Shown in pieces: positions 1 through 64,000 of a stretch of 64,000 nucleotides of DNA. The stretch comes from Candidatus Methylomirabilia bacterium. Lineage in GTDB: Bacteria > Methylomirabilota > Methylomirabilia > Rokubacteriales > CSP1-6. The notes under the pieces were generated by a model. It did not search any database. It worked only from the letters and a program-made list of their open reading frames with translations, and was not told where the DNA came from. How positions within the stretch are numbered: position 1 is the first letter of the stretch; each line of letters starts with the position of its first letter. Made by a program: the position numbers and the translations under genes. Location: assembly GCA_041496385.1 (NCBI GenBank), contig JBGQEL010000012.1, positions 11,409 to 75,408 of the forward strand. Reading direction: 5' to 3'.

Positions 1-166
1 ATCGAGCGCGGCGCGCAGGACCTCGGCGCGGCGGGCGCGGAGCTCGAGCGCGCGCGCGGCGAGCGCGTCGTGCAGGCGCGCGAGATAGTCGCAGAACGCG
101 CCGGTGAAGAGCTCGGCCGCGCCCTCCACCGGGGCGAAGGTCACGCGGGTCGTCGCGGGGGTTGGC
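1..166 (-). CDS. malate synthase-like protein, N-terminal fragment (gene 5' end at 166, continues past window edge)
   Basis: Not in ORF track (<60 codons in window). Minus-strand ATG at 166-164 gives MPTPATTRVTFAPVEGAAELFTGAFCDYLARLHDALAARALELRARRAEVLRAALD. The F..FL..LH..F..RR.ELLAAR pattern resembles the conserved N-terminus of malate synthase A. Short fragment, weak. Confidence 0.3.
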
Positions 167-349
167 ATGAACGATTTCTTTTCGCATGGCGACGGAGACG
201 CTGTCAATGGCAGAATGGGCCGCGTTGAAGGCGACCATCCACATGAAGGCGCTGCGCGCCGAGTACGACGCCCACTTCGGCGACACGAGCCAGCGCGCGC
301 GCTTCGCCTACACGCAGGTCTGGCCATAGCGGGGCGCCGCTTCCGCGGC

Positions 350-736
350 ATGGGCAAGGGCCGCAAGGTCCGGCGCACGCTCGAGCGCGGCGGCAGCGGC
401 CCCTCCCAGCGCCTCAACGAGGTCCTGGGCGGCTGGGACGGCGTGCGTATCACGCCCATGTTCGGGCGCTGGGGCTACTTCGTGGGCGACATGCTGTTCG
501 CCTGCTTTCCGCTCCGCGAGAAGGAGCGCGATCTCTGGATCCGCCTCGACGCCGGCGATCAGCGCCGGGCGCTCGCCGACCCCAGGATCCGGCCCCACCG
601 GCGCTTCGCGCGGCGCGGCTGGATCGAGCTCGACGTGATCGAGCCTGAGGACGTCGCCCGCGCGCTCCGGTGGCTCCGGCGCGCCCTCCACGCCACGCCG
701 GCGCCGCCGCCCGGCGACGACACAGAGGAGGCCTGA
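350..736 (+). CDS. TfoX N-terminal-domain-like protein
   Basis: ORF 104..736; conserved part begins at in-frame ATG 350 (MGKGRKV...). Segment ITPMFGRWGYFVGDMLFACF...LWIRL resembles the TfoX/Sxy N-domain. ATG 104 would overlap the divergent gene ending at 166, so 350 is preferred. Confidence 0.4.
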   Translation: MGKGRKVRRTLERGGSGPSQRLNEVLGGWDGVRITPMFGRWGYFVGDMLFACFPLREKERDLWIRLDAGDQRRALADPRIRPHRRFARRGWIELDVIEPEDVARALRWLRRALHATPAPPPGDDTEEA

Positions 737-739
737 CGG

Positions 740-1996
740 ATGGGCGAGATCCTCGAGCTGGCCGAGGGCTTCTGGTCCGGACGGGTCCCGCCGAGCGAGT
801 TCTGGAAGCCGACGGGCAAGACGGAGGAAATCGCGCCGGACGTCGTCTTTCTCCACGCGTTCGCCAACGTCACGGTCATCCGCACCGGCGCGGGCCTCGT
901 CCTGATCGACACGAGCAACTACGCCGCGCGCGAGCGCACGTTCGCCGCCGTGCGCGCGATCGACCCCGGGCCCGTCTTCGCCGCGATCTACACCCACGGC
1001 CACGCCGACCACGCCCTCGGCATGCCGCCCTTCCTCGCCGAGGCGCGGGACAAGGGCTGGCCCCGGCCGAAGATCGTGGGCCACCGCAACGTCGCCGCGC
1101 GCTTCGACCGCTACCGGCGCACGCGGGCCTGGAACGCCCAGATCAACGCGCGGCAGTTCTCGATTCCGGCCTCGTGGCCGGCCGACTACGACGACCCGGA
1201 CACGGTCTACGACAAGGCGCTTCGCTTGGTGGCGGGCGACGCGGTCCTGGGCCTCCGGCACGCGCGCGGCGAGACCGACGACCACACGTGGATCTGGTGG
1301 GCCGAGCGCCGCATCCTCTGGACGGGCGACCAGTTCATCTGGGTCGCGCCGAACGCCGGCAACCCTCAAAAGGTCCAGCGGTACGCGGCCGACTGGGCGG
1401 CCTCGCTGCGCGCGATGAGCGCGCTCGAGCCGGAGCTGCTGATCTCGGGACACGGCGTCCCCATCGTGGGGCGTGCCCGGGTGCGCGTGGCGCTCGACGA
1501 GACGGCCGAGTGGCTCGAGCACCTGGTGGCCGAGACGCTGGCGCGGATGAACGCGGGCGCGACGCTCCCGCAGATCCTGGAGGAGGTGAAGCCGCCGGGG
1601 CACCTCGCCGATCGTCCGTACCTGCAGCCGGTGTACGACGAGCCCGACTTCGTCGTCCGCAACGTCTGGCGCCTCTACGGCGGCTGGTGGGACGGGATTC
1701 CCTCCCACCTCAAGCCCGCGCCCGAGGCCGAGCTCGGCCGCGAGGTCGCGGCGCTCGCCGGCAGCGTCGCGGCGCTCGTTCTGCGGGCGCAGGCACTCGC
1801 GGACGCGGGCCGCCTCGCGCTCGCGAGCCACCTGATCGACTGGGCGGTGGCGGCCGAGCCCGAGGACCGGCAGGCGCACGCCGCGCGCGCCGAGATCTAC
1901 GGGGCCCGCGCGAAGGCGGCCGGGGCGCTCATGACGCGCGGGATCTTCGGCGCCGCCGCGCGCGAGTCGGCGGCGCGCGCCGGCGGCGGCCCCTAG
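740..1996 (+). CDS. MBL-fold metallo-hydrolase, alkyl/aryl-sulfatase-like (MBL plus dimerisation domain, no SCP2 tail)
   Basis: 418 aa; THGHADH metal-binding motif and a GGWWDG-containing region as in SdsA1-type alkyl sulfatases; starts 4 nt after the upstream stop. Confidence 0.6.
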   Translation: MGEILELAEGFWSGRVPPSEFWKPTGKTEEIAPDVVFLHAFANVTVIRTGAGLVLIDTSNYAARERTFAAVRAIDPGPVFAAIYTHGHADHALGMPPFLAEARDKGWPRPKIVGHRNVAARFDRYRRTRAWNAQINARQFSIPASWPADYDDPDTVYDKALRLVAGDAVLGLRHARGETDDHTWIWWAERRILWTGDQFIWVAPNAGNPQKVQRYAADWAASLRAMSALEPELLISGHGVPIVGRARVRVALDETAEWLEHLVAETLARMNAGATLPQILEEVKPPGHLADRPYLQPVYDEPDFVVRNVWRLYGGWWDGIPSHLKPAPEAELGREVAALAGSVAALVLRAQALADAGRLALASHLIDWAVAAEPEDRQAHAARAEIYGARAKAAGALMTRGIFGAAARESAARAGGGP

Positions 1997-2002
1997 CCCG
2001 GA

Positions 2003-2197
2003 TCAATCACGAACGACCACACCCACGTCGGACGGGTGGCGCCGCGGGCTGTGCCCGGGCAGCCGGCGAAGTGGGACCCCCGAGTCCCGTCCGCAGCTCG
2101 AAGAGCTGCGATCGAGCGAGTGGGTGACGGAGCCGGGGCGCGGGCACAGCCCGCGGCGACAGGACCCGTCCGCCTCGCGTGTAGTCGTTCGTGAATA
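2003..2197. repeat. ~195-nt nested imperfect palindrome exactly filling the convergent intergenic gap
   Basis: Perfect arm pairs: cacgaacgac (2008-2017) with gtcgttcgtg (2184-2193); cggacgggt (2029-2037) with acccgtccg (2164-2172); gccgcgggctgtgcccg (2041-2057) with cgggcacagcccgcggc (2141-2157). No T-tract. Confidence 0.6.
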
Positions 2198-2203
2198 CCC
2201 GGG

Positions 2204-3550
2204 TTAGGCGGATGCCGCGGCGTCGGCCGCCGCGCGCGCCCGGGCCTCCTCGCGCGCGCGGGCCTCGATCCGGTCGATCCGCACCAGGGGCACGAGCAGC
2301 CAGGCCGCCGCGGTGACGGCCGCGGAGACGAGCACGAGCGGCGTGTAGCCGAGCGCGTCGTAGAGGCGCGCGCCGACGTTCTGCGAGAGCTGGGCCCCGC
2401 CGTTGTAGACCGACATGAGCAGCGCGAAGAAGGTCGCCTCCACCCGCCGCGGACACGACTTGGCCGCAAGGTCGAGGAGCGCCAGCTGGGTGATCATCCC
2501 GACGCACCCGAACGTGACGTCGATGACGAGCGCGGACGCGGCGCCGCGGTAGAGGAGGTAGCCGAGCGTTGCGACGACACCGGCGGCGATGGAGGCGTTG
2601 ATCAGCAGCTTGAGCGGCAGGCGCCGCGACAGCGGGGCGTAGATCGCCGCGCCGATCACGCCGGCGATCGCCGCGAGCGACGCGAGCAGGCCGATGAACT
2701 GCTGGCTGAACCCGAGCGCGTCCGTCTGGTAGTAGAGGAACGCCGGACCGAAGGACGGGCTGAACGTCCAGAAGAGGACGAACCCCGCGACCACCCACAT
2801 GTCCCGGTGCGCGAGCGCCTCCCGGATCGCCTGCCACGTCGCGCGGATCGCGGCGGCGTCGAACCGGGCGCGCGGCTCGCGCACGAAGAAGACCCCCATG
2901 AGCAGCGAGACGACGGGGAACGTCGCCGCGATGAGGAAGGCGGGCCGCAGGCTCCGGCTCTCCGCCAGGTAACCGCCCAGCGCGCCCACGATCACCGAGG
3001 CGACCGTGATGCAGGCCCACTGGACCGACTGGAACGCGCCGGTGAGGCCGCGCGGCCGGCCGTTCTCGACCATCAACGCGTCGGTGAGCACGTCGGTGAA
3101 GGCCAGCCCGAGCGCCATGAGCGTGAACAGGCCCACGCCGGCGACGAGGGTGAAGCTCACGGCGCCGACGAGCGGCAGCGCGACGCTGAAGCTCTCGACG
3201 GGGCCCTCCGCGATCAGCGCGCCCGAGGCGAGGACGAGGCTCGCCACCGCGGCGAGTCCCGAGGTCACGACGAAATAGCTCTGGCGCCGGCGCCCGAAGA
3301 GCGGCACGAAATCAGAGAGGAGCCCGTAGACGGGCTTGATGAGCCAGGGGATCGTGCTGATGAGGAAGAAGTCGGCGACCTGGCCCGCGCTGAGGCCGCG
3401 GTCCTTGAGGATGATCGTGATCGTCTGGTTGGGCAGATACCACATGCCCTGCGCGAAGTAGACGACGCCGAAGAGGAGGGCGAGTCGCTGCGTCTCGGGG
3501 GTCTTGAACGGGTTGAGCCGCCGGACCCACTCGGGCATGCCGGCGGCCAT
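2204..3550 (-). CDS. BT1 / folate-biopterin family MFS transporter
   Basis: ORF 2204..3847; membrane protein begins at internal ATG 3550 (MAAGMPEWVRRLNPF...), ~12 hydrophobic segments, LLFGVVYFAQG region typical of the BT1 family. The upstream 99 codons of the ORF are Arg/Ser-rich and would overlap the divergent gene. Confidence 0.6.
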   Translation of the reverse strand: MAAGMPEWVRRLNPFKTPETQRLALLFGVVYFAQGMWYLPNQTITIILKDRGLSAGQVADFFLISTIPWLIKPVYGLLSDFVPLFGRRRQSYFVVTSGLAAVASLVLASGALIAEGPVESFSVALPLVGAVSFTLVAGVGLFTLMALGLAFTDVLTDALMVENGRPRGLTGAFQSVQWACITVASVIVGALGGYLAESRSLRPAFLIAATFPVVSLLMGVFFVREPRARFDAAAIRATWQAIREALAHRDMWVVAGFVLFWTFSPSFGPAFLYYQTDALGFSQQFIGLLASLAAIAGVIGAAIYAPLSRRLPLKLLINASIAAGVVATLGYLLYRGAASALVIDVTFGCVGMITQLALLDLAAKSCPRRVEATFFALLMSVYNGGAQLSQNVGARLYDALGYTPLVLVSAAVTAAAWLLVPLVRIDRIEARAREEARARAAADAAASA

Positions 3551-3569
3551 GATACCCTGATCTCCGGTC

Positions 3570-5612
3570 ATGCCGTCCTCGGTTTGTCCGCACGACTGCC
3601 CCTCGGCCTGCCGCCTCGTCGTCGAGGTCGAGAACGGGCGCATCACCTCCGTCACGGGCGATCCCGCGCATCCGTTCACGCAGGGCGTGATCTGCGGCAA
3701 GGTGCGCGAGTACGCCGAGCGCGTCCACTCGCCGCTCCGCGTCGCGACGCCGCTGCGGCGCGTCGGCCCCAAGGGGCGCGGCGAGTTCGCCCGCATCTCC
3801 TGGGACGAGGCGATCGGGGAGATCGCCGCGCGCTGGCGGACGATCATCCGCGAGCACGGCGCCGAGGCGATCCTGCCCTTCTCCTACGCGGGCTCGATGG
3901 GGCAGGTGCAGTACCACGCGGGCCACCCGCTCTTTCACGCCCTCGGCGCCTCGCGCCTCGACCGCTCCATCTGCGTCTCGACGGCGTACGCGGGATGGCG
4001 GGCGACGCTCGGCGTGGTCACCGGGAACGACTCCGAGCAGATGGTCGGCGCCGATCTCGTCGTGCTCTGGGGCGTGAACGCCGCCTACTCGACCATCAAC
4101 GTCATGACGCTCGTGAAGCAGGCGCGCGCCCGGGGCGCGCGCGTCGTGGTGATCGATCCCTACCGCACGCCGACGGCGCAGCAGGCCGACGAGCACCTGA
4201 TGGTCCGCCCCGGCACCGACGCCGCGCTCGCGCTCGGCGTCATGCACGTGCTCGTGACGGAGGGCCTCGTCGACCGCGGCTACGTCGAGCGCGCGACGCT
4301 CGGCTTCGACCGGCTCGCCGAGCACGTCAAGGCGTACCCGCCCGAGCGGGTCGCCGCGATCGTGGGGCTCCCCGCCGAGACCGTCGTCGGGTTCGCCCGG
4401 CGCTACGGCGCCTCGCCGCGGACGTTCATCCGCGTCGGCATCGGCGTCTCGCGCCACGACAACGGCGGGATGACCTGCCGGACGCTGGCGTGCCTGCCGG
4501 CGCTCACGGGCGCCTGGGCGGACCCCCACGGCGGCGCGCTCCTGTCCTCGGGCGGCGCCTTCGGCTTCGACTACGGCGTCCTCGAGCGCCCCGACCTGAT
4601 GCCGGGCCCGGCGCCGCGGGTGATCAACATGATCCACCTCGGGCGCGCGCTCACCGACCCGGCGCTGACGCCCCCGGTGAAGGCGCTCTACGTCTACAGC
4701 TCGAACCCCGCGGCCGTGTGCCCGAACCAGAGCCGCGTCCTCGAGGGGCTCGCGCGCGAGGACCTGTTCACCGTCGTCCACGAGCAGGTCCTGACCGACA
4801 CGGCGTTCTACGCCGACGTCGTCCTGCCGGCCACGACGTCCATGGAGCACGAGGACCTCTACCGCTCCTTCGGCCAGTTCACGCTCCAGCTCGCGCGGCC
4901 GGTCCTGCCGCCGCAGGGCGAGGCGCGGTCGAACTGGGAGACGTGCGGCGCGCTCGCCCGGGCGATGGGGGTCGCGCAGGAGCACTACGCGAAGGACGCC
5001 CCCGGGCTCATCCGCGAGTTTCTCGCGCGCGGCGACGCCGCCGTGCGCGCCGTCACCTACGAGCGGCTCCTGCGCGAGGGCTGGGCGCGCCTCGACCTGC
5101 CGCGCCCGTACCTGCCGTTCGCCGACGGGGCGCCGACGCCGTCGGGCAAGGTGGAGCTCTACTCCGAGACACTGGCGAGCCGCGGGCTCCCCCCGCTGCC
5201 GACGTACGTGCCGCTCACGGAGGGGCCGGCGAGCCCCGAGCGGCTCGCGCGCTATCCGCTGCAGTGCATCGTGCCGCCGAACCGCTTCTTCCTGAATTCG
5301 TCGTTCAGCCAGTCGGAGCGGCTGCGCCGGCGGCAGAAGGCGCCGACGGTGATGCTCGCGGCCGAGGACGCCGCGTCGCGCGGTATCCGCGCCGGCGACG
5401 CCGTCCGCGTGGAGAGCGCGCGGGGCGCCGCGCGCTTCACGGCGGAGGTGACCGACGCGACGCGCCCCGGCGTCGTCGTGGTCGAGGGGATCTGGTGGCA
5501 TCGCTTCCACCCGGGCGGGCGCGGCGTCAACGTCCTCACCGACGACCGGGTGACGGACATGGGCGGCGGTCCCGCGTTCCATTCCAACCTCGTCGAGGTC
5601 GCGCGTGTCTAG
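3570..5612 (+). CDS. molybdopterin (Mo-bisPGD) oxidoreductase family protein, cytoplasmic (no Tat signal)
   Basis: 680 aa; N-terminal 4Fe-4S motif C-x2-C-x3-C (CPHDCPSAC) followed by a downstream Cys; molybdopterin oxidoreductase domain organisation; no twin-arginine motif. Substrate not assignable. Confidence 0.75.
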   Translation: MPSSVCPHDCPSACRLVVEVENGRITSVTGDPAHPFTQGVICGKVREYAERVHSPLRVATPLRRVGPKGRGEFARISWDEAIGEIAARWRTIIREHGAEAILPFSYAGSMGQVQYHAGHPLFHALGASRLDRSICVSTAYAGWRATLGVVTGNDSEQMVGADLVVLWGVNAAYSTINVMTLVKQARARGARVVVIDPYRTPTAQQADEHLMVRPGTDAALALGVMHVLVTEGLVDRGYVERATLGFDRLAEHVKAYPPERVAAIVGLPAETVVGFARRYGASPRTFIRVGIGVSRHDNGGMTCRTLACLPALTGAWADPHGGALLSSGGAFGFDYGVLERPDLMPGPAPRVINMIHLGRALTDPALTPPVKALYVYSSNPAAVCPNQSRVLEGLAREDLFTVVHEQVLTDTAFYADVVLPATTSMEHEDLYRSFGQFTLQLARPVLPPQGEARSNWETCGALARAMGVAQEHYAKDAPGLIREFLARGDAAVRAVTYERLLREGWARLDLPRPYLPFADGAPTPSGKVELYSETLASRGLPPLPTYVPLTEGPASPERLARYPLQCIVPPNRFFLNSSFSQSERLRRRQKAPTVMLAAEDAASRGIRAGDAVRVESARGAARFTAEVTDATRPGVVVVEGIWWHRFHPGGRGVNVLTDDRVTDMGGGPAFHSNLVEVARV

Positions 5613-7041
5613 CACGCCGGCGGCGGGCTACCTCAAGACGCTCTTCCTGCACCCGCCCTCGTACGAGGGCTTCGACGGCGGAGCCGGCTCGCGCTATCAG
5701 GCGCGCCGCGAGATCCGCTCCTTCTGGTACCCGACCTGGCTCGCGCAGCCCGCGGCCCTGGTGCCGGGCTCGCGCCTCGTGGACGCGCCGCCCGGCGGCC
5801 TCGGGCTCGAGGACGTGCTCCCGCTCGCGCGCGAGTACGAGCTCGCGGTGCTCCACACGAGCACGCCGTCCTTCGCCTACGACGTCAAGGTCGCCGAGGC
5901 GCTCCGCGGCGAGAACCCGAAGCTCCGGATCGGCTTCGTCGGCGCGCACGTGGCCGTGCACCCCGAGCAGGCGCTGGCCGCGTCCGACGCAATCGAGTTC
6001 GTCGCGCGCAACGAGTTCGACTTCACGATCCAGGAGGTCGCCCAGGGCCGGCCGCTCGCCGAGGTCGCCGGCCTCTCCTATCGCTGGGACGGCGCGATCC
6101 GCCACACGCCGGATCGCGCGATGCTCGAGAACATGGACGCGCTGCCGTTCGTCGTGGACGTCTACCGGCGCGATCTCACGATCGACCAGTACTTCATCGG
6201 CTACCTCCTGCACCCGTACGTGTCGCTCTACACGGGCCGGGGGTGCCGCTCGAAGTGCACGTTCTGCCTCTGGCCGCAGACCGTCGGCGGCCACCGCTAC
6301 CGGACGCGCTCGGTCGAGCACGTGCTCGCGGAGATCGAGCGCGCCACGCGCTACTTCCCGCAGGTGCGCGAGTACTTCTTCGACGACGACACCTTCACCG
6401 ACGACCTCCCGCGCGCCGAGGCGATCGCGCGGGGCCTGGGGCGGCTCGGCGTCACGTGGTCGTGCAACGCCAAGGCGAACGTGCCGCGCGAGACCCTGCG
6501 GGTGCTGCGGGACAACGGCCTCCGGCTCCTGCTCGTGGGGTACGAGTCGGGCGACCCGCGGATCCTGAACAACGTCAAGAAGGGGGTCCGTCTCGACGTC
6601 GCGCGGCGATTCACGCGCGACTGCCGCGACCTCGGCATCACGATCCACGGCACCTTCATCCTGGGCCTGCCCGGCGAGACGCGCGAGACGATCGAGCGGA
6701 CGATCCGCTTCGCCTGCGAGATCGACCCGCACACGGTCCAGGTGTCGATCGCGGCGCCCTATCCGGGGACGGCGATGTACCGCGAGGCGATGGACCACGG
6801 CTGGCTCAGCGGCGACGGGCTCGTGGACGGTCGCGGCCTCCAGCAGAGCGCGCTCAGCTACCCCGACCTGCCGAGTGCCCAGATCTTCGACGCGGTCGAG
6901 CGCTTCTACAAGCGCTTTTACTTCCGTCCCCGGAAGATCGGGGCGCTCACTTGGGAGATGCTGCGCGACCGCCGGATGCTCGCGCGGAGGCTTCGCGAGG
7001 GCGTCGAGTTCTTCCGCTTCCTGGCGCAGCGGTCGCGCTAG
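5605..7041 (+). CDS. hpnJ: hopanoid biosynthesis-associated B12-binding radical SAM protein HpnJ
   Basis: 478 aa; GTG start overlapping upstream stop by 8 nt (GTGTCTAG). N-terminus YLKTLFLHPPSYEGFDGGAGSRYQARREIRSFWYPTWLA and radical-SAM cysteines CRSKCTFC match the HpnJ family. Confidence 0.8.
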   Translation: MSSTPAAGYLKTLFLHPPSYEGFDGGAGSRYQARREIRSFWYPTWLAQPAALVPGSRLVDAPPGGLGLEDVLPLAREYELAVLHTSTPSFAYDVKVAEALRGENPKLRIGFVGAHVAVHPEQALAASDAIEFVARNEFDFTIQEVAQGRPLAEVAGLSYRWDGAIRHTPDRAMLENMDALPFVVDVYRRDLTIDQYFIGYLLHPYVSLYTGRGCRSKCTFCLWPQTVGGHRYRTRSVEHVLAEIERATRYFPQVREYFFDDDTFTDDLPRAEAIARGLGRLGVTWSCNAKANVPRETLRVLRDNGLRLLLVGYESGDPRILNNVKKGVRLDVARRFTRDCRDLGITIHGTFILGLPGETRETIERTIRFACEIDPHTVQVSIAAPYPGTAMYREAMDHGWLSGDGLVDGRGLQQSALSYPDLPSAQIFDAVERFYKRFYFRPRKIGALTWEMLRDRRMLARRLREGVEFFRFLAQRSR

Positions 7042-7064
7042 CCTCGACGATCCTGCGCGTCGCG

Positions 7065-7278
7065 CCGGCGGGCGCGGGGCGGGAGGGGTCGTCGGACCAC
7101 GCGGCTCGCGTTCGCTGCCCGGCTGTGACTGGGCTCCATCCGGGCGCGTGGGGCCCGTCGCCCGGGGCGGGAACGAGTCCGATCAACCCCTCCCGCCCCG
7201 CGCCCGCCGGCGCGGCAATCGGGGTCGTCGGACCACGCGGCTCGCGTCCGCTACCCGGCAGCGGCTGGACCACGCGGG
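7065..7278. repeat. composite repeat in convergent intergenic region: 24-nt perfect inverted repeat plus 39-nt direct repeat (2 mismatches) plus a third partial copy
   Basis: IR ccggcgggcgcggggcgggagggg (7065-7088) with its exact reverse complement (7187-7210). DR ggggtcgtcggaccacgcggctcgcgtNcgctNcccggc at 7085-7123 and 7221-7259. The core ggaccacgcgg recurs at 7268-7278. Confidence 0.6.
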
Positions 7279-7284
7279 TGGAGT

Positions 7285-8481
7285 TCAGCGGTCGCGAGAG
7301 GTCGCGACGGGGCGGGGCGTTTCCCGGGCCGCGAGCCCCAGCAGGTGCGCGGCGACGTCGCGGGCGGCGTGCGGCCGTCGGAGGGCCCGCATCGCCACTC
7401 GGAGGCCGTCGAGCGCACCGGGCCCGGCCAGCGCCCGGCGCAGCACCTGGGCGAGCTCGGCGGGCGTGCGGGCGGCGAGCGCGATGCCGGCCTGGACGGC
7501 GAACGCCTCGTTGCGCGCCTCGTGGCCGGGGAGCGAGCCGAAGCAGACGATGGGAAGCTCGGCGGCCAACGCCTCGGCCAGCGAGAGGCCGCCCGCCTTG
7601 GTGACGAGGAGGTCCGCGGCGGCCATGAGCTCTCGGACGTTGTCCGCGTAGCCGAGGATCCGAATCCGGCCGGACGCCCCGACCGCCGCGCGCAGCTGCC
7701 GCGCGAGGTCGGCGTCCACGCCGGTGACGACCAGGGCCTCGAGCGGCTGCGGGAGCTCGCGCACGACTCGGGTCACCTCGGGCAGACGCCCGAGCCGGGT
7801 CGCGGCGCCCGCCATCACGAGGACGACCGGCGCGCGGGGGTCGAGGCCGAGCTCGGCCCGCGCCCGCGCCCGGTCGTGCGGCACGGCGAACTCCGCGCCC
7901 ACCGGAATGCCCGTCGCGACGGCGCGCGTCGGGGGCAGCCCGAGCGCCACCAGCGCCTCGCGGATCGACTCCGCCGGCACGTAGTGGGCGTCGGCGTCCG
8001 GGTGGATCCACTGGGCGTGGACCACGAAGTCGCTGAAGACGAGCCCGTAGGGCGGGATCGCGACGCCGCGCGAGCGGAGCAAGCCGAGGGCGCCGGCGGG
8101 TGTGGGGTGCGTGCACGCCACGCAATCCGGGCGCTCGGCGTCGAGGAGCCGGGCGAGCTTCGCGCTGCCGAGCCGGTTCGCGTCCAGCGTGAGTCGCGAC
8201 GACGGCGTCAGGCGGTCGCCGACGCGGTAGGCGAGGTCCCACAGGATGGGCGCCCGGTGGAGCATCGCCTCGTAGATCCGCTGGCTCCAGCGTTCGAACG
8301 CGGGATGCACGAGCTCGCGGAAGTGGTCCACGATCTTCGTCGAGGCGCCGACCGCGCGGAAGGCGGCGTCGAGCGCGGCGGCGGCGGCGTGGTGGCCCGA
8401 GCCGAAGCCCGCGGTGAGGATGAGGGCGCGCGGCGCGCGGCCCCCTCCGGCGACGCGCGCCGGAGCGAGCTCCGCGCTCAT
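7285..8481 (-). CDS. glycosyltransferase, MGDG-synthase/UgtP-like (GT28 family)
   Basis: C-terminal 398 codons of the 1406-aa ORF 7285..11505; the rest of that ORF is an out-of-frame overlap of hpnN and MIPS. ATG 8481-8479 overlaps the hpnN stop (ATGA). N-terminal LILTAGFGSGHH..AA.AL as in MGDG synthase/UgtP; C-terminal GT28 region (LLVTKAGGLSLAEALAAELPIV). Confidence 0.65.
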   Translation of the reverse strand: MSAELAPARVAGGGRAPRALILTAGFGSGHHAAAAALDAAFRAVGASTKIVDHFRELVHPAFERWSQRIYEAMLHRAPILWDLAYRVGDRLTPSSRLTLDANRLGSAKLARLLDAERPDCVACTHPTPAGALGLLRSRGVAIPPYGLVFSDFVVHAQWIHPDADAHYVPAESIREALVALGLPPTRAVATGIPVGAEFAVPHDRARARAELGLDPRAPVVLVMAGAATRLGRLPEVTRVVRELPQPLEALVVTGVDADLARQLRAAVGASGRIRILGYADNVRELMAAADLLVTKAGGLSLAEALAAELPIVCFGSLPGHEARNEAFAVQAGIALAARTPAELAQVLRRALAGPGALDGLRVAMRALRRPHAARDVAAHLLGLAARETPRPVATSRDR

Positions 8482-11228
8482 GGGCGCGAGGCGAGGGGGG
8501 CGGACTCGAGGTCGGGCGCGGCGGGTACCGGGCGGGGGCGCTGGCGCAGCAGCACGGGCAGCACGATCAGCGAGGCGACGAGGCTCGTGGCGCTGCCGAG
8601 CGTGAGCAGCAGACCCAGGCCGAAGATGCCGCGGTGGTCGGCGACCATGAGGCTGCCGAAGCCCACGACGTTCGAGAGCCCGTTGACCAGGACCGCCATC
8701 ACCGTGCTGCGGGCGATGAGCGGCCCGCCGTGGTCGCGCCCTTCCATGTAGCGCATCACGATGTTCAGCCCGTACTCGGCGGCGGCGCCGAGGATGAGCG
8801 GGAGCCCGAAGACGTTGCCCATGTTGAACTTCAGGTCGAAGAAGTACATCAGGCCGAAGGTCCAGAGCATCCCGAGGCCCAGCGGCAGGAGCGCCAGGAA
8901 CGTCTCGCGCACGCGGCGCAGCGCGAGGAAGGTGACGAGCGTGACGAGGAGCACCGCGTACACGGTGCCCTCCTTGTACGAGCGCTCCATGAAGCGGATC
9001 GCCTCGAAGGTGACGACGGGCGTGCCGGTCACCTCGGGGTCGACCGAGCGCAGCTCGGTGACGAAGCGGGTCGCGCCCTCGCGGTCCCAGATGTCCACCG
9101 CCGGCTCGATCTGGAGGAGGAACCGCCCCTTGTCGCTGATGAACTTGCGCCGGATCTCCGGCGGCACGTCCTTGAGTCCGATGGTCCGCGGCGCGAGGTT
9201 CCCCTGGAGCCGCTGGAAGCTCTTGACGAAGTCGCCGTAGATCTGGTTCTGCAGCACCGTGAGCGCCGGCTCGCTCACCTCCGGATCGGTCTGGCGCAGG
9301 CGGATCATGAGCCGGTCGATCTCTTCGTTGAGATTCTGCAGGCGCAGCTTCGTGTCGCCCTCCGGGGCCTCGTTCGCGGCGATCCCGAAGCGCCGCCGCA
9401 GCGTCTCGAGCGCGGTGACGAGCCGCTCCCGGTCCACGGGCGTCGCGCGCCCCACGCGCACCGACGCGACGATGGGCGCGAAGTCGCGGATGATCTTCAT
9501 CTTCTCGGCCTGCTCCTCGGGGATCAGCAGGAGGGCCGAGTCGACCCCGGAGACCGTCGGGAGCCGGGCGAACGCCGCCTGTTTCCGGCGGAGCTCGTCG
9601 AGCGTGTCGGCGCTCGCCAGGGCCGTGAAGGCCGAGCGCCCCGCGGTGGCCAGGATGCGTTTCTCCCAGGCGACCGATTCGGTGCCGCGGGCCTGGAGGT
9701 TGAGCAGGTTGTAGTCGAACTGGATGTACATCAGGCCCCAGAGCGACACGCCGGTGATCACGGCCGCGAACGCGAGCACCGACTTCGGATAGCGCACGAG
9801 CCGCTCGACGAGCGGGACGTGCACGCGCTCGAGCGCCAGCGCGCGGGGGATCGCGTTCCCGGAGCGGTTCGCGTGCCGGCGATCCACGAGCACGAGGACC
9901 GCGGGGAAGACGGTCATCATCGAGACCCACGAGAGGAGGATCGCCGTGCCGGCCACGAAGCCGAGCTCCTGGACGCCGCGGAACTCGGTGAGACCGAGCA
10001 CGTAGAAGGTGCCCGCGGCGGTCACCGCGCCGAGCAGCATGCCGGGGCCGCTGCGCGCCGCCGTGATCTCGATCGCCTCCTTGAGGTTCCGGCCGAGGAA
10101 CAGCTCCTCCTCGTAGCGGAAGAGGAAGTAGATGCCGTAGTCGATCCCGATGCCGATGACGATCGAGATGAACATGACCGAGAAGAGCGAGAGGTGACCG
10201 ATGACGAGCGTCGCCGCGCCCAGCGACCAGCACAGACTCACCGTGAGCACGAGCAGCATCAGCAGAGGCTTGCCGACCCGGAGGAAGGCGGCGAGCAGGA
10301 GGCCGAGGATCAGCGCGAAGGCGAGGATCGTCGCGTTCTCGCTGTCGCGGAAGGCCGCCGTCATCTCGTCGTTGGCGAGCGCGGGCTTGCCCGTGACCCC
10401 GACCTCCACGTTCGGGAACTCGCGCTTCAGCGACGCGATCACGGCGCGGACGCCCTCGATCGCGCGCTGGTCGCCCGTGAAGCTGCCGCGCTCGGTCTTG
10501 GGTTCGGCGAGGATGAAGAGGAGCCGTTGGTCGTCGGAGAGGAAGTAGCCGGCGCCCGGGTTGTCGGCCCCGTCGACCGAGAAGAAGGTGCCCCAGGGCG
10601 AGCGGTACGGCGCGGGCCGGTCGAGCCGCGCCGAGATCTGCCCGACGAGGTCTTCGACGAACTTGAAATCGAGCGAGGCCTTGCCGTCGTTGAGACCGAG
10701 GTCGATGAAGCTGGTGACGAACGCGTTCGCGACCTGGGTCGCGACGCCGTCGACGAGCTGGTCCAGGGTAGGGCGGCCCGCGAAGGCCTCCACGAAGTCC
10801 TGGTAGTCGAAGATCTTGTCGCGGATCGCCTCGAGCCTCTCCTTCGAGAGGTAGAGGAGGCCGCGTCCCTCGAACTGCTTGGGGTCGATGCGATACGCCA
10901 CGCGCGCGAGCGGCACCTGATGGACACGCAGCTCGCGGGCGAGGCGCTGCGCGTAGACCGTCGCCTCGGGCAGCGACGGCGCCTGGACGACGATGGCGAG
11001 ATCGTCGAGCTGGCCGAACTCCTTCTCGTACTGCCTGTACTTCTCGACGTACGGCTGGCCGGACGGCAGCAGCCGGAGGGCCGAGGTCTGGAAGGTCATG
11101 GTCGTCAGCGTGTAGACGACCGAGACGACGGCGAGAGCCAGCGCCAGGCCGAGCGTCAGCCAGGGCCGGGCGCACGACAGCCGAACAAGGCGCCGGAGCG
11201 GACGGCCGATGCTTCGGGCGACCGCCAC
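8478..11228 (-). CDS. hpnN: hopanoid biosynthesis-associated RND/MMPL transporter HpnN
   Basis: 916 aa, two ~6-TM bundles with large periplasmic loops, MMPL/RND architecture; GTG start directly abutting the MIPS stop (TAGGTG); sits in an hpn gene neighbourhood. Confidence 0.8.
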   Translation of the reverse strand: MAVARSIGRPLRRLVRLSCARPWLTLGLALALAVVSVVYTLTTMTFQTSALRLLPSGQPYVEKYRQYEKEFGQLDDLAIVVQAPSLPEATVYAQRLARELRVHQVPLARVAYRIDPKQFEGRGLLYLSKERLEAIRDKIFDYQDFVEAFAGRPTLDQLVDGVATQVANAFVTSFIDLGLNDGKASLDFKFVEDLVGQISARLDRPAPYRSPWGTFFSVDGADNPGAGYFLSDDQRLLFILAEPKTERGSFTGDQRAIEGVRAVIASLKREFPNVEVGVTGKPALANDEMTAAFRDSENATILAFALILGLLLAAFLRVGKPLLMLLVLTVSLCWSLGAATLVIGHLSLFSVMFISIVIGIGIDYGIYFLFRYEEELFLGRNLKEAIEITAARSGPGMLLGAVTAAGTFYVLGLTEFRGVQELGFVAGTAILLSWVSMMTVFPAVLVLVDRRHANRSGNAIPRALALERVHVPLVERLVRYPKSVLAFAAVITGVSLWGLMYIQFDYNLLNLQARGTESVAWEKRILATAGRSAFTALASADTLDELRRKQAAFARLPTVSGVDSALLLIPEEQAEKMKIIRDFAPIVASVRVGRATPVDRERLVTALETLRRRFGIAANEAPEGDTKLRLQNLNEEIDRLMIRLRQTDPEVSEPALTVLQNQIYGDFVKSFQRLQGNLAPRTIGLKDVPPEIRRKFISDKGRFLLQIEPAVDIWDREGATRFVTELRSVDPEVTGTPVVTFEAIRFMERSYKEGTVYAVLLVTLVTFLALRRVRETFLALLPLGLGMLWTFGLMYFFDLKFNMGNVFGLPLILGAAAEYGLNIVMRYMEGRDHGGPLIARSTVMAVLVNGLSNVVGFGSLMVADHRGIFGLGLLLTLGSATSLVASLIVLPVLLRQRPRPVPAAPDLESAPLASRP

Positions 11229-12335
11229 CTACTCTTCGCCGGCGATGAACCGCTCGAGGCGCGTGTGGGCGACGTCGTCGGTCCACTGCTCCGGTGGCGA
11301 CTTCATCAGGTAGGCTGACGGCGCGAGGAGCGCCCCCTTGAGCCCGCGGTCCAGCGCCGTCTGGCAGAGGCGAATCGCGTCGATGACGACGCCGGCGGAG
11401 TTCGGCGAGTCCCACACTTCGAGCTTCAGCTCGATGTTGATCGGCTGGTCGCCGAAGCCGCGGCCCTCGAGGCGGATGTGGGCCCACTTGCGGTCCTCGA
11501 GCCACGGCACGTAGTCGCTCGGGCCGATGTGCACGGCGTCGGCCGGGAGCTCGTGACCCAGCTGCGAGCGGACCGAGTCGGTCTTCGAGATCTTCTTCGA
11601 GACGAGTCGGTCGCGGTCGAGCATGTTGTAGAAGTCGGTGTTGCCGCCGAAGTTGAGCTGGCTCGTGCGCTCGAGCCGGACGCCGCGGTCCATGAAGAGC
11701 TTGGTGAGGACGCGGTGGATGATGGTGGCGCCGACCTGCGACTTCACGTCGTCACCGACGACGGGCAGCCCGCGCTCCTCGAAGCGCCTGCGCCAGTAGC
11801 TCTCGCGCGCGATGAAGACGGGGATGCAGTTGACGAACGCGCAGCCCGCTTCGAGGACCTGCTCGACGTACCACTTGGTCGCCATCTCGCTGCCGACCGG
11901 CAGGAAGTTCACGACGACGTTCGTCCGCGTCTCGCGGAGGATGCCGACGATGTCGGCCGTCGAGCCGGGCGCCTTCTTGATCATCTGCGAGAGGTAGTGG
12001 CCGAGGCCGTCGTGCGTCATCCCGCGCTGGACGGGCACGCCGAGGTGCGGCACGGTCGCGAAGCGCACCGTGTTGTTGGGCGGCTGGAAGATGGCCTCGC
12101 CGAGGTCCTTGCCCACCTTGCGCTCGTCGATGTCGAACGCGGCGGAGAACTCGATGTCGCCGACGTGGTAGGCGCCGACCCTCGGATGCATGAGACCCGG
12201 AATGAACTGGTTCTCGGGGGCGTTCCGGTAGTAGTGGACACCCTGGACGAGCGACGATGCGCAGTTGCCGACACCCACGATGGCGACTCGAACGGATCCC
12301 ACGGGCGCCTCCCTCGGCAGGAATACTTTTCGCAC
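11229..12335 (-). CDS. ino1: myo-inositol-1-phosphate synthase (inositol-3-phosphate synthase)
   Basis: 368 aa; N-terminal [16 protein letters not shown] Rossmann motif, NFGGNTDF and surrounding catalytic-region motifs typical of prokaryotic/archaeal MIPS. Confidence 0.8.
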
Positions 12336-12382
12336 AGTGTATCACAGGCTTGGAGGGGGTCCGCGCTCCGGGACGCTCACCC

Positions 12383-13579
12383 TCACGGCGCCCCCAGGCT
12401 CGCGCGGAACCGGTCGCGGATCTGGCGCGGCGTGTGCGGGATCCGCGGGACATCCACCTCCTCCGGCGTGACCTTCGCCAGGACGAAGCCCGGCCCCGGC
12501 CCGGCCAGCGCCGCCCGCACCGCGGCGGTGAGCGCGTCGGGCGTCGCGACCGCCGTCGCGACACAGCCCGCGGCGCGCGCGATCCGGTCGAGCCGCACCT
12601 CGCGCGAGGGGGAGGGCTGGTTGCCGGTCGAGCCGTAGACCTCGTTGTCGAAGACGACGTGCACGAAGCGAGGCGGGCGCAGGCTGCCGATCGTCCCGAG
12701 GATGCCGAGGTTCATCAGGAGGTTGCCATCGCCGTCGAAGACGACCGTCCGCTTCTCGGGCCGGACGAGCGCGAGCCCCAGGCCGATCGCCGAGGCGAGG
12801 CCCATCGAGCCGATCATGTAGAAGTTCTGCGGCCGGTCGGCGAGCGAGAAGGACTCGCGGCAGATGTAGCCGTTCGCGTGGATCACGGGCTCGTCGCGGA
12901 GCTGCCCGATGGCGACGCCGAGCGCGTCGCGCCGCGACATCACCGGCCGCAACTCCTCGTCCGCCCCCGCCTGTCCCGAATGAATGCCTGCCACCGGGGC
13001 CGGGGTGGTGGTCGGGGGCGGCCCAGTGGGCGTGTCGTTACCGGCAACGGGGCCGCCCCCCCCCACCCCCCCGGCCCCCCTCACGGCGCCAAGATCGAGG
13101 ACTCCGGGGGGAACGAGGATCGCGACCGGTGCTTCGCGCGCGTCCATTTCGGCGCGCGCCCACTGCAACAGCTCCTCGACTCCCTCTCGGGCGAGGACCC
13201 GATGGGGGATGCCGTGGAGCTCGAGAAGCTGCGGCGTGATCCGGCCCGTCAGGATGTGCTCGGGCGCGTCCTTGCCCTCGAAGCCGCGCCACGTGATCAG
13301 CAGCAGGACGGGGAGGCCGTACATGAGGGAGAGCGAAGCCAGGGCGTTCCCGCACGTGCCGAGCCCGGAGTTCTGCATCAGCACCACGGGCCGCCGCCCG
13401 CCGAGCCACGCGCCCGCGGCGAGCCCGATCGCGGCGTCCTCGCGGGCCGCGGCCACGTACGGCGCGCGCGGGCGGCGCTCGAGCGCCGCGACGAGGTCCT
13501 CGATCAACGAGCAGGGAACGCCGGTGAAGAAATCGAATCCGTGACGCTCGAGCAGCGCGGCGAGCTGGGCGCCCGACAC
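12383..13579 (-). CDS. TPP-dependent decarboxylase, sulfopyruvate/phosphonopyruvate decarboxylase family (fused two-domain form with Gly/Pro/Thr-rich linker)
   Basis: 398 aa; N-terminal TPP pyrimidine-binding domain and C-terminal domain with the GDG-N diphosphate-binding motif (VVFDGDGNLLMNLG), no central domain. This is the ComDE/Ppd architecture. The domains are joined by GAGGVGGGGPVAGNDTPTGPPPTTTPAPVAG. Confidence 0.6.
   Translation of the reverse strand: MSGAQLAALLERHGFDFFTGVPCSLIEDLVAALERRPRAPYVAAAREDAAIGLAAGAWLGGRRPVVLMQNSGLGTCGNALASLSLMYGLPVLLLITWRGFEGKDAPEHILTGRITPQLLELHGIPHRVLAREGVEELLQWARAEMDAREAPVAILVPPGVLDLGAVRGAGGVGGGGPVAGNDTPTGPPPTTTPAPVAGIHSGQAGADEELRPVMSRRDALGVAIGQLRDEPVIHANGYICRESFSLADRPQNFYMIGSMGLASAIGLGLALVRPEKRTVVFDGDGNLLMNLGILGTIGSLRPPRFVHVVFDNEVYGSTGNQPSPSREVRLDRIARAAGCVATAVATPDALTAAVRAALAGPGPGFVLAKVTPEEVDVPRIPHTPRQIRDRFRASLGAP
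13055..13080. repeat. homopolymeric tract C9-A-C7-GG-C6 inside the TPP-decarboxylase CDS (encodes GGVGGGGP on the minus strand)
   Basis: Plus-strand gccccccccc a ccccccc gg cccccc. Reverse-complement translation gives GAVRGAGGVGGGGPVAG, matching the ORF. Confidence 0.7.
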
Positions 13580-13613
13580 TATGCCCGGGGGTGCGCGCGC
13601 GGGCCCGGGGCGC

Positions 13614-14252
13614 TCACTTCTGCGAGGTGCGTCGCGCCTGCTCCTCGTGGAACTCGTCCTGCTTGGTCTTCATCTTCCGGACGAGCTCCTGGTAGGACGA
13701 CGTCGTGATGATCTTGTTGAACTGGGCGCGGTAGTTCGCGATGAGGCTCACGCCCTCGATGACGACATCGTAGACGAGCCACCGATCGCCACTGCGTCGC
13801 AGCATCCGGTACTCCACGGGGATGTCGGTGCCGTCCTTGGTGACGAGCTTGCTCCGGACGATCGCCTGATCGTCGTCGATGGTCTCGCCGGTGTACGTGA
13901 TCTTCTCGCCGCCGTAGATCTCGATCCTGGAGATGTACGAGCGCTCCAGGAGGTCGGCGAAGAGGGCGACGAACTCCTCGCGCTCCGCGGCCGTCCGCGA
14001 CGCCCAGTGGCGCGCCAGCGAGCGTTTCGCGGTCTCGCCGAAGTCGAAGACCTCGTTGGCGATCTTGCGGACGGCCGCGCGCCGCTCCCTGACCCGGGTC
14101 TCCTTCTTGAGCTCGGGATCCTCGAGCAGTCGCATGACCCGCTCGATCTGGGCCTTGAGCTGCTCCGTGGGCGGGCCCGCCCACGCCGGGGCCGCGTCCA
14201 GCAGCAGCAGGACGGCGGCGGCACAGACGAGGCCCCGGCTCCGTGGCGTCAT
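13614..14252 (-). CDS. hpnM: MlaC/Ttg2D-family periplasmic lipid-binding protein (HpnM-like)
   Basis: 212 aa with signal peptide (AAAVLLLLDAAPAWAG); Ttg2D/MlaC-like fold motifs; the hopanoid-associated member of this family is HpnM. Confidence 0.65.
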   Translation of the reverse strand: MTPRSRGLVCAAAVLLLLDAAPAWAGPPTEQLKAQIERVMRLLEDPELKKETRVRERRAAVRKIANEVFDFGETAKRSLARHWASRTAAEREEFVALFADLLERSYISRIEIYGGEKITYTGETIDDDQAIVRSKLVTKDGTDIPVEYRMLRRSGDRWLVYDVVIEGVSLIANYRAQFNKIITTSSYQELVRKMKTKQDEFHEEQARRTSQK

Positions 14253-14262
14253 CGAGGATCTC

Positions 14263-14703
14263 CTAAACTTTGCCGAAGATGTACTTGGATAGCAGCTCCT
14301 CGAAGTCGACGGGCGCCTCGACCTCGCGGATCCGGCCGTTCGGCTTGATGATCCGATCCGAGCCTCCGGGGCTGATCCGGAGGTATTTCTCGCCGATCAG
14401 CCCCTTGGTCTTGATCGAGGCGATCGAATCCTCCTGCAGCTTCACGCCCTCGTTGATCCGCAGCGTCACGCGCGCCTGGTAGTCCACCAGACCGATTGCC
14501 TCGATGCGCCCGATCTCGACGCCCGCGATCTCGACGGTCGAGCCCGCCTTCAGTCCGCCCACCGCGGGAAAATCCGCGGTGACGACGTAGGCGCCGCCGC
14601 CGAGCAACGAAACCCGCCCGAGTTTAATCGATAGATACCCCAATGCCAAGATCCCGATCAGCACGAACAGCCCCACCGCGATGTTGACGCGCGACCGCTC
14701 CAT
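14263..14703 (-). CDS. MlaD-like MCE-domain protein
   Basis: ORF 14263..15165; protein starts at internal ATG 14703-14701 (MERSRVNIAVGLFVLIGILALGYL...), one N-terminal TM segment plus MCE domain. Start overlaps the upstream stop by 1 nt (TGATG). Confidence 0.7.
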   Translation of the reverse strand: MERSRVNIAVGLFVLIGILALGYLSIKLGRVSLLGGGAYVVTADFPAVGGLKAGSTVEIAGVEIGRIEAIGLVDYQARVTLRINEGVKLQEDSIASIKTKGLIGEKYLRISPGGSDRIIKPNGRIREVEAPVDFEELLSKYIFGKV

Positions 14704-15446
14704 CAGCTTCCCTCCGAGTCTTCCGGGACGCCCCGGATGAACTGGCTCACGACCGGGTTCTGGGACGCCTGGATCGCCGCCGGGGGGCCGACCTCGACGA
14801 TCCGACCCTCGTGCAGCATGGCGACGCTGTCGGCGATCTCGAAGATCTCCGGGATCTCGTGACTCACCATGACGGCCGTGAAGCGGTACTTCCGGTGGAG
14901 ATCGAGGATCAGGTGGTGGATCGTGTTGACGAGCACCGGATCGAGCCCGGTCGTCGGCTCGTCGAAGAAGACGATCTCGGGCTCGATGACGAGCGCGCGC
15001 GCGATCGCCACGCGCTTGCGCATGCCGCCGGACACCTCGGCCGGATACTTGTGGCCCATGCCCTCCAGGCCGACCTGCTGGAGCCCGGCCTCGACGCGCT
15101 TGACCACCTCCGCCGCGGGCAGCCGGAGCTTCTCGCGCAGGGGGAAGGCGACGTTGCCCGCGCACGTCATCGAGTCGAAGAGCGCGCCCCCCTGGAACAC
15201 GACGCCGTAGCGCCGCCGGATGTCGTCGAGCGCGCGGCCGCGGAGACCGGTGATCTCGACGCCGTCCACGAGCACGCGGCCCGCGTCGGGGCTCAGCAGG
15301 CCGATCAGGTGCTTGAGGAGCACCGACTTGCCGCCGCCGCTCCGCCCGATGATCACCGTGATCGAGCCGGTCGCCATCTCGAGGTCGAGGCCGCGGAGCA
15401 CCGGCTGGCCGCCGAACGACTTCACCAGCCCCTCGACCACGATCAT
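14703..15446 (-). CDS. MlaF-like ABC transporter ATP-binding protein
   Basis: 247 aa; Walker A GRSGGGKS, ABC signature LSGGMRKRVAIARAL, Walker B IVFFDEPT. Confidence 0.8.
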   Translation of the reverse strand: MIVVEGLVKSFGGQPVLRGLDLEMATGSITVIIGRSGGGKSVLLKHLIGLLSPDAGRVLVDGVEITGLRGRALDDIRRRYGVVFQGGALFDSMTCAGNVAFPLREKLRLPAAEVVKRVEAGLQQVGLEGMGHKYPAEVSGGMRKRVAIARALVIEPEIVFFDEPTTGLDPVLVNTIHHLILDLHRKYRFTAVMVSHEIPEIFEIADSVAMLHEGRIVEVGPPAAIQASQNPVVSQFIRGVPEDSEGS

Positions 15447-15533
15447 GGACTCGCCTCGGACGGCGGGGCCCCAGCCCCGCGACGCCCTGCGGCTCGCGCG
15501 GCCACGATCATCGGCTCGCCTCGGACGGCGGGC

Positions 15534-16328
15534 TCACGGCAGCACCGAGCCCAAGAAGTAGTCCCAGACCAGGATCAGGACCGAGGAGAGCACGACCGCG
15601 TCCGTCGTCGCCTTGGCGACGCCCTCGGCGCCGTGCCCGACGTTGAAGCCCTTGTAGGTGCAGACCCACATGACGATCACGCCGAAGGACAGCGACTTCC
15701 AGAAGCCGGTCATGATGTCCTTCATGTCGACGAAGGTCTGCATCTCGCCGAAGTACGTGCCCTGGGACAGCCCCAGCAGCTCGACGCCCACGAGGTAGCC
15801 GCCGAAGATGCCGACCGTGTCGAAGATTGCCGTCATCAGCGGGAAGGTCACGATGCCGGCGAGGATGGACGGCGCCACGAGATAGCGCATGGGGTTGAGC
15901 GCCATGACGGTGAGCGCGTCGATCTGCTCGGTGATGCGCATGATCCCGATCTCGGCGGTGAGCGCCGAGCCGGCGCGGCCCGTCACCATGAGCGCCGCGA
16001 GCACGGGACCCAGCTCGCGGATGATCGAGAGCGCGACGGCCGGGCCGAGGTACGCCTCGGAGCCGAAGCGGACGAGCGTCAGGTAGACCTGGAGCCCGAG
16101 GACCATGCCGGTGAAGGAGCCGGTCAGGAGGATGATCAGGAGCGATCGGTAGCCGACGTAGTGGATCCGGTCGATGAACGCCCGGAGCTTGAACGGCGGA
16201 GTCAGGAGCGCGCCCAGCGCCTCGCCCAGGAAGCTGCCGAAGCGACCGAGCGCCTCGACGATCGCGATCGCCCAGCGGCCGAGGGCGTCGAGCGGGGCCA
16301 GCGCCAGCGGGAGCGGCCGCTCAGTCAT
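15534..16328 (-). CDS. MlaE-like ABC transporter permease
   Basis: C-terminal 264 codons of ORF 15534..17684, from ATG 16328 (MTERPLPL...). MlaE/Ttg2B-type permease pattern (ITEQIDAL.VMALNP). ATG overlaps the shc stop (ATGA). Confidence 0.75.
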   Translation of the reverse strand: MTERPLPLALAPLDALGRWAIAIVEALGRFGSFLGEALGALLTPPFKLRAFIDRIHYVGYRSLLIILLTGSFTGMVLGLQVYLTLVRFGSEAYLGPAVALSIIRELGPVLAALMVTGRAGSALTAEIGIMRITEQIDALTVMALNPMRYLVAPSILAGIVTFPLMTAIFDTVGIFGGYLVGVELLGLSQGTYFGEMQTFVDMKDIMTGFWKSLSFGVIVMWVCTYKGFNVGHGAEGVAKATTDAVVLSSVLILVWDYFLGSVLP

Positions 16329-18244
16329 CGCTGGACGCTGCGGTAGACCCCGAGCGCCCAGAGGGGGAAGTACTTCGCGTAGAGGTGGTACTTGAGGTAG
16401 AAGACGCGCGGGAATCCCGTGCCGTTCCAGAGCCGATCGTCCCAGGAGCCGTCGGGCTGCTGCGCCTGCAGGAGATAGAGGACGCCGCGCTCGATGGCGC
16501 GGCCGCCCGTCCGGCCCGCGGCGAAGAGCGCCAGGAGCGCCCAGGCGGTCTGGCTCGGCGTCGACTCGCCGCTCCCGGCCAGCTCGGCGTCGTCGTAGCT
16601 CTCGCAGGTCTCGCCCCAGCCGCCGTCGGGGTTCTGTTGCCGCTCGAGCCAGCGGACCGCCCGCTGCACGTACTCGTGGCGCAGATCCTCGCCGATCGCC
16701 CTCAGGCCGCGGAGCACCGACCACGTTCCGTAGATGTAGTTGACGCCCCAGCGGCCCTCCCAGGGCCCGTCGTGCCGCTGCGCGTGGCGCAGAAAGTGGA
16801 TCGCGCGCCGCGCCGGCTCGAAGTCCGTGCCGTAACCCAGCGTGCCGAGGAGCTCGAGCCCGCGCCCCGTGAGGTCCTCCGTCGAGGGGTCGAGCAGCGC
16901 TCCGTGATCGGCGAAGGGGATGTTGTTCAGATAGAGGCGGTTGTTGTCGGCGTCGAACGAGCCCCAGCCGCCGTCCTCGCCCTGCATGCCGAGGAACCAG
17001 CCGAGGCCGAGCTCCTTCGCCGTCTGGGCGGCGTCGCCGTCGAGACCCCGCACCTTCTCCAGCGCCATCAGGACCATCGCCGTGTCGTCGAGGTCGGGAT
17101 AGAAGTCGTTGCGGTACTGGAACGCCCAGCCGCCGGGTTTCACGTGCGGCCGCTTCACCTGCCAGTCGCCCGGCACGAGCACCTGACGGTCGATGAGCCA
17201 CTCGGCGGCGCGCCGCAGCGTCGGGTCCTCGGGCGCGACTCCGCTCTCGACCAGCGCGTTGACGGTGAGCGCCGTGTCCCAGACGGGCGACGGGCAGGGC
17301 TGATAGTGAATCTCCTCGCCCTCCTCGACCGCGAGCGCCTCGATCTCCTTGATCTGCCCCATGACCAGCGGGTGATCGTCGGGGTAGCCCAGCAGCCGCA
17401 TCGCCAGGATCGAGTTGGCCATCGCCGGATAGATGCCGCCCAGGCCGCCGGGGACGGCGAGCCGCTCCTCGAGCCAGAGACGCGCCGCGTCGACCGCCCG
17501 CTTCCGGAGCGGGCGCTTCGTGAACCGCTCCCAGATCTTCAGGCCGTCGTCCACCGAGACGAAGAAGTTCTTCCAGAAGAGCTTGCGCCAGCTGAAGGGC
17601 TCCGGCACCCGCGGGAAGCGCAGGCTCGTCCGCTCGCGCGAGTCCGGCCAGAGCTCGTCGAGCGAGAGGTGGGGCGGGAGCCACTTCACCGGCTTGCGGT
17701 CCATGATGATCAGGAGGGGCACGATGACGGTCCGCGACCAGTACGAGACCTCGTAGATATTGAAGAGGAAGAAGGGGCGCGGCAGCAGCATGATCTCGAC
17801 CGGCATCGCGGGCACGCCGTTCCAGTCGTACTCGCCGAAGAGCGCCAGCAGGATCTTGGTGAAGACGTCGCTCTTCACGGGCCCGCCCATGTCGTGGATC
17901 CGCCCGCGCGCCGCCACCATCGCGGGGTCGTCCACGCCGACACCGGCCAGCTTCATCGCGAAGTAGGCCTTGATGGTCGCCGACAGATTCGACGGGCCGT
18001 CCTCGAAGAGGTTCCAGCCGCCGTCCGGGAGCTGGCGGCGGCGGAGGTAGTGGACGGCCTTGGCCTCGCGCTTGCGGTCCACACGGTCGATCAGGTGGCA
18101 GAGCAGGAGGAACTCGGACGTGATGGTCGTGTTGGCCTCGAGCTGGCCGACCCAGTGACCGTCGGGGGCCTGATGCGCCAGGAGCCAGGACTGGGCGCGC
18201 GCGATCGCGTCGGTGAGGGCCGTCACGAGGGCTGATGGTAACAT
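16325..18244 (-). CDS. shc: squalene-hopene cyclase
   Basis: 639 aa; DxDDTA catalytic motif (DLDDTAMVLMAL) and multiple QW repeats; N-terminus MLPSALVTALTDAIARAQSWLLAHQAPDGHW. Confidence 0.9.
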   Translation of the reverse strand: MLPSALVTALTDAIARAQSWLLAHQAPDGHWVGQLEANTTITSEFLLLCHLIDRVDRKREAKAVHYLRRRQLPDGGWNLFEDGPSNLSATIKAYFAMKLAGVGVDDPAMVAARGRIHDMGGPVKSDVFTKILLALFGEYDWNGVPAMPVEIMLLPRPFFLFNIYEVSYWSRTVIVPLLIIMDRKPVKWLPPHLSLDELWPDSRERTSLRFPRVPEPFSWRKLFWKNFFVSVDDGLKIWERFTKRPLRKRAVDAARLWLEERLAVPGGLGGIYPAMANSILAMRLLGYPDDHPLVMGQIKEIEALAVEEGEEIHYQPCPSPVWDTALTVNALVESGVAPEDPTLRRAAEWLIDRQVLVPGDWQVKRPHVKPGGWAFQYRNDFYPDLDDTAMVLMALEKVRGLDGDAAQTAKELGLGWFLGMQGEDGGWGSFDADNNRLYLNNIPFADHGALLDPSTEDLTGRGLELLGTLGYGTDFEPARRAIHFLRHAQRHDGPWEGRWGVNYIYGTWSVLRGLRAIGEDLRHEYVQRAVRWLERQQNPDGGWGETCESYDDAELAGSGESTPSQTAWALLALFAAGRTGGRAIERGVLYLLQAQQPDGSWDDRLWNGTGFPRVFYLKYHLYAKYFPLWALGVYRSVQR

Positions 18245-18271
18245 GTTGACTCGTCGAGTGAAAATGCTCTC

Positions 18272-19075
18272 ATGGATCTAGTCCTCGAAACCATCGCCCT
18301 GCGTCCTTACGTCTTCGGCTTCATGGCGGCGTTTCTCATCGCCGGCTGCCTCGACCTCGGGTGGCGGCGGACGCTCCTGTTCGGGGCCGTGGTCTCGCCG
18401 ATCGCGTGGCTCGCGGAGTTCTCCTCGACGCGCACGGGGATTCCGTTCGGGCTCTACACCTACACCGGCGCGACGCGCGGCGCGGAGCTCTACGTCGCCG
18501 ACGTGCCGTTCATGGACTCGATCTCGTTCGCCTTCCTCGCGTACGCCGCGTTCTGCCTGGCCCGCGCGGCCCTCGCGCGCCGGTCGCCCGGCCGCTGGGC
18601 GCTCGCCCTGAGGACGGGAGTGCTCATGATGGCGCTCGACGTCGTCATCGACCCGCTGGCCGTCCGCGGCGACCGCTGGTTTCTCGGACGGATCTTCTAC
18701 TACGCCGACGGCGGCGCGTACTTCGGCGTGCCCCTGTCGAACTTCGCGGGATGGGTCCTCGTCGGCGCCGTGGCAGTCGGCCTCTATCTGCTTCTGCCGG
18801 GGTCCGCGAGGCCGGCGCCAACCGCGGGTGGCCGGCAATGGGCACACGGGGCTCCCCTCGCGATGTCCCCCGTCGGCGAACGTGTCTGGCCGGGAGTCGC
18901 GCTATACTACGTCGTGCTCGGATTCAATTTGGCCGTGACCGCGTGGATCGGCGAATGGATGCTGGTCGCTCTCGGGTCCGCGCTCCACGCCGCGGTCGCC
19001 GTGGCCATCCGCTACGCGGGCCGGGAACACCGGGAGGCCCCGGTCATCCCGAGCCGGGGAGTTCAGCGCGCATGA
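18272..19075 (+). CDS. polytopic membrane protein, DUF422 / carotenoid-biosynthesis-protein-like (family uncertain)
   Basis: 267 aa, ~7 hydrophobic segments; divergent from shc; its stop overlaps the hpnH start (ATGA). Confidence 0.5.
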   Translation: MDLVLETIALRPYVFGFMAAFLIAGCLDLGWRRTLLFGAVVSPIAWLAEFSSTRTGIPFGLYTYTGATRGAELYVADVPFMDSISFAFLAYAAFCLARAALARRSPGRWALALRTGVLMMALDVVIDPLAVRGDRWFLGRIFYYADGGAYFGVPLSNFAGWVLVGAVAVGLYLLLPGSARPAPTAGGRQWAHGAPLAMSPVGERVWPGVALYYVVLGFNLAVTAWIGEWMLVALGSALHAAVAVAIRYAGREHREAPVIPSRGVQRA

Positions 19076-20094
19076 GCGTTCCGATCTCGCAGATGTGGGC
19101 CGTCGCCTCGTACGTCCTGGGGCAGCGCCTCCGGGGCCACGCGCGGTACCCGCTCGTGCTCATGCTCGAGCCGCTGTTCCGGTGCAACCTGGCGTGCGCC
19201 GGCTGCGGCAAGATCCAGTACCCGGCGCAGATTCTCCGCAAGCACCTGACCGTCGAGCAGTGCCTCGCCGCGGTCGAGGAGTGCGGCGCGCCGATGGTGT
19301 CGATCCCGGGGGGCGAGCCGCTCATGTATCCGGACATCGGGCCGCTCGTGAAGGCGCTCGTCGCCCGCAAGAAGTACGTCTACCTCTGCACCAACGCGAT
19401 CCTGCTGAAGGAGAAGCTCGAGGCCGGCCTGTTCGAGCCGTCCAAGTACCTCTCGTTCAGCGTGCACATGGACGGGCTGCGCGAGGAGCACGACGAGGCC
19501 GTCTGCCGCGACGGCGTCTACGACCAGGCGGTGGAAGGGATCCGCGCGGCACTCCGGCGGGGCTTCCGCGTGACGACGAACACGACGCTCTTCGACGGCG
19601 GGAACCCCCTGCGCATGCGCGAGTTCTTCGACGCCATGATGGACCTCGGCGTCGAGGGAATGATGATCTCGCCGGGCTACAGCTACTCGAAGGCGCCCGA
19701 CCAGGAGCACTTCCTCCGTCGCCAGCGCGCCCACGAGCTGTTCGGGACGATGCTCGGGAACCCGAAGAAACGCTGGAAGTTCAACCAGTCCCCGCTCTTC
19801 CTCCAGTTCCTCATGGGCAAGCAGGAGTTCGAGTGCACGCCCTGGGGGAACCCGACCTACAACATGTTCGGCTGGCAGCGCCCCTGCTACCTCCTGCAGG
19901 AGGGATACGCGAAGACCTTCCGCGAGCTGATCGAGACGACGCGGTGGGAGCAGTACGGGCGCAAGAGCGGCAACGAGAAGTGCCGCGACTGCATGGTCCA
20001 CTGCGGCCACGAGCCGACGGCGGTGCACCACACCTTCAGCTCGTGGCGCGGCCTGCGCGACACGGTCGTCACGACGGTCACGGGCCGCCTCTAG
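19072..20094 (+). CDS. hpnH: adenosylhopane synthase, radical SAM HpnH
   Basis: C-terminal 340 codons of ORF 18361..20094, from ATG 19072 (MSVPISQMWAVASYVLGQRLRG...). YPLVLMLEPLFRCNLACAGCGKIQ radical-SAM region is characteristic of HpnH. Confidence 0.85.
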   Translation: MSVPISQMWAVASYVLGQRLRGHARYPLVLMLEPLFRCNLACAGCGKIQYPAQILRKHLTVEQCLAAVEECGAPMVSIPGGEPLMYPDIGPLVKALVARKKYVYLCTNAILLKEKLEAGLFEPSKYLSFSVHMDGLREEHDEAVCRDGVYDQAVEGIRAALRRGFRVTTNTTLFDGGNPLRMREFFDAMMDLGVEGMMISPGYSYSKAPDQEHFLRRQRAHELFGTMLGNPKKRWKFNQSPLFLQFLMGKQEFECTPWGNPTYNMFGWQRPCYLLQEGYAKTFRELIETTRWEQYGRKSGNEKCRDCMVHCGHEPTAVHHTFSSWRGLRDTVVTTVTGRL

Positions 20095-20103
20095 CCCCCG
20101 GCG

Positions 20104-20433
20104 ATGACGGACGAGGCGCTCGAGGGCTGGGCCCCGCGGATCGGCGACGGGATCACGCTCGAGGAGGTCGTCGAGCAGGCCTTCGACTACCGCGGCAACG
20201 TCACGCTCGTGAAGACCGACGGCTCCGAGCTCGAGGGCTACCTGTTCAACCGCAGCCGCGACGTCGGCGAGCCCTTCGTCCAGATCTTCGACCTCGCCGG
20301 CGTCGGCCCCCACGACGTCCGCTACGCCGACATCCGCACCATCCGCTTCACGGGCAAGGACACGGCGGCCGGGAACTCGTACGCGGCCTGGCTCCGCGCC
20401 AAGGAGTCCAAGAAGCCGGCCTCGGGCGCGTGA
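20104..20433 (+). CDS. hypothetical protein (109 aa) embedded in hpn operon
   Basis: Intact ORF 10 nt after the hpnH stop, acidic N-half; its stop overlaps the hpnG GTG start (GTGA). No family recognised. Confidence 0.5.
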   Translation: MTDEALEGWAPRIGDGITLEEVVEQAFDYRGNVTLVKTDGSELEGYLFNRSRDVGEPFVQIFDLAGVGPHDVRYADIRTIRFTGKDTAAGNSYAAWLRAKESKKPASGA

Positions 20434-21110
20434 CACACGTCGCCGTCTTCACCGCCGTCGAGCTCGAGGCCCGCACGCTCGCGCGGCTGCTCGGCCTGCC
20501 TCGCGTCGCGGGCGCCGCGTGGCCGCACTTCGGCGCGGGCGCCCTGGAGATCGTCTGCGCCGGTCCCCGCGCGCGCTTCCTCGACGACCGCGCGCGGGGG
20601 CTGGCGGCCCCCACGCTGGTCGTCTCGGCGGGCGTCTGCGGCGCGCTCTCGCCGGACCTGCGCGAGGGCGATCTGGTCGTGCCCGCGACCGTCCTCGGCC
20701 CGGCGGGCGAGCGCCACGCCACCGCCGAGCTTGCCGGGCTGCCGCGCGCGGGCGCGCTGGCGAGCGTGAGGGACGTGGTCGCGACGCCGGCGGCGAAGGC
20801 GCGCCTCTGGGTCGAGACGCAGGCCCTCGCGTGCGACATGGAATCGGCGGCCATCCTCGCGTGGGCGGGCGCGCGCGGGATCCCGGCCGCGGTGATCCGC
20901 GGCGTCAGCGACGCGGCGGACCGGGGCGTGCCGCGAGACCTCGCGGCGGTCGTCGAGCCCGACGGGCGCGTCCACACCGCGCGCGCGGTGCGCGCGATGC
21001 TCGCGCGGCCGCGCGCGATCGCCGACGCGATGACGCTGCGGACCGGCACCGGCGCCGCGCTGAAGGCCGTCGCGCAGGCGTTGGGCCGCCTCGCGAGGCA
21101 CCGGGCGTGA
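20430..21110 (+). CDS. hpnG: hopanoid-associated nucleosidase/phosphorylase HpnG (PNP/MTAN family)
   Basis: In-frame part of ORF 19095..21110, from GTG 20430 (VTHVAVFTAVELEARTL...). PNP/MTA-nucleosidase-type fold motifs (AVIRGVSD) in the expected position between hpnH and hpnA. Confidence 0.7.
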   Translation: MTHVAVFTAVELEARTLARLLGLPRVAGAAWPHFGAGALEIVCAGPRARFLDDRARGLAAPTLVVSAGVCGALSPDLREGDLVVPATVLGPAGERHATAELAGLPRAGALASVRDVVATPAAKARLWVETQALACDMESAAILAWAGARGIPAAVIRGVSDAADRGVPRDLAAVVEPDGRVHTARAVRAMLARPRAIADAMTLRTGTGAALKAVAQALGRLARHRA

Positions 21111-22114
21111 TCGCGCTGGTCACGGGCGGCACCGGGTTCGTGGGGGCCAACCTCGTGCGCGAGCTCCTCCGGGACCGGCGCGCCGTGCGCGTCCTCGCGC
21201 GGCCGGGCGGCGATCGGCGCGCGCTGGCCGGGCTCGACGTCGAGATCTGCGAGGGCGACCTGCTCGATCCTGCCTCGCTCCGCCGCGCGGTGCGGGGCGC
21301 GGACACGATCTTCCACGTCGCGGCCGACTACCGCCTGTGGGCGCGCGACCCCGGCGAGATGCACCGCGCGAACGTGGGCGGCACGCGCGCCATCCTCGAG
21401 GCGGCGGCGGAGCACGGCGCGCGGCGCGTGGTCTACACGTCGACGGTCGGCGCCCTCGGCATCCCGAAGGACGGCTCGCCGGGCACGGAGGACACGCCGG
21501 TCTCGCTGCGCGACATGGTCGGCCCGTACAAGACGTCGAAGTTCATCGCCGAGCAGGTGGCGCTGGGCTTCGCGCAGCAGGGTCTGCCGCTGGTGATCGT
21601 GAACCCTTCGGCGCCCGTCGGCCCGTGGGACGTGAAGCCCACGCCGACCGGGCAGATGATCGTGGATTTCCTCAGCGGCCGGATGGTCGCGACGCTCGAC
21701 ACGGGGCTCAACCTGATCCACGTGCGCGACGTCGCGCGCGGGCACATCCTCGCGGCCGAGCGCGGTCGCGTCGGCGAGAAGTACATCCTCGGCCACGCGG
21801 ACCTGTCCCTCGCCGAGATCGGGCTGCTCCTCTCCGAGGTCACCGGGATCCGTCCGCCGCGCCTCCGGGTCCCCTACGCGGTGGCCTGGCTCGCGGCCGC
21901 GTCCATGGAGGCGGCGGCCCGGCTGACGGGCGGCGCGCCCCGGGTGCCGCTGACCGCGGTGCGCATGGCGAAGAAGCGCATGTACTTCAGCGCGGCCCGG
22001 GCGGTGCGCGAGCTGGGGCTGCCGCAGACCGACGTGCGCGAGGCGCTGCGCGACGCGGCGGAGTGGTTTTCGGCGCGCGGCTATGTCAAGCTCCCGGCGA
22101 GGCAGACGGCATGA
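21107..22114 (+). CDS. hpnA: hopanoid-associated NAD-dependent sugar epimerase/dehydratase HpnA
   Basis: From GTG 21107 (VIALVTGGTGFVGANLVREL...); Rossmann GxxGxxG and YxxxK (YKTSK) SDR-extended motifs; GTG overlaps the hpnG stop. Confidence 0.75.
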   Translation: MIALVTGGTGFVGANLVRELLRDRRAVRVLARPGGDRRALAGLDVEICEGDLLDPASLRRAVRGADTIFHVAADYRLWARDPGEMHRANVGGTRAILEAAAEHGARRVVYTSTVGALGIPKDGSPGTEDTPVSLRDMVGPYKTSKFIAEQVALGFAQQGLPLVIVNPSAPVGPWDVKPTPTGQMIVDFLSGRMVATLDTGLNLIHVRDVARGHILAAERGRVGEKYILGHADLSLAEIGLLLSEVTGIRPPRLRVPYAVAWLAAASMEAAARLTGGAPRVPLTAVRMAKKRMYFSAARAVRELGLPQTDVREALRDAAEWFSARGYVKLPARQTA

Positions 22115-22998
22115 TCGCCGACCTCGCCGCGCGGCTCACCCGGAAGAGCCGGTCGAACTTCTACTACGCGTTCCTCGCGCTGCCGCGGCCGCGCCGCGAG
22201 GCGCTCTACGCCGTCTACGCGTTCTGCCGCACGGTCGACGACATCGCCGACCTGGGCGGCGCGCGGGGCGGGGGTCCGGCGGCGCAGCGGGACGAGCTCG
22301 CCCGCTGGCGCGCGGACGTCCTGCGCTGCTACACCCCCGACGGCTCGCCCGAGCATCCGCTCGCGCGCCGGCTCCAGGCCGCGGTGCGCGCCTTCGCGAT
22401 CCCGCGCGAGGCGCTGCTGGCGATCATCGAGGGCGTCGAGATGGACCTCGACCGGGTCGTGTACGAGACCGCCGAGGACCTCTATCCCTACTGCTATCGC
22501 GTCGCGTCGGCCGTCGGCCTCTGCTGCATCGAGATCTTCGGCTACACCGACCCCCGCGCGCGCGAGTACGCCGTCCGCCTCGGCACGGCGCTCCAGCTCA
22601 CGAACATCATCCGTGACGTCGGCGCGGATGCGCGCGACGGCCGCGTGTACCTGCCGCTGGAGGATCTCCGCAAGTTCGGCGTCACCGTCGACGACCTCCG
22701 CACGGGACGCTACGGCGAGCCCTTCGTCGCGCTCATGGCCCACCAGGCGGAACGCGCCCGGCGGTTCTACCGGCTCGCGCGGGAGAGCTTCCCGGCGGCC
22801 GACGCGCGCGCGCTCGTGCCCGCCGAGATCATGGGGCGCATCTACCGGGCGCTCCTCGAGGAGATCGAGGCGCGCCGCTTCCGCGTCTTCGACCGGCGGA
22901 TCACCGTACCGGCGCGGCGGAAGGTCGCCATCGCCCTCGTCTGCTGGGCGTCGGCCCGGATGGCCGCGCGCGCGGCGGGACGGCCGGGGGCCGCATGA
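22111..22998 (+). CDS. squalene/phytoene synthase family protein (HpnC/HpnD-like)
   Basis: From ATG 22111 (MIADLAARLTRKSRSNFYYAF...). Asp-rich motifs YAFCRTVDDIAD and NIIRDVGADARDGRVYLP; ATG overlaps the hpnA stop (ATGA). The only member of this family in the window. Confidence 0.75.
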   Translation: MIADLAARLTRKSRSNFYYAFLALPRPRREALYAVYAFCRTVDDIADLGGARGGGPAAQRDELARWRADVLRCYTPDGSPEHPLARRLQAAVRAFAIPREALLAIIEGVEMDLDRVVYETAEDLYPYCYRVASAVGLCCIEIFGYTDPRAREYAVRLGTALQLTNIIRDVGADARDGRVYLPLEDLRKFGVTVDDLRTGRYGEPFVALMAHQAERARRFYRLARESFPAADARALVPAEIMGRIYRALLEEIEARRFRVFDRRITVPARRKVAIALVCWASARMAARAAGRPGAA

Positions 22999-24005
22999 TC
23001 GCCGCCGTCCTGCGCGAGGGAGGGCGGCTCGCCGCCGAGGAGTGGCCCCGCCCGTCGATCGGCGCCGGCGAGGTGCTGCTCCGCCTCCGGGGCTGCGGCC
23101 TCTGCGGCTCGGACATCGCGAAGATCGTGGACCCGCGGACGCCCGTGCCGCTCGTGCTGGGCCACGAGGTCGTCGGCGAGGTGGCGGCGACGGGCGCCGG
23201 CGTGACGGACTACGCGATCGGTGACCGCGTCGCCGCGGCGCACCACGTGCCCTGCGGCGACTGTCACTACTGCCGGCGCGGCAGCGAGTCCATGTGCCGC
23301 ACCTTCAAGGCGTCGAACCTCGACCCCGGCGGCTTCGCCGAGTACGTCCGGATCCCGGAGCCGAACGTGCGGCACGCCATGTTCCGCGTGCCGCGGCACG
23401 TGAGCGACGAGGCGGCCTCGTTCGTCGAGCCGCTGGCGTGCTGCCTGCGCTCCCTGCGGCGCGCGCGCGTCGAGCGCGGCGACACGACCGTGGTGGTCGG
23501 GCTCGGCTCGATCGGCTGCCTGTTCGTCCAGCTCCTCGCGAACGCCGGCGTGCGCGTCGTCGGCTGCGACCCGGTCGCCGACCGCGCGGACGTCGCCAGG
23601 CGGATGGGCGCCGTGGCCGCCGGAGGGGCCGAGGTCGCCGTGGCGGCGCAGCGCGAGCTCTCCGAGGGCCGCGGCGCCGACCAGGTCATCGTGACCGGCG
23701 GCGGCGTGGACGTCCTGCCCTGGGCGGCCGACGTCCTGCGCGACGGCGGCAGCGTCCACTACTTCGCCGGCGGCGCGGGCGACGCGCTGCCGCTCCGGCT
23801 CGAGACGCTCTATCACCGCGAGCTCACTGTCACCGCGACCTACTCGTCCTCGCCCGCCGACCTCGCGGAGGCCTTCCGGCTCATCGCGAGTGGCGCGGTC
23901 GCGCCCGAGCGGCTCGTCACCCACCGGCTCTCGCTCGGCGGCCTGCACCGCGGCGTGGAGCTGATGCGCCGCCGCGAGGCGCTCAAGGTGTACGTGACGC
24001 CGTGA
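22995..24005 (+). CDS. Zn-dependent alcohol/polyol dehydrogenase (MDR family) 1
   Basis: 336 aa; catalytic Zn ligands (C..GHE), structural-Zn cysteines CGDCHYCRRGSESMC, GLGSIG Rossmann; ATG overlaps the upstream stop (ATGA). Confidence 0.75.
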   Translation: MIAAVLREGGRLAAEEWPRPSIGAGEVLLRLRGCGLCGSDIAKIVDPRTPVPLVLGHEVVGEVAATGAGVTDYAIGDRVAAAHHVPCGDCHYCRRGSESMCRTFKASNLDPGGFAEYVRIPEPNVRHAMFRVPRHVSDEAASFVEPLACCLRSLRRARVERGDTTVVVGLGSIGCLFVQLLANAGVRVVGCDPVADRADVARRMGAVAAGGAEVAVAAQRELSEGRGADQVIVTGGGVDVLPWAADVLRDGGSVHYFAGGAGDALPLRLETLYHRELTVTATYSSSPADLAEAFRLIASGAVAPERLVTHRLSLGGLHRGVELMRRREALKVYVTP

Positions 24006-25027
24006 GGGCGATGGTCTTTCACGGCCCGGGCGACCTCCGCCACGAGGAGCTCCCCCTGCCCGAGCCCGCGGCGGGTGAGCTCGTGCTGCGGATCGACGCG
24101 GCCCTCACGTGCGGCACCGACGTGAAGACGCTCCGGCGCGGTCATCCGGTGATGATCCCGACCGTTCCGACCGTGTTCGGTCACGAGCTGGCGGGCACCG
24201 TCACCGCGGTCGGCGCGGGTGTGCGGCGCTTCCACGAGGGCGACCGCGTGGTCGCGGCCAACTCGGCGCCGTGCGGCGACTGCCGCCTCTGCCTCGCGGG
24301 CCGGCCGAATCTCTGCGAGGACCTCCTCTTCGTCAACGGCGCGTACGGCGAGTTCATCGCGCTGCCGCCGCGCCTCGTGGCCCGGAACGTCGTCCCGCTC
24401 GGGCGCGGGCTGCCCGCGTCGCGCGCGGCGTTCGCCGAGCCGCTCGCCTGCGCGCTCCTCGGCGTGGAGCGCGCGCGGGTGGAGTCGGGCCAGACGGTCG
24501 CCGTCTTCGGTCACGGGCCGCTGGGCTGTCTCCTGGCCATGGTCGCGGCCGCGCGGAAGGCGCGCGTGCTGCTCGTCGGCAAGGCGGGCTGGCGGCTCGA
24601 CCGGGTGCGCGAGCTCGGGATCGGCGAGTGCCTCGACGCGAGCCGAACGGACAGCGTTGTCGCGCACATCCGTGAGGCGACGGGGGGCCGGGGCGCCGAG
24701 GTCGCGATCGACGCGACGGGCCGGCCCGAGGTGTGGGAGCAGGCCGTCGATGCGACGGCCCGCGGGGGCAGCGTGGTATTCTTTGGAGGCTGTGCGCCCG
24801 GCACGTCGATCCGGCTGGACACGCGCCGCGCGCATTACGAAGAACTCACGCTCCTGGGGGCGTTCCATCACACGCCCGAGCTGATCCGTCGGGCGGTCGA
24901 CCTCATGGAGGCCGGGGTGCTGGTGCCTGACGGCCTGATCACCCACCGGATGCCGCTCGAGGCCGTCAGACAGGCGCTCGACCTCATGGCGCGGGGTGAG
25001 GCGCTGAAGGTGCTGATCGAACCATGA
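24002..25027 (+). CDS. Zn-dependent alcohol/polyol dehydrogenase (MDR family) 2
   Basis: From GTG 24002 / ATG 24011 (MRAMVFHGPGDL...). GHELAG, CGDCRLCLAGRPNLC, GHGPLG motifs; the start overlaps the upstream stop. Confidence 0.75.
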   Translation: MRAMVFHGPGDLRHEELPLPEPAAGELVLRIDAALTCGTDVKTLRRGHPVMIPTVPTVFGHELAGTVTAVGAGVRRFHEGDRVVAANSAPCGDCRLCLAGRPNLCEDLLFVNGAYGEFIALPPRLVARNVVPLGRGLPASRAAFAEPLACALLGVERARVESGQTVAVFGHGPLGCLLAMVAAARKARVLLVGKAGWRLDRVRELGIGECLDASRTDSVVAHIREATGGRGAEVAIDATGRPEVWEQAVDATARGGSVVFFGGCAPGTSIRLDTRRAHYEELTLLGAFHHTPELIRRAVDLMEAGVLVPDGLITHRMPLEAVRQALDLMARGEALKVLIEP

Positions 25028-25626
25028 CGAAGCTGATGGTCTCCGCGGTGGCGCTCGTGGCCCTCGCGACGCTGGCCGCGCCGGCGCGGGCCTTCGACGC
25101 CGCGGACACCTTCAGGAAGGGCACGCTCGTCCTCTCCGGCGAGGGCAGCTACGGCGAGCAGTTCAACCTCGAGCGGTTCCGCGTCCAGAGCGACATCAAG
25201 TTCTTCAACCTGGGGTTCCGATCCTCGCTCCTGCCCTTCGAGCCCTTCGCCGCCGGGAGCGCCGCGCACGGCGCGCTCGAGATCGGGCTCGAGCCGCTCT
25301 ACCAGCGCTACACGGAACCCCAGACCGCCTTCTGGGCCGGCGTCGCGGCGGTCTTCCGCTACCACTTCCTGGCGCTCGGCCGCGTCGTCCCGTACGCGGA
25401 GCTCGCCGCGGCCGCGGGCGGCACCGACCTCCACGTGCGGGAGATCGACTCGGACTTCTCGTTCCTCCTGTTCGGCGGCCTCGGCGCGTCGGTCTTCGTC
25501 ACCGACTCGACCGCGCTCTACGCCGGCTACCGGTACGAGCACAACTCCAACGGCAACACGGCCACGCCGAACCGGGGCTGGGAGTCGCACGTGGGCGTGG
25601 TCGGCGTGTCGTACTATTTCCGCTGA
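25024..25626 (+). CDS. outer-membrane beta-barrel protein, lipid A deacylase PagL-like
   Basis: 200 aa; signal peptide MTKLMVSAVALVALATLAAPARA; C-terminal aromatic YYFR; H-x-S-N-G (EHNSNGN) resembling the PagL catalytic His/Ser motif. ATG overlaps the upstream stop (ATGA). Confidence 0.45.
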   Translation: MTKLMVSAVALVALATLAAPARAFDAADTFRKGTLVLSGEGSYGEQFNLERFRVQSDIKFFNLGFRSSLLPFEPFAAGSAAHGALEIGLEPLYQRYTEPQTAFWAGVAAVFRYHFLALGRVVPYAELAAAAGGTDLHVREIDSDFSFLLFGGLGASVFVTDSTALYAGYRYEHNSNGNTATPNRGWESHVGVVGVSYYFR

Positions 25627-25639
25627 GGCGGGGGGGCCG

Positions 25640-26632
25640 ATGAGATCCGCGATCACCGAGATCCTGCTGGCCGGGCCGCGCGGCTTCTGCGCCGGCGTGG
25701 AGCGCGCCATCGACATCGTCGAGCTGGCGCTGTCCCTCTGCCCGCCGCCCGTCTACGTGCGCAAGGAGATCGTCCACAACCGGCTCGTCGTCGACACGCT
25801 GCGCGAGCAGGGGGCGATCTTTGTCGACGAGCTCGACGAGGTTCCGGACGGGGCGACGGTCGTCTTCAGCGCCCACGGCATCTCCCCCGCGGTCCGCGAG
25901 GACGCCCGGCGGCGCGGCCTCCGTGCGATCGACGCCACGTGCCCGCTCGTCACCAAGGTGCACCTCGAGGCGATCCGCTACGCGCGCGAGAACTACTCGA
26001 TCGTCCTCATCGGCCACCAGGACCACGACGAGGTCATCGGCACGCTCGGCGAGGCGCCCGAGCGCATCTTCGTCGTCGCCAGCGCCGCCGAGGCCCAGAA
26101 GCTCGAGGTGCCGGACCCGGACAAGATCGCCTACCTCACCCAGACCACGCTCTCCATCGACGACACGCGCGAGGTCATCGAAGCGCTCCGGCACCGGTTC
26201 CCGAGGATCGTCGGCCCGTCGCGCGACGACATCTGCTACGCGACGCAGAACCGGCAGGCCGCGGTCAAGCGGCTCGCGAACGACGTCGACCTGCTGCTCG
26301 TGATCGGGTCGGCCAACAGCTCGAACGCCATCCGGCTGGTGGAGGTGGCCCGGACCGCGGGCACGCGCGCCTACCTCATCAACGACGTGCGCGACATCCG
26401 GCCGGACTGGCTGGCGGGCGTGGGGCGGGTCGGCGTCACGGCCGGCGCCTCGACGCCCGAGGTCCTCGTGAGCGAGACCGTCGCGGCGCTCCGCGGGAGC
26501 GACGTGTCCGTGCGCGAGGTCCACGTGGTCGAGGAAGACGTGCGCTTCGCGCTGCCCCAGGAACTCGACAAGATCGCGCGCGAGCGCGGTGTGCCCCTGC
26601 CGTCCCGGGACGCGATGCGCCGCTCGCTCTAG
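25640..26632 (+). CDS. ispH: 4-hydroxy-3-methylbut-2-enyl diphosphate reductase
   Basis: 330 aa; LytB/IspH motifs (GFCAGVERAI, three conserved Cys regions); 13 nt after the PagL-like gene. Confidence 0.9.
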   Translation: MRSAITEILLAGPRGFCAGVERAIDIVELALSLCPPPVYVRKEIVHNRLVVDTLREQGAIFVDELDEVPDGATVVFSAHGISPAVREDARRRGLRAIDATCPLVTKVHLEAIRYARENYSIVLIGHQDHDEVIGTLGEAPERIFVVASAAEAQKLEVPDPDKIAYLTQTTLSIDDTREVIEALRHRFPRIVGPSRDDICYATQNRQAAVKRLANDVDLLLVIGSANSSNAIRLVEVARTAGTRAYLINDVRDIRPDWLAGVGRVGVTAGASTPEVLVSETVAALRGSDVSVREVHVVEEDVRFALPQELDKIARERGVPLPSRDAMRRSL

Positions 26633-26736
26633 CGCAGTGCGAGGTGAGGCCGGTCGTCGGCCGAGCCGAGCGGTGAAATGGTTCTGAGATCGGCGGTGCG
26701 GACGGCGCGGGCGCCGCTGCCGTGCTGGAGGAACCC

Positions 26737-27099
26737 ATGACCTCGAAATGCAACCTGACGGCGTGCGCGCTCGCGGCGGTCGTCGTCGCGGCCGTCCTGC
26801 TCGCCGGCGCCGACGGCGGGGCGCAGAACGTCGCCGAGAAGCTCCTGCTCGACAACGAGCAGGTCATGGTGCTCGAGTTCGTCTTCCCGCCCGGGTTCCG
26901 CGGCGACGAGCACGCGGCCGTCGCCAACGAGTTCGCCTACGTCCTCGAGGGCGAGTTCGCGGTCGTCACGCGCGGGCGGGGCAAGCGGGTGGTCAGGCCG
27001 GGCGAGATCGAGTACGCCGCCAAGGGCACGATCCACCAGTCGCTGAACGAGACGAAGAAGCCCGCGCGGGTCCTCGTCGTGCTCGTCAAGGACCGCTGA
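26737..27099 (+). CDS. secreted cupin-domain protein
   Basis: ORF 26722..27099; signal peptide from ATG 26737 (MTSKCNLTACALAAVVVAAVLLAGA) preceded by GGAGGA; small cupin barrel motifs. Confidence 0.5.
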   Translation: MTSKCNLTACALAAVVVAAVLLAGADGGAQNVAEKLLLDNEQVMVLEFVFPPGFRGDEHAAVANEFAYVLEGEFAVVTRGRGKRVVRPGEIEYAAKGTIHQSLNETKKPARVLVVLVKDR

Positions 27100-27102
27100 G
27101 CC

Positions 27103-28044
27103 ATGCGGCTCGTGACCTATCGCAAGGGCTCCTCGAACCCCCGGGTCGGCGCCGTGGTCGGGGACGCCGTGTTCGATCTCGCCGCCCTCGCCGCCGACCT
27201 CGCGCGGGAGCGCGGGAGCGTGCGCCACGGCCGCGGCGGGTTTCCCCGGAGCATGCACGAGCTGATCGCGGGCGGCGCCCAGACGCTGGCCGCGGCCCGC
27301 GAGGCGGCCGCCCACGGCGAGGCGGTGCAGAAGCGCCAGGGCCTCGACGCGCTCGCCGCGCAGAAGCTCGGGCAGGCACTCGCCCGGGCGCGGCTCGAGG
27401 CGCCGATCCCGCGGCCCCACCGCAACGTCTTCTGCCTCGGCCGCAACTACAAGGAGCACGCCGCCGAGCGGGGCGCCGAGGCGCCGCCGCATCCCGTCTA
27501 CTTCACCAAGGCGCCCGAGTGCGTGCTGGCGCCCGGCGGCCCCATCGTCCACCACGCGGTCACGAAGGAGCTCGACTACGAGGTCGAGCTGGCGGTGATC
27601 ATCGGGTCGGCCGGACGCGACATCGCGCGGGCGGACGCGCTCGCGCACGTCTTCGGCTACACGGTCGTCAACGACGTGACCGCGCGGGACTTACAGAAGC
27701 GCCACGGGCAGTGGTTCAAGGGCAAGTCGCTCGACACCTTCTGCCCGATGGGCCCGGCGCTCGTCACCGCCGACGAGATCCCCGATCCGCAGGCGCTGGC
27801 GATCGCGCTCCGCGTGAACGGCGAGACGCGGCAATCGAGCCACACCTCGAAGATGATCTTCCCGGTGGACGAGTGCATCGCGGTGCTCTCGCAGGGGTTC
27901 ACGCTCCTGCCCGGCGACGTCATCGCCACCGGCACGCCCGAGGGCGTGGGCGCCGCGCTCGGCAAGTTCCTCAAGGCCGGGGACCGGCTCGAGGCCGAGG
28001 TCGAGAAGATCGGCGTGCTCGCGAACCGCGTCGTCGCGCCCTGA
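27103..28044 (+). CDS. fumarylacetoacetate hydrolase (FAH) family protein
   Basis: 313 aa; FAH-fold C-terminal motifs (YEVELAVIIG, GDVIATGTPEGVG). Confidence 0.75.
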   Translation: MRLVTYRKGSSNPRVGAVVGDAVFDLAALAADLARERGSVRHGRGGFPRSMHELIAGGAQTLAAAREAAAHGEAVQKRQGLDALAAQKLGQALARARLEAPIPRPHRNVFCLGRNYKEHAAERGAEAPPHPVYFTKAPECVLAPGGPIVHHAVTKELDYEVELAVIIGSAGRDIARADALAHVFGYTVVNDVTARDLQKRHGQWFKGKSLDTFCPMGPALVTADEIPDPQALAIALRVNGETRQSSHTSKMIFPVDECIAVLSQGFTLLPGDVIATGTPEGVGAALGKFLKAGDRLEAEVEKIGVLANRVVAP

Positions 28045-28063
28045 GGCCCGGCGGGGGAGCCCG

Positions 28064-29299
28064 ATGAGCTTCGTCAGCCACGTCGAGTGCACCGTCTGCG
28101 GCCACCGTCACGAGCCCAAGCGCCTGCTGACGACCTGCGAGACGTGCGGCCAGATGCTGGCCGTACGCTACGACCTCGAGCGCCTGCGCGCGCGCGTCAC
28201 CCGGGACACGCTGGCGTCGCGGCCGCCCGGCATGTACCGCTTCCGCGAATTGACCCCGCTCGACGACCGCGAGGAACCCGTCACGCTCGGCGAGGGCGGC
28301 ACGCCGCTCCTGCTACTGCCCCGGCTCGCCGGCCACCTCGGCATGCGGCGGCTCTGGGCGAAGGACGAGGGCCAGAACCCGACCGGCTCGTTCAAGGCGC
28401 GCGGCCTGGGCATGGCCATCACACGGTCGAAGACGCTCGGCGCGACGGGCTTCGTGATCCCGTCGGCCGGCAACGCGGGCGGCGCCGCCGCCGCGTACGC
28501 GGCGCGCTGCGGCCTGCCGTGCGTGGTCATCGTGCCCCGCTCGACGCCGCCGGCGGCGATCGCCGAGGCGCTCGTCGCGGGCGCGCACGTGTTCACGATC
28601 GAGGGCTCGATCGCGACGGCGGGGCGCGTCGCGGCGAAGGCGGCGCCGGCGCTCGGCTGGTTCGACCTCTCGACGCTGAAGGAGCCGTACCGGCTCGAGG
28701 GCAAGAAGACGATCGGCCTCGAGCTCGCCGAGCAGCTCGGCTGGCGGATGCCCGACGTGCTGCTCTATCCGACCGGCGGCGGCACCGGGCTCGTCGGCAT
28801 TCCCAAGGGGTACGAGGAGCTCCGCGCGCTGGGCTGGCTCGCGGGTTCGCTCCCGCGCGTGTACGCCGTGCAGGCCGACGGCTGCGCGCCCGTGGTGAAG
28901 GCGTTCCGCGAGGGCGCCGAGACGACCGCGGCGTTGGAGAACCCGACGACGCACGCCGCCGGCCTGCGCGTGCCGTCGCCGTTCGCCGGCCGCCAGATGC
29001 TGCGCGTGCTCCGCGAGACGCGCGGCGGCGCCGTCGCGGTGAGCGAGGGCGAGATCGCGCAGGCCCACGGCCTCGTCGGGCGCGTCGAGGGGATCTGGAC
29101 CTCGCCGGAGTCGGCGGCACTCGTGGCCGCCCTCCTGCGGCTCCGCGACGCGGGAGAGGTCGCGCGCGACGCCGAGGTGATGCTCGTCTTCACCGGGACG
29201 GGGTTCAAGTACGCGCCGCCGCCGCTCCCGGCGCCGACCCACCTCGAGGGCACGGACGAGGAGGTCCTCGCACGGGTGCGGCGCGTCGTCCGCCCCTAG
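28064..29299 (+). CDS. threonine synthase-family PLP enzyme with N-terminal Zn-ribbon (CTVCG...CETCG)
   Basis: 411 aa; PLP-lysine region (NPTGSFKARG), fold-type II PLP enzyme; archaeal-type threonine synthase/cysteate synthase-like. Cannot be discriminated by eye. Confidence 0.7.
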   Translation: MSFVSHVECTVCGHRHEPKRLLTTCETCGQMLAVRYDLERLRARVTRDTLASRPPGMYRFRELTPLDDREEPVTLGEGGTPLLLLPRLAGHLGMRRLWAKDEGQNPTGSFKARGLGMAITRSKTLGATGFVIPSAGNAGGAAAAYAARCGLPCVVIVPRSTPPAAIAEALVAGAHVFTIEGSIATAGRVAAKAAPALGWFDLSTLKEPYRLEGKKTIGLELAEQLGWRMPDVLLYPTGGGTGLVGIPKGYEELRALGWLAGSLPRVYAVQADGCAPVVKAFREGAETTAALENPTTHAAGLRVPSPFAGRQMLRVLRETRGGAVAVSEGEIAQAHGLVGRVEGIWTSPESAALVAALLRLRDAGEVARDAEVMLVFTGTGFKYAPPPLPAPTHLEGTDEEVLARVRRVVRP

Positions 29300-29354
29300 G
29301 CTCCTGTGGTAGGATGACCGGCACCGCGAGAGGCCGTTCTCAGGAGGCCGGTCA

Positions 29355-31439
29355 ATGACGATCGAAGTCGGCAAGATCCGAAACGTCGGCGTCGTCGGGC
29401 ACGGCGGTGTCGGCAAGACATCCCTCGTCGAAGCGCTCCTCTTCTCCGCCGGTGCCGTGACGCGTCTCGGGAAGGTGGACGACGGCTCGACGACGACGGA
29501 CTTCGACCCCGACGAGATCAAGCGGAAGATCTCGATCAACACCTCGATCGCCTACCTCGACTGGAAGGGCCACCGCGTCAATCTCGTGGACACGCCGGGG
29601 TACGGCGATTTCATCGCCGACGCCCGGGCGGGCCTGCGCGTCGTCGAGGCGGCCGTCGTCGTCGTGGACGCCGTCGCGGGGGTCCAGGTGCAGACCGAGA
29701 AGGTCTGGAAGTTCGCGAACGAGTACAACCTGCCGCGCGTGGTCGTCGTGAACCGGCTCGACCGCGAGCGCGCCGACTTCTACCGGACCTTCGAATCGAT
29801 CGCCCGGCGTCTCAAGGGACGCCTGGTCGCGCTCCAGATCCCCCTCGGCGAGGAGGCCGGCTTCAAGGGCGCGGTGGATCTCGTGAGGATGAAGGCGGTC
29901 ACCTACGCGGGCGGCAAGCCCACCGAGGGCGAGATCCCCGGCGACGTCTCCGACCGGGTGAAGGAGTACCGGGAGAAGCTCGTCGAGGCCGTGGCGGAGA
30001 CCGACGACGACCTCCTGAGCAAGTACCTCGAGGAGGGCTCGCTCGGCGAGCCCGAGATGCTGAAGGCGCTCCGGGCGGGCATCGCGCAGGGCAAGCTCGT
30101 GCCGGCCCTCTGCACGGCGGCCGCGAAGAACATGGGGAGCACCGCGCTGCTCGACCTCATCGTCGACGCGCTCCCGTCGCCGGCCGACCGGGGCGAGGTG
30201 GCGGGGACGGACCTCAAGACCAAGCAGGCGGGCACGCGCGGGCCCGATCCCAAGGCGCCCGTAACGGCGCTCGTCTTCAAGACGCTCGCCGATCCGCACA
30301 TCGGCAAGCTCTCGCTCTTCCGCGTCATGAGCGGCACGCTCCGCGCCGACTCGACGCTGCTCAACCCCCTTCGCGGCGCGAAGGAGCGCATGGGGCACGT
30401 CTCCTGGCTCCAGGGCAAGACCCAGAAGAACGTCGAGGCGCTCGGCCCCGGCGAGATCGGCGTCGCGCAGAAGCTGAAGGAGACGCAGACGGGGGACACG
30501 CTCGGCGACGAGGCGCACCCCTTCGAGCTGCCGCGGATCACGTTTCCCGAGGCGGCGATCTCGTTCGCGATCCAGCCGAAGACGCGCGGCGACGAGGACA
30601 AGATCTCGACCGCGCTGGCGCGCATCGCCGAGGAGGATCCGACCGTCCACTACCACTTCGACCCCGAGACGAAGCAGCTCCTCGTCTCGGGCGTCGGGAG
30701 CCTCCACGTCGAGATGGTCGTGGAGCGCATGAAGCGGAAGTACAACGTGGACGTCAACCTCCTGCCGCCGCGCATCCCCTACAAGGAGACGGTGAAGGGG
30801 CGTGCCGAGGGGCAGGGGAAGTACAAGAAGCAGACGGGCGGCCGTGGCCAGTACGGCGACACCTGGCTGCGCGTCGAGCCCCTCCCGCGGAGCGGCGGCT
30901 TCGAGTTCGTGGACGACATCTTCGGCGGCTCCATCCCGCGCAACTTCATCCCCTCGGTCGAGAAGGGCGTCCGCGACTGCATGAAGCGCGGCATCCTCGC
31001 CGGCTACCCGATCGTGGACTTGAAGGTGACGCTCTACGACGGCTCGTACCACGACGTCGACTCCTCGGACATGGCGTTCCAGATCGCGGCCTCGATGGGG
31101 CTCCAGAAGGTGTTCGTGGAGGCCCACCCGATCCTGCTCGAGCCCATCATGAACGTCGAAGTGACGACGCCCGCCGACCACGCGGGCGACGTGATCGGCG
31201 ACCTGAACTCCCGGCGCGGGCGCATCGTGGGGATGGAGCCGGCGGGCGAGACCGCGCTCGTGCGGGCCGTGGTCCCGATGGCCGAGATGCTGACCTACGA
31301 GTCCTCCCTGCGCTCGATGACGGGCGGCCGCGGCGGCTACGCGATGGAGTTCTCGCACTACGAGGAGGTGCCCGCCTTCATCGCCGACAAGGTGATCAAG
31401 GAGGCGAAGGCCGAGAAGGAGCGGGCGGAGAAGCACTAG
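29355..31439 (+). CDS. elongation factor G-family GTPase (EF-G paralog, not in str operon context)
   Basis: 694 aa; G1 GHGGVGKTS, G3 DTPG, full EF-G domain order; strong GGAGG RBS. Confidence 0.8.
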   Translation: MTIEVGKIRNVGVVGHGGVGKTSLVEALLFSAGAVTRLGKVDDGSTTTDFDPDEIKRKISINTSIAYLDWKGHRVNLVDTPGYGDFIADARAGLRVVEAAVVVVDAVAGVQVQTEKVWKFANEYNLPRVVVVNRLDRERADFYRTFESIARRLKGRLVALQIPLGEEAGFKGAVDLVRMKAVTYAGGKPTEGEIPGDVSDRVKEYREKLVEAVAETDDDLLSKYLEEGSLGEPEMLKALRAGIAQGKLVPALCTAAAKNMGSTALLDLIVDALPSPADRGEVAGTDLKTKQAGTRGPDPKAPVTALVFKTLADPHIGKLSLFRVMSGTLRADSTLLNPLRGAKERMGHVSWLQGKTQKNVEALGPGEIGVAQKLKETQTGDTLGDEAHPFELPRITFPEAAISFAIQPKTRGDEDKISTALARIAEEDPTVHYHFDPETKQLLVSGVGSLHVEMVVERMKRKYNVDVNLLPPRIPYKETVKGRAEGQGKYKKQTGGRGQYGDTWLRVEPLPRSGGFEFVDDIFGGSIPRNFIPSVEKGVRDCMKRGILAGYPIVDLKVTLYDGSYHDVDSSDMAFQIAASMGLQKVFVEAHPILLEPIMNVEVTTPADHAGDVIGDLNSRRGRIVGMEPAGETALVRAVVPMAEMLTYESSLRSMTGGRGGYAMEFSHYEEVPAFIADKVIKEAKAEKERAEKH

Positions 31440-31477
31440 GGGCGGCGGCGCCTCCGCCGTAGAATAGGAGCGCCGGG

Positions 31478-32878
31478 ATGATCTTCCAGCAGATCGTGAA
31501 CGAAGAGTCCGGGTGCCTCTCCTACCTGATCGGCTGCGCCGAGGCCGGCCGGGCCGTCGTCATCGATCCGGGCCGCGACCGGGTCCACGAGTACCTGCGC
31601 CTCGCCGGGAAGAAGGGCCTCGCGATCAGCCACATCCTCGAGACCCACACGCACGCCGACCACATCTCCGGGAATCGCGACCTCGCGCAGGCCGCGCGCG
31701 CGTCCATCCTGGTCCACCGCGCCGCGGGGGTCACGTTCGAGCACGAGGACGTGAGCGACGGCGACGAGATCAGGATCGGCAACGTGCGCCTCACCGTCGC
31801 CCACACGCCGGGCCACACGCCCGACTCGATCTGTCTCCTGGTCACCGACCTCTCGCGCGGTGAGGCGCCGTGGTTCGTCCTGACGGGCGACACGCTGTTC
31901 GTCGGCTCGGTCGGCCGCCCGGACCTCGGCGGCGCGGGCGCGGCCGAGGACACGTGGGAGAGCCTCCGGCGGGTGCTCCTGCCGCTCGGCGACAGCGTCG
32001 AGGTCTATCCGGCGCACGGCGCGGGCTCGGCGTGCGGGCGGGCGATGTCGGCGAAGTCGGGGTCGACGATCGGCTTCGAGCGCCGCTTCAACCCGGCGCT
32101 CCAGCTCCGCGACAAGGCGGCGTTCGTGGACTGGGTCATGCGCGACCTGCCGCCCAAGCCGGCCTCGTTCGACAAGATCGTCGGCAAGAACAAGGGCGTG
32201 ATCCCGCTGCAGTCCGCGAAGCCCCGCCCCTACACGGCGCGCGAGGCGTGGGAGGCCGTGCGGCGAGGCGAGATCGTGCTGGACCTGCGCGACCCCGGCG
32301 CCTACGGCGACATGCACATTCCCGGCGCGATCAACGTCTGGGTCGAGAGCCCGCAGTTCGCCGAGCGCGTGGCGGGGATGGTCCCGGCGGGCGTGCCCCT
32401 GCTGCTGCTCGTCGCCGGGCCCTCGGATCTCGAGCGCGCCGTCCAGGCGCTCTCGCGCGTCGGTATCGACGAGATCGCCGGCTTCCTCCAGTGGGGGATG
32501 ATCGACTGGAAGAGCGACGGGCTCCCCGTCGAGTCGGTCCCGCAGATCACGGTGCACGAGCTCCTCGAGTGGCTCGAGCAGGGCCGCGACGTCGCCGTCA
32601 TCGACGTGCGCGAGCCGGCCGAGTGGCTCGACGGCCACATCGAGGGCGCCCTGCACCTGCCGATGCTCGAGGCGGCGGCGCGGCGCGGCGAGGTGCCGGC
32701 CGAGCGGCCGAAGGCGGTCCTCTGCGCCGGCGGCCTCCGCTCGAGCACGACGATCAGCGCGCTCAAGCGCCACGGCATCGGCAACTGGTTCAACGTCACG
32801 GGGGGGATGGCGGCGTGGCTGAAGTCCAGCTATCCCGTCGTGCGCCCCGCCGCGGCCTCGCCGTCCACCCCGAAGTGA
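31478..32878 (+). CDS. persulfide dioxygenase-rhodanese fusion (ETHE1-like MBL domain plus two rhodanese domains, CstB-like)
   Basis: 466 aa; HTHADH MBL motif; C-terminal rhodanese active-site CAGGLRS. Confidence 0.7.
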   Translation: MIFQQIVNEESGCLSYLIGCAEAGRAVVIDPGRDRVHEYLRLAGKKGLAISHILETHTHADHISGNRDLAQAARASILVHRAAGVTFEHEDVSDGDEIRIGNVRLTVAHTPGHTPDSICLLVTDLSRGEAPWFVLTGDTLFVGSVGRPDLGGAGAAEDTWESLRRVLLPLGDSVEVYPAHGAGSACGRAMSAKSGSTIGFERRFNPALQLRDKAAFVDWVMRDLPPKPASFDKIVGKNKGVIPLQSAKPRPYTAREAWEAVRRGEIVLDLRDPGAYGDMHIPGAINVWVESPQFAERVAGMVPAGVPLLLLVAGPSDLERAVQALSRVGIDEIAGFLQWGMIDWKSDGLPVESVPQITVHELLEWLEQGRDVAVIDVREPAEWLDGHIEGALHLPMLEAAARRGEVPAERPKAVLCAGGLRSSTTISALKRHGIGNWFNVTGGMAAWLKSSYPVVRPAAASPSTPK

Positions 32879-32885
32879 TCGGCTG

Positions 32886-34052
32886 ATGGGGCGGTCGCTC
32901 GCGGCGCAGTACGCGGCGCTGTTCGGCCGTCCGTGGGTGGTCTGGGGCTCGGCGGTGCTCGTCGCGACGGTGAACGTCTTCCTCTTCGCCTTCGACCGGC
33001 CGTGGACCGCGTCGGACGGCCTGCGCAACTGGGGCGACTGGATGCTGACCGCGGTCGGCGTCGGGCGGCGCCCCGACCTTCTACCGCCGTGGCTCTACTC
33101 GGGCTCGCTCCTCAACGGAGGCGTGCTCCTGGGCGGCGCGATCGCCGCGCTCCTCGCGCGCGAGTTCGCCATCCGCGTGCCGGCGCGCGGCGAGCTCGCC
33201 AAGGGCGCGGCCGGGGGGCTCCTGATGGGCGTCGGCGCCGTGCTCGCTTTCGGCTGCAACATCGGCGGGTTCTTCTCGGCGACGAGCGCGCTCTCGCTCT
33301 CGGGGCTGGGGATGATGCTGGGCCTCGGCGCCGGCGCCTTTCTCGGCCTGCGCTACCTCCTGTGGGAGATGGAGCACCGGCCCGACTGGTCGCGGGGCGG
33401 CGGGCGCGCCTGGCTCCGGTCCGCGGATGCCGCGGCGAGCCGCCAGCCCTGGGCGGGGACGCTGCTCCTCGTGCTGGTCCTCGCGGCGCCCTTCCTCTAC
33501 GCGCGGGCGGGCTACGCGGCGCAGGGCGTGTTCCTGCTCTTCGGCGCGGCGTTCGGCGTCATCTTCCAGCGCTCGCGATTCTGCCTGGTGCGCGCGTTCC
33601 GCGAGCCCTTCATGACGGGCGACGCCGAGCACACGCGCGCCGCGGCGCTGGCGCTGGTGGTGTCGACGCTCGGCTTCGCGATCCTGAAATTCGCCGACCT
33701 CAAGGACAAGAACGAGTGGGTGTTCCCCGCCGCCGGCGCGGGCGCGCTCGCGGGCGGGCTCGCGTTCGGCGCCGGCATGACGCTCGCGGGCGGCTGCGGC
33801 GCCGGCTCGATCTGGCGCGCCGGCGAGGGCCAGGTGAAGCTCTGGGCCGCCGTGCTGTGCTTCGCGCTCGGCGCGTCGGCGACGCGGCTGGCCGCCGCCC
33901 AGACGGGGCTGCTGCAGAAGCTCGGCCTGGCGGTGTTCCTGCCGTCCGTCCTCGGCTGGGGCGCCGCGATCGGATTGATCGTCGCGGTCGCGCTCGCCTG
34001 GGCTATGCTGGCGACCTGGAACGAGGAGACGCGCCGGTTCAGCGCGATCTGA
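32886..34052 (+). CDS. YeeE/YedE family sulfur-compound (thiosulfate) transporter
   Basis: 388 aa; two repeated halves each with the family Cys motif (FGCNIGG and GGCGAGSIW). Confidence 0.7.
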   Translation: MGRSLAAQYAALFGRPWVVWGSAVLVATVNVFLFAFDRPWTASDGLRNWGDWMLTAVGVGRRPDLLPPWLYSGSLLNGGVLLGGAIAALLAREFAIRVPARGELAKGAAGGLLMGVGAVLAFGCNIGGFFSATSALSLSGLGMMLGLGAGAFLGLRYLLWEMEHRPDWSRGGGRAWLRSADAAASRQPWAGTLLLVLVLAAPFLYARAGYAAQGVFLLFGAAFGVIFQRSRFCLVRAFREPFMTGDAEHTRAAALALVVSTLGFAILKFADLKDKNEWVFPAAGAGALAGGLAFGAGMTLAGGCGAGSIWRAGEGQVKLWAAVLCFALGASATRLAAAQTGLLQKLGLAVFLPSVLGWGAAIGLIVAVALAWAMLATWNEETRRFSAI

Positions 34053-34086
34053 GCGCGCGCGCCGCGCGCATTCAGCGGAGGCCGCG

Positions 34087-35343
34087 ATGACGGAGTTCAC
34101 GCGCAGAGGGTTCCTCAGGGCGTCGGGGACCGGGCTCGGGCTGCTCGCCGCGGGCTGTGCCCGCGCGATGACGGGCGACTTCGCGCCGAAGAGCGGCCGG
34201 CGGGTCGTCGTGATCGGCGGCGGCTGGGGCGGCGCGACCGCGGCCAAGTACGTCCGGCTCGCGGATCCCACGATCGACGTCGTCCTGCTCGAGCCGAACC
34301 GCCAGTTCGTCTCCTGCCCGTTCAGCAACCTGGTCCTCTCCGGCGTTCGGACCATGGACAGCATCACCTTCGGCTACGGCGGGCTCAGGCGGCGCGGCGT
34401 CCGCGTCATCCACGAAATGGCGACGGCGATCGAGCCGGACGCCCGGCGGGTCCGCGTGGGCGAGGGCTACCTCCAGTACGACCGCCTGATCGTCTCGCCC
34501 GGCGTCGAGTTCCAGACCGAGCAGGTCGAGGGCCTCGCCCAGGCGGGCAACCAGGTCCTGCACGCGTGGAAGGCGGGGCCGCAGACGGCGGAGCTCGCGC
34601 GGCGGCTCCAGGCGATGCCCGACGGCGGCGTCTTCGTCCTCACCGTGCCGCCGGTCGCCTACCGCTGCCCGCCCGGTCCGTACGAGCGCGCCTGCCAGGT
34701 CGCCTGGTACCTCAAGAACGCCAAGCCCCGCGCGAAGCTGATCGTCCTCGACGCCAACCAGAACATCGTCTCGAAGACGGCGCTGTTCCGGGCGGCCTGG
34801 CAGGCGTACCCGAACCTCGAGTACCGCGCCTCCAGCAAGGTCTCTAAGGTGGACCCGGGCGCGCGCGAGGTGACGACCGAGTTCGGCGACAAGGTCAAGT
34901 ACGACGTCGTCAACCTCATCCCGCCCCAGCGCGCGGGGACGATCGCGGTCCAGGCCGATCTCGTCGGCGCCGACAAGCGCTGGTGCGAGGTCAACCACGT
35001 CACCTACGAGTCGGCGAAGCAGAAGGGCGTGCACGTGATCGGCGACGCGACGATCGGGCTGCCGGTGCCGAAGTCGGGGAACGTCGCGAACGCCATGGGC
35101 AAGATCTCGGCGCTCGCCGTGGTCCAGCTCCTGAACGGCCGGGAGCCGCAGCAGCTCGCGCCCGGCAACACCTGCTACAGCTGGGTGAACGACAAGGAAG
35201 CGATCGCGGTCGTCAATGCGTACAAGATCGAGGGCGGCAAGGTCGTGCAGATCGAGCAGAAGCTCACCCCGGGCCAGTCCGAGCAGTGGGGGCAGAACGC
35301 GATCGGGTGGGCGACCAGCATCTGGAACGACGTGCTCGGTTAG
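34087..35343 (+). CDS. fccB: flavocytochrome c sulfide dehydrogenase flavoprotein subunit
   Basis: 418 aa; Tat signal TRRGFLRASG; FAD-binding VVVIGGGWGG; FccB/SoxF-like. Confidence 0.7.
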   Translation: MTEFTRRGFLRASGTGLGLLAAGCARAMTGDFAPKSGRRVVVIGGGWGGATAAKYVRLADPTIDVVLLEPNRQFVSCPFSNLVLSGVRTMDSITFGYGGLRRRGVRVIHEMATAIEPDARRVRVGEGYLQYDRLIVSPGVEFQTEQVEGLAQAGNQVLHAWKAGPQTAELARRLQAMPDGGVFVLTVPPVAYRCPPGPYERACQVAWYLKNAKPRAKLIVLDANQNIVSKTALFRAAWQAYPNLEYRASSKVSKVDPGAREVTTEFGDKVKYDVVNLIPPQRAGTIAVQADLVGADKRWCEVNHVTYESAKQKGVHVIGDATIGLPVPKSGNVANAMGKISALAVVQLLNGREPQQLAPGNTCYSWVNDKEAIAVVNAYKIEGGKVVQIEQKLTPGQSEQWGQNAIGWATSIWNDVLG

Positions 35344-35364
35344 GCCGGCGGAAAGGGAAGCGCG

Positions 35365-35949
35365 ATGCCGATCATCCTGACGCTGCTCCTCGGACTCGCC
35401 GTGGCGGGGACCGCGTGGGCCGGGCCGCTCGACGCGCCGGGCGCCGGCAAGACGCTCGTCTGCAGCGCCTGCCACGGCCCGAACGGCCAGAGCCCGTCCA
35501 GCACCATGCCGATCCTCGCGGGCATGGCGCCCTGGTCCTTCTCGAAAGCGATCCAGGACTATGCCGCGGGCCGGCGGCCCTCGCCGGAGATGGAGCCGTA
35601 CGCGAAACAGGTGCTTCAGTCCGGCCTCGACGAGATCGCGGCGTTCTTCGCGGCGCAGCCGCGGCAGCCGTCGGCCGTGCGGCCCGACGCCGCCGCCGTC
35701 GAGCGCGGCCGCGCGGCCGCCGCCCAGTGTGTCGTCTGCCATGGCGCGAACGGACGGGGCGACGCGGCCAAGGGCATTCCCGACATCACGGGACAGCCCG
35801 CGGGCTATCTCCGGAACCAGATGCTGCTCTTCAAGTCGGACCGGCGGAACCCGAACGACCAGACGCTCAAGGCCCTGAAGGCGCTCTTCGCCACGCTGCC
35901 GGACGCGCAGCTCGCGGACCTCGCGGCCTACTACTCGAGCCTCAGGTAG
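35365..35949 (+). CDS. dihaem cytochrome c (FccA-like partner of FccB)
   Basis: 194 aa; signal peptide; two CxxCH motifs (CSACH, CVVCH). Confidence 0.6.
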   Translation: MPIILTLLLGLAVAGTAWAGPLDAPGAGKTLVCSACHGPNGQSPSSTMPILAGMAPWSFSKAIQDYAAGRRPSPEMEPYAKQVLQSGLDEIAAFFAAQPRQPSAVRPDAAAVERGRAAAAQCVVCHGANGRGDAAKGIPDITGQPAGYLRNQMLLFKSDRRNPNDQTLKALKALFATLPDAQLADLAAYYSSLR

Positions 35950-35962
35950 TGCCGGCGCGCCG

Positions 35963-36748
35963 GTGACCGTCGCGTTCGGCGCCACCCTGGTCTCGCTCGG
36001 ATTCTGCGGCGCGTTCGTGGCGGGCCTGCTCGGCGTGGGCGGCGCGATCGTCATGATCCCCCTGGTGCTCTACGTCCCGCCGTTCCTCGGCGTCGGGCAG
36101 CTCGACGTCAGGGCGGTCGCGGGCGTGACGATGACGCAGGTGCTCGCCGCCGCCGCCGTCGGGATGCTGGCGCACCGGCGGCACGCCGCCGTGCACGCCG
36201 GGCTCGCCTGGGTCGGCGGGCTCGCGATGGCGGCGGGCTCGCTCGTCGGCGCGCTCGCCTCGGCGTATGCGAGTGACCGGGCGCTGCTGACGGTCTTCGC
36301 GCTGATGGTGACGGCGGCCGCGGCGCTCGTGTTCGTGGGCGCGGGCGGGGACGCCGCGCGGGAGCACGAGGCGCTGCTGAGCTTCAACCGGCGCCGCGCG
36401 GCGCTCGTCGCCTCCGGCGTCGGCCTGGCCGCGGGACTCGTCGGCGCCGGCGGCGCATTCCTGCTGGTGCCGCTGCTGCTCGTCGTCGTGGGCGTGCCGA
36501 TCCGGATCTCGATCGGCAGCTCGCTCGCGATCACGGCGCTGGCGGCGACCGCGGGGTTCGCCGGGAAGCTCGTGACCGGCCAGATCCCGCTGGCGCCCAC
36601 CCTCGCCGTCGTCGCGGGCGCGATCCCCGGGGCGCCGCTCGGCGCGATGGTCAGCCGGCGGATGCCCCCCTTCGGACTCCGCCTGACGCTGTTCGTCGTC
36701 ATCGTGCTGACGGCCGTGAAGGTGTGGCTGGATCTCCTGGGTCGTTGA
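35963..36748 (+). CDS. TauE/SafE family sulfite exporter-like membrane protein
   Basis: 261 aa; two 4-TM repeats with GxGGG-type motifs. Confidence 0.65.
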   Translation: MTVAFGATLVSLGFCGAFVAGLLGVGGAIVMIPLVLYVPPFLGVGQLDVRAVAGVTMTQVLAAAAVGMLAHRRHAAVHAGLAWVGGLAMAAGSLVGALASAYASDRALLTVFALMVTAAAALVFVGAGGDAAREHEALLSFNRRRAALVASGVGLAAGLVGAGGAFLLVPLLLVVVGVPIRISIGSSLAITALAATAGFAGKLVTGQIPLAPTLAVVAGAIPGAPLGAMVSRRMPPFGLRLTLFVVIVLTAVKVWLDLLGR

Positions 36749-36764
36749 CCCCTCGGGGAGGCTC

Positions 36765-38297
36765 GTGCGCTACGGATTCGTGATCGACCAGCGACGCTGC
36801 ATCGGCTGCCACGCGTGCACCGTCGCGTGCAAGGAAGAGAACCAGGTGCCGCTCGGCGCGTTCCGCACCTGGGTGAAGTACGTGGAGCGCGGGAGCTTTC
36901 CGCACACGCGGCGCTACTTCTCGGTCCTGCGCTGCAACCACTGCGACGCGGCGCCCTGCGTGACCATCTGCCCTACGGTCGCGCTCTACCGGCGGCCCGA
37001 CGGCATCGTGGACTTCGACGGCGAGCGCTGCATCGGCTGCAAGGCGTGCATGCAGGCGTGCCCCTACGACGCGCTCTACATCGACCCCAACACGCAGACC
37101 GCGGCCAAGTGCCACTACTGCGCCCACCGCATCGAGGTCGGGCTCGAGCCCGCGTGCGTGGTCGTCTGCCCGGAGCAGGCGATCATCGCGGGCGACCTCG
37201 ACGATCCTGCCTCGCGCATTGCCCAGCTCGTCGGGCGAGAGCAGGTGCAGGTGCGGAAGGCCGAGCAGGGGACGCGGCCCAAGGTCTTCTATCTCGGCGC
37301 CGATGCGGGCGCGCTGGTCCCGGCCCTCCAGGCGCCGGCGGAGAGTTACCTCTGGGCCCAGCGGCCCCAGGCCGAGGTGGATCTCGTGAGGATGGTCGTC
37401 GAGGCCGAGGCGGAGGCCGGCGACCCCGCCGGCGGTGTCACGCGGACGGTATACGACGTTCCCCACGCGCCGTTCCCGTGGGGGTGGAAGGTCGCCGCCT
37501 ACCTCTGGACCAAGTCGCTCGCGGGCGGCGCGCTCCTCGTCGGCGCGCTCGGCGTGGTCTCGGGCGGGGAGCCGACGGGCTTCCTGCTGGGCCTGGCCGC
37601 GCCCACCCTGGCGCTGCTCTTCCTGGCGGCGACGACGGCGCTCCTCGTCACCGATCTGAAGCGGCCGGAGCGCTTCCTTTATATCCTGTTCAAGCCCAAC
37701 GTCCGGTCGTGGCTGGTCTGGGGGACGTGGATCCTCCTCGCCTACGGCGCGGTCGCCGGGCTCTGGCTCCTCGCCGCGCTCGCGGGCAACGCCGCGCTCG
37801 TCCGGCTCCTGGCGTTGCCCGCCTTCGTCCTGGCCGCGGCGACGGCGGGCTACAGCGCGTTCCTCTTCGGCCAGGCCGAGGGCCGCGACTTCTGGCAAAG
37901 CCCGCTGCTGCTGCCCCAGCTCCTGGTCGGGGCTGCGGCCGCGGGCGCCGCCGAGCTCCTGCTCGTCGCGTTCGTCTGGCGCGTGGACCTGACGAGCCTC
38001 TGGGCGCTCAGCGTCATCATGGTCTGCGCACTCGGCCTGCAGGCGGTGATCCTCTTCGCCGAGCTCCTCGTCGCCCACGCCAGCGTGGACGCCGCGCGCG
38101 CGGCCCGGCTCATCACGCGCGGCCCCTGGCGGACGCCGTTCTGGGGCGGCGTCGTCGCGGCGGGCACTCTCCTCCCGATCATTCTCGTCTGGCCCAACCC
38201 CTACTCGGCGGCCCTCGGCGCTCTGCTGGTGCTGGTCGGCCTCTGGATCTACGAGGACGTGTGGGTGAAGGCGGGGCAGGCGATCCCGCTCTCGTGA
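36765..38297 (+). CDS. 4Fe-4S ferredoxin subunit fused to NrfD/PsrC-like membrane anchor
   Basis: 510 aa; N-terminal half with four Cys clusters (CIGCHACTVAC...CNHCDAAPC...CIGCKACMQACP...CHYCAHR) like PsrB/NrfC/SoeB; C-terminal half ~8 TM helices like NrfD/PsrC/SoeC. Confidence 0.75.
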   Translation: MRYGFVIDQRRCIGCHACTVACKEENQVPLGAFRTWVKYVERGSFPHTRRYFSVLRCNHCDAAPCVTICPTVALYRRPDGIVDFDGERCIGCKACMQACPYDALYIDPNTQTAAKCHYCAHRIEVGLEPACVVVCPEQAIIAGDLDDPASRIAQLVGREQVQVRKAEQGTRPKVFYLGADAGALVPALQAPAESYLWAQRPQAEVDLVRMVVEAEAEAGDPAGGVTRTVYDVPHAPFPWGWKVAAYLWTKSLAGGALLVGALGVVSGGEPTGFLLGLAAPTLALLFLAATTALLVTDLKRPERFLYILFKPNVRSWLVWGTWILLAYGAVAGLWLLAALAGNAALVRLLALPAFVLAAATAGYSAFLFGQAEGRDFWQSPLLLPQLLVGAAAAGAAELLLVAFVWRVDLTSLWALSVIMVCALGLQAVILFAELLVAHASVDAARAARLITRGPWRTPFWGGVVAAGTLLPIILVWPNPYSAALGALLVLVGLWIYEDVWVKAGQAIPLS

Positions 38298-38304
38298 GGC
38301 GCCC

Positions 38305-41133
38305 ATGAATCCGCGATCGCCCGAGCCGCTCCACCCGGCCGCCCGGGAGCTGGCCCCACCCGCGGGAGGCCTCGCGAGCTACCCGCCCGTCGAGCGCTGG
38401 GAGGATTGGGAGGAGTTCGATCCCGTCGCCTGGCCACGCAAGGTCAAGCGCCGCTACGCGCTGATCCCCACCATCTGCTTCAACTGCGAGGCCGCCTGCG
38501 GTCTGCTCGCGTACGTCGACCGGGAAACGCTCCGCATCCAGAAATTCGAGGGCAATCCCGCGCACCCGGGGAGCCGCGGGCGGAACTGCGCCAAGGGGCC
38601 GGCGACGCTCAACCAGGTGAACGACGCCGAGCGGATCCGCTATCCGCTGCGCCGGGTGGGCAAGCGCGGCGACGGGCGGTGGGAGCGCGTCACGTGGGAC
38701 GAGGCGCTCGACGACATCGCGGCGCGGATCAGGAAGGCCCTCGTCGAGGGCCGCCAGAAGGAGATCATGTACCACCTCGGGCGGCCGGGCCACGAGCTGG
38801 TCTACCTCCAGCGCGTGTTCCACGCCTGGGGCATCGACGGCCACAACAGCCACACCAACGTCTGTTCCGCGAGCGCGCGCGCGGGCTACGCCTTCTGGCA
38901 CGGCATGGACCGGCCCTCGCCCGATCACGCCAACGCGCGCTTCATCCTGCTCCTGTCCTCGCACCTGGAGACGGGCCACTACTTCAACCCCCACGCGCAG
39001 CGCATCATGGAGGCCAAGGCGCGCGGCGCCCAGGTCTGCGTGATCGACTCGCGCCTCTCCAACACCGCCTCGATGGCCGACTGGTGGCTCGCGCCGTGGC
39101 CGGGCTCGGAGTCGGCGCTGCTCCTCGCGATGGCGAGCGTCCTGATCCGCGAGCGGCTCTACGACCGCGAGTTCGTGCGCCGCTGGATCAACTGGGACGA
39201 GTACCTGCGCGAGGAGCGTCCCGACCTGCCGGTGACCTTCGAGGCGTTCGAGGCCGCGCTCGCCGCCCTCTACGCGCGCTACACGCCGGAGTTCGCCGCG
39301 CGCGAGAGCGGCGTGGACCCGAGCGCCATCGTCGAGGTGGCGCGCGCCGTGGGCCGCGCCGGCGGCGCGCTCGCGACCCACATCTGGCGCAACACGGCGG
39401 CGGGCAACCTGGGCGGCTGGCAGGTGGCGCGCGCGCTCGAGCTGCTCGTGGTCCTGATGGGCGCCGTGGGGACGCCCGGCGGCACCGCGCCCAGCGCCTG
39501 GAACAAGGCGATTCCCGCGCCGCCCCTGATGCCGCCGCCCGCGAAGGTGTGGAGCGAGCTCCTGATGCCGCGCGAGTACCCGCTCGCCTTCTTCGAGATG
39601 AGCTTCCTGCTGCCGCACTTCCTGAAGGAGGGCCGCGGCAAGCTCGCGATGTACTTCACCCGCGTCTACAACCCCGTCTGGACCAATCCCGACGGGATGT
39701 CGTGGATCGAGATGCTGACCGACGAGGCGAAGATCGAACGACACGCATGTCTCACACCGATATGGAGTGAAACGGCGTGGTTCGCCGATTTCGTGCTGCC
39801 GATGGGCCACGCCTCCGAGCGCCACGACCTCATGTCGCAGGAGACGCACGCGGCGCGCTGGATCGGGTTCCGCCAGCCCGTGCTGCGCGTGCTGCTCGAG
39901 CGGCAGGGACGGACCTTCGACCTGACCTGGCAGGCCCACGAGGCCGCCGGCCTGGGGCAGGTGTGGGAGGAGGACGAGTTCTGGATCGAGCTCTCCTGGC
40001 GCATCGATCCCGACGGCGCGCTCGGGATCCGCAAGTACTTCGAGTCGCCCTACCGTCCGGGCGAGAAGCTCCGCATCGAGGAGTTCTACCGCTGGATCTT
40101 CGAGCACAGCGTGCCCGGACTGCCCGAGGCGGCGGCGCGCGAGGGCCTCACGCCGCTCGCCTTCATGCGCAAGTACGGCGCCTTCCTCATCGAGGACCAG
40201 GTCTATCGCACCCACGAGCAGGCGCCGCCCGCGAAGGACCTCGAGGGCGCCGGCGTCGATCCCCTGACGAAGATCATCGCCAAAGGCGGCCAAGCCGTGG
40301 GCGTCGAGGTGGACGGGCGCGCGTGCCTGGGGTTCCCGACGCCGTCGCGCAAGCTCGAATTCTTTTCCAAGACGCTCAAGGACTGGCGGTGGCCCGAGCA
40401 GGCCGTGCCCGGCTACATCCGAAGCCACGTCCACTGGTCGAACATCGACCGCGGCCGCGGCGAGATGGTGCTGCTGCCGACGTTCCGCCTGCCGACGCTG
40501 ATCCACACCCGGTCGGGCAACGCGAAGTGGCTCTACGAGATCTCGCACACCAATCCGCTCTGGCTGCACCCCGAGGACGCCGCGCGCCTCGCGGTCGCCA
40601 CGGGCGATCTGCTCAAGGTCGCGACCGCGATCGGCCACTTCGTGGACAAGGTCTGGGTGACCGAGGCGATCCGTCCCGGCGTCGTCGCCTGCTCGCACCA
40701 CCTGGGCCGCTGGCGACTCCACGAGGACGCGGGCGGCGAGCGCTGGTCGACCGCGCTCGTGGACCTCACGCAGCTCCAGCCGGGCCGCTGGCTCATGCGG
40801 CAGGTCCACGGCGTCCGGCCGTTCGCGAGCGACGATCCCGACTCCGGACGGATCTGGTGGGAGGAGGCGGGCGTCCACCAGAACCTCACGTTCCCCGTCC
40901 AGCCCGATCCCGTGAGCGGCCAGCACTGCTGGCACCAGAAGGTGACCGTGACGAAGGCGGGACCCGACGAGCGCTACGGGGACATCTTCGTGGACACGAA
41001 CAAGTCCTTCGAGGTGTACCGCCAGTGGCTCGCCCTGGCCCGCCCCGCGCCCGGTCCCGGCCGGCTGCGCCGGCCGCTCTGGCTGCCGCGCGCCTTCAAG
41101 CCCGACGCCTCCGCCTATCGCATCGATCCCTGA
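38305..41133 (+). CDS. molybdopterin oxidoreductase catalytic subunit lacking Tat signal (SoeA-like sulfite dehydrogenase candidate)
   Basis: 942 aa; N-terminal FeS Cys motif (CFNCEAACG...C), Mo-bisPGD domain order, no RR motif, which implies a cytoplasm-facing enzyme like SoeABC; 8 nt after the FeS-NrfD gene. Confidence 0.7.
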   Translation: MNPRSPEPLHPAARELAPPAGGLASYPPVERWEDWEEFDPVAWPRKVKRRYALIPTICFNCEAACGLLAYVDRETLRIQKFEGNPAHPGSRGRNCAKGPATLNQVNDAERIRYPLRRVGKRGDGRWERVTWDEALDDIAARIRKALVEGRQKEIMYHLGRPGHELVYLQRVFHAWGIDGHNSHTNVCSASARAGYAFWHGMDRPSPDHANARFILLLSSHLETGHYFNPHAQRIMEAKARGAQVCVIDSRLSNTASMADWWLAPWPGSESALLLAMASVLIRERLYDREFVRRWINWDEYLREERPDLPVTFEAFEAALAALYARYTPEFAARESGVDPSAIVEVARAVGRAGGALATHIWRNTAAGNLGGWQVARALELLVVLMGAVGTPGGTAPSAWNKAIPAPPLMPPPAKVWSELLMPREYPLAFFEMSFLLPHFLKEGRGKLAMYFTRVYNPVWTNPDGMSWIEMLTDEAKIERHACLTPIWSETAWFADFVLPMGHASERHDLMSQETHAARWIGFRQPVLRVLLERQGRTFDLTWQAHEAAGLGQVWEEDEFWIELSWRIDPDGALGIRKYFESPYRPGEKLRIEEFYRWIFEHSVPGLPEAAAREGLTPLAFMRKYGAFLIEDQVYRTHEQAPPAKDLEGAGVDPLTKIIAKGGQAVGVEVDGRACLGFPTPSRKLEFFSKTLKDWRWPEQAVPGYIRSHVHWSNIDRGRGEMVLLPTFRLPTLIHTRSGNAKWLYEISHTNPLWLHPEDAARLAVATGDLLKVATAIGHFVDKVWVTEAIRPGVVACSHHLGRWRLHEDAGGERWSTALVDLTQLQPGRWLMRQVHGVRPFASDDPDSGRIWWEEAGVHQNLTFPVQPDPVSGQHCWHQKVTVTKAGPDERYGDIFVDTNKSFEVYRQWLALARPAPGPGRLRRPLWLPRAFKPDASAYRIDP

Positions 41134-41178
41134 TGATCGCTCGATTCGCCGTGGCGAACGGCGTATATTGACTCCGCG

Positions 41179-41670
41179 ATGACGGACGCATTCGACCTCA
41201 CGCGACGGACGCTGCTGGGAACGCTCGGCGTCCTCGGCGTGGCGGCGCTGGCGGGCGGCCTCGCGGCGCCCGAGGGCGCCGGCGCGCAGCAGCTCGGGCT
41301 GCAGGAGACGATCGACGAGGCCCTGAAGCGTGTCTTCGGCGGGCGGCCCATTAAGGACGGCTCGGGCGCGATCAAGCTCGATATCCCGGCGATCGCCGAG
41401 AACGGCGCGCTCGTGCAGACGGGCGTGACCGTCGAGTCGCCGATGACGCCGGCGAACCACGTCAAGCACATCTGGATCGTCGCCGACAAGAACCGGATCC
41501 CCGTCGTGTTCGTCGCGACGCTCACGCCGGAGGCGGGCCGCGCCTCCGTCGGCGCCACGATCCGGCTCGGCGAGACGGGTGACGTTCGCGCCATCGTGGA
41601 GCAGAGCGACGGCACGCTGCTCCAGGTGAAGCGCGAGGTCAAGGTCACCGTCGGCGGCTGCGGAGGCTGA
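41179..41670 (+). CDS. soxY: sulfur carrier protein SoxY
   Basis: 163 aa; Tat signal (TRRTLLGTLG); C-terminal GGCGG swinging-arm motif. Confidence 0.85.
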   Translation: MTDAFDLTRRTLLGTLGVLGVAALAGGLAAPEGAGAQQLGLQETIDEALKRVFGGRPIKDGSGAIKLDIPAIAENGALVQTGVTVESPMTPANHVKHIWIVADKNRIPVVFVATLTPEAGRASVGATIRLGETGDVRAIVEQSDGTLLQVKREVKVTVGGCGG

Positions 41671-41676
41671 GCGCGC

Positions 41677-42009
41677 GTGTCCGACATCGGCAAGGTGCGC
41701 ATCCGGATTCCCTCGAGCATCAAGCCCGGTGACGTCGTCCAGGCGCGCACGCTCGTCATCCACCCCATGGAGCGCGTCGAGCGCGACCGGCAGGGCCGCG
41801 TCATCCAGAAGAACTACAGCTACATCACCCGGGTGGTCGTGACCTACCTCGGCAAGACGGTCGTCACCTTCGACACGACGCAGGGCGTGAGCGAGAACCC
41901 GTTCTTCTCGTTCACGTTCCGCGCGACGGATCCGGGCCAGCTGAAGGTCCAGTTCCTGGACACGACGGGTGGCCGGTACGAGGGCACGACCGACATCACG
42001 TTCTCCTGA
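41677..42009 (+). CDS. soxZ: SoxZ
   Basis: 110 aa immediately after soxY; SoxZ-sized beta-sandwich protein. Confidence 0.8.
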   Translation: MSDIGKVRIRIPSSIKPGDVVQARTLVIHPMERVERDRQGRVIQKNYSYITRVVVTYLGKTVVTFDTTQGVSENPFFSFTFRATDPGQLKVQFLDTTGGRYEGTTDITFS

Positions 42010-42028
42010 CGGAGCGCGCCGGGCGTCC

Positions 42029-43324
42029 ATGCACGCGCCGCGCGCTCTGCCCTCGATCCTGCTGGCCGCGCTCGCTCTCGGCTGCGCCGCCGCCACCGAG
42101 CGTCCCGCCGACGGCGTTCCGGCCTGGACCACGCGCGCGATCCCCGAGGCGCGCGGCGACGTCCGCGTGGCGCCGGATGGCACGCGCGTCGCGATCCGGT
42201 ACCGCGGCTGGACGACGCGCGACTTCGGCGCCTTCCGCACCTACGCCTACGACGACACGCGCCCCGAGCCGCGCGTCGCGCGCGCGGCGGCGCCGTCGGG
42301 CGTGACGGGCGACGCCGCGCGCGGGCGGCGCCTCTTCCTCGACCGCGCGAAGGGCCCGTGCACCGGCTGCCACCTGGTGCCGGGTGACGACGTCTGGCCC
42401 GCCGGCAACGTCGGCCCCGATCTCTCGACGCTCGGCGCTCGCGACCTCGCCGACGCGTACCTCTACCAGCAGCTCTTCGACCCGCGCGTGACCTTCCCGA
42501 AGACCTCGATGCCGCCGTGGGGCGCCGCCGGCGCCTTCACGCCCGCCGAGCTCGCGGACCTCGTCGCGTACCTCCAGACGCTCCGCGGGCCCGTGCCGCC
42601 CGAGCGCGATCGCGACCGCGACCCCGCCACGCGGGGCAAGCCCCCGGGCTTCGGCGACAACCTCGATCCCACGAACAATCCGGCCGTGCTGCTGGCCGAG
42701 GACGCCGAGGCGCGCTGGGCGTCGCCGGGCCCGGCGGGAAAAGCGTGCGCGGGCTGTCACGAGGGAGGGCCCGCGCGGGCGATGAAGGGCGTCGCCACGC
42801 GCTACCCGAGGCACGTCCCGGCGTGGCGCCGCGTGATGAGCCTCGAGGACTTCCTCGAGGTCCACGGCCCCGGGACGACCGGGCGCGCCTACCCGCTCGA
42901 GTCCGCCGAGAACCTCACGATGACGATCCTCGTCAAGATGGCGTCCAACGGCCTGCCGCAGGCACTCGACACGACCAGCCCCGAGGCGCGGGCGGCCATC
43001 CGCCGGGGCCGGGCGACCTTCGAGCGTCGCGTCGGCGAGCGCAACCACGCGTGCGCCGACTGTCACACGCCCGAGCACGGCGCCGGACGGTTTCTCGGCG
43101 GCCGTCTGCTGGCCGACGTGAGCGCGGGGCTCACGCGCCACTTCCCGACGTGGCGCACGAGCCAGGGCGAGGTCTGGGACCTGCGCAAGCGCTTCCAGTG
43201 GTGCATGACGCCGCTCGGGGCGAACATGCTCGCGGCCGACGCGATCGAGTACGCGGAGCTGGAGCTCTACCTGGCGACGTTCGACGTCGGCAAGCCGCTG
43301 AGCGTCCCCGGGATCCGCCACTGA
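42029..43324 (+). CDS. SoxXA-like trihaem cytochrome c (apparent SoxX-SoxA fusion)
   Basis: ORF 41969..43324; signal/lipobox-like start at ATG 42029 (MHAPRALPSILLAALALGCAA). Three CxxCH motifs (CTGCH, CAGCH, CADCH), consistent with a monohaem SoxX-like N-terminal part plus a dihaem SoxA-like part. Confidence 0.6.
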   Translation: MHAPRALPSILLAALALGCAAATERPADGVPAWTTRAIPEARGDVRVAPDGTRVAIRYRGWTTRDFGAFRTYAYDDTRPEPRVARAAAPSGVTGDAARGRRLFLDRAKGPCTGCHLVPGDDVWPAGNVGPDLSTLGARDLADAYLYQQLFDPRVTFPKTSMPPWGAAGAFTPAELADLVAYLQTLRGPVPPERDRDRDPATRGKPPGFGDNLDPTNNPAVLLAEDAEARWASPGPAGKACAGCHEGGPARAMKGVATRYPRHVPAWRRVMSLEDFLEVHGPGTTGRAYPLESAENLTMTILVKMASNGLPQALDTTSPEARAAIRRGRATFERRVGERNHACADCHTPEHGAGRFLGGRLLADVSAGLTRHFPTWRTSQGEVWDLRKRFQWCMTPLGANMLAADAIEYAELELYLATFDVGKPLSVPGIRH

Positions 43325-45003
43325 GCCTCACCCGGCGCGACCTGCTGACGGTCCTGGCCGTCGCGGCGGCGGCGGGGCTCGCGCCGCGCCGGCTCGAGGC
43401 GGCCGACGGTCCCGAACGGCTCCTCGAGGTCGAGCCGCTCGGCAACGTGACGCTGCTCCACCTCACGGATTCGCACGGGACGCTCCGGCCCGTGCACTAC
43501 CGCGAGCCCGACACGCTCGTCGGCGTCGGCGCCGAGCGCGGGAAGGCGCCGTTCCTGACGGGCGCCGAGTTCCTGCGCGCGTATCACCTGGCGCCCGGCT
43601 CCGCCCTCGCCCACGCCTGCACGCATCTCGACTTCCCGGCGCTGGCGGCGCGCTACGGGCGGATGGGCGGCTATGCCCACCTCGCGACGCTCGCCGGCCG
43701 CGTGCGCGCCGAGCGGGCGGGGAAGACGCTGCTCCTCGACGGCGGCGACACCTGCCAGGGCTCGGCGACCGCGCTCTGGAGCCGCGGCGAGGACATGATC
43801 CGCGCCGCGAACCAGCTCGGTGTCGAGGTGATGACGCCGCACTGGGAGTTCGTCTACGGGCTGGACCGGGTGCGCGAGCTCTTCGGCGAGGGCGAGCGGC
43901 GCGGCCTCTTCGCGGGCGACTTCGTCGCGCAGAACGTCACGCGCACGGGCTGGGGTGACCGCGTCTTCGCGCCGTACACGATCCGCGAGGCCGGCGGCGT
44001 GCGCATCGGGGTGATCGGCCAGGCGTTCCCGTACGTCCCGGTGTCGCATCCGCGACGCCTGGTGCCCGACCTGACGTTCGGCATCCAGGAGGGCCCGCTC
44101 CAGGCCCTCGTGGGGGAGGTGCGCGACGCGCGGCGCGTGGAGCTGGTCGTGCTCCTGTCGCACAACGGCATCGCCGTGGACCTGAAGCTCGCCGCCCGCG
44201 TCCAGGGGCTCGACGTCGTGCTGGGCGGCCACACCCACGACGCGCTCCCGGAGCCCATCGTCGTCGGGCGCACGCTCGTCGTGAACTCGGGCTCGCACGG
44301 CAAGTTCCTCTCGCGCCTGGACCTCGACGTGCGCCAGGGCCGCGTCGCGGGCTGGCGCTACCGGCTCCTCCCCGTGCTCGCCCGGTCCATCCCCGAGGAT
44401 CCCGCGATGGCACGGCTCGTCGCCGAGCTGCGCCGGCCGTACGAGGCGACGCTCGCCGAGCCGCTCGCGGTCTCCGAGTCGCTGCTCTACCGCCGCGGCA
44501 ACTTCAACGGCACCTTCGACGAGCTGATCCTCGACGCGCTCCTCCAGCGCTTCGACGCCGAGGTTGCCTTCTCACCGGGGTTCCGCTGGGGCCCGACGAT
44601 CGTGCCCGGGCAGACGATCACGCGCGAGGACGTCTACGCCCACACGGCGCTCACGTACCCGAACACCTGGGCGCGCGCGATGACGGGCCGCGAGATCCTG
44701 GCGCTCATGGAGGACGTCGCCGACAACCTCTACCACCCCGATCCGTACTACCGGCAGGGCGGCGACATGCTGCGCGTCGGCGGCCTCACGTACGCGATCG
44801 ACCCGCAGGCGGCGATGGGCCGGCGGATCCGCGACGTCCGCGTCGGCGGCCGGACGCTCGAGGCGGAGCGGCAATACAAGGCCGCGGGCTGGGCGAGCCT
44901 CGGCGAGGCCGCGGGGCCGCCCGCGTGGGACGTCGTTGCTGCCCACCTGCGGGCGCTCGGGCGCGTCCGGCTCGACCCGCGGCCGCGCGTCCGCGTCCTG
45001 TGA
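43321..45003 (+). CDS. soxB: thiosulfohydrolase SoxB (apparent CTG start overlapping upstream TGA)
   Basis: In-frame part of ORF 42517..45003; Tat signal LSLTRRDLLTVLAVAAAAGLAP; 5'-nucleotidase/metallophosphatase motifs (HLTDSHG, GGHTH). No ATG/GTG/TTG between GTG 43198/43201 and the Tat motif; alternative start GTG 43198. Confidence 0.8.
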   Translation: MSLTRRDLLTVLAVAAAAGLAPRRLEAADGPERLLEVEPLGNVTLLHLTDSHGTLRPVHYREPDTLVGVGAERGKAPFLTGAEFLRAYHLAPGSALAHACTHLDFPALAARYGRMGGYAHLATLAGRVRAERAGKTLLLDGGDTCQGSATALWSRGEDMIRAANQLGVEVMTPHWEFVYGLDRVRELFGEGERRGLFAGDFVAQNVTRTGWGDRVFAPYTIREAGGVRIGVIGQAFPYVPVSHPRRLVPDLTFGIQEGPLQALVGEVRDARRVELVVLLSHNGIAVDLKLAARVQGLDVVLGGHTHDALPEPIVVGRTLVVNSGSHGKFLSRLDLDVRQGRVAGWRYRLLPVLARSIPEDPAMARLVAELRRPYEATLAEPLAVSESLLYRRGNFNGTFDELILDALLQRFDAEVAFSPGFRWGPTIVPGQTITREDVYAHTALTYPNTWARAMTGREILALMEDVADNLYHPDPYYRQGGDMLRVGGLTYAIDPQAAMGRRIRDVRVGGRTLEAERQYKAAGWASLGEAAGPPAWDVVAAHLRALGRVRLDPRPRVRVL

Positions 45004-45079
45004 TCCAGGCGCTCGCGCTGGCGCTCGTCGCGCTCGCCGCGGCCCCGGCGGCGGCGCAGGAGATCGATCTGCCCGGCCC

Positions 45080-45997
45080 CTAGCCGCGCCGCCCGCGGGG
45101 CGGACCGCCGGCGTCCGAGAGCGCCGCGCGCAGCACGCCGAGCAGGGACCGCGCCTCCGGCGAGAGCGGCCGCTGCCGCGGGTGGATCACGTCGAGGCTC
45201 CGCGCGAGCGGCTCGGCGCCGACGATGTGGATCGCCACGAGCGAGCGCCGCCGGAGCTCCCGGCCGACGGCGAGGTGGGGCAGGAACGCGAAGCCGACCC
45301 CCCGCTCGACCATCTTCTTCGCCGTCTCGATCGTCTCGACCTCCAGCACCACGTTCGGCACGAGCCCCGCCCGGCGGAAGAGACCGTGGGTGAGCGTCCA
45401 GTCACTCGAACCCCGGTCGAAGAAGACGAGCCGCCGCTCGGCCACCTGCTCGAGCCGCGCCCGCCGCTCGCGCGGCGGCCACGAGGCCGGGCGCGCGACC
45501 AGGATGAGCGGATCGTCGCGCAGCGAGAGCGTCTCGACGTCGGGGTGGTGGAGCGAGCGCGCCAGCCCGACCTCCGCCTCGCCGCGCAACACCATCTCGA
45601 GGACCTCCTTCGAGTGGCCCGAGCGCACCGTGATGAGCGTCTTCGGGTGCGCCGTCTGGAAGCGCTTGAGCACGTCGGGCAGCAGGTACGTGCAGATGGA
45701 GAGCACGGCCGCGATCTGGAGCGCGCCGCCCGCGGCCGGCCGGAGGTCGTGGACCGCCTGGCGGGCGAGCGCCACGGCCTGCAGGAGGTGCTCGGCGCGG
45801 GGCTTGAGTACGCGGCCCGCCGCCGAGAGCGCGAAGCCGTGCTTGCCGCGCTCGAAGAGCTTCACGCCGAGCGACGCCTCGAGCGACCGGATCCGCGCGC
45901 TGACGGCGGGCTGGGTGAGGCGCAGCGCTTCGGCCGCGCGGCGGAAGCCGCCGAAGGTGCCGACGGCGAGGAACGCCTCGACCTGCGGGATCTCCAT
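45080..45997 (-). CDS. LysR family transcriptional regulator
   Basis: 305 aa; N-terminal wHTH (FRRAAEALRLTQPAVSARIRSLE) plus LysR substrate-binding domain. Confidence 0.85.
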   Translation of the reverse strand: MEIPQVEAFLAVGTFGGFRRAAEALRLTQPAVSARIRSLEASLGVKLFERGKHGFALSAAGRVLKPRAEHLLQAVALARQAVHDLRPAAGGALQIAAVLSICTYLLPDVLKRFQTAHPKTLITVRSGHSKEVLEMVLRGEAEVGLARSLHHPDVETLSLRDDPLILVARPASWPPRERRARLEQVAERRLVFFDRGSSDWTLTHGLFRRAGLVPNVVLEVETIETAKKMVERGVGFAFLPHLAVGRELRRRSLVAIHIVGAEPLARSLDVIHPRQRPLSPEARSLLGVLRAALSDAGGPPRGRRG

Positions 45998-46002
45998 GGC
46001 TG

Positions 46003-46030
46003 ATAAATATATTTTATCTCGCTTATAAAA
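46003..46030. promoter_or_regulatory. AT-rich divergent promoter region with LTTR-type T-N11-A box (TTATCTCGCTTATAA) and ATAAA-N5-TTTAT inverted repeat
   Basis: Only strongly AT-rich stretch in the window (tgataaatatattttatctcgcttataaaaacaatcac), located between the divergent LysR start (45997) and the small ORF at 46129. Confidence 0.45.
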
Positions 46031-46128
46031 ACAATCACGTTGCTTTACCCGTCGCCGGCCGCCAAAGTGCTCTCACGCAACACGACGGGACACGAGAAAT
46101 TTCCGGAAACGACGAGGAGGAAACGACG

Positions 46129-46293
46129 ATGCCGACGACATGCGAGTGCGGGATGACGCTGGAGCTGCCGTCGAGCCGGACCGGCTGCCCGGAGTGCGGG
46201 ACCGCCGGCTGCCGGAGCTGCTCGATCGAGATGGAGGCCACCCACTACTGCCGCTGGTGCGCGACGTCGCTCGCGCTCGGCCAGCCGGCCTGA
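46129..46293 (+). CDS. small Cys-rich zinc-ribbon protein (54 aa)
   Basis: Not in ORF track (<60 codons). ATG 46129 preceded by AGGAGGA at ~-10; MPTTCECGMTLELPSSRTGCPECGTAGCRSCSIEMEATHYCRWCATSLALGQPA; four C-x(1-2)-C pairs; followed by a second GAGGAGGA RBS for the next gene. Confidence 0.5.
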   Translation: MPTTCECGMTLELPSSRTGCPECGTAGCRSCSIEMEATHYCRWCATSLALGQPA

Positions 46294-46308
46294 GGAGGAC
46301 ACCGGACC

Positions 46309-47280
46309 GTGGAAAACATGGGACGCATCTTCCGCCAGCTGCTCCTGACCGAGCCGTACCTGTTCACCGGCGGCGTCTATGACCCGCTGGGCGCCCAGCT
46401 CGCCGAGCGCACGGGCATGAAGTCGATCTATCTCAGCGGGTATTCGATGGCGATGGCCAACGGCTGGCCGGACATGGGGTTCCTCACCCAGACCGAGGTG
46501 ACGCGCATCGCCTCGATGGTCGCGAGCGCGACGAGCCTGCCCATCATCGCCGACGCCGACGACGGCTACGGCAACGCGCTCTCCACGATCCGGACGGTGC
46601 AGGAGTACGTCAAGACGGGCGTCGCGGGCATCCACCTCGAGGACCAGGTGTTCCCCAAGCGCTGCGGCCACATCGCGGGCAAGACGATCGTGAGCTTCGA
46701 GGAGGCGCTGGGCAAGTACCGCGCCGCCGTCGACACGCGCAACCGGCTCGACCGCGACTTCGTCATCATCGCGCGGACGGACGCGTACGGCGCCGTCGGC
46801 GGGAGCATGGAGGAGGCGATCCGGCGTGGCCGCGCCTACGCCGACGCGGGCGTGGATCTCGTCTGGGCCGAGCTGTCGAACGCCTCGCGCGAGCCGGCGA
46901 TCGCCTTCGCGAAGGCGATGCGCGAGACGCATCCCGCGCTGCCGCTGGCGTTCAACTACTCGTCCTCGTTCCGCTGGCACCAGGACCCGAACCCGCTCAG
47001 CTTCAAGGAGCTCGGCGACCTGGGCTACAAGTTCATCTTCATCACGCTCTTCGCGGCGCACGCGGCGACGTACGCGGTGTGGAACGCCATGGAGGAGCTG
47101 GTGCGCGACCAGGAGCAGGCGCAGTGGCGGCTCGAGAAGACGAAGGTCGGGCACCCGACCGAGAGCCATCACGTGATGGCGCGAGTCGCCCATTTCCAGG
47201 AGCTCGAGAAGCGGTACATTCCCGGCACCGCCGAGCGGATCAAGTCCTCGGCCGGCTTCGACGACAAGCGCCTGCACTAG
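46309..47280 (+). CDS. isocitrate lyase/PEP mutase superfamily lyase (2-methylisocitrate lyase-like)
   Basis: 323 aa; LEDQVFPKRCGHIAGK with the K-R-C-G-H lyase signature (not the KTNS of true PEP mutase); GTG 46309 / ATG 46318 downstream of GAGGAGGA. Confidence 0.75.
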   Translation: MENMGRIFRQLLLTEPYLFTGGVYDPLGAQLAERTGMKSIYLSGYSMAMANGWPDMGFLTQTEVTRIASMVASATSLPIIADADDGYGNALSTIRTVQEYVKTGVAGIHLEDQVFPKRCGHIAGKTIVSFEEALGKYRAAVDTRNRLDRDFVIIARTDAYGAVGGSMEEAIRRGRAYADAGVDLVWAELSNASREPAIAFAKAMRETHPALPLAFNYSSSFRWHQDPNPLSFKELGDLGYKFIFITLFAAHAATYAVWNAMEELVRDQEQAQWRLEKTKVGHPTESHHVMARVAHFQELEKRYIPGTAERIKSSAGFDDKRLH

Positions 47281-47313
47281 CCCGCGGGGCCGGCTCCGTC
47301 TCTGAGCTAAGAT

Positions 47314-47342
47314 AGGGCCACTGTGACGTCGACAGTGGCCCT
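47314..47342 (+). terminator. perfect 11-bp inverted repeat hairpin (agggccactgt-N7-acagtggccct) followed by U-rich CUAUUGCUUUCC
   Basis: Lies 34 nt after the ICL-family stop and spans the GTG start (47323) of the redoxin gene. Could be a terminator and/or start-codon-sequestering structure. Confidence 0.3.
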
Positions 47343-47868
47343 ATTGCTTTCCTGTCTCGCCCTCGTCGTCGCCGCGCCCGCCGCGTGCGCCGGCGGCGAG
47401 CGCCTCGACGATCTCGCGATCGACCTCCTGCTGGTCCCGCTCGTGCGCGACCCGGCGCCGTCGCTGGCGCTCGAGGCGATCGACGGGACCCGGGTCGCGC
47501 TCCACGAGCTGCGCGGCCGGCCGGTCCTCCTCTATTTCTGGGAGTCGACGTGACCGTACTGCGCGAGGGAGTTGCCCTCGACGATGGAGCGGGTCGGACG
47601 CGACTTCGGTCCGCGCGGGCTCGCGATCCTCGCGATCAATCTCGGCGAGGGCCGGGAGATCGTCGCGCGCTATGCGCGCGGGAAGGGGCTCACGTCGACG
47701 GTGCTGCTGGATCTGACCGGCGTCGCCGGCCGGGCCTATCGGGTGACCGCCACGCCGACGGTCTTCGTCGTCGGTCGCGACGGGCGGCTCGTCGCCAAGG
47801 CGCTCGGCACGATGGAGTGGACCGGGCCCGCGGGTCGGGCCTTCCTCGAGGCGCTCGTCGAGCGGTGA
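47323..47868 (+). CDS. selenocysteine-containing TlpA/redoxin-like thiol:disulfide oxidoreductase (UxxC), in-frame TGA at 47551-47553
   Basis: Track ORFs 47323..47553 and 47572..47868 are in the same frame, separated only by TGA. Read-through gives ...GRPVLLYFWEST-U-PYCARELP...LAILAINLGEG...LLDLTG..AGRAYRVTATPTVFVVGRDGRLV: a thioredoxin-fold redoxin with TGA exactly at the first Cys of the WCxxC motif. Signal/lipobox-like N-terminus. Confidence 0.7.
47554..47583 (+). promoter_or_regulatory. candidate bacterial SECIS hairpin downstream of the in-frame UGA
   Basis: Stem cgaggg/ccctcg (47564-47569 / 47575-47580) with 5-nt apical loop AGUUG containing G-U; stem begins 10 nt after UGA; extendable with a bulged A (c62-g83, g63-c82). 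Confidence 0.45.
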
Positions 47869-47893
47869 CCTCCACCAACCCCAGGGAGATCCG

Positions 47894-49099
47894 ATGGAAC
47901 GCTTGATCCTGACGGGCGCCACGCTCATCGACGGCACCGGCGCCGAGCCCGTGCGCAACCGCGCGGTCGTAGTCGAGGACGGCCGCATCACAATGGTCGG
48001 TCCCGACGGCGGCCGTTCCGCGGGGGCGACGACGCTCGATCTCCGCGGCCTCACGCTGCTGCCCGGCCTGATCAACTGCCACGTCCACTTCTGCCTCGGC
48101 GGCGAGGCCGACCCGTCGAAGGCGCTGGGCGAGGACGCGCCCGCGCTCCGCGCGATCAAGGCGGCGGTCCGCGCGCGCCAGACGGTCGAGGCCGGTGTCA
48201 CGACGGTGCGCGACCTCGGCGGGCCCGACGGCGCCGCCCTCGCGGTCCGCGACGCCGCGCGCGCCGGGCTCATCCCCGGCCCGCGCGTGCTCGCCGCGGC
48301 GCGCGGCGTCTGCATGACCGGCGGCCACGGCTGGCGCTTCGGCCGCGAGGCCGACGGGCCCGACGACGTGCGTCGCGCGGTGCGTGAGCAGCTCAAAGCG
48401 GGCGCCGACGTCATCAAGATCTTCGCGACCGGCGGGGTGATGACGCCCGGCGTGGAGCCGGGCTCGCCGCAGCTCACGCCCGAGGAGATCCGCGCCGCCA
48501 TCGAGGAGGCGCGCAAGGCGGGCCGGCGGACGGCGGCCCACGCCCAGGCAGAGGCCGGCATCGCCGCCTGCGTGGAGGCAGGCATCGCGTCCATCGAGCA
48601 TGGCATCTTCCTCACCGAGCCGATCGCCCGCGCGATGGCGCGCGACGGGATCGCGCTCGTCGCGACGCTGATCGCCCCCGAGCAGATCGTGAACCACGGC
48701 GTCGCCGCCGGCATCCCCGAGTTCGCGGTGCGCAAGTCGGAGGCCGTGCGCGGGCGCCACTTCGAGAGCTTCCAGCTCGCGATTCGGCTCGGCGTGCCGA
48801 TCGCGGCGGGCACCGACGCGGGCACGCCGCTGAACCCTCACGGCTCGATCGTGCCGGAGCTCGGCCTGATGGTGAAGGCCGGGATGGCGCCGCGCGACGT
48901 GATCCGCTCAGCGACGGCGACGGCCGCGCGCCTGCTCGGCCTCGAGCACGAGACCGGCCGCGTCGCGCCGGGCCTCGCCGCCGACCTCCTCGCCGTCGCC
49001 GGCGACCCCGGCGAGCGGATCGAGGCCCTCGACGACGTGCGGCTCGTGGTGGCCCGCGGCCGGGTCGTCGTGAATCGCCTGGCGGAGGCCGCGCGGTGA
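47894..49099 (+). CDS. amidohydrolase family metal-dependent hydrolase
   Basis: 401 aa; HxH (CHVHF) near the N-terminus and the other Zn-ligand region of the amidohydrolase superfamily. Confidence 0.8.
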   Translation: MERLILTGATLIDGTGAEPVRNRAVVVEDGRITMVGPDGGRSAGATTLDLRGLTLLPGLINCHVHFCLGGEADPSKALGEDAPALRAIKAAVRARQTVEAGVTTVRDLGGPDGAALAVRDAARAGLIPGPRVLAAARGVCMTGGHGWRFGREADGPDDVRRAVREQLKAGADVIKIFATGGVMTPGVEPGSPQLTPEEIRAAIEEARKAGRRTAAHAQAEAGIAACVEAGIASIEHGIFLTEPIARAMARDGIALVATLIAPEQIVNHGVAAGIPEFAVRKSEAVRGRHFESFQLAIRLGVPIAAGTDAGTPLNPHGSIVPELGLMVKAGMAPRDVIRSATATAARLLGLEHETGRVAPGLAADLLAVAGDPGERIEALDDVRLVVARGRVVVNRLAEAAR

Positions 49100-49674
49100 G
49101 CCACTTCTTCGCTTACCTCTCGCGCATGAAGCTCATCCGGCGATGGGGCCTGATGCACAGCGCCTATCCCGAGAGCGTCCAGGAGCACAGCCTGCGCGTC
49201 GCGCAGATCGCGCATGCCCTCGCGCTCATCCGCAACCGGCTCTTCGGCGGGCGGCTCGTGCCGGAGCGCGCCGCGACGCTCGCGCTCTACCACGACGCCG
49301 GCGAGGTCCTGACCGGCGACCTGCCCACCCCCGTGAAGAACTTCAATCCCGAGATCAAGGCCGCGTATCACGGCATCGAGGGCGCCGCGCGACAGAAGCT
49401 CCTCAGCATGCTCCCCGCCGCGCTCGCGGCCGACTACGCGCCGTTCCTCCAGCCCGGCGACGGGGACGGCGCGCACTGGGAGCTGGTTCGGGCCGCCGAC
49501 AAGCTCTGCGCGTACGTCAAGTGCCTGGAGGAGCTCGGCGCCGGGAACCCGGAGTTCTCGGAGGCCGCGAAGACCATCAGAGCGGGGATCGACGCGATCA
49601 CGCTGCCGGAGGTCCGGTACTTCGTCGACACCTTCGTGCCGAGCTTCGGGCTGACCCTCGACGAGCTGCGCTAG
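49096..49674 (+). CDS. yfbR: HD-domain 5'-deoxynucleotidase YfbR-like
   Basis: 192 aa; HD motif (EHSLRVAQIAHAL...HD); GTG overlaps the upstream stop (GTGA). Confidence 0.75.
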   Translation: MSHFFAYLSRMKLIRRWGLMHSAYPESVQEHSLRVAQIAHALALIRNRLFGGRLVPERAATLALYHDAGEVLTGDLPTPVKNFNPEIKAAYHGIEGAARQKLLSMLPAALAADYAPFLQPGDGDGAHWELVRAADKLCAYVKCLEELGAGNPEFSEAAKTIRAGIDAITLPEVRYFVDTFVPSFGLTLDELR

Positions 49675-49694
49675 GGGCGGCGCCGGCCGCGCGC

Positions 49695-50747
49695 CTACGC
49701 GGGACGCGACGCGACGATCTCGGCGTAGAGCGCGGCCTGCCGGTAGAAGTGGCGGAGCACGTAGTGCTCGTTGATGTCGTGCTGCTGATTGTGGCTGTTC
49801 GCGGCCGGGATCCAGAGCGCGGGGATCCGTAGCGTCTCGGTGAAGACGTGGAGCGGCAGGGTGCCGCCGAGGATCGGCAGCGCGACGGGCTCGCCGTCGT
49901 CCTGCTGCTCGAGGAGCCGGAGGAGCCAGCCGAACTCCGGCCGCGCCGGCGAGGTATAGCTCGCCGGCTGGCCGGCCGTCGTGACGGTGAACGTCACGCC
50001 GGGCGTCCGTCCCTGATGATCCGCCACCGCGCGCTCCACGACCTCGACCATCGCCGCCAGCGGCGTGTCGGGTGTGAGGCGGATGTCCAGGCGGGCCTCG
50101 ACCGAGCGCGGGATGATCGTGCGCCGGAGCGTCGGCGACGCGCCGTCGGTCATGAGGTGATTCACGTTGACCGTCGGCCGCAGATACGGCGTCCAGGCCG
50201 CCTTGTCCTCCCACTTGGCGAAGACCCCGGTCGCCTCGCGGCGGAAGGCGTCGTGCCGCGCGGCGTAGTCTCCCACGCGGGTCTCGATGTCCTCGATGAG
50301 GCGCGCGAGCGGCAGCACCGGATTCGGCACGATGTTGCCGTAGTTGCCCGAGTGGACCGACGCGGGCTGGCCGTTGTCGGCGACGAGGTGCACGCCGAGG
50401 AGGCCGCGCACGCCCATGACGAGGGTCGGCGCGTTCTGCTGCTTGGGCCCGTCGGACCCGATCAGCACGTCGGCGGCGAGCCGCGCGCGGTGGGCGCGGG
50501 CGATCGCGTCGAGGTGCGGGCTCCCGTGCTCCTCTTCGCCGTCGAGGATGATCTTGACGCGCCACTCCTGCCGGCCCGCCCGGACCGCGTCGAGCGCCCC
50601 GAGGACGTTCGCCAGGTGCTGCCCCTTGTTGTCGGCGCCGCCACGCGCGACCACGACGACCTCGTCGAGCGCCGCGTCGTCCAGCGTCGCCGGGTCCACG
50701 GGCCGGTCGCCGTGGAAGTAGGCCGGCTCGAAGGGCGCGACCGGCAC
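49695..50747 (-). CDS. M20 family metallopeptidase (N-terminal ~43 codons appear to lie in another frame, 50877..~50775; possible frameshift)
   Basis: 350-aa ORF with H-x-D ... GGADNKG (27-residue spacing as in CPG2) and DGEEEHGS motifs. A convincing M20 N-terminus (MSVRHERLALLDRYLRIATIS...) is encoded from ATG 50877 in a different frame and merges if one G of a GGG run (plus-strand CCC 50776-50778) is removed. Confidence 0.65.
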   Translation of the reverse strand: MPVAPFEPAYFHGDRPVDPATLDDAALDEVVVVARGGADNKGQHLANVLGALDAVRAGRQEWRVKIILDGEEEHGSPHLDAIARAHRARLAADVLIGSDGPKQQNAPTLVMGVRGLLGVHLVADNGQPASVHSGNYGNIVPNPVLPLARLIEDIETRVGDYAARHDAFRREATGVFAKWEDKAAWTPYLRPTVNVNHLMTDGASPTLRRTIIPRSVEARLDIRLTPDTPLAAMVEVVERAVADHQGRTPGVTFTVTTAGQPASYTSPARPEFGWLLRLLEQQDDGEPVALPILGGTLPLHVFTETLRIPALWIPAANSHNQQHDINEHYVLRHFYRQAALYAEIVASRPA

Positions 50748-50903
50748 GTCCTGCCAGCGCCACTTCGCGAGGTCGCCCGTGGGCCTCGTCCACCATCGCG
50801 GGCGTCACCTGGCGGCTGATCGTCGCGATGCGGAGGTAGCGGTCGAGGAGGGCCAGGCGCTCGTGGCGGACGGACATGCGAGTGGCGGTAGTATAGCGCC
50901 GCC

Positions 50904-51701
50904 GTGATAGCTCTCGCCGGACTCACGTCTCCCCGGGCCGCGCGGCTCGCGCGCGACCCGCGTGTCGTGGTGCTCCTACCGCTCGGGGCCATCGAGCAGC
51001 ACGGCCCGCACCTGCCTCTCGTCGTCGATCTGCTGGGGGCCGAGGAGCTCGCGCGCAGGATCGCGCCGCACCTCCGGCGCGCCGGCTTCCGTCCCGTGCT
51101 GGCCCCGGCCATCCCGTACGGCGTCAGCACGCTCGCCGTCGGCTGGCCGGGCACCGTGTCGCTGTCTGCCGGCACGCTCCGCCGGCTCATCGTCGAGGTC
51201 GTGCGGCAGCTCGCGGGCCACGGGTTCCGCCGCGTCGTCCTCACCAACTACCAGGCGGATCCCGACCATCTGCGCGCCATCGCCGCCGCGCGCCGCGAGC
51301 TCGGGCACCGCCGCGGATTGCGCGTGCTCGTGGCCGGCTTCGCGCCGGCGGGGCGCCGGAGCACGCCCATGGTCAACGCGCGCGTGCGAGCCCTCTTGAG
51401 GAGCCCGAATGCAGGGGCGGAGTGGCACGCGGGCGAGCTCGAGACGGCGATGGTCCTGGCGGTTGACAGGCGGCTCGTCCGGCAAGGTCTCGTGCGGCGC
51501 CTGCCGCCGTGCTGGGTCGACGTCGGCGGGGCACTCGCGCGCGGCGCGCGGAACTTTCGCCAGATCGCCCCCGGCGGCCGGGGCTACTTCGGCTGGCCAC
51601 GCGCCGCGCGCGCGACGACCGGACGGAAGGCGATGGTGCTGCGCGGGCGCCTGATCGCCCGCGAGCTCGTCCGCGCGCTCGGAAAGCCCCGCCGTCCTTG
51701 A
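50904..51701 (+). CDS. creatininase-family amidohydrolase
   Basis: 265 aa; LLPLGAIEQHGPHLPL motif typical of the creatininase/ArfB family. Confidence 0.7.
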   Translation: MIALAGLTSPRAARLARDPRVVVLLPLGAIEQHGPHLPLVVDLLGAEELARRIAPHLRRAGFRPVLAPAIPYGVSTLAVGWPGTVSLSAGTLRRLIVEVVRQLAGHGFRRVVLTNYQADPDHLRAIAAARRELGHRRGLRVLVAGFAPAGRRSTPMVNARVRALLRSPNAGAEWHAGELETAMVLAVDRRLVRQGLVRRLPPCWVDVGGALARGARNFRQIAPGGRGYFGWPRAARATTGRKAMVLRGRLIARELVRALGKPRRP

Positions 51702-51815
51702 CGCTAACGGCGCGGCGCGTTAGAGTGATCCGTCATACAGCGCGCCATCCCGCGCGCACGAGTGCGCGCACGGGTGGAACGCGAGACGATATGTGAGAAT
51801 CGGGAGGAGGCGCTG

Positions 51816-54073
51816 ATGTTCGCCGAGCAGATCCGGTCCCTGTACGCCTCGATGCCGGAACGTCTCGCTCGCGCGCGCAAGGCGTTCGGCCGCCCGCTCA
51901 CGCTCACCGAGAAGATCCTCGCCGCGCACTGCTGGGACTTCGACCGCCAGACGTGGGAGCGGGGCAAGGCGATCCTCCGCCTGCGGGTCGATCGCGTGGG
52001 CCTGCAGGACGTGACCGGGCAGATGGCGTTGCTGCAGTTCATGCACTCGGGGCGGCCGCGCGTGGCGGTGCCCTCGACGCTCCACTGCGATCACCTGATC
52101 CGCGCCGAGAGCGGCAGCGCGGACGATCTCGCCCGCGCCATCAAGGAGAACGAGGAGGTCTACGACTTCCTCCGCTCCACGTGCCGCAAGTACGGCATCG
52201 GCTTCTGGCGGCCGGGCGCGGGGATCATCCACCAGGTCGTGCTCGAGAACTACGCCTTCCCCGGCGGGCTCATGATCGGCGCGGATTCGCACACGCCGAA
52301 CGGCGCGGGCCTCGGCATGCTTGCGATCGGCGTCGGCGGCGCCGACTGCGGCGAGGTGATGGCGGGCCTGCCGTGGGAGGTCCTGCACCCGAAGCTGATC
52401 GGCGTGCGCCTCACCGGCAAGCTCTCGGGCTGGACCGCGGCCAAGGACGTCATCACGTACCTCTGCACGCGCCTCACGGTGAAGGGCGGCACCAACAAGA
52501 TCGTCGAGTACTTCGGGCCCGGCGCCGAGTCGATCAGCGCGACGGGCAAGGGGACCATCGGCAACATGGGCGCCGAGCTGGGCGCGACGACGTCGGTCTT
52601 TCCGTTCGACTCGCGCATGGCGGCGTACCTCCGCGCGACCGAGCGCGCCGACGTCGCGGCGCTCGCCGAGGAGTTCCGTGAGCACCTGACGCCCGACGGG
52701 GAGGTCCTGGCGAGCCCGAAGACCTTCTACGACGAGCTGGTCGAGATCAACCTGGACGAGCTGGAGCCGCACGTGGTCGGTCCACACTCGCCCGACCGCG
52801 GGCGCCCGATCAGCAAGCTGGCGGCCGAGGTGAAGGAGAACGGCTGGCCCGCGAAGATCACCAACGGGCTCATCGGCTCGTGCACGAACTCCTCCTACGA
52901 GGACATGCGGCGGGCCGCCCACGTGGCGACGCAGGGCATCAAGGCCGGGCTCCGCGCCAAGATCCCGTTCCTGGTCACGCCGGGCTCCGAGCGGATCTAC
53001 CAGACGATCAAGCGTGACGGGCTCATCGAGACCTTCCAGAAGATCGGCGGCACGGTGCTCGCCAACGCGTGCGGGCCCTGCATCGGCCAGTGGAAGCGGA
53101 GCGACGTCAAGGCGAGCGAGGCCAACACGATCGTCTCGTCGTTCAACCGGAACTTCCCCGGCCGCAACGACGGCAGCGCCGCGACGCTCTCGTTCCTGAC
53201 GAGCCCCGAGCTGGTGACGGCGCTCGCCTTCGCCGGCACGCTCGAGTTCGACCCCGTGCACGGCACGCTGACGACGCCCGACGGCAAGCCCTTCCGCTTC
53301 ACGCCGCCCGAGGCCGAGGAGCTTCCGCGCGACGGCTTCGCCGGCGGCGCGGAGGGCTACGAGCCGCCCGCGGCCGACGGCGCGTCCGTCCAGGTCATCG
53401 TGCGGCCCGACAGCGAACGCCTCCAGCTCCTCCAGCCGTTTCCGAAGTGGGACGGCAAGGACTTCGTCGATCTGCCCATCCTGGTCAAGACCAAGGGCAA
53501 GACGACGACGGATCACATCTCGCCCGCCGGCCCCTGGCTCCGCTTCCGCGGCCACATCGACAAGATCAGCGACAACATGTTCCTCGGCGCGACGAACGCG
53601 TTCACCGGCGAGGCGGGCAAGGGCGTCAACCCGCTCACCGGCGAGGCCGGCCAGCCGTTCACCAAGATCGCGCGCGACCTCAAGGCCAGGGGCGTCCGCT
53701 GGATCGTCGTCGGCGACGAGAACTACGGCGAGGGGTCGAGCCGCGAGCACGCCGCCATGTCGCCGCGCTATCTCGGCTGCGTGGTCGTGCTGGTCAAGAG
53801 CTTCGCGCGCATCCACGAGACGAATCTCAAAAAGCAGGGCATCCTGCCGCTGACGTTCAAGGACCCGCGCGACTACGACCGCTTCGACGCGCCGGATCGC
53901 GTGAGCGTGACCGGCCTCGCGGCGCTCGCGCCCGGCCGGCCCGTCCGCGTGACGATCCGTAAGCCCGACGGGCGGACGGAGACCATCGAGGCGCTCCACA
54001 GCCTCACCGACGAGCACATCGCGTGGTTCAAGGCCGGGTCGGCGCTCAACGCGGCCCAGGGGGACAGGACGTA

Positions 54074-54074
<1 letters not shown>
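51816..54074 (+). CDS. acnA: aconitate hydratase (monomeric, ~750 aa type)
   Basis: From ATG 51816 (GGGAGGAGG RBS) within ORF 51762..54074. Fe-S ligand cysteines ([17 protein letters not shown]) and SR substrate motif. Confidence 0.9.
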
Positions 54075-56312
<2,238 letters not shown>

Positions 56313-56342
56313 AACCCCACCCGCCCGGCGTGGCTGGAGGCG

Positions 56343-56897
56343 ATGATGGCGAAGCGAGCGAGAGCCAGGAAGCGAGTGAAGCCCGCGCGGCGTGGGGCGC
56401 GCCCGGCGCGCCGCGCGCGCGTCGCCCCGGTGCCCGCCGGCTACCACACGGTGACGCCGTATCTCACCGTCGACGACGCCGCCCGGGCGCTCGACTTCTA
56501 CGCGCGCGCCTTCGGCGCGCGCGAGACCGAGCGCATGCCAGGACCCGGCGGCCGGATCATGCACGCCGAGCTCCGGATCGGGAACTCGATCATCATGCTC
56601 AGCGACGAGTTTCCGGGGATGAGCACGTGCCGGTCGCCGAAGTCGCTGGGCGGGACGACGGTCCAGATCTTTCTCTACGTGCCCGACGTGGACGCCGCGT
56701 TCAAGCGCGCGGTGGACGCCGGCTGCCGGGTCACGATGCCGCTCGCCGACATGTTCTGGGGCGACCGCTACGGCAAGCTCGAGGATCCGTTCGGCACCCA
56801 GTGGGGTCTCGCGACCCACCGGGAAGACGTCACGCCGCAGCAGATCAAGACGCGCGGCGCGGCGGCGATGGCCGCCATGACCGCGCCGCAGGCGTAG
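56343..56897 (+). CDS. VOC (glyoxalase/bleomycin-resistance) family protein with Arg/Lys-rich N-terminal tail
   Basis: 184 aa; PhnB/YdhH-like VOC fold pattern (TPYLTVDDAARALDFYARAFGA). Confidence 0.65.
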   Translation: MMAKRARARKRVKPARRGARPARRARVAPVPAGYHTVTPYLTVDDAARALDFYARAFGARETERMPGPGGRIMHAELRIGNSIIMLSDEFPGMSTCRSPKSLGGTTVQIFLYVPDVDAAFKRAVDAGCRVTMPLADMFWGDRYGKLEDPFGTQWGLATHREDVTPQQIKTRGAAAMAAMTAPQA

Positions 56898-56909
56898 CCG
56901 GGGGCGGCG

Positions 56910-57752
56910 ATGCGCGACATCCACTCGAGCGCCATCAGCGACGCGGTCAAGAAGCTCTGCATCGACGCCAACCTCGAGCTGGAGCCCGACATGCTGCGCG
57001 CGTTCGACCGCGCGCTCCGGACCGAGCGCTCGCCGGCCGGCAAGCAGGTGCTCCAGACCCTGAAGGACAACGCCGAGATGGCGCGGACGCGGCGCATCCC
57101 GTACTGCCAGGACACGGGCTTCGTCGTCTGCTTCGTCGAGCTGGGCCAGGACGTCCACATCACGGGTGGCGCCCTCGACGAGGCCATCAACCAGGGCGTG
57201 CGCCAGGGATACACGGAGGGCTACCTCCGCGCCTCCATCGTGCGCTCGCCCTTCGACCGGGTGAACACCGGCGACAACACGCCGGCGGTGATCCACGTGG
57301 ACATCGTCCCCGGCGCGACAATGAAGATCATGGTCATGGCCAAGGGCGGTGGCTGCGAGAACCGGTCGAAGTACAAGATGCTGACGCCCGCCGAGGGGAC
57401 GCAGGGCGTGAAAGACTGGATCCTCGAGTGCGTGCGCACGGCCGGGCCCGACGCGTGCCCGCCGCTCATCCTGGGCGTCGGCGTCGGCGGGACCTTCGAG
57501 AAGTCGGCGATCCTGTCGAAGAAGGCGCTCTTCCGCGAGCTGGGCTCGCCGCATCCCGACGCCGTCATCGACGTCCTCGAGAAGGAGCTGCTGGACCAGG
57601 CGAACCGCCTCGGGATCGGGCCGCAGGGCTACGGCGGCGACACGACGGCGTTCGGCATCCACATCCTCACGTACCCGTGCCACATCACCTCGCTGCCGGT
57701 CGCGGTCACGATCGAGTGCCACGCCCACCGGCACAAAGAGGTCACGCTGTGA
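56910..57752 (+). CDS. class I (Fe-S) fumarate hydratase, alpha subunit (N-terminal domain)
   Basis: 280 aa; Fe-S hydro-lyase alpha region (CQDTGFVVCFVELGQD). Confidence 0.85.
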   Translation: MRDIHSSAISDAVKKLCIDANLELEPDMLRAFDRALRTERSPAGKQVLQTLKDNAEMARTRRIPYCQDTGFVVCFVELGQDVHITGGALDEAINQGVRQGYTEGYLRASIVRSPFDRVNTGDNTPAVIHVDIVPGATMKIMVMAKGGGCENRSKYKMLTPAEGTQGVKDWILECVRTAGPDACPPLILGVGVGGTFEKSAILSKKALFRELGSPHPDAVIDVLEKELLDQANRLGIGPQGYGGDTTAFGIHILTYPCHITSLPVAVTIECHAHRHKEVTL

Positions 57753-57776
57753 GGCGGCGCCTCACGGAGCGGGCGC

Positions 57777-58355
57777 ATGGTTAAGACGGCGGCTGACGGG
57801 ATCAAGGAGATCGGGACCCCGCTCTCGGACAGCGACGTCGAGGGGCTCAAGTCCGGCGACCGCGTCCGGATCACCGGCGTCATCTACACGGCGCGCGACG
57901 CGGCCCACGGGCGCCTGCTCCCGTTGATCGAGCGGGGCGAGAAGCTCCCCATCGACGTGCGCGGGCAGATCATCTACTACACGGGGCCGTCGCCCGCGTT
58001 GCCGGGCACCATCGTCGGCTCGATCGGCCCGACCACGGCGAGCCGCATGGACAAGTTCATGCCGGCCCTCCTGAAGCTCGGGCTCAAGGGGACGATCGGC
58101 AAGGGCTACCGCTCCCAGCCGGTGAAGGACGCGCTCCGCCAGCACAAGGCCGTGTACTTCGGCGCCATCGGCGGCGCGGGCGCCGTGCTCTCGCAGTTCG
58201 TCAAGAAGGTCGCGATCGTCGCCTACGAGGACCTGGGCACCGAGGCGATCCGGCGCCTCGAGGTCGAGGACTTTCCCGCGATCGTCGTCAACGACTGCCA
58301 CGGCGGCGATCTCTACCAGGACGGCATGAAAGCGTACGCGAGGGAGAGCACATGA
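57777..58355 (+). CDS. class I fumarate hydratase, beta subunit (C-terminal domain)
   Basis: 192 aa; TtdB/FumA C-terminal-domain pattern (RITGVIYTARDAAH...GPT). Confidence 0.85.
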   Translation: MVKTAADGIKEIGTPLSDSDVEGLKSGDRVRITGVIYTARDAAHGRLLPLIERGEKLPIDVRGQIIYYTGPSPALPGTIVGSIGPTTASRMDKFMPALLKLGLKGTIGKGYRSQPVKDALRQHKAVYFGAIGGAGAVLSQFVKKVAIVAYEDLGTEAIRRLEVEDFPAIVVNDCHGGDLYQDGMKAYAREST

Positions 58356-59146
58356 TCCGTCACGCGGTGGAACAGGCGCGGCCCCCGATCGCGGCGACCC
58401 ATCTTCGTCGGGACGCCTGGTGGGCGCTGCCGGTCACGGTCGTGATCGTGCTCGGCTCGTTCATCGTCTACTCGACCTGGGCGGCCTTCCAGAACGCGCA
58501 CTACTACGTCGCTCCGTACCTCTCGCCCTTCTACTCGCCGTGCCTGTCCCAGACCTGCCAGCACCTCACGTTCGGCGCCGGCCTCCCCGACATCTCGTTC
58601 CCGATCATCGGGGTGGTCTCGCCCGCGTTCCTGATCCTCTGGGGCCCGGGGCTCTTCCGCCTGACCTGCTACTACTATCGCAAGGCGTACTACCGGTCGT
58701 TCTGGCTGGCGCCGGCGGCGTGCGCCGTGCGGGACGTCAAGCGCGGGTACACGGGCGAGACGCGCTTCCCCCTGGTCCTTCAGAGCTTCCACCGGTACGC
58801 CTGGTACGTCGCGGTGATCTTCATCGTGCTGCTCACCTGGGACGCGGTCCTGGCGTTCCGGTTCCCGGACGGCTTCGGGCTCGGCGTCGGGACGATCGTC
58901 ATGTGGATCAACGTGGTGCTGCTGGGCGGCTACACGTTCTCGTGCCACTCCTGCCGCCACGTCTGCGGCGGGCACGTGGACACCTTCTCGAAGGCGTCCT
59001 CCCGCTACGCGCTCTGGCACGTCCTCAGCCGGCTGAACGAGAAGCACCCGAACTACGCGTGGCTCTCCCTGTTCAGCGTGGGGCTCACCGATCTCTACAT
59101 CCGGCTGGTGTCCATGGGCATCATCCGCGACCTGAGGATCTTCTAG
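58352..59146 (+). CDS. sdhC: succinate dehydrogenase/fumarate reductase cytochrome b membrane anchor
   Basis: 264 aa; 5 TM segments with conserved His; ATG overlaps the fumarase-beta stop (ATGA); directly followed by sdhA. Confidence 0.7.
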   Translation: MIRHAVEQARPPIAATHLRRDAWWALPVTVVIVLGSFIVYSTWAAFQNAHYYVAPYLSPFYSPCLSQTCQHLTFGAGLPDISFPIIGVVSPAFLILWGPGLFRLTCYYYRKAYYRSFWLAPAACAVRDVKRGYTGETRFPLVLQSFHRYAWYVAVIFIVLLTWDAVLAFRFPDGFGLGVGTIVMWINVVLLGGYTFSCHSCRHVCGGHVDTFSKASSRYALWHVLSRLNEKHPNYAWLSLFSVGLTDLYIRLVSMGIIRDLRIF

Positions 59147-60946
59147 ATGGCCGCCGCCGACTACGAAACACACGAGCACGACGTCCTCGTCATCGGCGCC
59201 GGGGGCGCGGGCCTGCGCGCGGCCATCGAGGCCGCGGCGCAGGGCGTCTCGGTCGGCCTCGTCTGCAAATCGCTCCTCGGCAAGGCGCACACGGTCATGG
59301 CCGAGGGGGGCATCGCGGCCGCGCTCGGCAACGTGTGGCCCGAGGACAACTGGCAGGTGCACTTCCGCGACACGATGCGCGGCGGCAAGATGCTGAACAA
59401 CTGGCGCATGGCGCAGCTGCACGCGCAGGAGGCGCCCGAGCGCGTCCTCGAGCTGGAGCGCTGGGGCGCGCTCTTCGACCGCACCAAGGACGGCCGGATC
59501 CTCCAGCGCGATTTCGGCGGCCACCGCTACGCACGGCTCGCGCACGTCGGCGACCGGACCGGCCTCGAGATGATCCGAACGCTCCAGTACCACGGCATCC
59601 ACCAGGGCATCGACGTCTACATGGAGTGCAAGGTCGAGCGCCTCCTGAAGGACGGCAACCGCGTGTGCGGCGCGTTCGGCTACTGGCGCGAGACCGGCAA
59701 GTTCGTCGTCTTCAAGGCGAAGGCGATCGTGATCGCGACGGGTGGCATCGGCAAGGCGTGGAAGATCACGTCGAACTCCTGGGAGTATACCGGCGACGGC
59801 CAGTCGCTGGCGCTCTGGGCGGGTGCGGACCTGATCGACATGGAGTTCGTCCAGTTCCACCCGACGGGCATGATCTGGCCGCCCTCGGTGCGCGGCATCC
59901 TCGTGACCGAGGGCGTGCGCGGAGACGGCGGGACCCTCAAGAACAACAAGGGCGAGCGGTTCATGTTCAACTACATCCCCGAGTTCTTCAAGAGCGAGAC
60001 GGCCGACAACGAGGCCGAGGCCGACCGCTGGTACGAGGACAAGAATAACCGCCGCACGCCGGACCTCCTGCCGCGCGACGAGGTCGCCCGCGCGATCGAC
60101 AGCGAGGTGAAGGCCGGCCGCGGGACGCCGCACGGCGGCGTCTTCCTCGACATCTGCACGCGGCGGCCCGCCGACTACATCAAGAAGCGCCTGCCCTCCA
60201 TGTACCACCAGTTCAAGGAGCTGGCGGACGTGGACATCACCAGGGAGCCGATGGAGGTCGGGCCGACCTGCCACTACGTCATGGGCGGCGTCCGGGTCGA
60301 CGCCGACAGCGCCGCGGCGAACGTGTCCGGCCTCTTCGCGGCCGGCGAGGCGGCGGGCGGCATGCACGGCGCCAACCGCCTCGGGGGCAACTCGCTCTCC
60401 GACCTGCTCGTCTTCGGCCGGCGGGCGGGCCTGCACGCGGCGCTCTACGCGAAGAACAGCGGCGGCCAGCTCGTCGTGGACGCGGGCCAGGTCGAGGCCA
60501 TCGCGCGCGACGTGATCGCCCCGTTCAACCGCGCGCAGGGCGAGAACCCGTACGCGATCCAGGCCGACCTCCAGGCCACGATGCAAGCGCTGGTCGGCAT
60601 CATCCGGACCGAGAGCGAGATGCAGGAGGCCCTGCGGAAGATCGAGCAGCTGAAGGCTCGGGCCGAGCGCGTCGGCGTGGACGGCAACCGCCAGTACAAT
60701 CCCGGCTGGCACACCGCCCTGGATCTGAAATCGCTCCTGACGGTCGCCGAATGCTGCGCCCTGGCCGCGCTCGAGCGCCGGGAGAGCCGCGGCGGCCACA
60801 CCCGCGACGATCATCCCTACACCGACGACCAGTGGGGCAAGGTCAACATCGTGCTGCGCCAGCGCGACGGCGCCGTCCGGCTGACCCGCGAGCCGCTGCC
60901 GGAGATGCCCGCGGAGCTGAAGTCGCTCTTCCAGGAGAGAAAGTGA
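59147..60946 (+). CDS. sdhA: succinate dehydrogenase flavoprotein subunit
   Basis: 599 aa; FAD-binding VLVIGAGGAGLRAA, the covalent-FAD His region, HYVMGG. Confidence 0.9.
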   Translation: MAAADYETHEHDVLVIGAGGAGLRAAIEAAAQGVSVGLVCKSLLGKAHTVMAEGGIAAALGNVWPEDNWQVHFRDTMRGGKMLNNWRMAQLHAQEAPERVLELERWGALFDRTKDGRILQRDFGGHRYARLAHVGDRTGLEMIRTLQYHGIHQGIDVYMECKVERLLKDGNRVCGAFGYWRETGKFVVFKAKAIVIATGGIGKAWKITSNSWEYTGDGQSLALWAGADLIDMEFVQFHPTGMIWPPSVRGILVTEGVRGDGGTLKNNKGERFMFNYIPEFFKSETADNEAEADRWYEDKNNRRTPDLLPRDEVARAIDSEVKAGRGTPHGGVFLDICTRRPADYIKKRLPSMYHQFKELADVDITREPMEVGPTCHYVMGGVRVDADSAAANVSGLFAAGEAAGGMHGANRLGGNSLSDLLVFGRRAGLHAALYAKNSGGQLVVDAGQVEAIARDVIAPFNRAQGENPYAIQADLQATMQALVGIIRTESEMQEALRKIEQLKARAERVGVDGNRQYNPGWHTALDLKSLLTVAECCALAALERRESRGGHTRDDHPYTDDQWGKVNIVLRQRDGAVRLTREPLPEMPAELKSLFQERK

Positions 60947-61701
60947 TGCCGACCTTCACGATGCGCGTGTTCCGTGGAGACGCCAAGGGCGGCGACTTCA
61001 AGGAGTACCGCGTCGAGGCCGAGGAGGGCATGGTCGTCCTCGACGTGATCCACCGCCTCCAGGCCACGCAGGCCAACGACCTCGCCTGCCGCTGGAACTG
61101 CAAGGCGGGCAAGTGCGGCTCCTGCAGCGCCGAGATCAACGGCAAGCCCCGCCTGATGTGCATGACCCGGATGAACCTCTTCAAGGAGGGCGAGGCGATC
61201 TCGGTCGCGCCGATCCGCGCCTTCCCGATCATCCGCGACCTCGTGACCGACGTCTCGTACAACTACCGGAAGGCGAAGAGCGTCCCGCCGCTGCGGCTCA
61301 AGCCGCCGGAGCCCGACGGCACCTACCGGATGATGCAGGAGGACATCGATCGCATCCAGGAGTTCCACAAGTGCATCGAGTGCTTCCTCTGCCAGGACGT
61401 CTGCCACGTGATCCGTGACCACGAGGAGCTCAAGCCGGCGTTCGCCGGGCCGCGGTTCTTCATCAAGATCGCCGGGCTCGAGATGCACCCGCTCGACGCC
61501 GCGGACCGGACGGAGTTCCTGAAGGCGCAGGCCGGCGTCGGCCTCTGCAACATCACCAAGTGCTGCACCGAGGTGTGCCCCGAGCACATCCACATCACGG
61601 ACAACGGCATCATCCCGCTGAAGGAGCGGATGGCCGACCGCTTCGATCCGGTCGTCTGGCTCCTGCGGAAGTTCCGGGGCGCGAAGCAGCAGCCCGCGTG
61701 A
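60946..61701 (+). CDS. sdhB: succinate dehydrogenase iron-sulfur subunit
   Basis: From ATG 60946 (MPTFTMRVFRGD...), overlapping the sdhA stop (TGATG). 2Fe-2S, 4Fe-4S and 3Fe-4S Cys motifs (CRWNCKAGKCGSC, CIECFLCQDVC, CTEVCP). Confidence 0.9.
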   Translation: MPTFTMRVFRGDAKGGDFKEYRVEAEEGMVVLDVIHRLQATQANDLACRWNCKAGKCGSCSAEINGKPRLMCMTRMNLFKEGEAISVAPIRAFPIIRDLVTDVSYNYRKAKSVPPLRLKPPEPDGTYRMMQEDIDRIQEFHKCIECFLCQDVCHVIRDHEELKPAFAGPRFFIKIAGLEMHPLDAADRTEFLKAQAGVGLCNITKCCTEVCPEHIHITDNGIIPLKERMADRFDPVVWLLRKFRGAKQQPA

Positions 61702-62864
61702 AGATCCACGAGTTCCAGGCCAAGGCGCTGCTGCGCGAGTTCGGCGTGCCGGTGCCCGCCGGCGACGTCGCGACCTCGCCGGCCGCCGCGCGGGCCGTCG
61801 CGGCCCGGCTTGGCGGGAAGGTGGTCGTGAAGGCCCAGGTGCACGCCGGGGGCCGCGGCAAGGCGGGCGGCATCAAGCTCGCCGACGATCCAGCCGCCGC
61901 CGAGGCGGCGGCCGCGGCCATCATCGGCATGCGGCTCAAGACGCCGCAGACGCCCCCCGAGGGCATCCAGGTGCGCTCGGTGCTCGTCGAGGAAGCCTCG
62001 CTGGTCGAGCGCGAGCTCTATCTCTCGATCGCGCTCGACCGCGGCCGGAGCGCGCACGTGGTGATGGCCTCGCAGGCGGGCGGCATGGAGATCGAGGAGG
62101 TCGCCGCGCGCACCCCGGAGAAGATCCTCCGCGAGTGGGCCCACCCGGCGCTCGGCCTCGCCGACTTCCAGGCGCGGCGGCTGGCGTTCGGGCTCGGGCT
62201 CGCCGCCGAGGCGTTCAAGCAGGGCGTGAGCCTGATCCGGAGCCTCTTCGCGCTCTACCTCGCCAGGGACTGCTCCCTCGCCGAGATCAACCCGCTCGTC
62301 GTCACGCGTGACGGCCGCGTGCTGGCGCTCGACGCCAAGCTCAACTTCGACGACAGCGCGCTCTCCCGGCACAAGGAGATCGCCGCCCTGCGCGACATCC
62401 ACGAGGAGGACCCGCTCGACGTCGAGGCGTCGAAGTACGGCCTGAACTACATCAAGCTCGACGGCAACGTGGGCTGCATGGTCAACGGCGCCGGCCTCGC
62501 GATGGCGACGATGGACATCGTGAAGCTCGCGGGCGGCGAGCCGGCCAACTTCCTCGACGTGGGTGGCGGCGCCTCGCCCGAGCAGATCGAGAACGCCTTC
62601 CGCATCCTCGCGTCGGACCCGTCGGTGAAGGCCGTCTTCATCAACGTCTTCGGCGGGATCCTTCGCGTGGACCGGCTGGCCGAGGGGATCATCGGCGCGG
62701 TGAAGAAGCTCGGGCTGCGGCTGCCGGTGGTGCTGCGCGCCGAGGGCACGAACGTGGAGATCGGCAAGAAGATGCTCGCCGAGTCCGGCCTCCCGCTCGT
62801 GATGGCCGACGACATGGCCGACGGCGCGCGCAAGGTCGTGGCGCTCGCGAAGGGGGCCCCCTGA
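61698..62864 (+). CDS. sucC: succinyl-CoA synthetase beta subunit
   Basis: From GTG 61698 ([20 protein letters not shown]...), overlapping the sdhB stop (GTGA). ATP-grasp and CoA-ligase domains. Confidence 0.9.
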
Positions 62865-63733
62865 GCGTCCTCGTCTCGCGGGCCACGCGCGTCGTCGTCC
62901 AGGGCATCACGGGACGCGAGGGGGCGTTTCACGCCGCCCGCTGCAAGGAGTACGGCACCACGGTCGTGGGCGGCGTGACGCCGGGGAAGGGCGGCACGAC
63001 CCACGAGGGATTCCCCGTGTGGAACACCGTGGCCGACGCGGTGGCGAGCGAGCGGGCGAACTGCGCGCTCATCTTCGTCCCGCCGGCCGCCGCGGCCGAC
63101 GCGATCATGGAAGCCGCGGCCGCCGGCGTGCCCCTCGTGGTCTGCATCACGGAGGGGATTCCCGTCGCGGACATGGTGCGCACGAAGCACTATCTCGCGA
63201 CGCAGCCGACGCGGCTGATCGGGCCGAACTGCCCGGGCGTGATCACGCCGGATGAGGCGAAGGTCGGCATCATGCCCGGCCACATCCACAAGCGCGGGCC
63301 CGTCGGCGTCGTCTCGCGCAGCGGCACGCTGACCTACGAGGTCGTGGGCCAGCTCACCGGCCGTGGCATCGGCCAGTCCTCGTGCGTGGGGATCGGGGGC
63401 GACCCCGTGAACGGCACCAGCTTCGTGAACGTGCTCGGGCTCTTCGCCGACGATCCCGAGACGCGGGCGATCATGATGATCGGCGAGATCGGCGGCACCG
63501 CCGAGGAGGAAGCCGCGGTGTTCATCCGCAACCACGTCAAGAAACCGGTGATCGCGTTCATCTGCGGCCAGACGGCGCCGCCCGGCCGCCGCATGGGTCA
63601 CGCGGGCGCCATCATCGCGGGGGGGAAGGGGACGGCCGCCGAGAAGATGGCGGCGCTGGAGGCCGCCGGGGCCACCCTCGTCCGCAGCCCGGCCGACATG
63701 GGCGCGACCGTCGCCGCGGTCTTGCAGAGGTGA
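62861..63733 (+). CDS. sucD: succinyl-CoA synthetase alpha subunit (apparent CTG initiation codon overlapping sucC stop)
   Basis: Conserved N-terminus [45 protein letters not shown] aligns residue-for-residue with [21 protein letters not shown]...[10 protein letters not shown] of SucD. There is an in-frame TGA at 62801 and no ATG/GTG/TTG between it and CTG 62861; the track ORF began only at internal M 62966. Confidence 0.85.
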
Positions 63734-63831
63734 GCAGAGGTGAGAACGAATAGCGCCATGCGAAACGCAGCCAGCGCGTATCTGTCTCAGGCCACCCACC
63801 GGGTGCCGCCGGCCTCGCGGGCCCCGCTCCA

Positions 63832-64000
63832 ATGACGATCCAGCGAACGCTCGCCATCATCAAGCCCGACGCCGTCGCCAAGGGCGTCGTCGGCCAGATC
63901 CTCACGCGCCTCGAGAACGCGGGCTTCAGGGTCCTGGCGGTGAAGATGCTGCAGATGACGCTCGACCAGGCGCGCGGGTTCTACATCGTCCACAAGGATC
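63832..64000 (+). CDS. ndk: nucleoside diphosphate kinase, N-terminal fragment (runs off window)
   Basis: [56 protein letters not shown] matches the Ndk N-terminus (ERT.SIIKPDAV...G.YAEH). Confidence 0.8.

Follow-up and report, generated by a model that had tools for sequence, protein, structure and literature searches.

In the 64,000-nt stretch of DNA analysed here, which we call the window (64 kb), the gene soxB probably begins at a CTG codon at position 43321, a reading that we hold at a probability of about 0.7 on the strength of the sequence. From this start the protein would carry a short Tat signal and be a periplasmic SoxB, its translation most likely coupled to that of the upstream gene soxXA. 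The CTG lies in a CTGA tetranucleotide that also contains the soxXA stop, and a second CTGA of this kind joins sucC to sucD; both are same-strand overlaps of the NTGA form, at 43321–43324 and 62861–62864. Comparisons with relatives, independent assemblies and other start sites support the preliminary description of this DNA, which preferred CTG 43321 to a GTG further upstream.

The soxB gene belongs to a contiguous soxYZ-XA-B cluster, whose genes are as follows.

41179–41670, + strand: soxY (TIGR04488, 125.6 bits; PF13501), which opens the cluster
41677–42009, + strand: soxZ (TIGR04490; PF08770)
42029–43324, + strand: soxXA, a fused cytochrome gene starting at ATG 42029, with matches to the SoxX and SoxA models
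43321–45003, + strand: soxB as proposed, 560 amino acids plus stop (TIGR04486; 84% identity to the protein of locus L001)

The source is the genome of an uncultivated soil member of the Rokubacteria, and a JGI contig (L105) carries an identical gene call for soxY. The soxXA reading frame is open from GTG 41969, with residues 128–205 of this open frame matching the SoxX model and residues 238–450 the SoxA model; the product in the JGI call has 431 amino acids. SoxXA ends in VPGIRH*, its final codons being CAC TGA, with the stop at 43322–43324. SoxB scores 777 bits against TIGR04486 (cutoff 550) and covers profile positions 1–553 of 556, position 1 of the profile falling on residue 4 counted from the CTG. 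It also aligns to Thermus SoxB (PDB 2wdc, 7.8e-125), the mature domain running from AADGPERLL onward. Functionally linked, soxXA and soxB form one transcription unit, and a scan of the interval between them found no promoter-like site and no terminator-like site on the + strand. RNA folding at the junction is not unusual (z = −0.56), and a tRNA scan of the 64-kb window found no tRNA genes.

Five features define the region around the soxB start.

43198–43203, + strand: GTG-GTG, a rival soxB start, read in the soxXA frame as caG TGG TGc (Q-W-C of SoxA)
43310–43313, + strand: GGGA, a weak Shine-Dalgarno-like element 7 nt 5′ of the CTG (duplex −4.1 kcal/mol)
43321–43324, + strand: CTGA stop-start overlap, with CTG the proposed soxB start and TGA the soxXA stop
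43321–43401, + strand: predicted Tat signal peptide, (M)SLTRRDLLTVLAVAAAAGLAPRRLEA, with a twin-arginine motif and a hydrophobic stretch
43447–43449, + strand: GTG taken as the soxB start in public calls (P0001 from JGI; P0241 and P0242 from NCBI), giving a 518-amino-acid product without a signal peptide

From 43321 the soxB frame reads CTG AGC CTC ACC CGG CGC GAC CTG CTG (L-S-L-T-R-R-D-L-L), which puts the CTG four codons 5′ of the twin arginines. The preliminary description had stated that this CTG shares a CTGA with the soxXA stop and that the frame is open far upstream; the sequence reads exactly so, the frame being open from 42388/42517. Canonical starts near the junction in this frame are GTG 43150, 43198 and 43201, and downstream GTG 43447. 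The same description had found no ATG, GTG or TTG between GTG 43198/43201 and LSLTRRDLL, and the interval is in fact empty of all three from 43201 as far as 43447. Because such a codon can arise in the soxB frame only where a soxXA codon for Cys or Trp follows, 40 upstream codons without a start are unsurprising; the real anomaly is the missing start right at the junction.

The predicted signal peptide presents its elements in order, T-R-R-D-L-L, then TVLAVAAAAGLA, then LEA, after which cleavage is predicted. A twin-arginine motif is present in 116 of the 120 homologue clusters listed, the remaining four being truncated gene calls. Counted from the CTG, the n-region has 4 residues, against 1–6 in homologues with the motif (13 in one gene call); from GTG 43198 it would have 45, outside the family range and thus as unusually long as had been claimed. 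The G+C content at third codon positions (GC3) of the soxB frame is 0.95 from 43321 onward and 0.42 in the upstream extension, so periodicity in this frame starts at 43321, which favours the CTG as the start. The Shine-Dalgarno match is barely above background (mean −3.4 kcal/mol, with the anti-Shine-Dalgarno sequence assumed to be canonical). At the GGGA site a GGG glycine codon occurs in all four CTGA lineages and in two of five TTGA lineages, an excess that is no more than suggestive. Since the signal peptide is removed after export, N-terminal proteomics of mature SoxB cannot settle which start is used.

Alignment of SoxB N-termini, which the preliminary description had put forward as a check, places CTG 43321 at the position equivalent to Met1, in register with the start codons of orthologues, where relatives have TTG, ATG or GTG. 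Seven loci (L001, L103, L007, L108, L008, L022 and L109) have TTGA at the identical nucleotide and likewise overlap an IRH* stop; five (L080, L107, L106, L105 and L118) have CTGA at the identical position; and in most of the other relatives the twin arginines are preceded, at a distance of four codons, by ATG or GTG. The variable base is the third position of the last His codon of SoxXA, CAT in the closest relatives and CAC in the window. The conserved terminal His permits only T or C there, so the soxB start can be only TTG or CTG. An ATG at 43321 would need Gln in place of this His, which makes a history of T to C (TTG to CTG, CAT to CAC in soxXA) likelier than the A-to-C change first considered. 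His codons in the window are CAC in 94.5% of cases and CAT in 5.5%, and T is nonetheless kept in 5 of 9 YTGA lineages (binomial probability about 6e-5 by our own arithmetic). Codon usage alone would predict far fewer CAT codons at this site, a discrepancy that shows selection on the junction base as part of a start codon in the TTG lineages.

Two of the CTGA loci, L080 and L107, have no canonical soxB start before the twin arginines, and none for about 40 codons upstream or for 19 to 59 codons downstream. The L107 open reading frame is full-length, and its protein P0095, first taken for a truncated gene call, is a genuine CTGA case; two further leads, P0112 (L108) and P0178 (L112), proved to be ordinary TTG starts missed by the gene caller. 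None of 200 bootstrap replicates grouped the CTG-only lineages as a clade, and a group of the window, L105, L001 and L106 was supported at 94%. CTG stands at this junction in three or more separate lineages whose soxB is still intact. L106 combines CTGA with a GTG four codons downstream, which may compensate for a suboptimal lone CTG. Scanning metagenomes with the SoxB N-terminus gave at least 24 loci, among which, as listed, there was one further TTGA junction (L103) and no additional CTGA. The CTG state is scattered among lineages and looks tolerated rather than selected for.

Two independent assemblies, at 99.6–99.8% identity to the window, carry the identical CTGA: L105 from JGI (13 single-nucleotide differences in 6516 nt) and L118, an NCBI metagenome-assembled genome (MAG) (16 in 4557 nt by blastn). 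Across the three assemblies, which come from different samples or projects, none of the within-species differences falls on the soxXA/soxB junction. The dN/dS of soxB is 0.23–0.31 against relatives, and 0.15 against L001 over the first 40 codons after the twin arginines. Within the species soxB has 3 nonsynonymous and 4 synonymous differences and soxXA 4 and 6; the two soxB differences that separate the window from L105 are nonsynonymous. In a three-taxon split, omega is about 0.29 on the window branch and about 0.15 on that of L001. These values average purifying selection over long branches, so a recent loss of soxB expression could go undetected; and since no CTG-only lineage is known beyond the depth of a species, the change from T to C may itself be recent.

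The second CTGA junction in the window lies between the genes for the two subunits of a single enzyme, SucC and SucD.

61698–62864, + strand: sucC, which overlaps the previous gene as GTGA and ends in LAKGAP* (GCC CCC TGA)
62850–62856, + strand: AAGGGGG, a strong Shine-Dalgarno match 5′ of sucD (duplex −10.8 kcal/mol)
62861–62864, + strand: CTGA stop-start overlap, with CTG the proposed sucD start and TGA the sucC stop
62861–63733, + strand: sucD as proposed, 290 amino acids plus stop, aligned to 1jkj_A

This junction is a cleaner case than that of soxB. In the alignment with the mature chain of E. coli SucD (1jkj_A, E = 1.9e-111), residue 2 of the proposed protein pairs with the first residue of that chain, so that CTG 62861 aligns with Met1 of E. 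coli SucD, and the sucD frame contains no canonical start from 62312 to GTG 62966. Fewer than 5% of background positions reach −8 kcal/mol or below, a level that AAGGGGG passes (again with a canonical anti-Shine-Dalgarno sequence assumed), and relatives keep AAGGRRG upstream of sucD. The CTGA sequence is repeated in JGI contigs L110, in which the counterpart of sucC has the Pfam domains ATP-grasp_2 and Ligase_CoA, and L111. The junction is ATGA or GTGA in L113–L116; L117 has TTG at the homologous position, with sucC there called as ending upstream. All three within-species differences in sucD are synonymous. As sucD has no upstream option, use of CTG is needed in this genome whatever the case of soxB.

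Overlaps of this geometry are common in the window, as the preliminary description had noted. Five ATGA overlaps (stops ending at 22114, 22998 and 58355 and, on the − strand, at 16325 and 8478), two GTGA overlaps (49099 and 61701) and one GTGATG (60946) were found, and the two CTGA starts belong to about 55 genes and about 10 four-nucleotide overlaps in the 64 kb. In about 640 kb of fetched high-GC DNA, CTGA joins neighbouring coding stretches at 20 places. The majority are fortuitous, an ATG or GTG standing a few codons further on; with L040:7273 left out, only the soxB and sucD junctions in those 640 kb have no alternative start.

The nearest canonical starts to the junction are GTG 43198/43201, in a frame that is open well beyond them, and initiation there would give SoxB an Arg-rich extension of 41–42 residues and an out-of-frame overlap with soxXA of 124–127 nt. 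The preliminary description had placed such a GTG 41 codons upstream, which stands, with an overlap of 125 nt, which does not: from GTG 43198 it is 127 nt. The GTG-GTG pair also occurs, at −40/−41 codons, in the CTGA lineages L080 and L107, which speaks for this reading; it occurs with the open frame in the TTG-start relatives L103, L007, L108, L022 and L109 as well. Both features follow from the soxXA frame: the pair exists because Q-W-C of SoxA is encoded there, and the frame is open because its first codon position is the GC-rich third position of soxXA, which leaves almost no stops. The extension accordingly shows soxXA periodicity only, as its GC3 value indicates. At +0.1 kcal/mol these GTGs have no Shine-Dalgarno match and rank worst among the 20 start sites tested; no public pipeline calls a start there; their n-region departs from that of homologues; and sucD, which must use CTG, has no such start to fall back on. 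We regard this reading as unlikely. Public pipelines instead choose GTG 43447, the call of both JGI and the NCBI submitters and the first canonical start clear of soxXA. It would give a cytoplasmic protein shorn of the twin-arginine signal found throughout the family, although the Sox system is periplasmic; its Shine-Dalgarno pairing (−2.7 kcal/mol) is weaker than that of the CTG, and the 42 codons upstream of it keep their frame, with the GC3 of the gene and a dN/dS of 0.15–0.35. This start is very improbable.

A different possibility is that the T-to-C change destroyed the start and left soxB silent or nearly so, as a young pseudogene without further damage. In E. coli, initiation at CUG is very weak (10.1101/063800), the soxB Shine-Dalgarno match is weak, the window branch is longer, with the higher omega given above, and some Rokubacteria MAGs have two soxB copies (L024 and L062 belong to one MAG). 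Yet the open reading frame, Tat motif and hydrophobic region are all intact, dN/dS is well under 1, and polymorphism in soxB resembles that in soxXA. The CTGA-only state, moreover, occurs independently in L080 and L107, the latter with its full-length frame, and sucD has its CTGA in the same genome with synonymous differences only. We consider loss of the start about as unlikely as initiation at the upstream GTGs. That the C at 43321 was introduced in sequencing or assembly, with a canonical start in the real genome, is hardly credible: a single-base difference would restore TTG, but the C is present in three assemblies that differ elsewhere, and each of the three clustered gene calls has the 518-amino-acid truncated form. 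The error that the preliminary description wished to exclude is therefore unlikely. Fusion of SoxXA to SoxB by a −1 frameshift was also considered and rejected; CAC re-paired at −1 would be CCA, with which tRNA-His cannot pair, and the product, a Sec-exported cytochrome c joined to a Tat substrate, would be topologically senseless.

We infer both initiation at CTG 43321 and its coupling to soxXA termination. A ribosome terminating soxXA at TGA 43322–43324 would step one nucleotide back and restart on the CTG, which the initiator tRNA would read as formyl-Met; the weak GGGA element would give at most minor help to this restart. The product would be a SoxB exported to the periplasm, its Tat signal peptide, (M)SLTRRDLL..., being short and normal. 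In relatives, a rare CAT at the end of soxXA supplies a TTG start, whereas in the lineage of the window the preferred CAC supplies CTG, and output of soxB from CTG is probably lower than it would be from TTG. A broader proposal, which we offer tentatively and would not yet expect to hold, is that in this Rokubacteria lineage, and perhaps in other high-GC bacteria, restarting ribosomes discriminate only weakly among NTG codons at four-nucleotide overlaps. If this were so, GC pressure on the last codon of the upstream gene would repeatedly turn TTGA or GTGA into CTGA with the downstream gene surviving, and CTG starts would form a systematic class, truncated by every gene caller.

If the proposed starts are right, every public gene call for soxB and sucD is wrong at its 5′ end. 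SoxB is called as 518 instead of 560 amino acids, losing its export signal, and SucD as 255 instead of 290, losing its CoA-binding GxTGxxG motif; predictions of localization or function from the truncated calls would mislead. Should CTG be used at such overlaps, annotation-based surveys of overlapping gene pairs would undercount them, especially in GC-rich genomes. The junctions also offer a natural experiment on the weight of start-codon identity under coupled translation.

Bacterial genes with a CTG start have been described before, and soxB and sucD would add to them. In E. coli the sucC and sucD genes, for the β and α subunits of succinyl-CoA synthetase, adjoin each other, the stop of the first overlapping the start of the second, and sucD starts with ATG; the window shares the overlap and differs in its CTG. 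The geometry of the window junctions is documented for termination–reinitiation coupling at −4-nt overlaps of the ATGA type (Huber et al., PMC6728339; PMC10666635). The likeness extends to the identical NTGA arrangement, to co-directional genes of one pathway or complex (SoxXA/SoxB, SucC/SucD) and to the seven or eight further junctions of the window that overlap as ATGA or GTGA. The coupling motifs described, however, have canonical starts, whereas these junctions have CTG, and the surveys behind them are annotation-based, so CTGA junctions would go uncounted. When AUA replaced the start in an AUGA coupling reporter of E. coli, downstream expression was abolished (PMC9955659), and restarting ribosomes there must therefore still need a good start codon. 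A reinitiation study in Xenopus oocytes (PMC4648390) was set aside.

Without coupling to an upstream gene, CUG initiates in E. coli at 0.02–3% of AUG and belongs, with AUA, AUC and AUU, to a small near-cognate group whose initiation is detectable (Hecht et al., bioRxiv 10.1101/063800); the CTGs of the window, by contrast, lie in overlaps. The infC gene for IF3 uses an AUU or AUA start for autoregulation, as summarised in PMC2830850. As far as that summary goes, infC resembles the present cases in that a conserved gene begins at a non-canonical codon, maintained by selection, and differs in that its start is deeply conserved, with a known regulatory logic, whereas the CTG of the window is scattered among lineages. 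Documented CTG starts include those of RepA on an E. coli plasmid and of rpsL and Deide_03051 in Deinococcus (Baudet et al., PMC2830850). As in the window, these have a conserved N-terminus that can be encoded only if CTG starts the gene, are missed by standard gene callers and were recognised through alignment of orthologous loci. Deinococcus RpsL has peptide evidence and a CTG conserved across the phylum, whereas the proposed CTG starts described here are lineage-specific, alternate with TTG (soxB) or with ATG, GTG and TTG (sucD), and always lie within a four-nucleotide overlap with the upstream stop.

The window has a G+C content of 71.6%, its nearest relatives are Candidatus Rokuibacteriota/Methylomirabilota MAGs, and it carries a sox cluster on the + strand at 41179–45003:

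41179–41670, + strand, soxY
41677–42009, + strand, soxZ
42029–43324, + strand, soxXA (fused), matched by both the SoxX and SoxA models
stop at 45003, + strand, soxB (TIGR04486, 777 bits against a cutoff of 550)

Translation shows soxXA to be a single fused ORF, with the SoxX model on residues 128–205 and the SoxA model on 238–450; a fused soxXA ending ...PGIRH* recurs across related Rokubacteria loci. Directly downstream of soxB, and convergent with it, lies a LysR-type regulator gene (45080–45997, − strand; HTH_1 and LysR_substrate, JGI call). One MAG (JACQWC01) holds two distinct soxB loci, L024 and L062, indicating two soxB copies in some Rokubacteria.

The soxXA gene ends CAC TGA, with its stop at 43322–43324, and from one nucleotide before that stop the soxB frame reads CTG AGC CTC ACC CGG CGC GAC CTG CTG (L-S-L-T-R-R-D-L-L), including the twin arginines (RR) of the SoxB Tat signal. 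Canonical starts near the junction in this frame are limited to GTG 43447 downstream and three upstream codons (GTG 43150, 43198 and 43201), confirming the preliminary description's claim that none lies between GTG 43198/43201 and the Tat motif. The ATGA and GTGA stop–start overlaps that it described as common in the window are indeed so (ATGA at five junctions, GTGA at two or three). Shine–Dalgarno pairing, calculated throughout with an assumed canonical anti-Shine–Dalgarno sequence, is −4.1 kcal/mol before CTG 43321 (background mean −3.4) and −2.7 kcal/mol before GTG 43447, and mostly −5.7 to −9.5 kcal/mol for ordinary window genes. Scans between soxXA and soxB revealed no promoter-like or + strand terminator-like sites, and the folding of the junction RNA was not unusual; a tRNA search across the window found no genes.

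We compared 80 soxB loci from genome assemblies and at least 24 from metagenomes, reading the DNA before the twin-arginine motif in each. Most begin M-[D/E/Q]-V-[S/T]-R-R, their ATG or GTG preceding RR by four codons, and CTG 43321 lies at the same distance; the relatives' ATG, GTG or TTG at the equivalent place thus bears out the assignment of this CTG to the position homologous to Met1. Members of the clade around the window have a soxXA ending in ...PGIRH*, whose stop is overlapped by the soxB start. Seven relatives have a caT TGA junction, in which TTG is the soxB start and the overlap reads TTGA (L001, L103, L007, L108, L008, L022 and L109); L001 is the closest among the loci compared (84% identical). 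The window has C where these have T (caC TGA versus caT TGA), a difference that is synonymous in SoxXA (His CAT to CAC) and changes TTG to CTG in soxB. CTGA without any alternative start also occurs in L080 (LTADITRRD...) and L107 (LNVTRRD...). At a further locus, L106:88-110 (Logan ERR12076164), CTGA is followed four codons downstream by an in-frame GTG (CTG ACG GCC GGC GTG CTG ACG CGG CGC), which is the soxB start as called and may have arisen to compensate for a lost TTG. Just upstream (window 43307–43313), a less common GGG glycine codon is present in all four CTGA lineages versus two of five TTGA lineages, a small sample; it yields GGGA or GGGT, a weak Shine–Dalgarno-like sequence (site compared in L080, L107, L106, L022 and L008).

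Histidine codons in window genes are 94.5% CAC and 5.5% CAT, yet five of the nine lineages with TTGA or CTGA keep T at the junction, which by our own arithmetic has a probability of about 6e-5 under codon usage alone. The junction T is therefore under selection, kept because it belongs to a start codon. Neighbour-joining with bootstrapping places the window with L105 (a same-species locus), L001 and L106 at 94% support, and the CTG-only lineages are monophyletic in 0 of 200 replicates; lineages with TTGA and CTGA thus alternate across the tree, and the base must have switched between T and C three times or more. The evolutionary picture that we add is that of a downstream start eroded by GC pressure acting on the upstream gene's final codon.

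A check of all same-strand junctions in the window brought to light a second, cleaner case:

61698–62864, + strand, sucC, ending GCC CCC TGA
62861–62864, + strand, sucC/sucD CTGA overlap

CTG 62861 aligns to Met1 of Escherichia coli SucD, and the following residue to residue 1 of the mature chain (1jkj_A, E = 1.9e-111). From its opening at 62312, the sucD frame contains no ATG, GTG or TTG until GTG 62966, which lies 35 codons into SucD; a start there would delete the GxTGxxG motif. A strong Shine–Dalgarno sequence, AAGGGGG, stands 4 nt upstream of CTG 62861 (−10.8 kcal/mol). SucD relatives 85–92% identical begin [M/V/L]SVLV at the equivalent position, their junctions being ATGA in L113 and L114 and GTGA in L115 and L116; L117 has TTG at the homologous position, with its sucC called as ending upstream. 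The same CTGA is found in JGI contigs from different samples (L110, 8 differences; L111, 2), and all three within-species sucD differences are synonymous. By exact-sequence look-up, at least six contigs carry the public call, a 255-aa protein beginning at GTG 62966. The organism either initiates at CTG 62861 or is without full-length SucD from this locus. A formal alternative, for sucD only, is a −1 frameshift at the sucC stop giving a SucC–SucD fusion: the sucC end (62856–62864) sits in a G5C5 run (GGGGGCCCCC), where tRNA-Pro could slip back by one base and pair with C-CCC, so that CTG of the sucD frame would be read next. A sixth C would likewise fuse the two frames; three assemblies agree on five. 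Elsewhere, at L040:7273, two coding-like stretches likewise meet in CTGA, and canonical starts are absent over 23 codons (LTGPGRRAGAPK...).

The absence of any upstream alternative for sucD makes it much more credible that CTG is used at the soxB junction. A soxB start at GTG 43198/43201 is improbable. In the soxXA frame, these codons are caG TGG TGc, encoding the Q-W-C motif of SoxA, and the pair recurs at −40/−41 codons in TTGA relatives, where the frames are equally open, so its presence in the window is no sign of use. The first codon position of the upstream soxB frame is the third position of soxXA, nearly always G or C; stops there are almost impossible, and canonical starts arise only before Cys or Trp codons. 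Pairing before the GTG pair is +0.1 kcal/mol, and 45 residues would precede RR, compared with 1–6 in the best 120 homologue clusters (one gene call has 13), so this start would indeed give the unusually long n-region foreseen for it.

A sequencing error at 43321, raised in the preliminary description as A-to-C, can be set aside with near certainty: two independently assembled same-species contigs, L105 (JGI; 13 differences from the window in 6516 nt) and L118 (NCBI MAG; 16 in 4557 nt), carry the same CTGA, and no within-species differences fall at the soxXA/soxB junction. The terminal His of SoxXA moreover permits only T or C there; because ATG would need Gln, A-to-C is not the relevant history. 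Initiation at the annotated GTG 43447 (a 518-aa call in JGI and two NCBI assemblies by exact-sequence look-up) is very unlikely, as it would remove the Tat signal, and the substitution and GC3 data argue against it: dN/dS between the window and L001 is 0.15 across the 40 codons that follow RR, and soxB-frame GC3 is 0.95 over 43321–43446 versus 0.42 over the 40 codons upstream, whose periodicity is that of soxXA. The same look-up of the protein collection found neither the CTG versions of soxB and sucD nor the GTG 43198 version. At L108:1971-2003 (P0112) and L112:80-96 (P0178), public calls pass over a plausible TTG for a GTG further in; in L108 this TTG sits in the TTGA overlap and the called GTG follows RR. 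The CTG question has no bearing on these truncations. We also consider it unlikely that soxB is silent or dying. A recent loss of expression would nevertheless be compatible with these data, and the omega estimated for the window's branch, about 0.29 (three-taxon split of soxB distances), favours such a reading. Window–relative dN/dS is 0.23–0.31, against 0.12–0.19 for TTG–TTG pairs, and within-species differences are much alike in soxB (3 nonsynonymous, 4 synonymous) and soxXA (4 and 6); soxB looks maintained.

The comparative evidence (TTGA relatives, recurrent CTGA and sucD) supports the proposed CTG initiation within a CTGA overlap, and we put the probability that soxB starts at CTG 43321 at roughly 0.7. 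In the best-supported reading, the initiator tRNA would begin translation at this CTG, and the initiating ribosomes would most plausibly be those that have just terminated on soxXA at the overlapping TGA. Replacing TTG with CTG probably lowers SoxB output, unless start-codon discrimination is weaker in this lineage; in E. coli, CUG initiates at only 0.02–3% of AUG (bioRxiv 10.1101/063800), and coupled restart was lost when AUA replaced AUG (PMC9955659). Bacteria and archaea are both known to carry out termination–reinitiation at −4 overlaps (PMC6728339, PMC10666635), and CTG starts are rare but established, as in RepA of E. coli and RpsL and Deide_03051 of Deinococcus (PMC2830850). The more interesting, if tentative, possibility is that CTGA junctions form a class systematically missed in GC-rich genomes; as non-canonical CTG starts and stop–start coupling are both already documented, soxB and sucD otherwise add members to known phenomena.

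What the first reader, a model, noticed from the sequence alone, without database searches (positions are those of the whole stretch)
47323..47868. Candidate selenoprotein: TlpA/redoxin-like oxidoreductase with in-frame UGA at the first Cys position of the CxxC motif (UxxC) and a downstream SECIS-like hairpin
Two track ORFs are in the same frame and separated only by TGA (47551-47553). Joining them gives a textbook thioredoxin-fold redoxin. It has a secretion/lipobox N-terminus, GRPVLLYFWEST-[TGA]-PYC at the active site, and conserved downstream LAINL, LLD and PTVFVV-RDG blocks. UxxC redoxins are a recurrent bacterial selenoprotein family. A 6-bp stem with 5-nt apical loop AGUUG (G-U in the loop) starts 10 nt after the UGA, the expected bSECIS position.
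Basis: partly seen in the sequence, partly recalled or inferred. Interest (0 to 1): 0.8.

Follow-up and report, generated by a model that had tools for sequence, protein, structure and literature searches.

The report
Selenocysteine redoxin gene beside Sox cluster
This is one gene for an exported thioredoxin-fold redox enzyme whose internal "stop" codon almost certainly encodes selenocysteine; public annotations split it into two ORFs, but it belongs to an already known class of bacterial selenoproteins.

Summary
Window 47323-47868 (+) is a single 181-codon reading frame with one in-frame TGA (47551-47553) at the first Cys of a CxxC motif. A 6-bp stem with a 5-nt loop follows at 47564-47580.

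The selenoprotein reading is strongly supported by comparison with relatives.
- A search pattern that did not specify the hairpin found 111 homologues (99 distinct, 32-99% protein identity) with TGA at the same codon.
- The hairpin is nearly invariant in them and is built from codons that are rare in this genome (AGG, TTG/TTA).
- It shows compensatory changes in one lineage, and it decays stepwise in Cys-type relatives.
- It meets all four published bacterial SECIS criteria.
- Two independent assemblies reproduce the TGA, and TGA is the usual stop codon in the window.

The protein is a ResA/TlpA-like, signal-peptide-bearing thiol-disulfide oxidoreductase (U-P-Y-C). It fits the known "Prx-like thiol:disulfide oxidoreductase" UxxC selenoprotein family. 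It is recurrently linked to soxYZ-soxXA-soxB genes, which suggests a SoxS/SoxW-like periplasmic role; that part is inference.

Two things fall short: selA/B/C/D could not be checked in the source genome (only literature support for the phylum), and the "lipobox" is not conserved.

Verdict: real, and a new member of a known kind.

The parts
47323..47868 (+). Complete selenoprotein coding sequence: GTG start, 181 codons including Sec77, true stop TGA at 47866-47868. It encodes a ResA/TlpA-like thiol-disulfide oxidoreductase.
   Evidence: Single frame. Pfam AhpC-TSA 5e-20 and Redoxin 3e-16 spanning the TGA. Full-length Cys homologues of 178-190 aa. Identical sequence in an independent assembly, L213.
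47323..47391 (+). Predicted Sec-type signal peptide (residues 1-23, MTSTVALLLSCLALVVAAPAACA | GG). The cleavage site is inferred, not computed with a dedicated predictor.
   Evidence: Hydrophobic core followed by an A-x-A site. Homologues have comparable n/h/c-region signal peptides without a conserved lipobox Cys.
47551..47553 (+). In-frame UGA, codon 77: the predicted selenocysteine codon, at the position of the N-terminal nucleophilic Cys of CxxC.
   Evidence: Aligns with Cys in all Cys-type homologues and with the first CxxC cysteine of ResA in PDB alignments. TGA at the same codon in 111 homologues.
47551..47562 (+). U-P-Y-C redox motif (codons 77-80).
   Evidence: In Sec-type homologues the motif is U-[P]-[YHFI]-C.
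47564..47580 (+). Bacterial SECIS core hairpin: 5' arm 47564-47569 (CGAGGG), apical loop 47570-47574 (AGUUG), 3' arm 47575-47580 (CCCUCG). There are 16 nt between the UGA and the loop. It also encodes (A)RELPS.
   Evidence: dG -9.1 kcal/mol. 99.8% of cells paired in 80 distinct sequences, with 2 of 6 pairs changed on both sides. Rare codons AGG and TTG/TTA are fixed. The hairpin decays in Cys forms. It meets the bSECIS model criteria quoted.
47311..47345 (+). 14-bp hairpin enclosing the SD-like AGGG and the GTG start codon of the gene. Possibly translational control, or a terminator/stabiliser of the upstream gene. Role unknown.
   Evidence: dG -28 kcal/mol. Conserved with compensatory changes in L072, L011, L020, L114, L041 and L127. 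Flagged as terminator-like by the simple scan.
41137..45003 (+). Associated context, not part of the gene: soxY (41137-41670), soxZ (41671-42009), soxXA-like cytochrome c (41969-43324), soxB (about 43330-45003).
   Evidence: NCBIfam SoxB 775 bits (cut-off 550), SoxY 125.2 (cut-off 125), SoxZ 72.7 (cut-off 76). Pfam SoxA-TsdA_cyt-c plus cytochrome c. Sox genes accompany the Sec-type gene in 31 of 51 related loci of at least 3 kb.

Best explanation
Window 47323-47868 is one gene for an exported ResA/TlpA-like thiol-disulfide oxidoreductase whose active site is Sec77-Pro-Tyr-Cys80.

Proposed mechanism: during translation, the 17-nt stem-loop that begins 10 nt after the UGA acts as a bacterial SECIS. 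It is bound by SelB-GTP-Sec-tRNA(Sec), so the ribosome inserts selenocysteine at UGA instead of terminating. The 181-residue precursor is exported through its N-terminal signal peptide. In the periplasm the Sec/Cys pair cycles between the selenol/thiol state and a selenenylsulfide, reducing disulfides or mixed (poly)sulfide adducts on partner proteins.

Shown here: the reading frame, the Cys/Sec correspondence, conservation of the UGA, and selection on the RNA hairpin that depends on the UGA being present.

Inferred: actual Sec insertion, since the machinery was not seen in this genome; export; and the physiological partner. From the recurrent linkage to soxYZ-soxXA-soxB, the most likely partner is the Sox sulfur-oxidation system, in a role analogous to SoxS/SoxW keeping the SoxY carrier cysteine usable. 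I put about 0.35-0.4 on that functional part alone.
For: - One frame, one TGA, and a thioredoxin-fold domain spanning it.
- Cys homologues align Cys to the TGA, as does ResA in the PDB.
- Four database 'fragments' proved to be TGA-interrupted homologues.
111 family members (99 distinct) have TGA at this codon and open frames on both sides.
- Their proteins are 32-99% identical (median 51%), with the N- and C-parts equally conserved at 50% and 52%.
- Hairpin: 99.8% of cells paired, C-G to G-C and G-C to A-U double changes, and A-U to G-U even where the residue changes from Arg to Gly.
- Synonymous freedom is suppressed only in the stem-loop codons. Arg is AGG only, although AGG is 15 of 633 Arg codons in window genes. 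Leu is TTG/TTA only, although TTG is 4 of 718 Leu codons. Pro is CCC and never CCG, while Pro at +1 uses all four codons.
- Cys-type relatives encode the same RELPS peptide with CGC/CGG, CTG/CTC and CCG. Their hairpins carry 0, 1, 2, 3 and 5 substitutions (L215, L009, L005, L216, L131).
- All four bSECIS model criteria are met.
- TGA is the normal stop of 27 of 42 window ORFs.
- The TGA is reproduced in two independent assemblies.
- Methylomirabilota are reported to be selenoprotein-rich and to carry selABCD.
- Sox linkage.
Against: - No selA, selB, selD or tRNA-Sec in the 64-kb window or in 1.35 Mb of related flanks, so Sec competence of this particular genome is unverified.
- Single-sequence folding energy is not exceptional (z=-0.70), and no Rfam family matches.
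- The double-sided compensatory changes come from one lineage (L018/L078/L101), so independent covariation events are few.
- The hairpin overlaps a conserved peptide (RELPS), so part of its conservation is protein-level.
- For the Sox role: the gene is not adjacent to soxB in this window (LysR, a small ORF and an ICL-like gene intervene). No CcdA/SoxV-type reductant supplier was seen among the ORFs I scanned with Pfam. The protein is not a sequence relative of SoxS.
Confidence: 0.88

Rival explanations
1. The UGA is recoded through the SECIS and SelB, but with cysteine rather than selenocysteine. A SelC*-type tRNA(ReC) charged with Cys would do this, so the product would be an ordinary CxxC redoxin, always or when selenium is scarce.
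For: Such tRNAs are documented to decode SECIS-directed UGA as Cys. They were found in a minority of Sec-type genomes: about 2.3% of non-UXXU Sec-type genomes and 13-17% overall in one survey (citing Vargas-Rodriguez et al. 2018). Nothing in the window distinguishes Sec from Cys insertion.
Against: No such tRNA lies in the window or related loci. That survey did not report tRNA(ReC) for Methylomirabilota. If Cys were the product, a UGC/UGU codon would serve without the costly SECIS constraint. Relatives that did switch to Cys codons let the hairpin decay, which implies that the UGA form delivers something a Cys codon does not.
Confidence: 0.04
2. Translation really stops at the TGA. The locus would then be a pseudogene, or two separate small genes (a 76-aa secreted peptide and a 94-98-aa C-terminal fragment), as current metagenome annotations show.
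For: Automated gene calls on L213/L214 and on L002-L004 list two ORFs. NCBI names the C-terminal piece of P0069 a TlpA family protein.
Against: A thioredoxin fold split inside its CxxC motif cannot fold or function. TGA sits at exactly the same codon in 99 distinct sequences down to 32% identity, with both halves equally conserved and in frame. Pseudogenes would accumulate varied stops and frameshifts, and only one such case (L053) was seen. Nucleotide-level selection on the hairpin has no explanation under this model.
Confidence: 0.01
3. The TGA is read through by a mechanism unrelated to Sec: near-cognate tRNA-Trp/Cys leakiness, or reassignment of UGA. The hairpin would be conserved only because it encodes RELPS, or because it acts as a generic read-through stimulator.
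For: Stem-loops downstream of stop codons can stimulate read-through in some systems (own knowledge). The hairpin overlaps a conserved peptide.
Against: UGA is the predominant genuine stop in the window, 27 of 42 ORFs including this gene's own stop, so it is not reassigned. Cys-type relatives keep the RELPS peptide but not the hairpin, so peptide conservation does not explain the codon choice. The position (Cys of a redox motif), the geometry and the G-U loop signature are those of bSECIS elements.
Confidence: 0.03
4. The TGA is a sequencing or assembly error for TGC/TGT.
For: It is a single-nucleotide difference from a Cys codon.
Against: The identical gene sequence, including TGA, appears in an independent assembly from another sample (L213). 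A 99.4%-identical strain variant (L214) differs at two other positions in the gene and not at the TGA or the hairpin. More than 100 homologues share the TGA.
Confidence: 0.005

Closest known systems
Prx-like thiol:disulfide oxidoreductase selenoproteins (PF00578, UxxC). First predicted by Kryukov and Gladyshev 2004; listed in Geobacter, Syntrophus, Desulfotalea and marine metagenomes (PMC13188914, PMC1794560, PMC2398784).
   Same: AhpC-TSA/Redoxin-type thioredoxin fold. Sec replaces the first Cys of CxxC. A bSECIS lies immediately downstream within the coding region. Abundant Cys homologues exist. The closest solved structure (3kcm, profile E=5e-35, deposited only as 'Thioredoxin family protein') is of the same ResA/TlpA-like type.
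   Different: This clade comes from high-GC soil and groundwater Rokubacteria/Methylomirabilota-like organisms rather than anaerobic Deltaproteobacteria. Sec is the predominant state in it, with several nested Sec-to-Cys reversions, whereas Cys-to-Sec was described as the general trend. It has a nearly invariant 17-nt SECIS and a recurrent link to sox genes. I could not align it directly with the reference accession (WP_010940744.1), so orthology to the original family members is untested.
ResA / TlpA / CcmG (DsbE) / StoA extracytoplasmic thiol-disulfide reductases
   Same: Best sequence matches in the PDB and NCBIfam: ResA 1.6e-19 in NCBIfam, profile E about 1e-31 to ResA structures, TlpA 8.5e-17. 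Same W-x-x-W/T-C-x-x-C active-site context, and an N-terminal export signal or anchor.
   Different: Scores are far below every equivalog cut-off (ResA 70.5 against 170, TlpA 30 against 230, DsbE 34 against 123), so it is not an orthologue of any of them. It has Sec instead of Cys. There is no cytochrome c maturation or Cu-chaperone gene context; the context is sox genes.
SoxS and SoxW, the periplasmic thioredoxins of the Sox system (Paracoccus pantotrophus, Rhodovulum sulfidophilum)
   Same: A periplasmic thiol-disulfide oxidoreductase encoded with sox genes. SoxS reduces false mixed disulfides on SoxYZ, and SoxW is reduced by the CcdA-like SoxV. Here the gene is linked to soxYZ, soxXA and soxB in the window and in 31 of 51 related loci.
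   Different: No detectable specific sequence relationship to SoxS: it is absent from the top 60 PDB profile hits. No soxV/ccdA or soxR was seen nearby. The active site contains Sec. The resemblance is functional and contextual only.
Minimal E. coli fdhF SECIS: a 17-nt upper stem-loop about 11 nt downstream of UGA, with G-U in the apical loop (recalled from Liu et al. 1998 and Huttenhofer et al. 1996; own knowledge, not checked here)
   Same: Same size class (17 nt), nearly the same spacing (10 nt after UGA), and G-U in the apical loop. It fits the consensus bSECIS model quoted.
   Different: Different sequence. No bulged U in the stem. No obvious conserved lower stem. The spacing of 16 nt from UGA to loop sits at the lower limit of the 16-37 nt range.
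ResA-like WAxxUGC selenoproteins (NCBIfam NF041054) / 'UGC-containing TlpA family' (cd02966)
   Same: A TlpA/ResA-like fold with Sec in the active-site region.
   Different: The motif there is U-G-C, whereas here it is U-P-Y-C. The score is 34.6 bits against a cut-off of 300, so this is a different family.

Membership tests
Bacterial selenoprotein gene (Sec-UGA plus bSECIS) | In-frame UGA at a position occupied by Cys in homologues | tested here: met
   Cys aligns to the TGA in all Cys-type relatives and in ResA.
Bacterial selenoprotein gene (Sec-UGA plus bSECIS) | UGA conserved in orthologues, with coding conservation on both sides | tested here: met
   111 members (99 distinct) at 32-99% identity. 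Median identity is 50% for the N-part and 52% for the C-part.
Bacterial selenoprotein gene (Sec-UGA plus bSECIS) | Downstream stem-loop fitting the bSECIS model: loop 3-9 nt, stem 4-16 bp, G in the first two loop positions followed by G or U, 16-37 nt from UGA to loop, MFE at most -7.5 kcal/mol | tested here: met
   Loop of 5 nt (A-G-U-U-G), stem of 6 bp, 16 nt spacing, -9.1 kcal/mol. Criteria taken from PMC13188914.
Bacterial selenoprotein gene (Sec-UGA plus bSECIS) | RNA structure under selection, conditional on the UGA | tested here: met
   99.8% paired, and 2 pairs with double-sided change. Codon entropy is 0-0.15 bits at Arg, Pro and Ser and 0.59 at Leu in the hairpin, against 0.6-1.8 elsewhere. 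AGG is used in 93 of 93 Arg codons in Sec forms against 1 of 9 in Cys forms, Fisher p=4e-11, with sequences not independent. Decay series in Cys forms.
Bacterial selenoprotein gene (Sec-UGA plus bSECIS) | selA, selB, selC (tRNA-Sec) and selD present in the same genome | not testable with these tools
   None in the window or in 1.35 Mb of related flanks. Phylum-level literature support only.
Bacterial selenoprotein gene (Sec-UGA plus bSECIS) | Selenium demonstrated in the protein | not testable with these tools
   Needs 75Se labelling or mass spectrometry.
Prx-like thiol:disulfide oxidoreductase / TlpA-ResA-like redoxin superfamily | AhpC-TSA or Redoxin domain above the Pfam threshold | tested here: met
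   PF00578 72 bits (cut-off 26) and PF08534 60 bits (cut-off 26.6).
Prx-like thiol:disulfide oxidoreductase / TlpA-ResA-like redoxin superfamily | UxxC/CxxC motif in the W-x-x-x-C-x-x-C context, aligned to the catalytic cysteines of solved members | tested here: met
   FWEST-U-PYC aligns to FWGTW-C-PHC of a ResA variant (3c71) and FWATW-C-PPC of 3kcm.
Prx-like thiol:disulfide oxidoreductase / TlpA-ResA-like redoxin superfamily | Extracytoplasmic location (signal peptide or membrane anchor) | tested here: inconclusive
   A hydrophobic N-terminus with an AxA site is conserved in type across homologues. No dedicated predictor was available. The lipobox is not conserved.
ResA, TlpA, DsbE/CcmG, StoA (specific orthologue groups) | Score above the NCBIfam curated cut-off | tested here: not met
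   ResA 70.5 against 170, StoA 49 against 210, DsbE 34 against 123, TlpA 30 against 230.
SoxS/SoxW periplasmic Sox thioredoxins | Specific sequence relationship to SoxS | tested here: not met
   No SoxS chain among the best 60 PDB profile hits, all of which have E below 1e-7.
SoxS/SoxW periplasmic Sox thioredoxins | Encoded within or next to a sox gene cluster | tested here: met
   soxY, soxZ, soxXA and soxB lie at 41137-45003, 2.3 kb upstream. soxB is immediately upstream in 15 of 58 related loci, and a Sox-cluster gene is present in 31 of 51 loci of at least 3 kb. Cys orthologues follow soxB or soxA directly.
SoxS/SoxW periplasmic Sox thioredoxins | Partner CcdA-like SoxV nearby; reduction of SoxYZ | tested here: not met
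   No DsbD/CcdA-type Pfam hit among the window ORFs scanned. The biochemical part is not testable here.
Peroxiredoxin (Prx) selenoproteins, TxxU type | Peroxidatic Cys/Sec in a PxxxTxxC/U motif | tested here: not met
   The motif here is W-E-S-T-U-P-Y-C with a resolving Cys three residues on, which is a thioredoxin-type CxxC.
ResA-like WAxxUGC selenoprotein (NF041054) | WAxxUGC motif and a score of at least 300 bits | tested here: not met
   The motif is WESTUPYC, and the score is 34.6 bits.

The most novel reading that the evidence does not exclude
The selenoprotein is a dedicated periplasmic partner of the Sox thiosulfate-oxidation system in Rokubacteria-like soil bacteria. In this reading it is a Sec-containing functional analogue of SoxS/SoxW that rescues or unloads the SoxY carrier cysteine. 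Sulfur oxidation in these abundant soil organisms would then depend on selenium supply. In this clade Sec, not Cys, would be the long-maintained state, with repeated recent Sec-to-Cys reversions that leave fossil SECIS elements.
Probability: 0.3. Interest if true: 0.55.

Novelty: new member of a known kind. Interest (0 to 1): 0.35.

Why it matters
Practically, this gene and at least a hundred relatives in soil and groundwater metagenomes are annotated as two hypothetical ORFs or as a truncated 'TlpA family protein'. The 17-nt SECIS signature `CGAGGGAGTTRCCCTCG` placed 10 nt after a TGA gives a simple rule for correcting them.

Biologically, it adds a well-supported, widespread, exported selenoprotein clade to an uncultured and abundant soil phylum, and it links that clade to Sox sulfur oxidation.

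The Sec/Cys pairs, with hairpins at graded stages of decay, are a clean natural experiment. They show that the synonymous-site constraint is imposed by the UGA, and they show Sec-to-Cys reversion in a thiol oxidoreductase family. None of this changes what is known about how Sec is inserted.

Tried and rejected
- **Single-sequence folding of 47545-47610.** The energy is not different from shuffles (z=-0.70), so I did not rely on it.
- **Rfam.** Nothing at gathering thresholds over the whole window. A permissive local search gave only spurious miRNA-type hits on the start-codon hairpin.
- **Sec machinery.** ARAGORN on the window and on all loci found no tRNA-Sec. tblastn with E. coli SelA, SelB and SelD against the window plus 1.35 Mb of fetched loci found nothing. 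This is uninformative about the genome.
- **Source look-up.** The 98-aa downstream ORF was not on record. The neighbouring amidohydrolase did identify two JGI contigs, but no longer contig or genome.
- **Other read-through genes in the window.** A GC3-based scan found only ordinary gene junctions besides 47551.
- **Lipoprotein reading of the N-terminus.** Rejected because no homologue conserves the Cys and position -3 is Pro.
- **Membership in ResA, TlpA, DsbE, StoA, SoxS or the WAxxUGC family.** Rejected on scores and motif.
- **The Methylomirabilota selenoproteome paper (Deng et al. 2026).** Not held in the library, so that claim rests on the review's summary.
- **Structure prediction.** Not run. 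Sequence matches to solved ResA-type structures (E down to 5e-35) made it unnecessary.
Full report
**Observation**

The window between 47323 and 47868 on the + strand reads as one frame of 182 codons with a single internal stop, TGA at 47551-47553, and a terminal TGA at 47866-47868. With Cys substituted for the TGA, the 181-aa product matches Pfam AhpC-TSA (E=5e-20) and Redoxin (E=3e-16) over residues 41-167, that is, across the stop.

The hairpin is real. CGAGGG occupies 47564-47569, AGUUG 47570-47574 and CCCUCG 47575-47580, starting 10 nt after the UGA. Taken alone it is unremarkable: the 66-nt region folds no better than dinucleotide shuffles (z=-0.70). The case therefore has to rest on comparison with other sequences.

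**Homologues and the Cys/Sec correspondence**

The closest database proteins are 178-190-aa TlpA-family proteins from Rokubacteria/Methylomirabilota (45-59% identity). The window itself is 71.6% G+C. These proteins carry Cys exactly where the window has TGA, for example P0007 LLYFWDSTCPYCARELPSTIEQV.

Four hits were only about 100 aa long and began at or just after the CxxC motif. Their contigs all show an upstream in-frame continuation and a TGA at the same codon.

**An unbiased collection of TGA forms**

I scanned the metagenome collection with a DNA pattern that specifies only the upstream LxYFW codons, a TGA, and the second Cys codon, and nothing downstream of it.
- After adding the window and the four loci above, 111 sequences belong to this family, 99 of them distinct over 150 nt.
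- All have open frames on both sides.
- Protein identity among them ranges from 32 to 99% (median 51%). The 45 residues before the UGA (median 50%) are as conserved as the roughly 100 after it (52%).

A pseudogene or a pair of independent genes would not behave like this. The only damaged copy seen is L053, which has a 1-nt deletion.

**The hairpin is selected as RNA, and only when the UGA is present**

In the 111 sequences the 17-nt element takes seven forms, all of them hairpins of -7.1 to -10 kcal/mol.

On 80 distinct 45-nt segments, 99.8% of pair cells are standard pairs, against 51-56% when the 3' partner is slid. Two of the six pairs show changes on both sides (C-G to G-C, G-C to A-U) in L018/L078. 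A third pair alternates A-U and G-U, including in sequences where this changes Arg to Gly. These double changes come from one lineage, so covariation alone is modest.

The stronger signal is at synonymous sites:

| Codon | In the hairpin (Sec forms) | Comparison |
|---|---|---|
| Arg | always AGG | AGG is 15 of 633 Arg codons in 12 confident window genes |
| Leu | always TTG or TTA | TTG is 4 of 718 Leu codons in the same genes |
| Pro | CCC, never CCG | the Pro codon one position after the UGA uses CCG/CCC/CCA/CCT at 66/16/8/5 |
| Ser | TCG | 90 of 92 sequences; the other two use TCC |

Codon entropy is 0-0.15 bits at the Arg, Pro and Ser codons and 0.59 at the Leu codon in the hairpin, against 0.6-1.8 bits at other conserved Pro, Arg, Leu and Gly positions of the same genes.

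Cys-type relatives encode the same S/A-R-E-L-P-S peptide with ordinary high-GC codons (CGC/CGG, CTG/CTC, CCG) and have no consistent hairpin. They form a decay series:
- L215 (P0005): TGT with the hairpin intact
- L009: 1 substitution
- L005: 2 substitutions
- L216: 3 substitutions
- L131: 5 substitutions

So the constraint disappears when the UGA does. That is what a SECIS predicts, and peptide conservation does not predict it.

**Fit to the bSECIS model**

The consensus model quoted in a 2026 review has four criteria: apical loop 3-9 nt and upper stem 4-16 bp; a G in the first two loop positions, usually followed by G or U; 16-37 nt between UGA and loop; and MFE at most -7.5 kcal/mol (PMC13188914). 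All four are met here: loop A-G-U-U-G, stem of 6 bp, 16 nt spacing and -9.1 kcal/mol. The 16-nt spacing is at the lower limit. From memory, not checked here, the minimal E. coli fdhF element is likewise a 17-nt stem-loop about 11 nt after the UGA.

**Exclusions**

- TGA is the genuine stop of 27 of 42 confident ORFs in the window, including this gene, so UGA is not reassigned.
- The same gene sequence, TGA included, occurs in an independent assembly (L213, 99.97% identical over 15 kb). A strain variant (L214, 99.4%) has two differences in the gene, neither in the TGA nor in the hairpin. This excludes sequencing error.
- Both of those annotations split the gene into 76-aa and 94-aa ORFs.

**What could not be shown**

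The window has no tRNA, no Rfam family and no SelA, SelB or SelD homologue. Neither do the 1.35 Mb of related flanks. Pfam annotation of the rest of the window found nothing Sec-related. I could not reach the rest of the source genome.

Support for Sec competence is therefore indirect. Methylomirabilota also appear among phyla with Sec-type hydrogenases, in genomes where selABCD was found in about 90% of cases allowing one missing gene.

The same paper points to a rival that sequence data cannot exclude. SelC*-type tRNA(ReC) can insert Cys at SECIS-directed UGA. It is uncommon, and it is hard to reconcile with the cost of maintaining the SECIS when a Cys codon would do.

**What the protein is**

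The best matches are extracytoplasmic thiol-disulfide reductases. With a family profile these are PDB 3kcm (E=5e-35), ResA structures (about 1e-31), TlpA (8.5e-17), and CcmG/DsbE and StoA. The UGA aligns with the first, nucleophilic cysteine of their CxxC motif.

No NCBIfam orthologue model reaches its cut-off (ResA 70.5 against 170, TlpA 30 against 230). The ResA-like WAxxUGC selenoprotein model scores 34.6 against 300. The motif is thioredoxin-type (U-P-Y-C), not peroxiredoxin-type.

The family fits the long-known 'Prx-like thiol:disulfide oxidoreductase' selenoproteins (PF00578, UxxC) catalogued in Geobacter, Syntrophus and marine metagenomes.

The N-terminus looks like a Sec-type signal peptide. 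Homologues have basic n-regions, hydrophobic cores and AxA sites, but no conserved lipobox Cys. Export is therefore likely and lipidation is not supported.

**Evolution within the family**

A neighbour-joining ordering of 92 Sec-type and 64 Cys-type sequences separates a large Cys-only clade (C-x-Y-C-R-[RK]-E-L-P-[VA]) from a 'RELPS' subfamily. That subfamily is mostly Sec-type, with at least four small Cys clades nested in it. The window groups with the WES[GT]-U sequences, next to the P0007 Cys clade.

Together with the hairpin decay series, this suggests repeated Sec-to-Cys reversions. That differs from the Cys-to-Sec trend reported for thiol oxidoreductases in 2006. The tree is rough, and the direction of change is inferred.

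**Context and likely role**

Upstream in the window lies a sulfur-oxidation cluster:
- persulfide dioxygenase-rhodanese, a YedE-like transporter, an FCSD-like flavoprotein, cytochrome c, TauE
- a TtrB/NrfD-like and a PhsA-like molybdoenzyme
- soxY (125.2 bits, cut-off 125), soxZ (72.7, cut-off 76), a soxXA-like dihaem cytochrome, and soxB (775 bits, cut-off 550)
- then a divergent LysR gene, a 54-aa Cys-rich ORF and an ICL/methylisocitrate-lyase-like gene, followed by the selenoprotein gene

In relatives the link is tighter. soxB is the immediate upstream neighbour in 15 of 58 loci with enough flank. 31 of 51 loci of at least 3 kb carry a Sox-cluster gene. The Cys orthologues P0007 and P0003 directly follow soxB and soxA.

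In Paracoccus, the periplasmic oxidoreductase SoxS keeps SoxYZ active by reducing false mixed disulfides, and SoxW is a thioredoxin reduced by the CcdA-like SoxV. By analogy, the most likely role here is a periplasmic reductase serving SoxYZ or another component of this cluster.

This is inference. The protein is not a sequence relative of SoxS, no CcdA-like gene was seen in the window, and many related loci show no sox gene within the short sequence available.

**Verdict**

The gene is a bona fide Sec-type (UxxC) ResA/TlpA-like redoxin with a conserved bSECIS. It is widespread in soil metagenomes and systematically mis-annotated as two ORFs.

It is a new member, and a well-populated new clade, of a known selenoprotein family. 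It is not a new kind of system.

Remaining uncertainty concerns the Sec machinery of this particular genome, Sec versus Cys insertion, and the physiological partner.

Noticed in passing
window 47311-47345: A 14-bp, near-perfect hairpin (GATAGGGCCACTGT-GACGTCG-ACAGTGGCCCTATT, about -28 kcal/mol) encloses the SD-like AGGG and the GTG start codon of the selenoprotein gene. It is conserved with compensatory changes in L072, L011, L020, L114, L041 and L127, where the start is ATG or GTG. It is absent in L012, L118, L074 and L080. The simple scan flags it as terminator-like. It could gate translation initiation, or terminate or stabilise the upstream ICL-like transcript.
   Followed up: partly
window 46129-46293 (+): A 54-aa Cys-rich ORF (MPTTCECGMTLELPSSRTGCPECGTAGCRSCSIEMEATHYCRWC...) lies between the divergent LysR gene and the ICL-like gene. 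A 54-aa gene is called at the same place in L006-L008 and L213. It has no Pfam hit. It looks like a zinc-ribbon-type small protein.
   Followed up: no
L215 (contig of P0005), gene 154-714: A Cys-type homologue (TGT) nested among Sec-type sequences still carries the intact 17-nt SECIS hairpin, including the rare AGG and TTG codons. This is an apparent fossil SECIS from a very recent Sec-to-Cys change.
   Followed up: partly
L016, L033, L069, L077, L083, L088, L095 (metagenome loci): A different thioredoxin-fold family (Pfam Thioredoxin_2, DsbH/DUF255 and Thioredoxin_7) has an in-frame TGA in LLLYFWTPE-U-LGC-RKMG, about 170 codons downstream, and its own hairpin (GGGTRCC...GTACCC) about 18 nt after the TGA. 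It is probably another UxxC selenoprotein family.
   Followed up: partly
L102, L119, L059 (metagenome loci): Further single examples of AhpC-TSA/Redoxin-like genes with TGA at the first Cys of CxxC (FWATW-U-GPC, FWADY-U-TTC, FWALT-U-THC) and different downstream sequence. L059 was not scanned against Pfam.
   Followed up: no
L053 (metagenome locus, match at 2573-2608, minus strand): A Sec-type family member with a 1-nt deletion inside the hairpin (GCGAGGAGTTGCCCTCC) that shifts the frame after the CxxC motif. This is either a decaying copy or a sequencing error.
   Followed up: no
window 31463-45003: A large sulfur-oxidation gene cluster: persulfide dioxygenase-rhodanese fusion, YedE/YeeE-like transporter, FCSD-like flavoprotein plus cytochrome c, TauE, a fused TtrB-like FeS/NrfD protein, a PhsA-like molybdopterin oxidoreductase, soxY, soxZ, a fused soxXA-like cytochrome (41969-43324) and soxB. 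No soxCD was seen. The same molybdoenzyme (82-88% identity) accompanies the Sec-redoxin in 12 related loci.
   Followed up: partly
window 51729-62864: A run of TCA-cycle genes lies downstream: aconitase, isocitrate dehydrogenase, malate dehydrogenase, the two subunits of class I fumarase, an SdhA/FrdA-like flavoprotein and succinyl-CoA ligase beta. The run is unrelated to the finding.
   Followed up: no
L002 (GCA_035455525.1, DATIEZ010000138.1), labelled Vicinamibacteria: A Sec-type copy sits in a MAG that NCBI labels as Vicinamibacteria (Acidobacteriota). Its neighbours (molybdoenzyme 82%, aconitase 84% identical to the window's proteins) look Rokubacteria-like. This could be a binning or taxonomy error or horizontal transfer.
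   Followed up: no

What the first reader, a model, noticed from the sequence alone, without database searches (positions are those of the whole stretch)
62801..62870. sucD lacks any canonical start: CTG initiation codon embedded in a CTGA overlap with the sucC stop
The SucD N-terminus is among the most conserved in the protein family, and here it aligns from the CTG at 62861 ([18 protein letters not shown]... vs [18 protein letters not shown]...). An in-frame TGA lies 20 codons upstream (62801) with no ATG/GTG/TTG in between. The next in-frame candidate (ATC) would delete the CoA-binding Rossmann start. CTG overlaps the sucC TGA as CTGA, identical to the soxXA/soxB junction. Two independent cases argue for genuine CUG (re)initiation in coupled genes in this organism, rather than a sequencing error.
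Basis: seen in the sequence. Interest (0 to 1): 0.65.

Follow-up and report, generated by a model that had tools for sequence, protein, structure and literature searches.

The report
CTG start codon on coupled sucD
In this uncultured soil bacterium (Rokubacteria), the genes for a core energy enzyme subunit (SucD) and a sulfur-oxidation enzyme (SoxB) each begin with the rare start codon CTG, overlapping the stop codon of the gene before; the CTG is real rather than a sequencing error, and it is an unusual but already known way to start a protein.

Summary
The core observation holds. CTG at 62861-63 is in the sucD frame, overlaps the sucC stop (CTGA), and is the only start that keeps the conserved SucD N-terminus. 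There is no in-frame ATG/GTG/TTG from 62312 to 62965.

One detail is wrong. The TGA at 62800-02 is out of frame, and the real upstream in-frame stop is at 62309.

The CTG is not an error:
- Five other assemblies of the same species, from at least five samples, carry it.
- Of 160 sucD loci from other lineages, 157 have ATG/GTG/TTG at exactly this codon. The closest relatives have GTGA.
- Among the CTG-bearing copies, 11 of 12 variable sucD codons are synonymous, so the gene is still under selection.

soxB (43321) is a true second case. Relatives have TTGA where this species has CTGA. Both changes are silent in the upstream gene.

Best explanation (inferred, not shown): fMet-tRNA initiation at CUG by ribosomes that have just terminated on the overlapping stop. 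At sucD a strong Shine-Dalgarno sequence (AAGGGGG) would help.

Both components are known: CTG is a listed rare bacterial start, and 4-nt overlap coupling is well described. I rate it a new member of a known kind, of moderate interest.

A side observation in other Rokubacteria hints at wider start-codon laxity at such overlaps. There, genes after ndk begin on CTG, CTA or GTA overlapping the ndk stop.

The parts
61698..62864 (+). sucC (succinyl-CoA synthetase beta). Its GTG start overlaps the sdhB stop (GTGA); its stop is TGA at 62862-64.
   Evidence: Pfam ATP-grasp_2 covers residues 2-202 and Ligase_CoA covers 261-381.
62850..62856 (+). Shine-Dalgarno-like AAGGGGG inside the end of sucC, 4 nt upstream of the CTG.
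   Evidence: Duplex with an assumed canonical anti-SD (ACCUCCUUU) gives -11.3 kcal/mol; only 3.7% of random windows reach -9 or lower. It is stronger than in relatives L083 (-8.5) and L084 (-4.8).
62852..62861 (+). GGGGGCCCCC run. The five Cs (62857-61) end in the C of CTG. It is the only conceivable -1 slip site for P-site tRNA-Pro.
   Evidence: Read directly from the sequence. Relatives lack the C5 run. The downstream RNA fold is not unusual, z = -0.38.
62861..62863 (+). CTG, the proposed sucD initiation codon. It overlaps the sucC stop by 4 nt (CTGA).
   Evidence: It aligns to the start codon of 157 of 160 homologous loci and to Met1 of E. coli SucD. It is present in six assemblies.
62861..63733 (+). 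sucD (succinyl-CoA synthetase alpha), 290 codons plus stop.
   Evidence: NF004230 scores 442 bits (cut-off 336), matching residues 2-289 to profile positions 2-289. Pfam CoA_binding covers 7-99. It is 1.9e-111 to E. coli SucD, 1jkj.
62966..62968 (+). First canonical in-frame codon (GTG). Gene callers use it and produce a truncated 255-aa SucD.
   Evidence: Starting here deletes 35 residues, including QGITG and a third of the CoA-binding domain.
62800..62802 (+). It is out of frame.
   Evidence: 62801-03 reads GAT in the sucD frame.
62309..62311 (+). The true upstream in-frame stop of the sucD frame.
42029..43324 (+). soxXA-like cytochrome gene, with stop TGA at 43322-24.
   Evidence: Pfam Cytochrome_CBB3 covers residues 96-182 and SoxA-TsdA_cyt-c covers 226-310. 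Gene order is soxY-soxZ-soxA-soxB.
43321..43323 (+). CTG, the proposed soxB initiation codon. It overlaps the soxXA stop (CTGA).
   Evidence: Relatives L164, L165 and L166 have TTG at the same codon (caTTGAgc). L163 (99.8% nt identity) also has CTG.
43321..45003 (+). soxB (thiosulfohydrolase) with an N-terminal Tat signal (LSLTRRDLLTVLAVAAAAGLAP).
   Evidence: TIGR04486 scores 777 bits (cut-off 550), matching residues 4-559 to profile positions 1-553. Full-length relatives are 560-567 aa.
43198..43203 (+). Two in-frame GTGs 40-41 codons upstream of the soxB CTG. They are an alternative start that would overlap soxXA by more than 120 nt.
   Evidence: The coding signal starts at 43321, not here. 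The JGI gene call does not use these codons.
43447..43449 (+). First downstream canonical codon (GTG) in soxB. Gene callers use it; the resulting 518-aa product lacks the Tat signal.

Best explanation
sucD is a functional gene whose start codon changed from GTG to CTG in one species-level lineage of Rokubacteria.

sucC and sucD overlap by four bases (CTGA), so only the first base of the start codon can change without damaging sucC. G to C there is silent in sucC (CCG to CCC, both Pro).

Proposed mechanism (inferred):
1. A ribosome finishing SucC terminates at UGA.
2. Its small subunit stays on the mRNA, held by the strong SD-like AAGGGGG 4 nt upstream.
3. It re-initiates one base back, with fMet-tRNA on CUG. 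This is a first-position mismatch, as with GUG and UUG.
4. The product is full-length SucD starting with Met.

The same thing happened independently at soxXA/soxB, where TTG became CTG (silent CAT to CAC in the upstream gene). soxB has no SD, so it would depend wholly on coupling.

Shown here: the CTG is real, it sits at the ancestral start position, no canonical alternative exists, and sucD is under purifying selection.

Inferred: that CUG is the codon actually used, and that coupling or the SD makes it efficient enough.
For: 1. No in-frame ATG/GTG/TTG from 62312 to 62965. The CTG overlaps the TGA.
2. The CTG corresponds to Met1 of E. coli SucD. The mature chain of 1jkj starts at query residue 2, and the match to NF004230 begins at residue 2 / profile position 2, which places the CTG codon at profile position 1. 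CoA_binding begins at residue 7.
3. Of 160 sucD loci from other lineages, the aligned codon is ATG in 108, TTG in 28 and GTG in 21, with one GTG shifted by a codon. CTG occurs only in this species. The closest relatives read GTGA or ATGA.
4. Six assemblies carry the CTG while differing elsewhere: the window, L081, L082, L168, L169 and L170. The junction has the same length as in L083, so it is a substitution.
5. Across these copies sucD has 12 variable codons. Eleven are synonymous and one is A220V, against an expected synonymous-site fraction of 0.26.
6. The SD duplex at sucD is -11.3 kcal/mol; only 3.7% of random windows reach -9 or lower.
7. soxB repeats the pattern. It has CTGA where 83%-identical relatives have TTGA, and the TIGR04486 match starts at residue 4 of the CTG-started protein.
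8. The window has 10-13 ATGA/GTGA junctions, including the two directly upstream in the same gene chain, sdhB and sucC.
9. Literature: CUG initiates at about 1-2% of AUG in E. coli and is annotated as a rare start (bioRxiv 10.1101/063800). Four-nt overlaps support termination-reinitiation and are enriched in subunits of heteromeric complexes (PMC6728339, PMC10666635).
Against: - There are no expression data: no N-terminal peptide and no ribosome profiling.
- CUG is a poor start where it has been measured. It gives 0.1-3% of AUG in E. coli and is not enriched in mycobacteria (PMC4633059). No CUG starts occur among M. tuberculosis NUGA overlaps. SucD needs to be made 1:1 with SucC.
- CTG is absent at this codon in all other lineages sampled, so it is normally selected against. 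It could be a recent, slightly deleterious allele.
- All CTG-bearing copies are very close (at least 98.7% nt identity), so the time over which selection has been tested is short.
- Within soxB, the only two differences between the window and L163 are non-synonymous, so there is no evidence of selection there.
- The SD spacer is short, at 4 nt.
Confidence: 0.75

Rival explanations
1. SucC-SucD fusion by -1 ribosomal frameshift. With UGA waiting in the A site, P-site tRNA-Pro on CCC (62859-61) slips back one base onto CCC (62858-60). The ribosome then reads CTG as Leu and continues into sucD, making one fused polypeptide.
For: The G-to-C change created a run of five Cs ending at the stop, which allows perfect re-pairing in the -1 frame, and that frame is the sucD frame. 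A slow stop codon in the A site promotes P-site slippage (established knowledge, for example prfB). A frameshifted fusion was seen alongside reinitiation at an AUGA overlap in M. tuberculosis (PMC11260477). From my own knowledge, beta-alpha fusions of this enzyme family exist in ATP-citrate lyase.
Against: The soxXA/soxB junction (CGC CAC TGA) and the ndk junctions with CTGA (CGC TGA) have no slippery site, and SoxB needs a free N-terminal Tat signal, so a common explanation cannot be frameshifting. No stimulatory structure lies downstream: z = -0.38 against shuffles. No relative has a fused or slippery arrangement. Unstimulated P-site slips are usually inefficient.
Confidence: 0.06
2. Start-loss allele. 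The CTG is a recent, mildly or strongly deleterious mutation. Full-length SucD is barely made, or only a truncated form from GTG 62966, and the function is dispensable or supplied by another locus.
For: CTG is unique to one shallow lineage. CUG is a weak initiator where measured. Gene callers give a 255-aa product.
Against: The allele is fixed in six assemblies from several samples. Eleven of 12 variable sucD codons are synonymous. The 35 N-terminal codons are unchanged in all copies. A protein starting at residue 36 lacks the GxTGxxG loop and a third of the CoA-binding domain. A second gene in the same genome shows the same change, and the SD here is stronger than in relatives, which looks like compensation.
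Confidence: 0.08
3. Restart without regard to codon identity. Ribosomes that terminate at the overlapping stop resume translation on the stop-overlapping codon, so CTG is not acting as a near-cognate start as such.
For: In 10 of 14 other Rokubacteria loci where ndk lies directly upstream, the bPH_5 gene sits in the same -1 geometry with no canonical start. The stop-overlapping codon is CTG in 4, CTA in 3 and GTA in 3. The peptide motif just downstream is conserved with synonymous variation. Loss of ribosome recycling in E. coli gives restarts at non-canonical codons (PMC2268962).
Against: At sucD the first base is never C in 157 other lineages. That would not be expected if codon identity were irrelevant. 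No such mechanism is established in wild-type bacteria. The ndk cases are in other genomes and their true starts are unknown.
Confidence: 0.08
4. Sequencing or assembly artefact: a true GTGA/ATGA misread, or an indel in the G5C5 run.
For: GGGGGCCCCC is a palindromic homopolymer pair, a context prone to errors.
Against: The junction is identical in six assemblies from NCBI and JGI that differ at other sites. Its length equals that of relative L083. The soxB junction has no homopolymer and is confirmed in L163.
Confidence: 0.01

Closest known systems
Four-nucleotide stop/start overlaps (ATGA/GTGA) with translational coupling by termination-reinitiation (Huber et al. 2019, PMC6728339; 2023, PMC10666635; review PMC12548453)
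   Same: The genes are co-directional, with the stop and start sharing TGA. The downstream frame is -1 relative to the upstream frame. The SD lies inside the upstream gene. The pair encodes two subunits of a heteromeric enzyme (SucCD). The neighbouring junctions in the same gene chain are ordinary GTGA overlaps.
   Different: The overlapping start codon is CTG, not ATG, GTG or TTG. Described sets list ATGA/GTGA, and in M. tuberculosis NUGA overlaps no CUG starts were found.
Rare CTG (CUG) initiation codons in bacteria (NCBI genetic code table 11 alternative start; Hecht et al., bioRxiv 10.1101/063800)
   Same: It is a near-cognate with a first-position mismatch to the initiator anticodon. The product is expected to start with fMet. 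It is annotated at low frequency in curated genomes.
   Different: Here it sits on a central-metabolism gene, at a coupled junction. It is demonstrably derived from GTG or TTG in relatives, and it occurs twice in about 60 genes.
Regulatory non-canonical starts proofread by IF3: infC AUU in E. coli, sigR GTC in Streptomyces (PMC5472188), the recJ GUA mutant (Haggerty and Lovett 1997, cited in PMC2268962)
   Same: A weak, non-standard start codon is tolerated on a functional gene, and its efficiency is expected to depend on IF3 stringency and context.
   Different: Nothing here suggests a regulatory role. The codon is not conserved beyond one species, whereas infC AUU is widely conserved.
Stop-codon-dependent P-site frameshifting (prfB +1 at CUU UGA C)
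   Same: A slippery P-site codon lies immediately before UGA, with an SD-like element just upstream.
   Different: The direction would be -1, no conservation was found, no stimulator was found, and the same CTGA pattern occurs at junctions with no slippery codon.

Membership tests
Succinyl-CoA synthetase alpha subunit (SucD) | Full-length match to the curated equivalog model above its cut-off | tested here: met
   NF004230 scores 442.4 bits against a cut-off of 336, matching residues 2-289 to profile positions 2-289/291. TIGR01019 scores 434.9 bits against 353.2.
Succinyl-CoA synthetase alpha subunit (SucD) | N-terminal CoA-binding Rossmann domain with the GxTGxxG loop | tested here: met
   PF02629 covers residues 7-99, profile positions 2-97/97. 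QGITGREG is present. The domain is complete only if translation starts at the CTG.
Succinyl-CoA synthetase alpha subunit (SucD) | Phosphohistidine loop (GHAGA) | tested here: met
   [15 protein letters not shown] aligns with E. coli SucD, 1jkj.
Succinyl-CoA synthetase alpha subunit (SucD) | Adjacent sucC partner gene | tested here: met
   The upstream gene has ATP-grasp_2 and Ligase_CoA domains.
4-nt overlap termination-reinitiation gene pair | Co-directional genes whose stop and start codons overlap by 4 nt | tested here: met
   CTGA at 62861-64 and at 43321-24.
4-nt overlap termination-reinitiation gene pair | Downstream start codon is ATG or GTG (or TTG) | tested here: not met
   The codon is CTG at both junctions. 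Relatives have GTG/ATG (sucD) and TTG (soxB).
4-nt overlap termination-reinitiation gene pair | [quoted passage not shown] | not testable with these tools
   This needs reporter constructs with premature stops in sucC.
4-nt overlap termination-reinitiation gene pair | SD motif inside the upstream gene (common but not obligatory) | tested here: met
   sucD: AAGGGGG, -11.3 kcal/mol. soxB: none, -4.1 against a background mean of -3.75. The anti-SD sequence was assumed to be canonical.
Bacterial gene with a CTG initiation codon | Homologue N-termini align exactly at the CTG, and no canonical start preserves the conserved N-terminus | tested here: met
Bacterial gene with a CTG initiation codon | The codon is reproducible in independent sequence data | tested here: met
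   Six assemblies for sucD and two for soxB.
Bacterial gene with a CTG initiation codon | The gene stays under purifying selection while carrying CTG | tested here: met
   sucD: 11 synonymous against 1 non-synonymous variable codon. soxB: too few differences to tell, 0 synonymous and 2 non-synonymous.
Bacterial gene with a CTG initiation codon | Direct evidence of initiation (N-terminal peptide with Met, or a start-site ribosome footprint) | not testable with these tools
   The organism is uncultured and no proteomic or Ribo-seq data are available here.
Programmed -1 ribosomal frameshift fusion | Slippery site allowing tRNA re-pairing in the -1 frame | tested here: inconclusive
   CCCCC before the TGA permits a P-site tRNA-Pro slip at sucC/sucD. 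No such site exists at soxXA/soxB (CGC CAC TGA).
Programmed -1 ribosomal frameshift fusion | Downstream stimulatory RNA structure | tested here: not met
   The fold of 62865-62934 gives z = -0.38 against shuffles.
Programmed -1 ribosomal frameshift fusion | Conservation of the shift site in relatives | tested here: not met
   Relatives have separate genes with GTGA/ATGA junctions and no C5 run.
Thiosulfohydrolase SoxB | Equivalog model match and an N-terminal twin-arginine signal | tested here: met
   TIGR04486 scores 777 bits against a cut-off of 550, matching from residue 4. TRRDLL followed by a hydrophobic stretch is read from the sequence.

The most novel reading that the evidence does not exclude
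In Rokubacteria, ribosomes that terminate at a stop codon may restart on the codon overlapping that stop (-1 frame) with greatly relaxed start-codon requirements.

CTG would be only the mildest symptom, seen at sucD and soxB here and at bPH_5 genes after ndk in L085, L088, L094 and L107. Other bPH_5 genes begin on CTA or GTA overlapping a TAG stop, with no canonical start before a conserved, clearly translated N-terminal motif.

If true, this would be a lineage-wide, start-codon-relaxed form of termination-reinitiation. Gene callers miss it systematically: they truncate SucD to 255 aa and SoxB to 518 aa.
Probability: 0.12. Interest if true: 0.8.

Novelty: new member of a known kind. Interest (0 to 1): 0.4.

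Why it matters
Practical consequence: automatic annotation truncates both proteins. SucD loses 35 residues of its CoA-binding domain and SoxB loses its Tat export signal. These truncated forms are already in public databases for this lineage. Metabolic reconstructions and localisation predictions for such MAGs are therefore slightly wrong.

Biological interest: this is a clean natural experiment. A 4-nt overlap leaves only the first base of the start codon free to change, and the one non-canonical outcome (CTG) has become fixed twice in one genome. It is present in all six recovered copies of sucD, a central-metabolism gene that remains under purifying selection.

That gives a testable case for whether coupled reinitiation, possibly with a strengthened SD, tolerates CUG far better than the 1-2% measured for free-standing starts in E. 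coli.

The ndk/bPH_5 observation in related genomes suggests the tolerance may be broader in this phylum.

Tried and rejected
Rejected: it is out of frame.
- **Homopolymer indel or sequencing error.** Rejected: six concordant assemblies, and the same junction length as L083.
- **Other CTG-bearing sucD lineages.** None found among 160 genome and metagenome loci. The 90% protein cluster of the truncated SucD holds only this species.
- **Further non-canonical starts in the window.** My codon-usage caller flagged three more genes with late first canonical starts (ORFs opening at 26677, 3883 on the minus strand and 50804 on the minus strand). Their Pfam domains begin far downstream, so nothing indicates a missing N-terminus.
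- **A special tRNA in the window.** ARAGORN finds no tRNA gene there.
- **Frameshift-stimulating or otherwise unusual RNA structure at either junction.** Fold energies match shuffled controls.
- **Exact look-up of soxB from GTG 43447.** It found nothing, because the window protein differs by two residues from the database entry P0001.
- **Literature on CUGA or CUG starts at overlaps, or on Rokubacteria start codons.** Nothing relevant found.
- **Apparent 97.8% identity of L082.** This overstates divergence. Seventy-one of its 96 mismatches lie in about 360 nt of sdhA at the contig end. The sucC-ndk region differs at 16 of 2303 positions.
Full report
**What is in the sequence**

The window is 71.6% GC. 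The sucC ORF ends with TGA at 62862-64. One base earlier, CTG at 62861-63 opens the sucD frame, and the junction reads gaagggggcccc-CTGA-gcgtc.

Translation from the CTG gives [24 protein letters not shown].... In this frame there is no ATG, GTG or TTG between the upstream stop and GTG at 62966. The only near-cognate codons close by are this CTG and ATC at 62906.

The TGA lies at 62800-02 in another frame. The true in-frame stop is TGA at 62309, 184 codons upstream. The core observation therefore stands, and is somewhat stronger than stated.

**Identity of the genes and position of the N-terminus**

The CTG-started product is a complete SucD:
- NF004230 scores 442 bits against a cut-off of 336, with residues 2-289 matching profile positions 2-289.
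- Pfam CoA_binding covers residues 7-99.
- The mature E. coli SucD chain (1jkj, starting [10 protein letters not shown]) aligns from residue 2.

The CTG is therefore the counterpart of the E. coli initiator Met. Starting at GTG 62966 would remove 35 residues, including the QGITG loop.

The upstream gene is SucC (ATP-grasp_2 and Ligase_CoA). Its own start is a GTGA overlap with the preceding sdhB-like gene, which in turn overlaps the gene before it by GTGA. sucD is thus the last link of a chain of tightly coupled genes.

**Is the CTG real?**

The truncated 255-aa SucD that gene callers produce is on record in two NCBI MAGs (GCA_041491865.1, GCA_041484465.1). Near-identical variants occur in three JGI metagenome samples. 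All five extra copies read GGGGGCCCC-CTG-AGC, while differing from the window at 2 to 32 other positions in the overlapping stretch.

The junction has the same length as in the closest relative, L083 (gcgaaggagcccagGTGAgc). The difference is therefore a G-to-C substitution, not an indel in the G5C5 run. A sequencing or assembly error is excluded.

**What relatives have at this codon**

I fetched 160 sucD loci from other lineages: 80 from species-representative genomes and 80 from metagenomes. The codon aligned to 62861 is ATG in 108, TTG in 28 and GTG in 21. One more has GTG one codon later, and two run off the locus.

The nearest relatives are Rokubacteria/Methylomirabilota at 80-90% amino-acid identity. 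They mostly have GTG or ATG overlapping the sucC stop as GTGA or ATGA. CTG is confined to the window's species.

The overlap explains why the non-canonical codon is CTG. Bases 2 and 3 of the start codon are the T and G of the sucC stop, so only base 1 can change without harming sucC. C is the one non-canonical option, and in sucC it changes CCG to CCC, both Pro.

**Is sucD still functional?**

Across the six CTG-bearing copies sucD has 12 variable codons. Eleven are synonymous and one is A220V. Only 26% of sites are synonymous. Six of six synonymous has a naive probability of 3e-4 under neutrality, and 11 of 12 is less likely still. The 35 N-terminal codons are invariant.

The divergence is shallow (at least 98.7% identity), so this shows ongoing constraint in the population, not long-term maintenance.

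**The second case**

soxB behaves the same way. CTG at 43321 overlaps the TGA of the soxXA-like gene, and the product starts LSLTRRDLLTVLAVAAAAGLAP, a twin-arginine signal. The SoxB equivalog model TIGR04486 matches from residue 4 (777 bits).

Relatives at about 83% identity are 560-562 aa. They start with TTG at the same codon, overlapping the stop as TTGA (L164, L165, L166). One relative has GTG after a short gap. A 99.8%-identical JGI contig (L163) also has CTGA, and there the gene was called from the downstream GTG as a 518-aa protein without its signal peptide.

The T-to-C change is again silent upstream (CAT to CAC, both His).

In-frame GTGs at 43198/43201 could in principle give a 40-residue extension. 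That would overlap soxXA by more than 120 nt, it has the look of out-of-frame sequence, and it lies upstream of where the coding signal starts.

**How unusual within the window**

A simple codon-usage gene caller trained on the window gave about 60 genes. Only sucD and soxB have a coding onset with no canonical start nearby. The window has 10-13 ATGA/GTGA junctions and these two CTGA junctions.

Three other genes with late first starts showed no sign of missing N-terminal domains.

**Mechanism**

The most economical reading is ordinary initiator-tRNA initiation on CUG, made workable by context.

At sucD the terminating ribosome is already on the site. An SD-like AAGGGGG lies 4 nt upstream and pairs with a canonical anti-SD at -11.3 kcal/mol. 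That is well beyond most random windows and stronger than in relatives with GTG, which may be compensatory.

soxB has no SD (-4.1 kcal/mol), like its TTG-bearing relatives, so it would rely on coupling alone.

Published measurements put CUG at about 1-2% of AUG in E. coli. CUG starts are described as rare or absent in mycobacteria, including at NUGA overlaps. Reinitiation in E. coli still needs formylated initiator tRNA and is proofread by IF3.

None of this tells us how well CUG works in a 4-nt overlap in this phylum. That step is inference.

**Rivals**

- A -1 slip of tRNA-Pro on the C5 run at the UGA would fuse SucC to SucD. It is sterically possible at this one junction. However, there is no stimulatory structure, no conservation, and no slippery site at the soxB junction or the other CTGA junctions.
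- A dying gene is unlikely given the synonymous-only variation and the parallel change in soxB.
- Artefact is excluded.

**Side observation bearing on the novel reading**

Sixteen of the fetched Rokubacteria sucD loci carry a homologue of a small membrane protein with a bacterial PH domain (bPH_5). In 14 of them it lies directly after ndk; no ndk was found upstream in the other two.

In 10 of the 14 loci where ndk is directly upstream, its frame is ndk -1. No canonical start lies between the ndk stop and a conserved N-terminal motif (F.A.LG..[EQ]R) that shows synonymous codon variation. The codon overlapping the ndk stop is CTG in 4, CTA in 3 and GTA in 3.

Three family members with a canonical start (L005, L095, L106) read GTG AGC GAC..., and L085 and L088 read CTG AGC... 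at that same position.

The CTG cases add a third gene family to the pattern. The CTA and GTA cases have no known explanation. This is outside the window and only partly followed up.

**Verdict**

Each component is known: CTG is a listed alternative start in the bacterial code, and 4-nt overlap coupling is well described. What is new is a documented, comparatively dated pair of GTG/TTG-to-CTG switches at coupled junctions in a Rokubacteria species, with annotation consequences. I rate it a new member of a known kind, of moderate interest.

Noticed in passing
L001, L002, L085, L086, L087, L088, L094, L098, L107, L110 (about 3180-3400 in most loci; about 4280-4330 in L001), immediately after ndk: A bPH_5 membrane-protein gene follows ndk in the -1 frame. 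It has no ATG/GTG/TTG before its conserved, synonymously varying N-terminal motif F.A.LG..[EQ]R. The codon overlapping the ndk stop is CTG(A) in 4 loci, CTA(G) in 3 and GTA(G) in 3. In L086 there is no canonical start anywhere upstream in the open frame. Three members with a canonical start (L005, L095, L106) read GTG AGC at the position where L085 and L088 read CTG AGC.
   Followed up: partly
window 62850-62856 compared with L083, L084, L002: The SD-like sequence in front of the CTG (AAGGGGG, -11.3 kcal/mol) is stronger than in the GTG-bearing relatives L083 (-8.5), L002 (-10.3) and L084 (-4.8). It may compensate for the weak start codon.
   Followed up: partly
window 57777-63733: An unbroken chain of tight junctions runs through the sdh-suc cluster: ATGA at 58352, TAG|ATG at 59146/59147, GTGA at 60943, GTGA at 61698 and CTGA at 62861. 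This suggests serial translational coupling across six genes.
   Followed up: no
L082 1-360 (window 59642-60000, sdhA): Seventy-one of the 96 mismatches between L082 and the window, including 22 amino-acid changes, are packed into the first ~360 nt of that contig. The rest is more than 99% identical. This could be a recombinant sdhA segment or a chimeric contig end.
   Followed up: no
window 42029-43324: The gene upstream of soxB combines a cbb3-type/class I cytochrome c domain (residues 96-182) with a SoxA/TsdA domain (226-310). It is therefore a fused SoxX-SoxA-like protein in a soxY-soxZ-soxXA-soxB cluster.
   Followed up: no
L107 about 3390 compared with L110 about 3356: Within the bPH_5 family, L110 has ATG at ..RQR-M-IAG.. 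where L107, L095 and L113 have CTG (RQR-L-IAG). This is probably just an internal Leu, but it is another ATG/CTG alternation near a possible start.
   Followed up: no
L081 2166-2860: In the window's own species, about 700 nt after ndk carry no called gene, and no bPH_5 homologue was detected there by tblastn.
   Followed up: no
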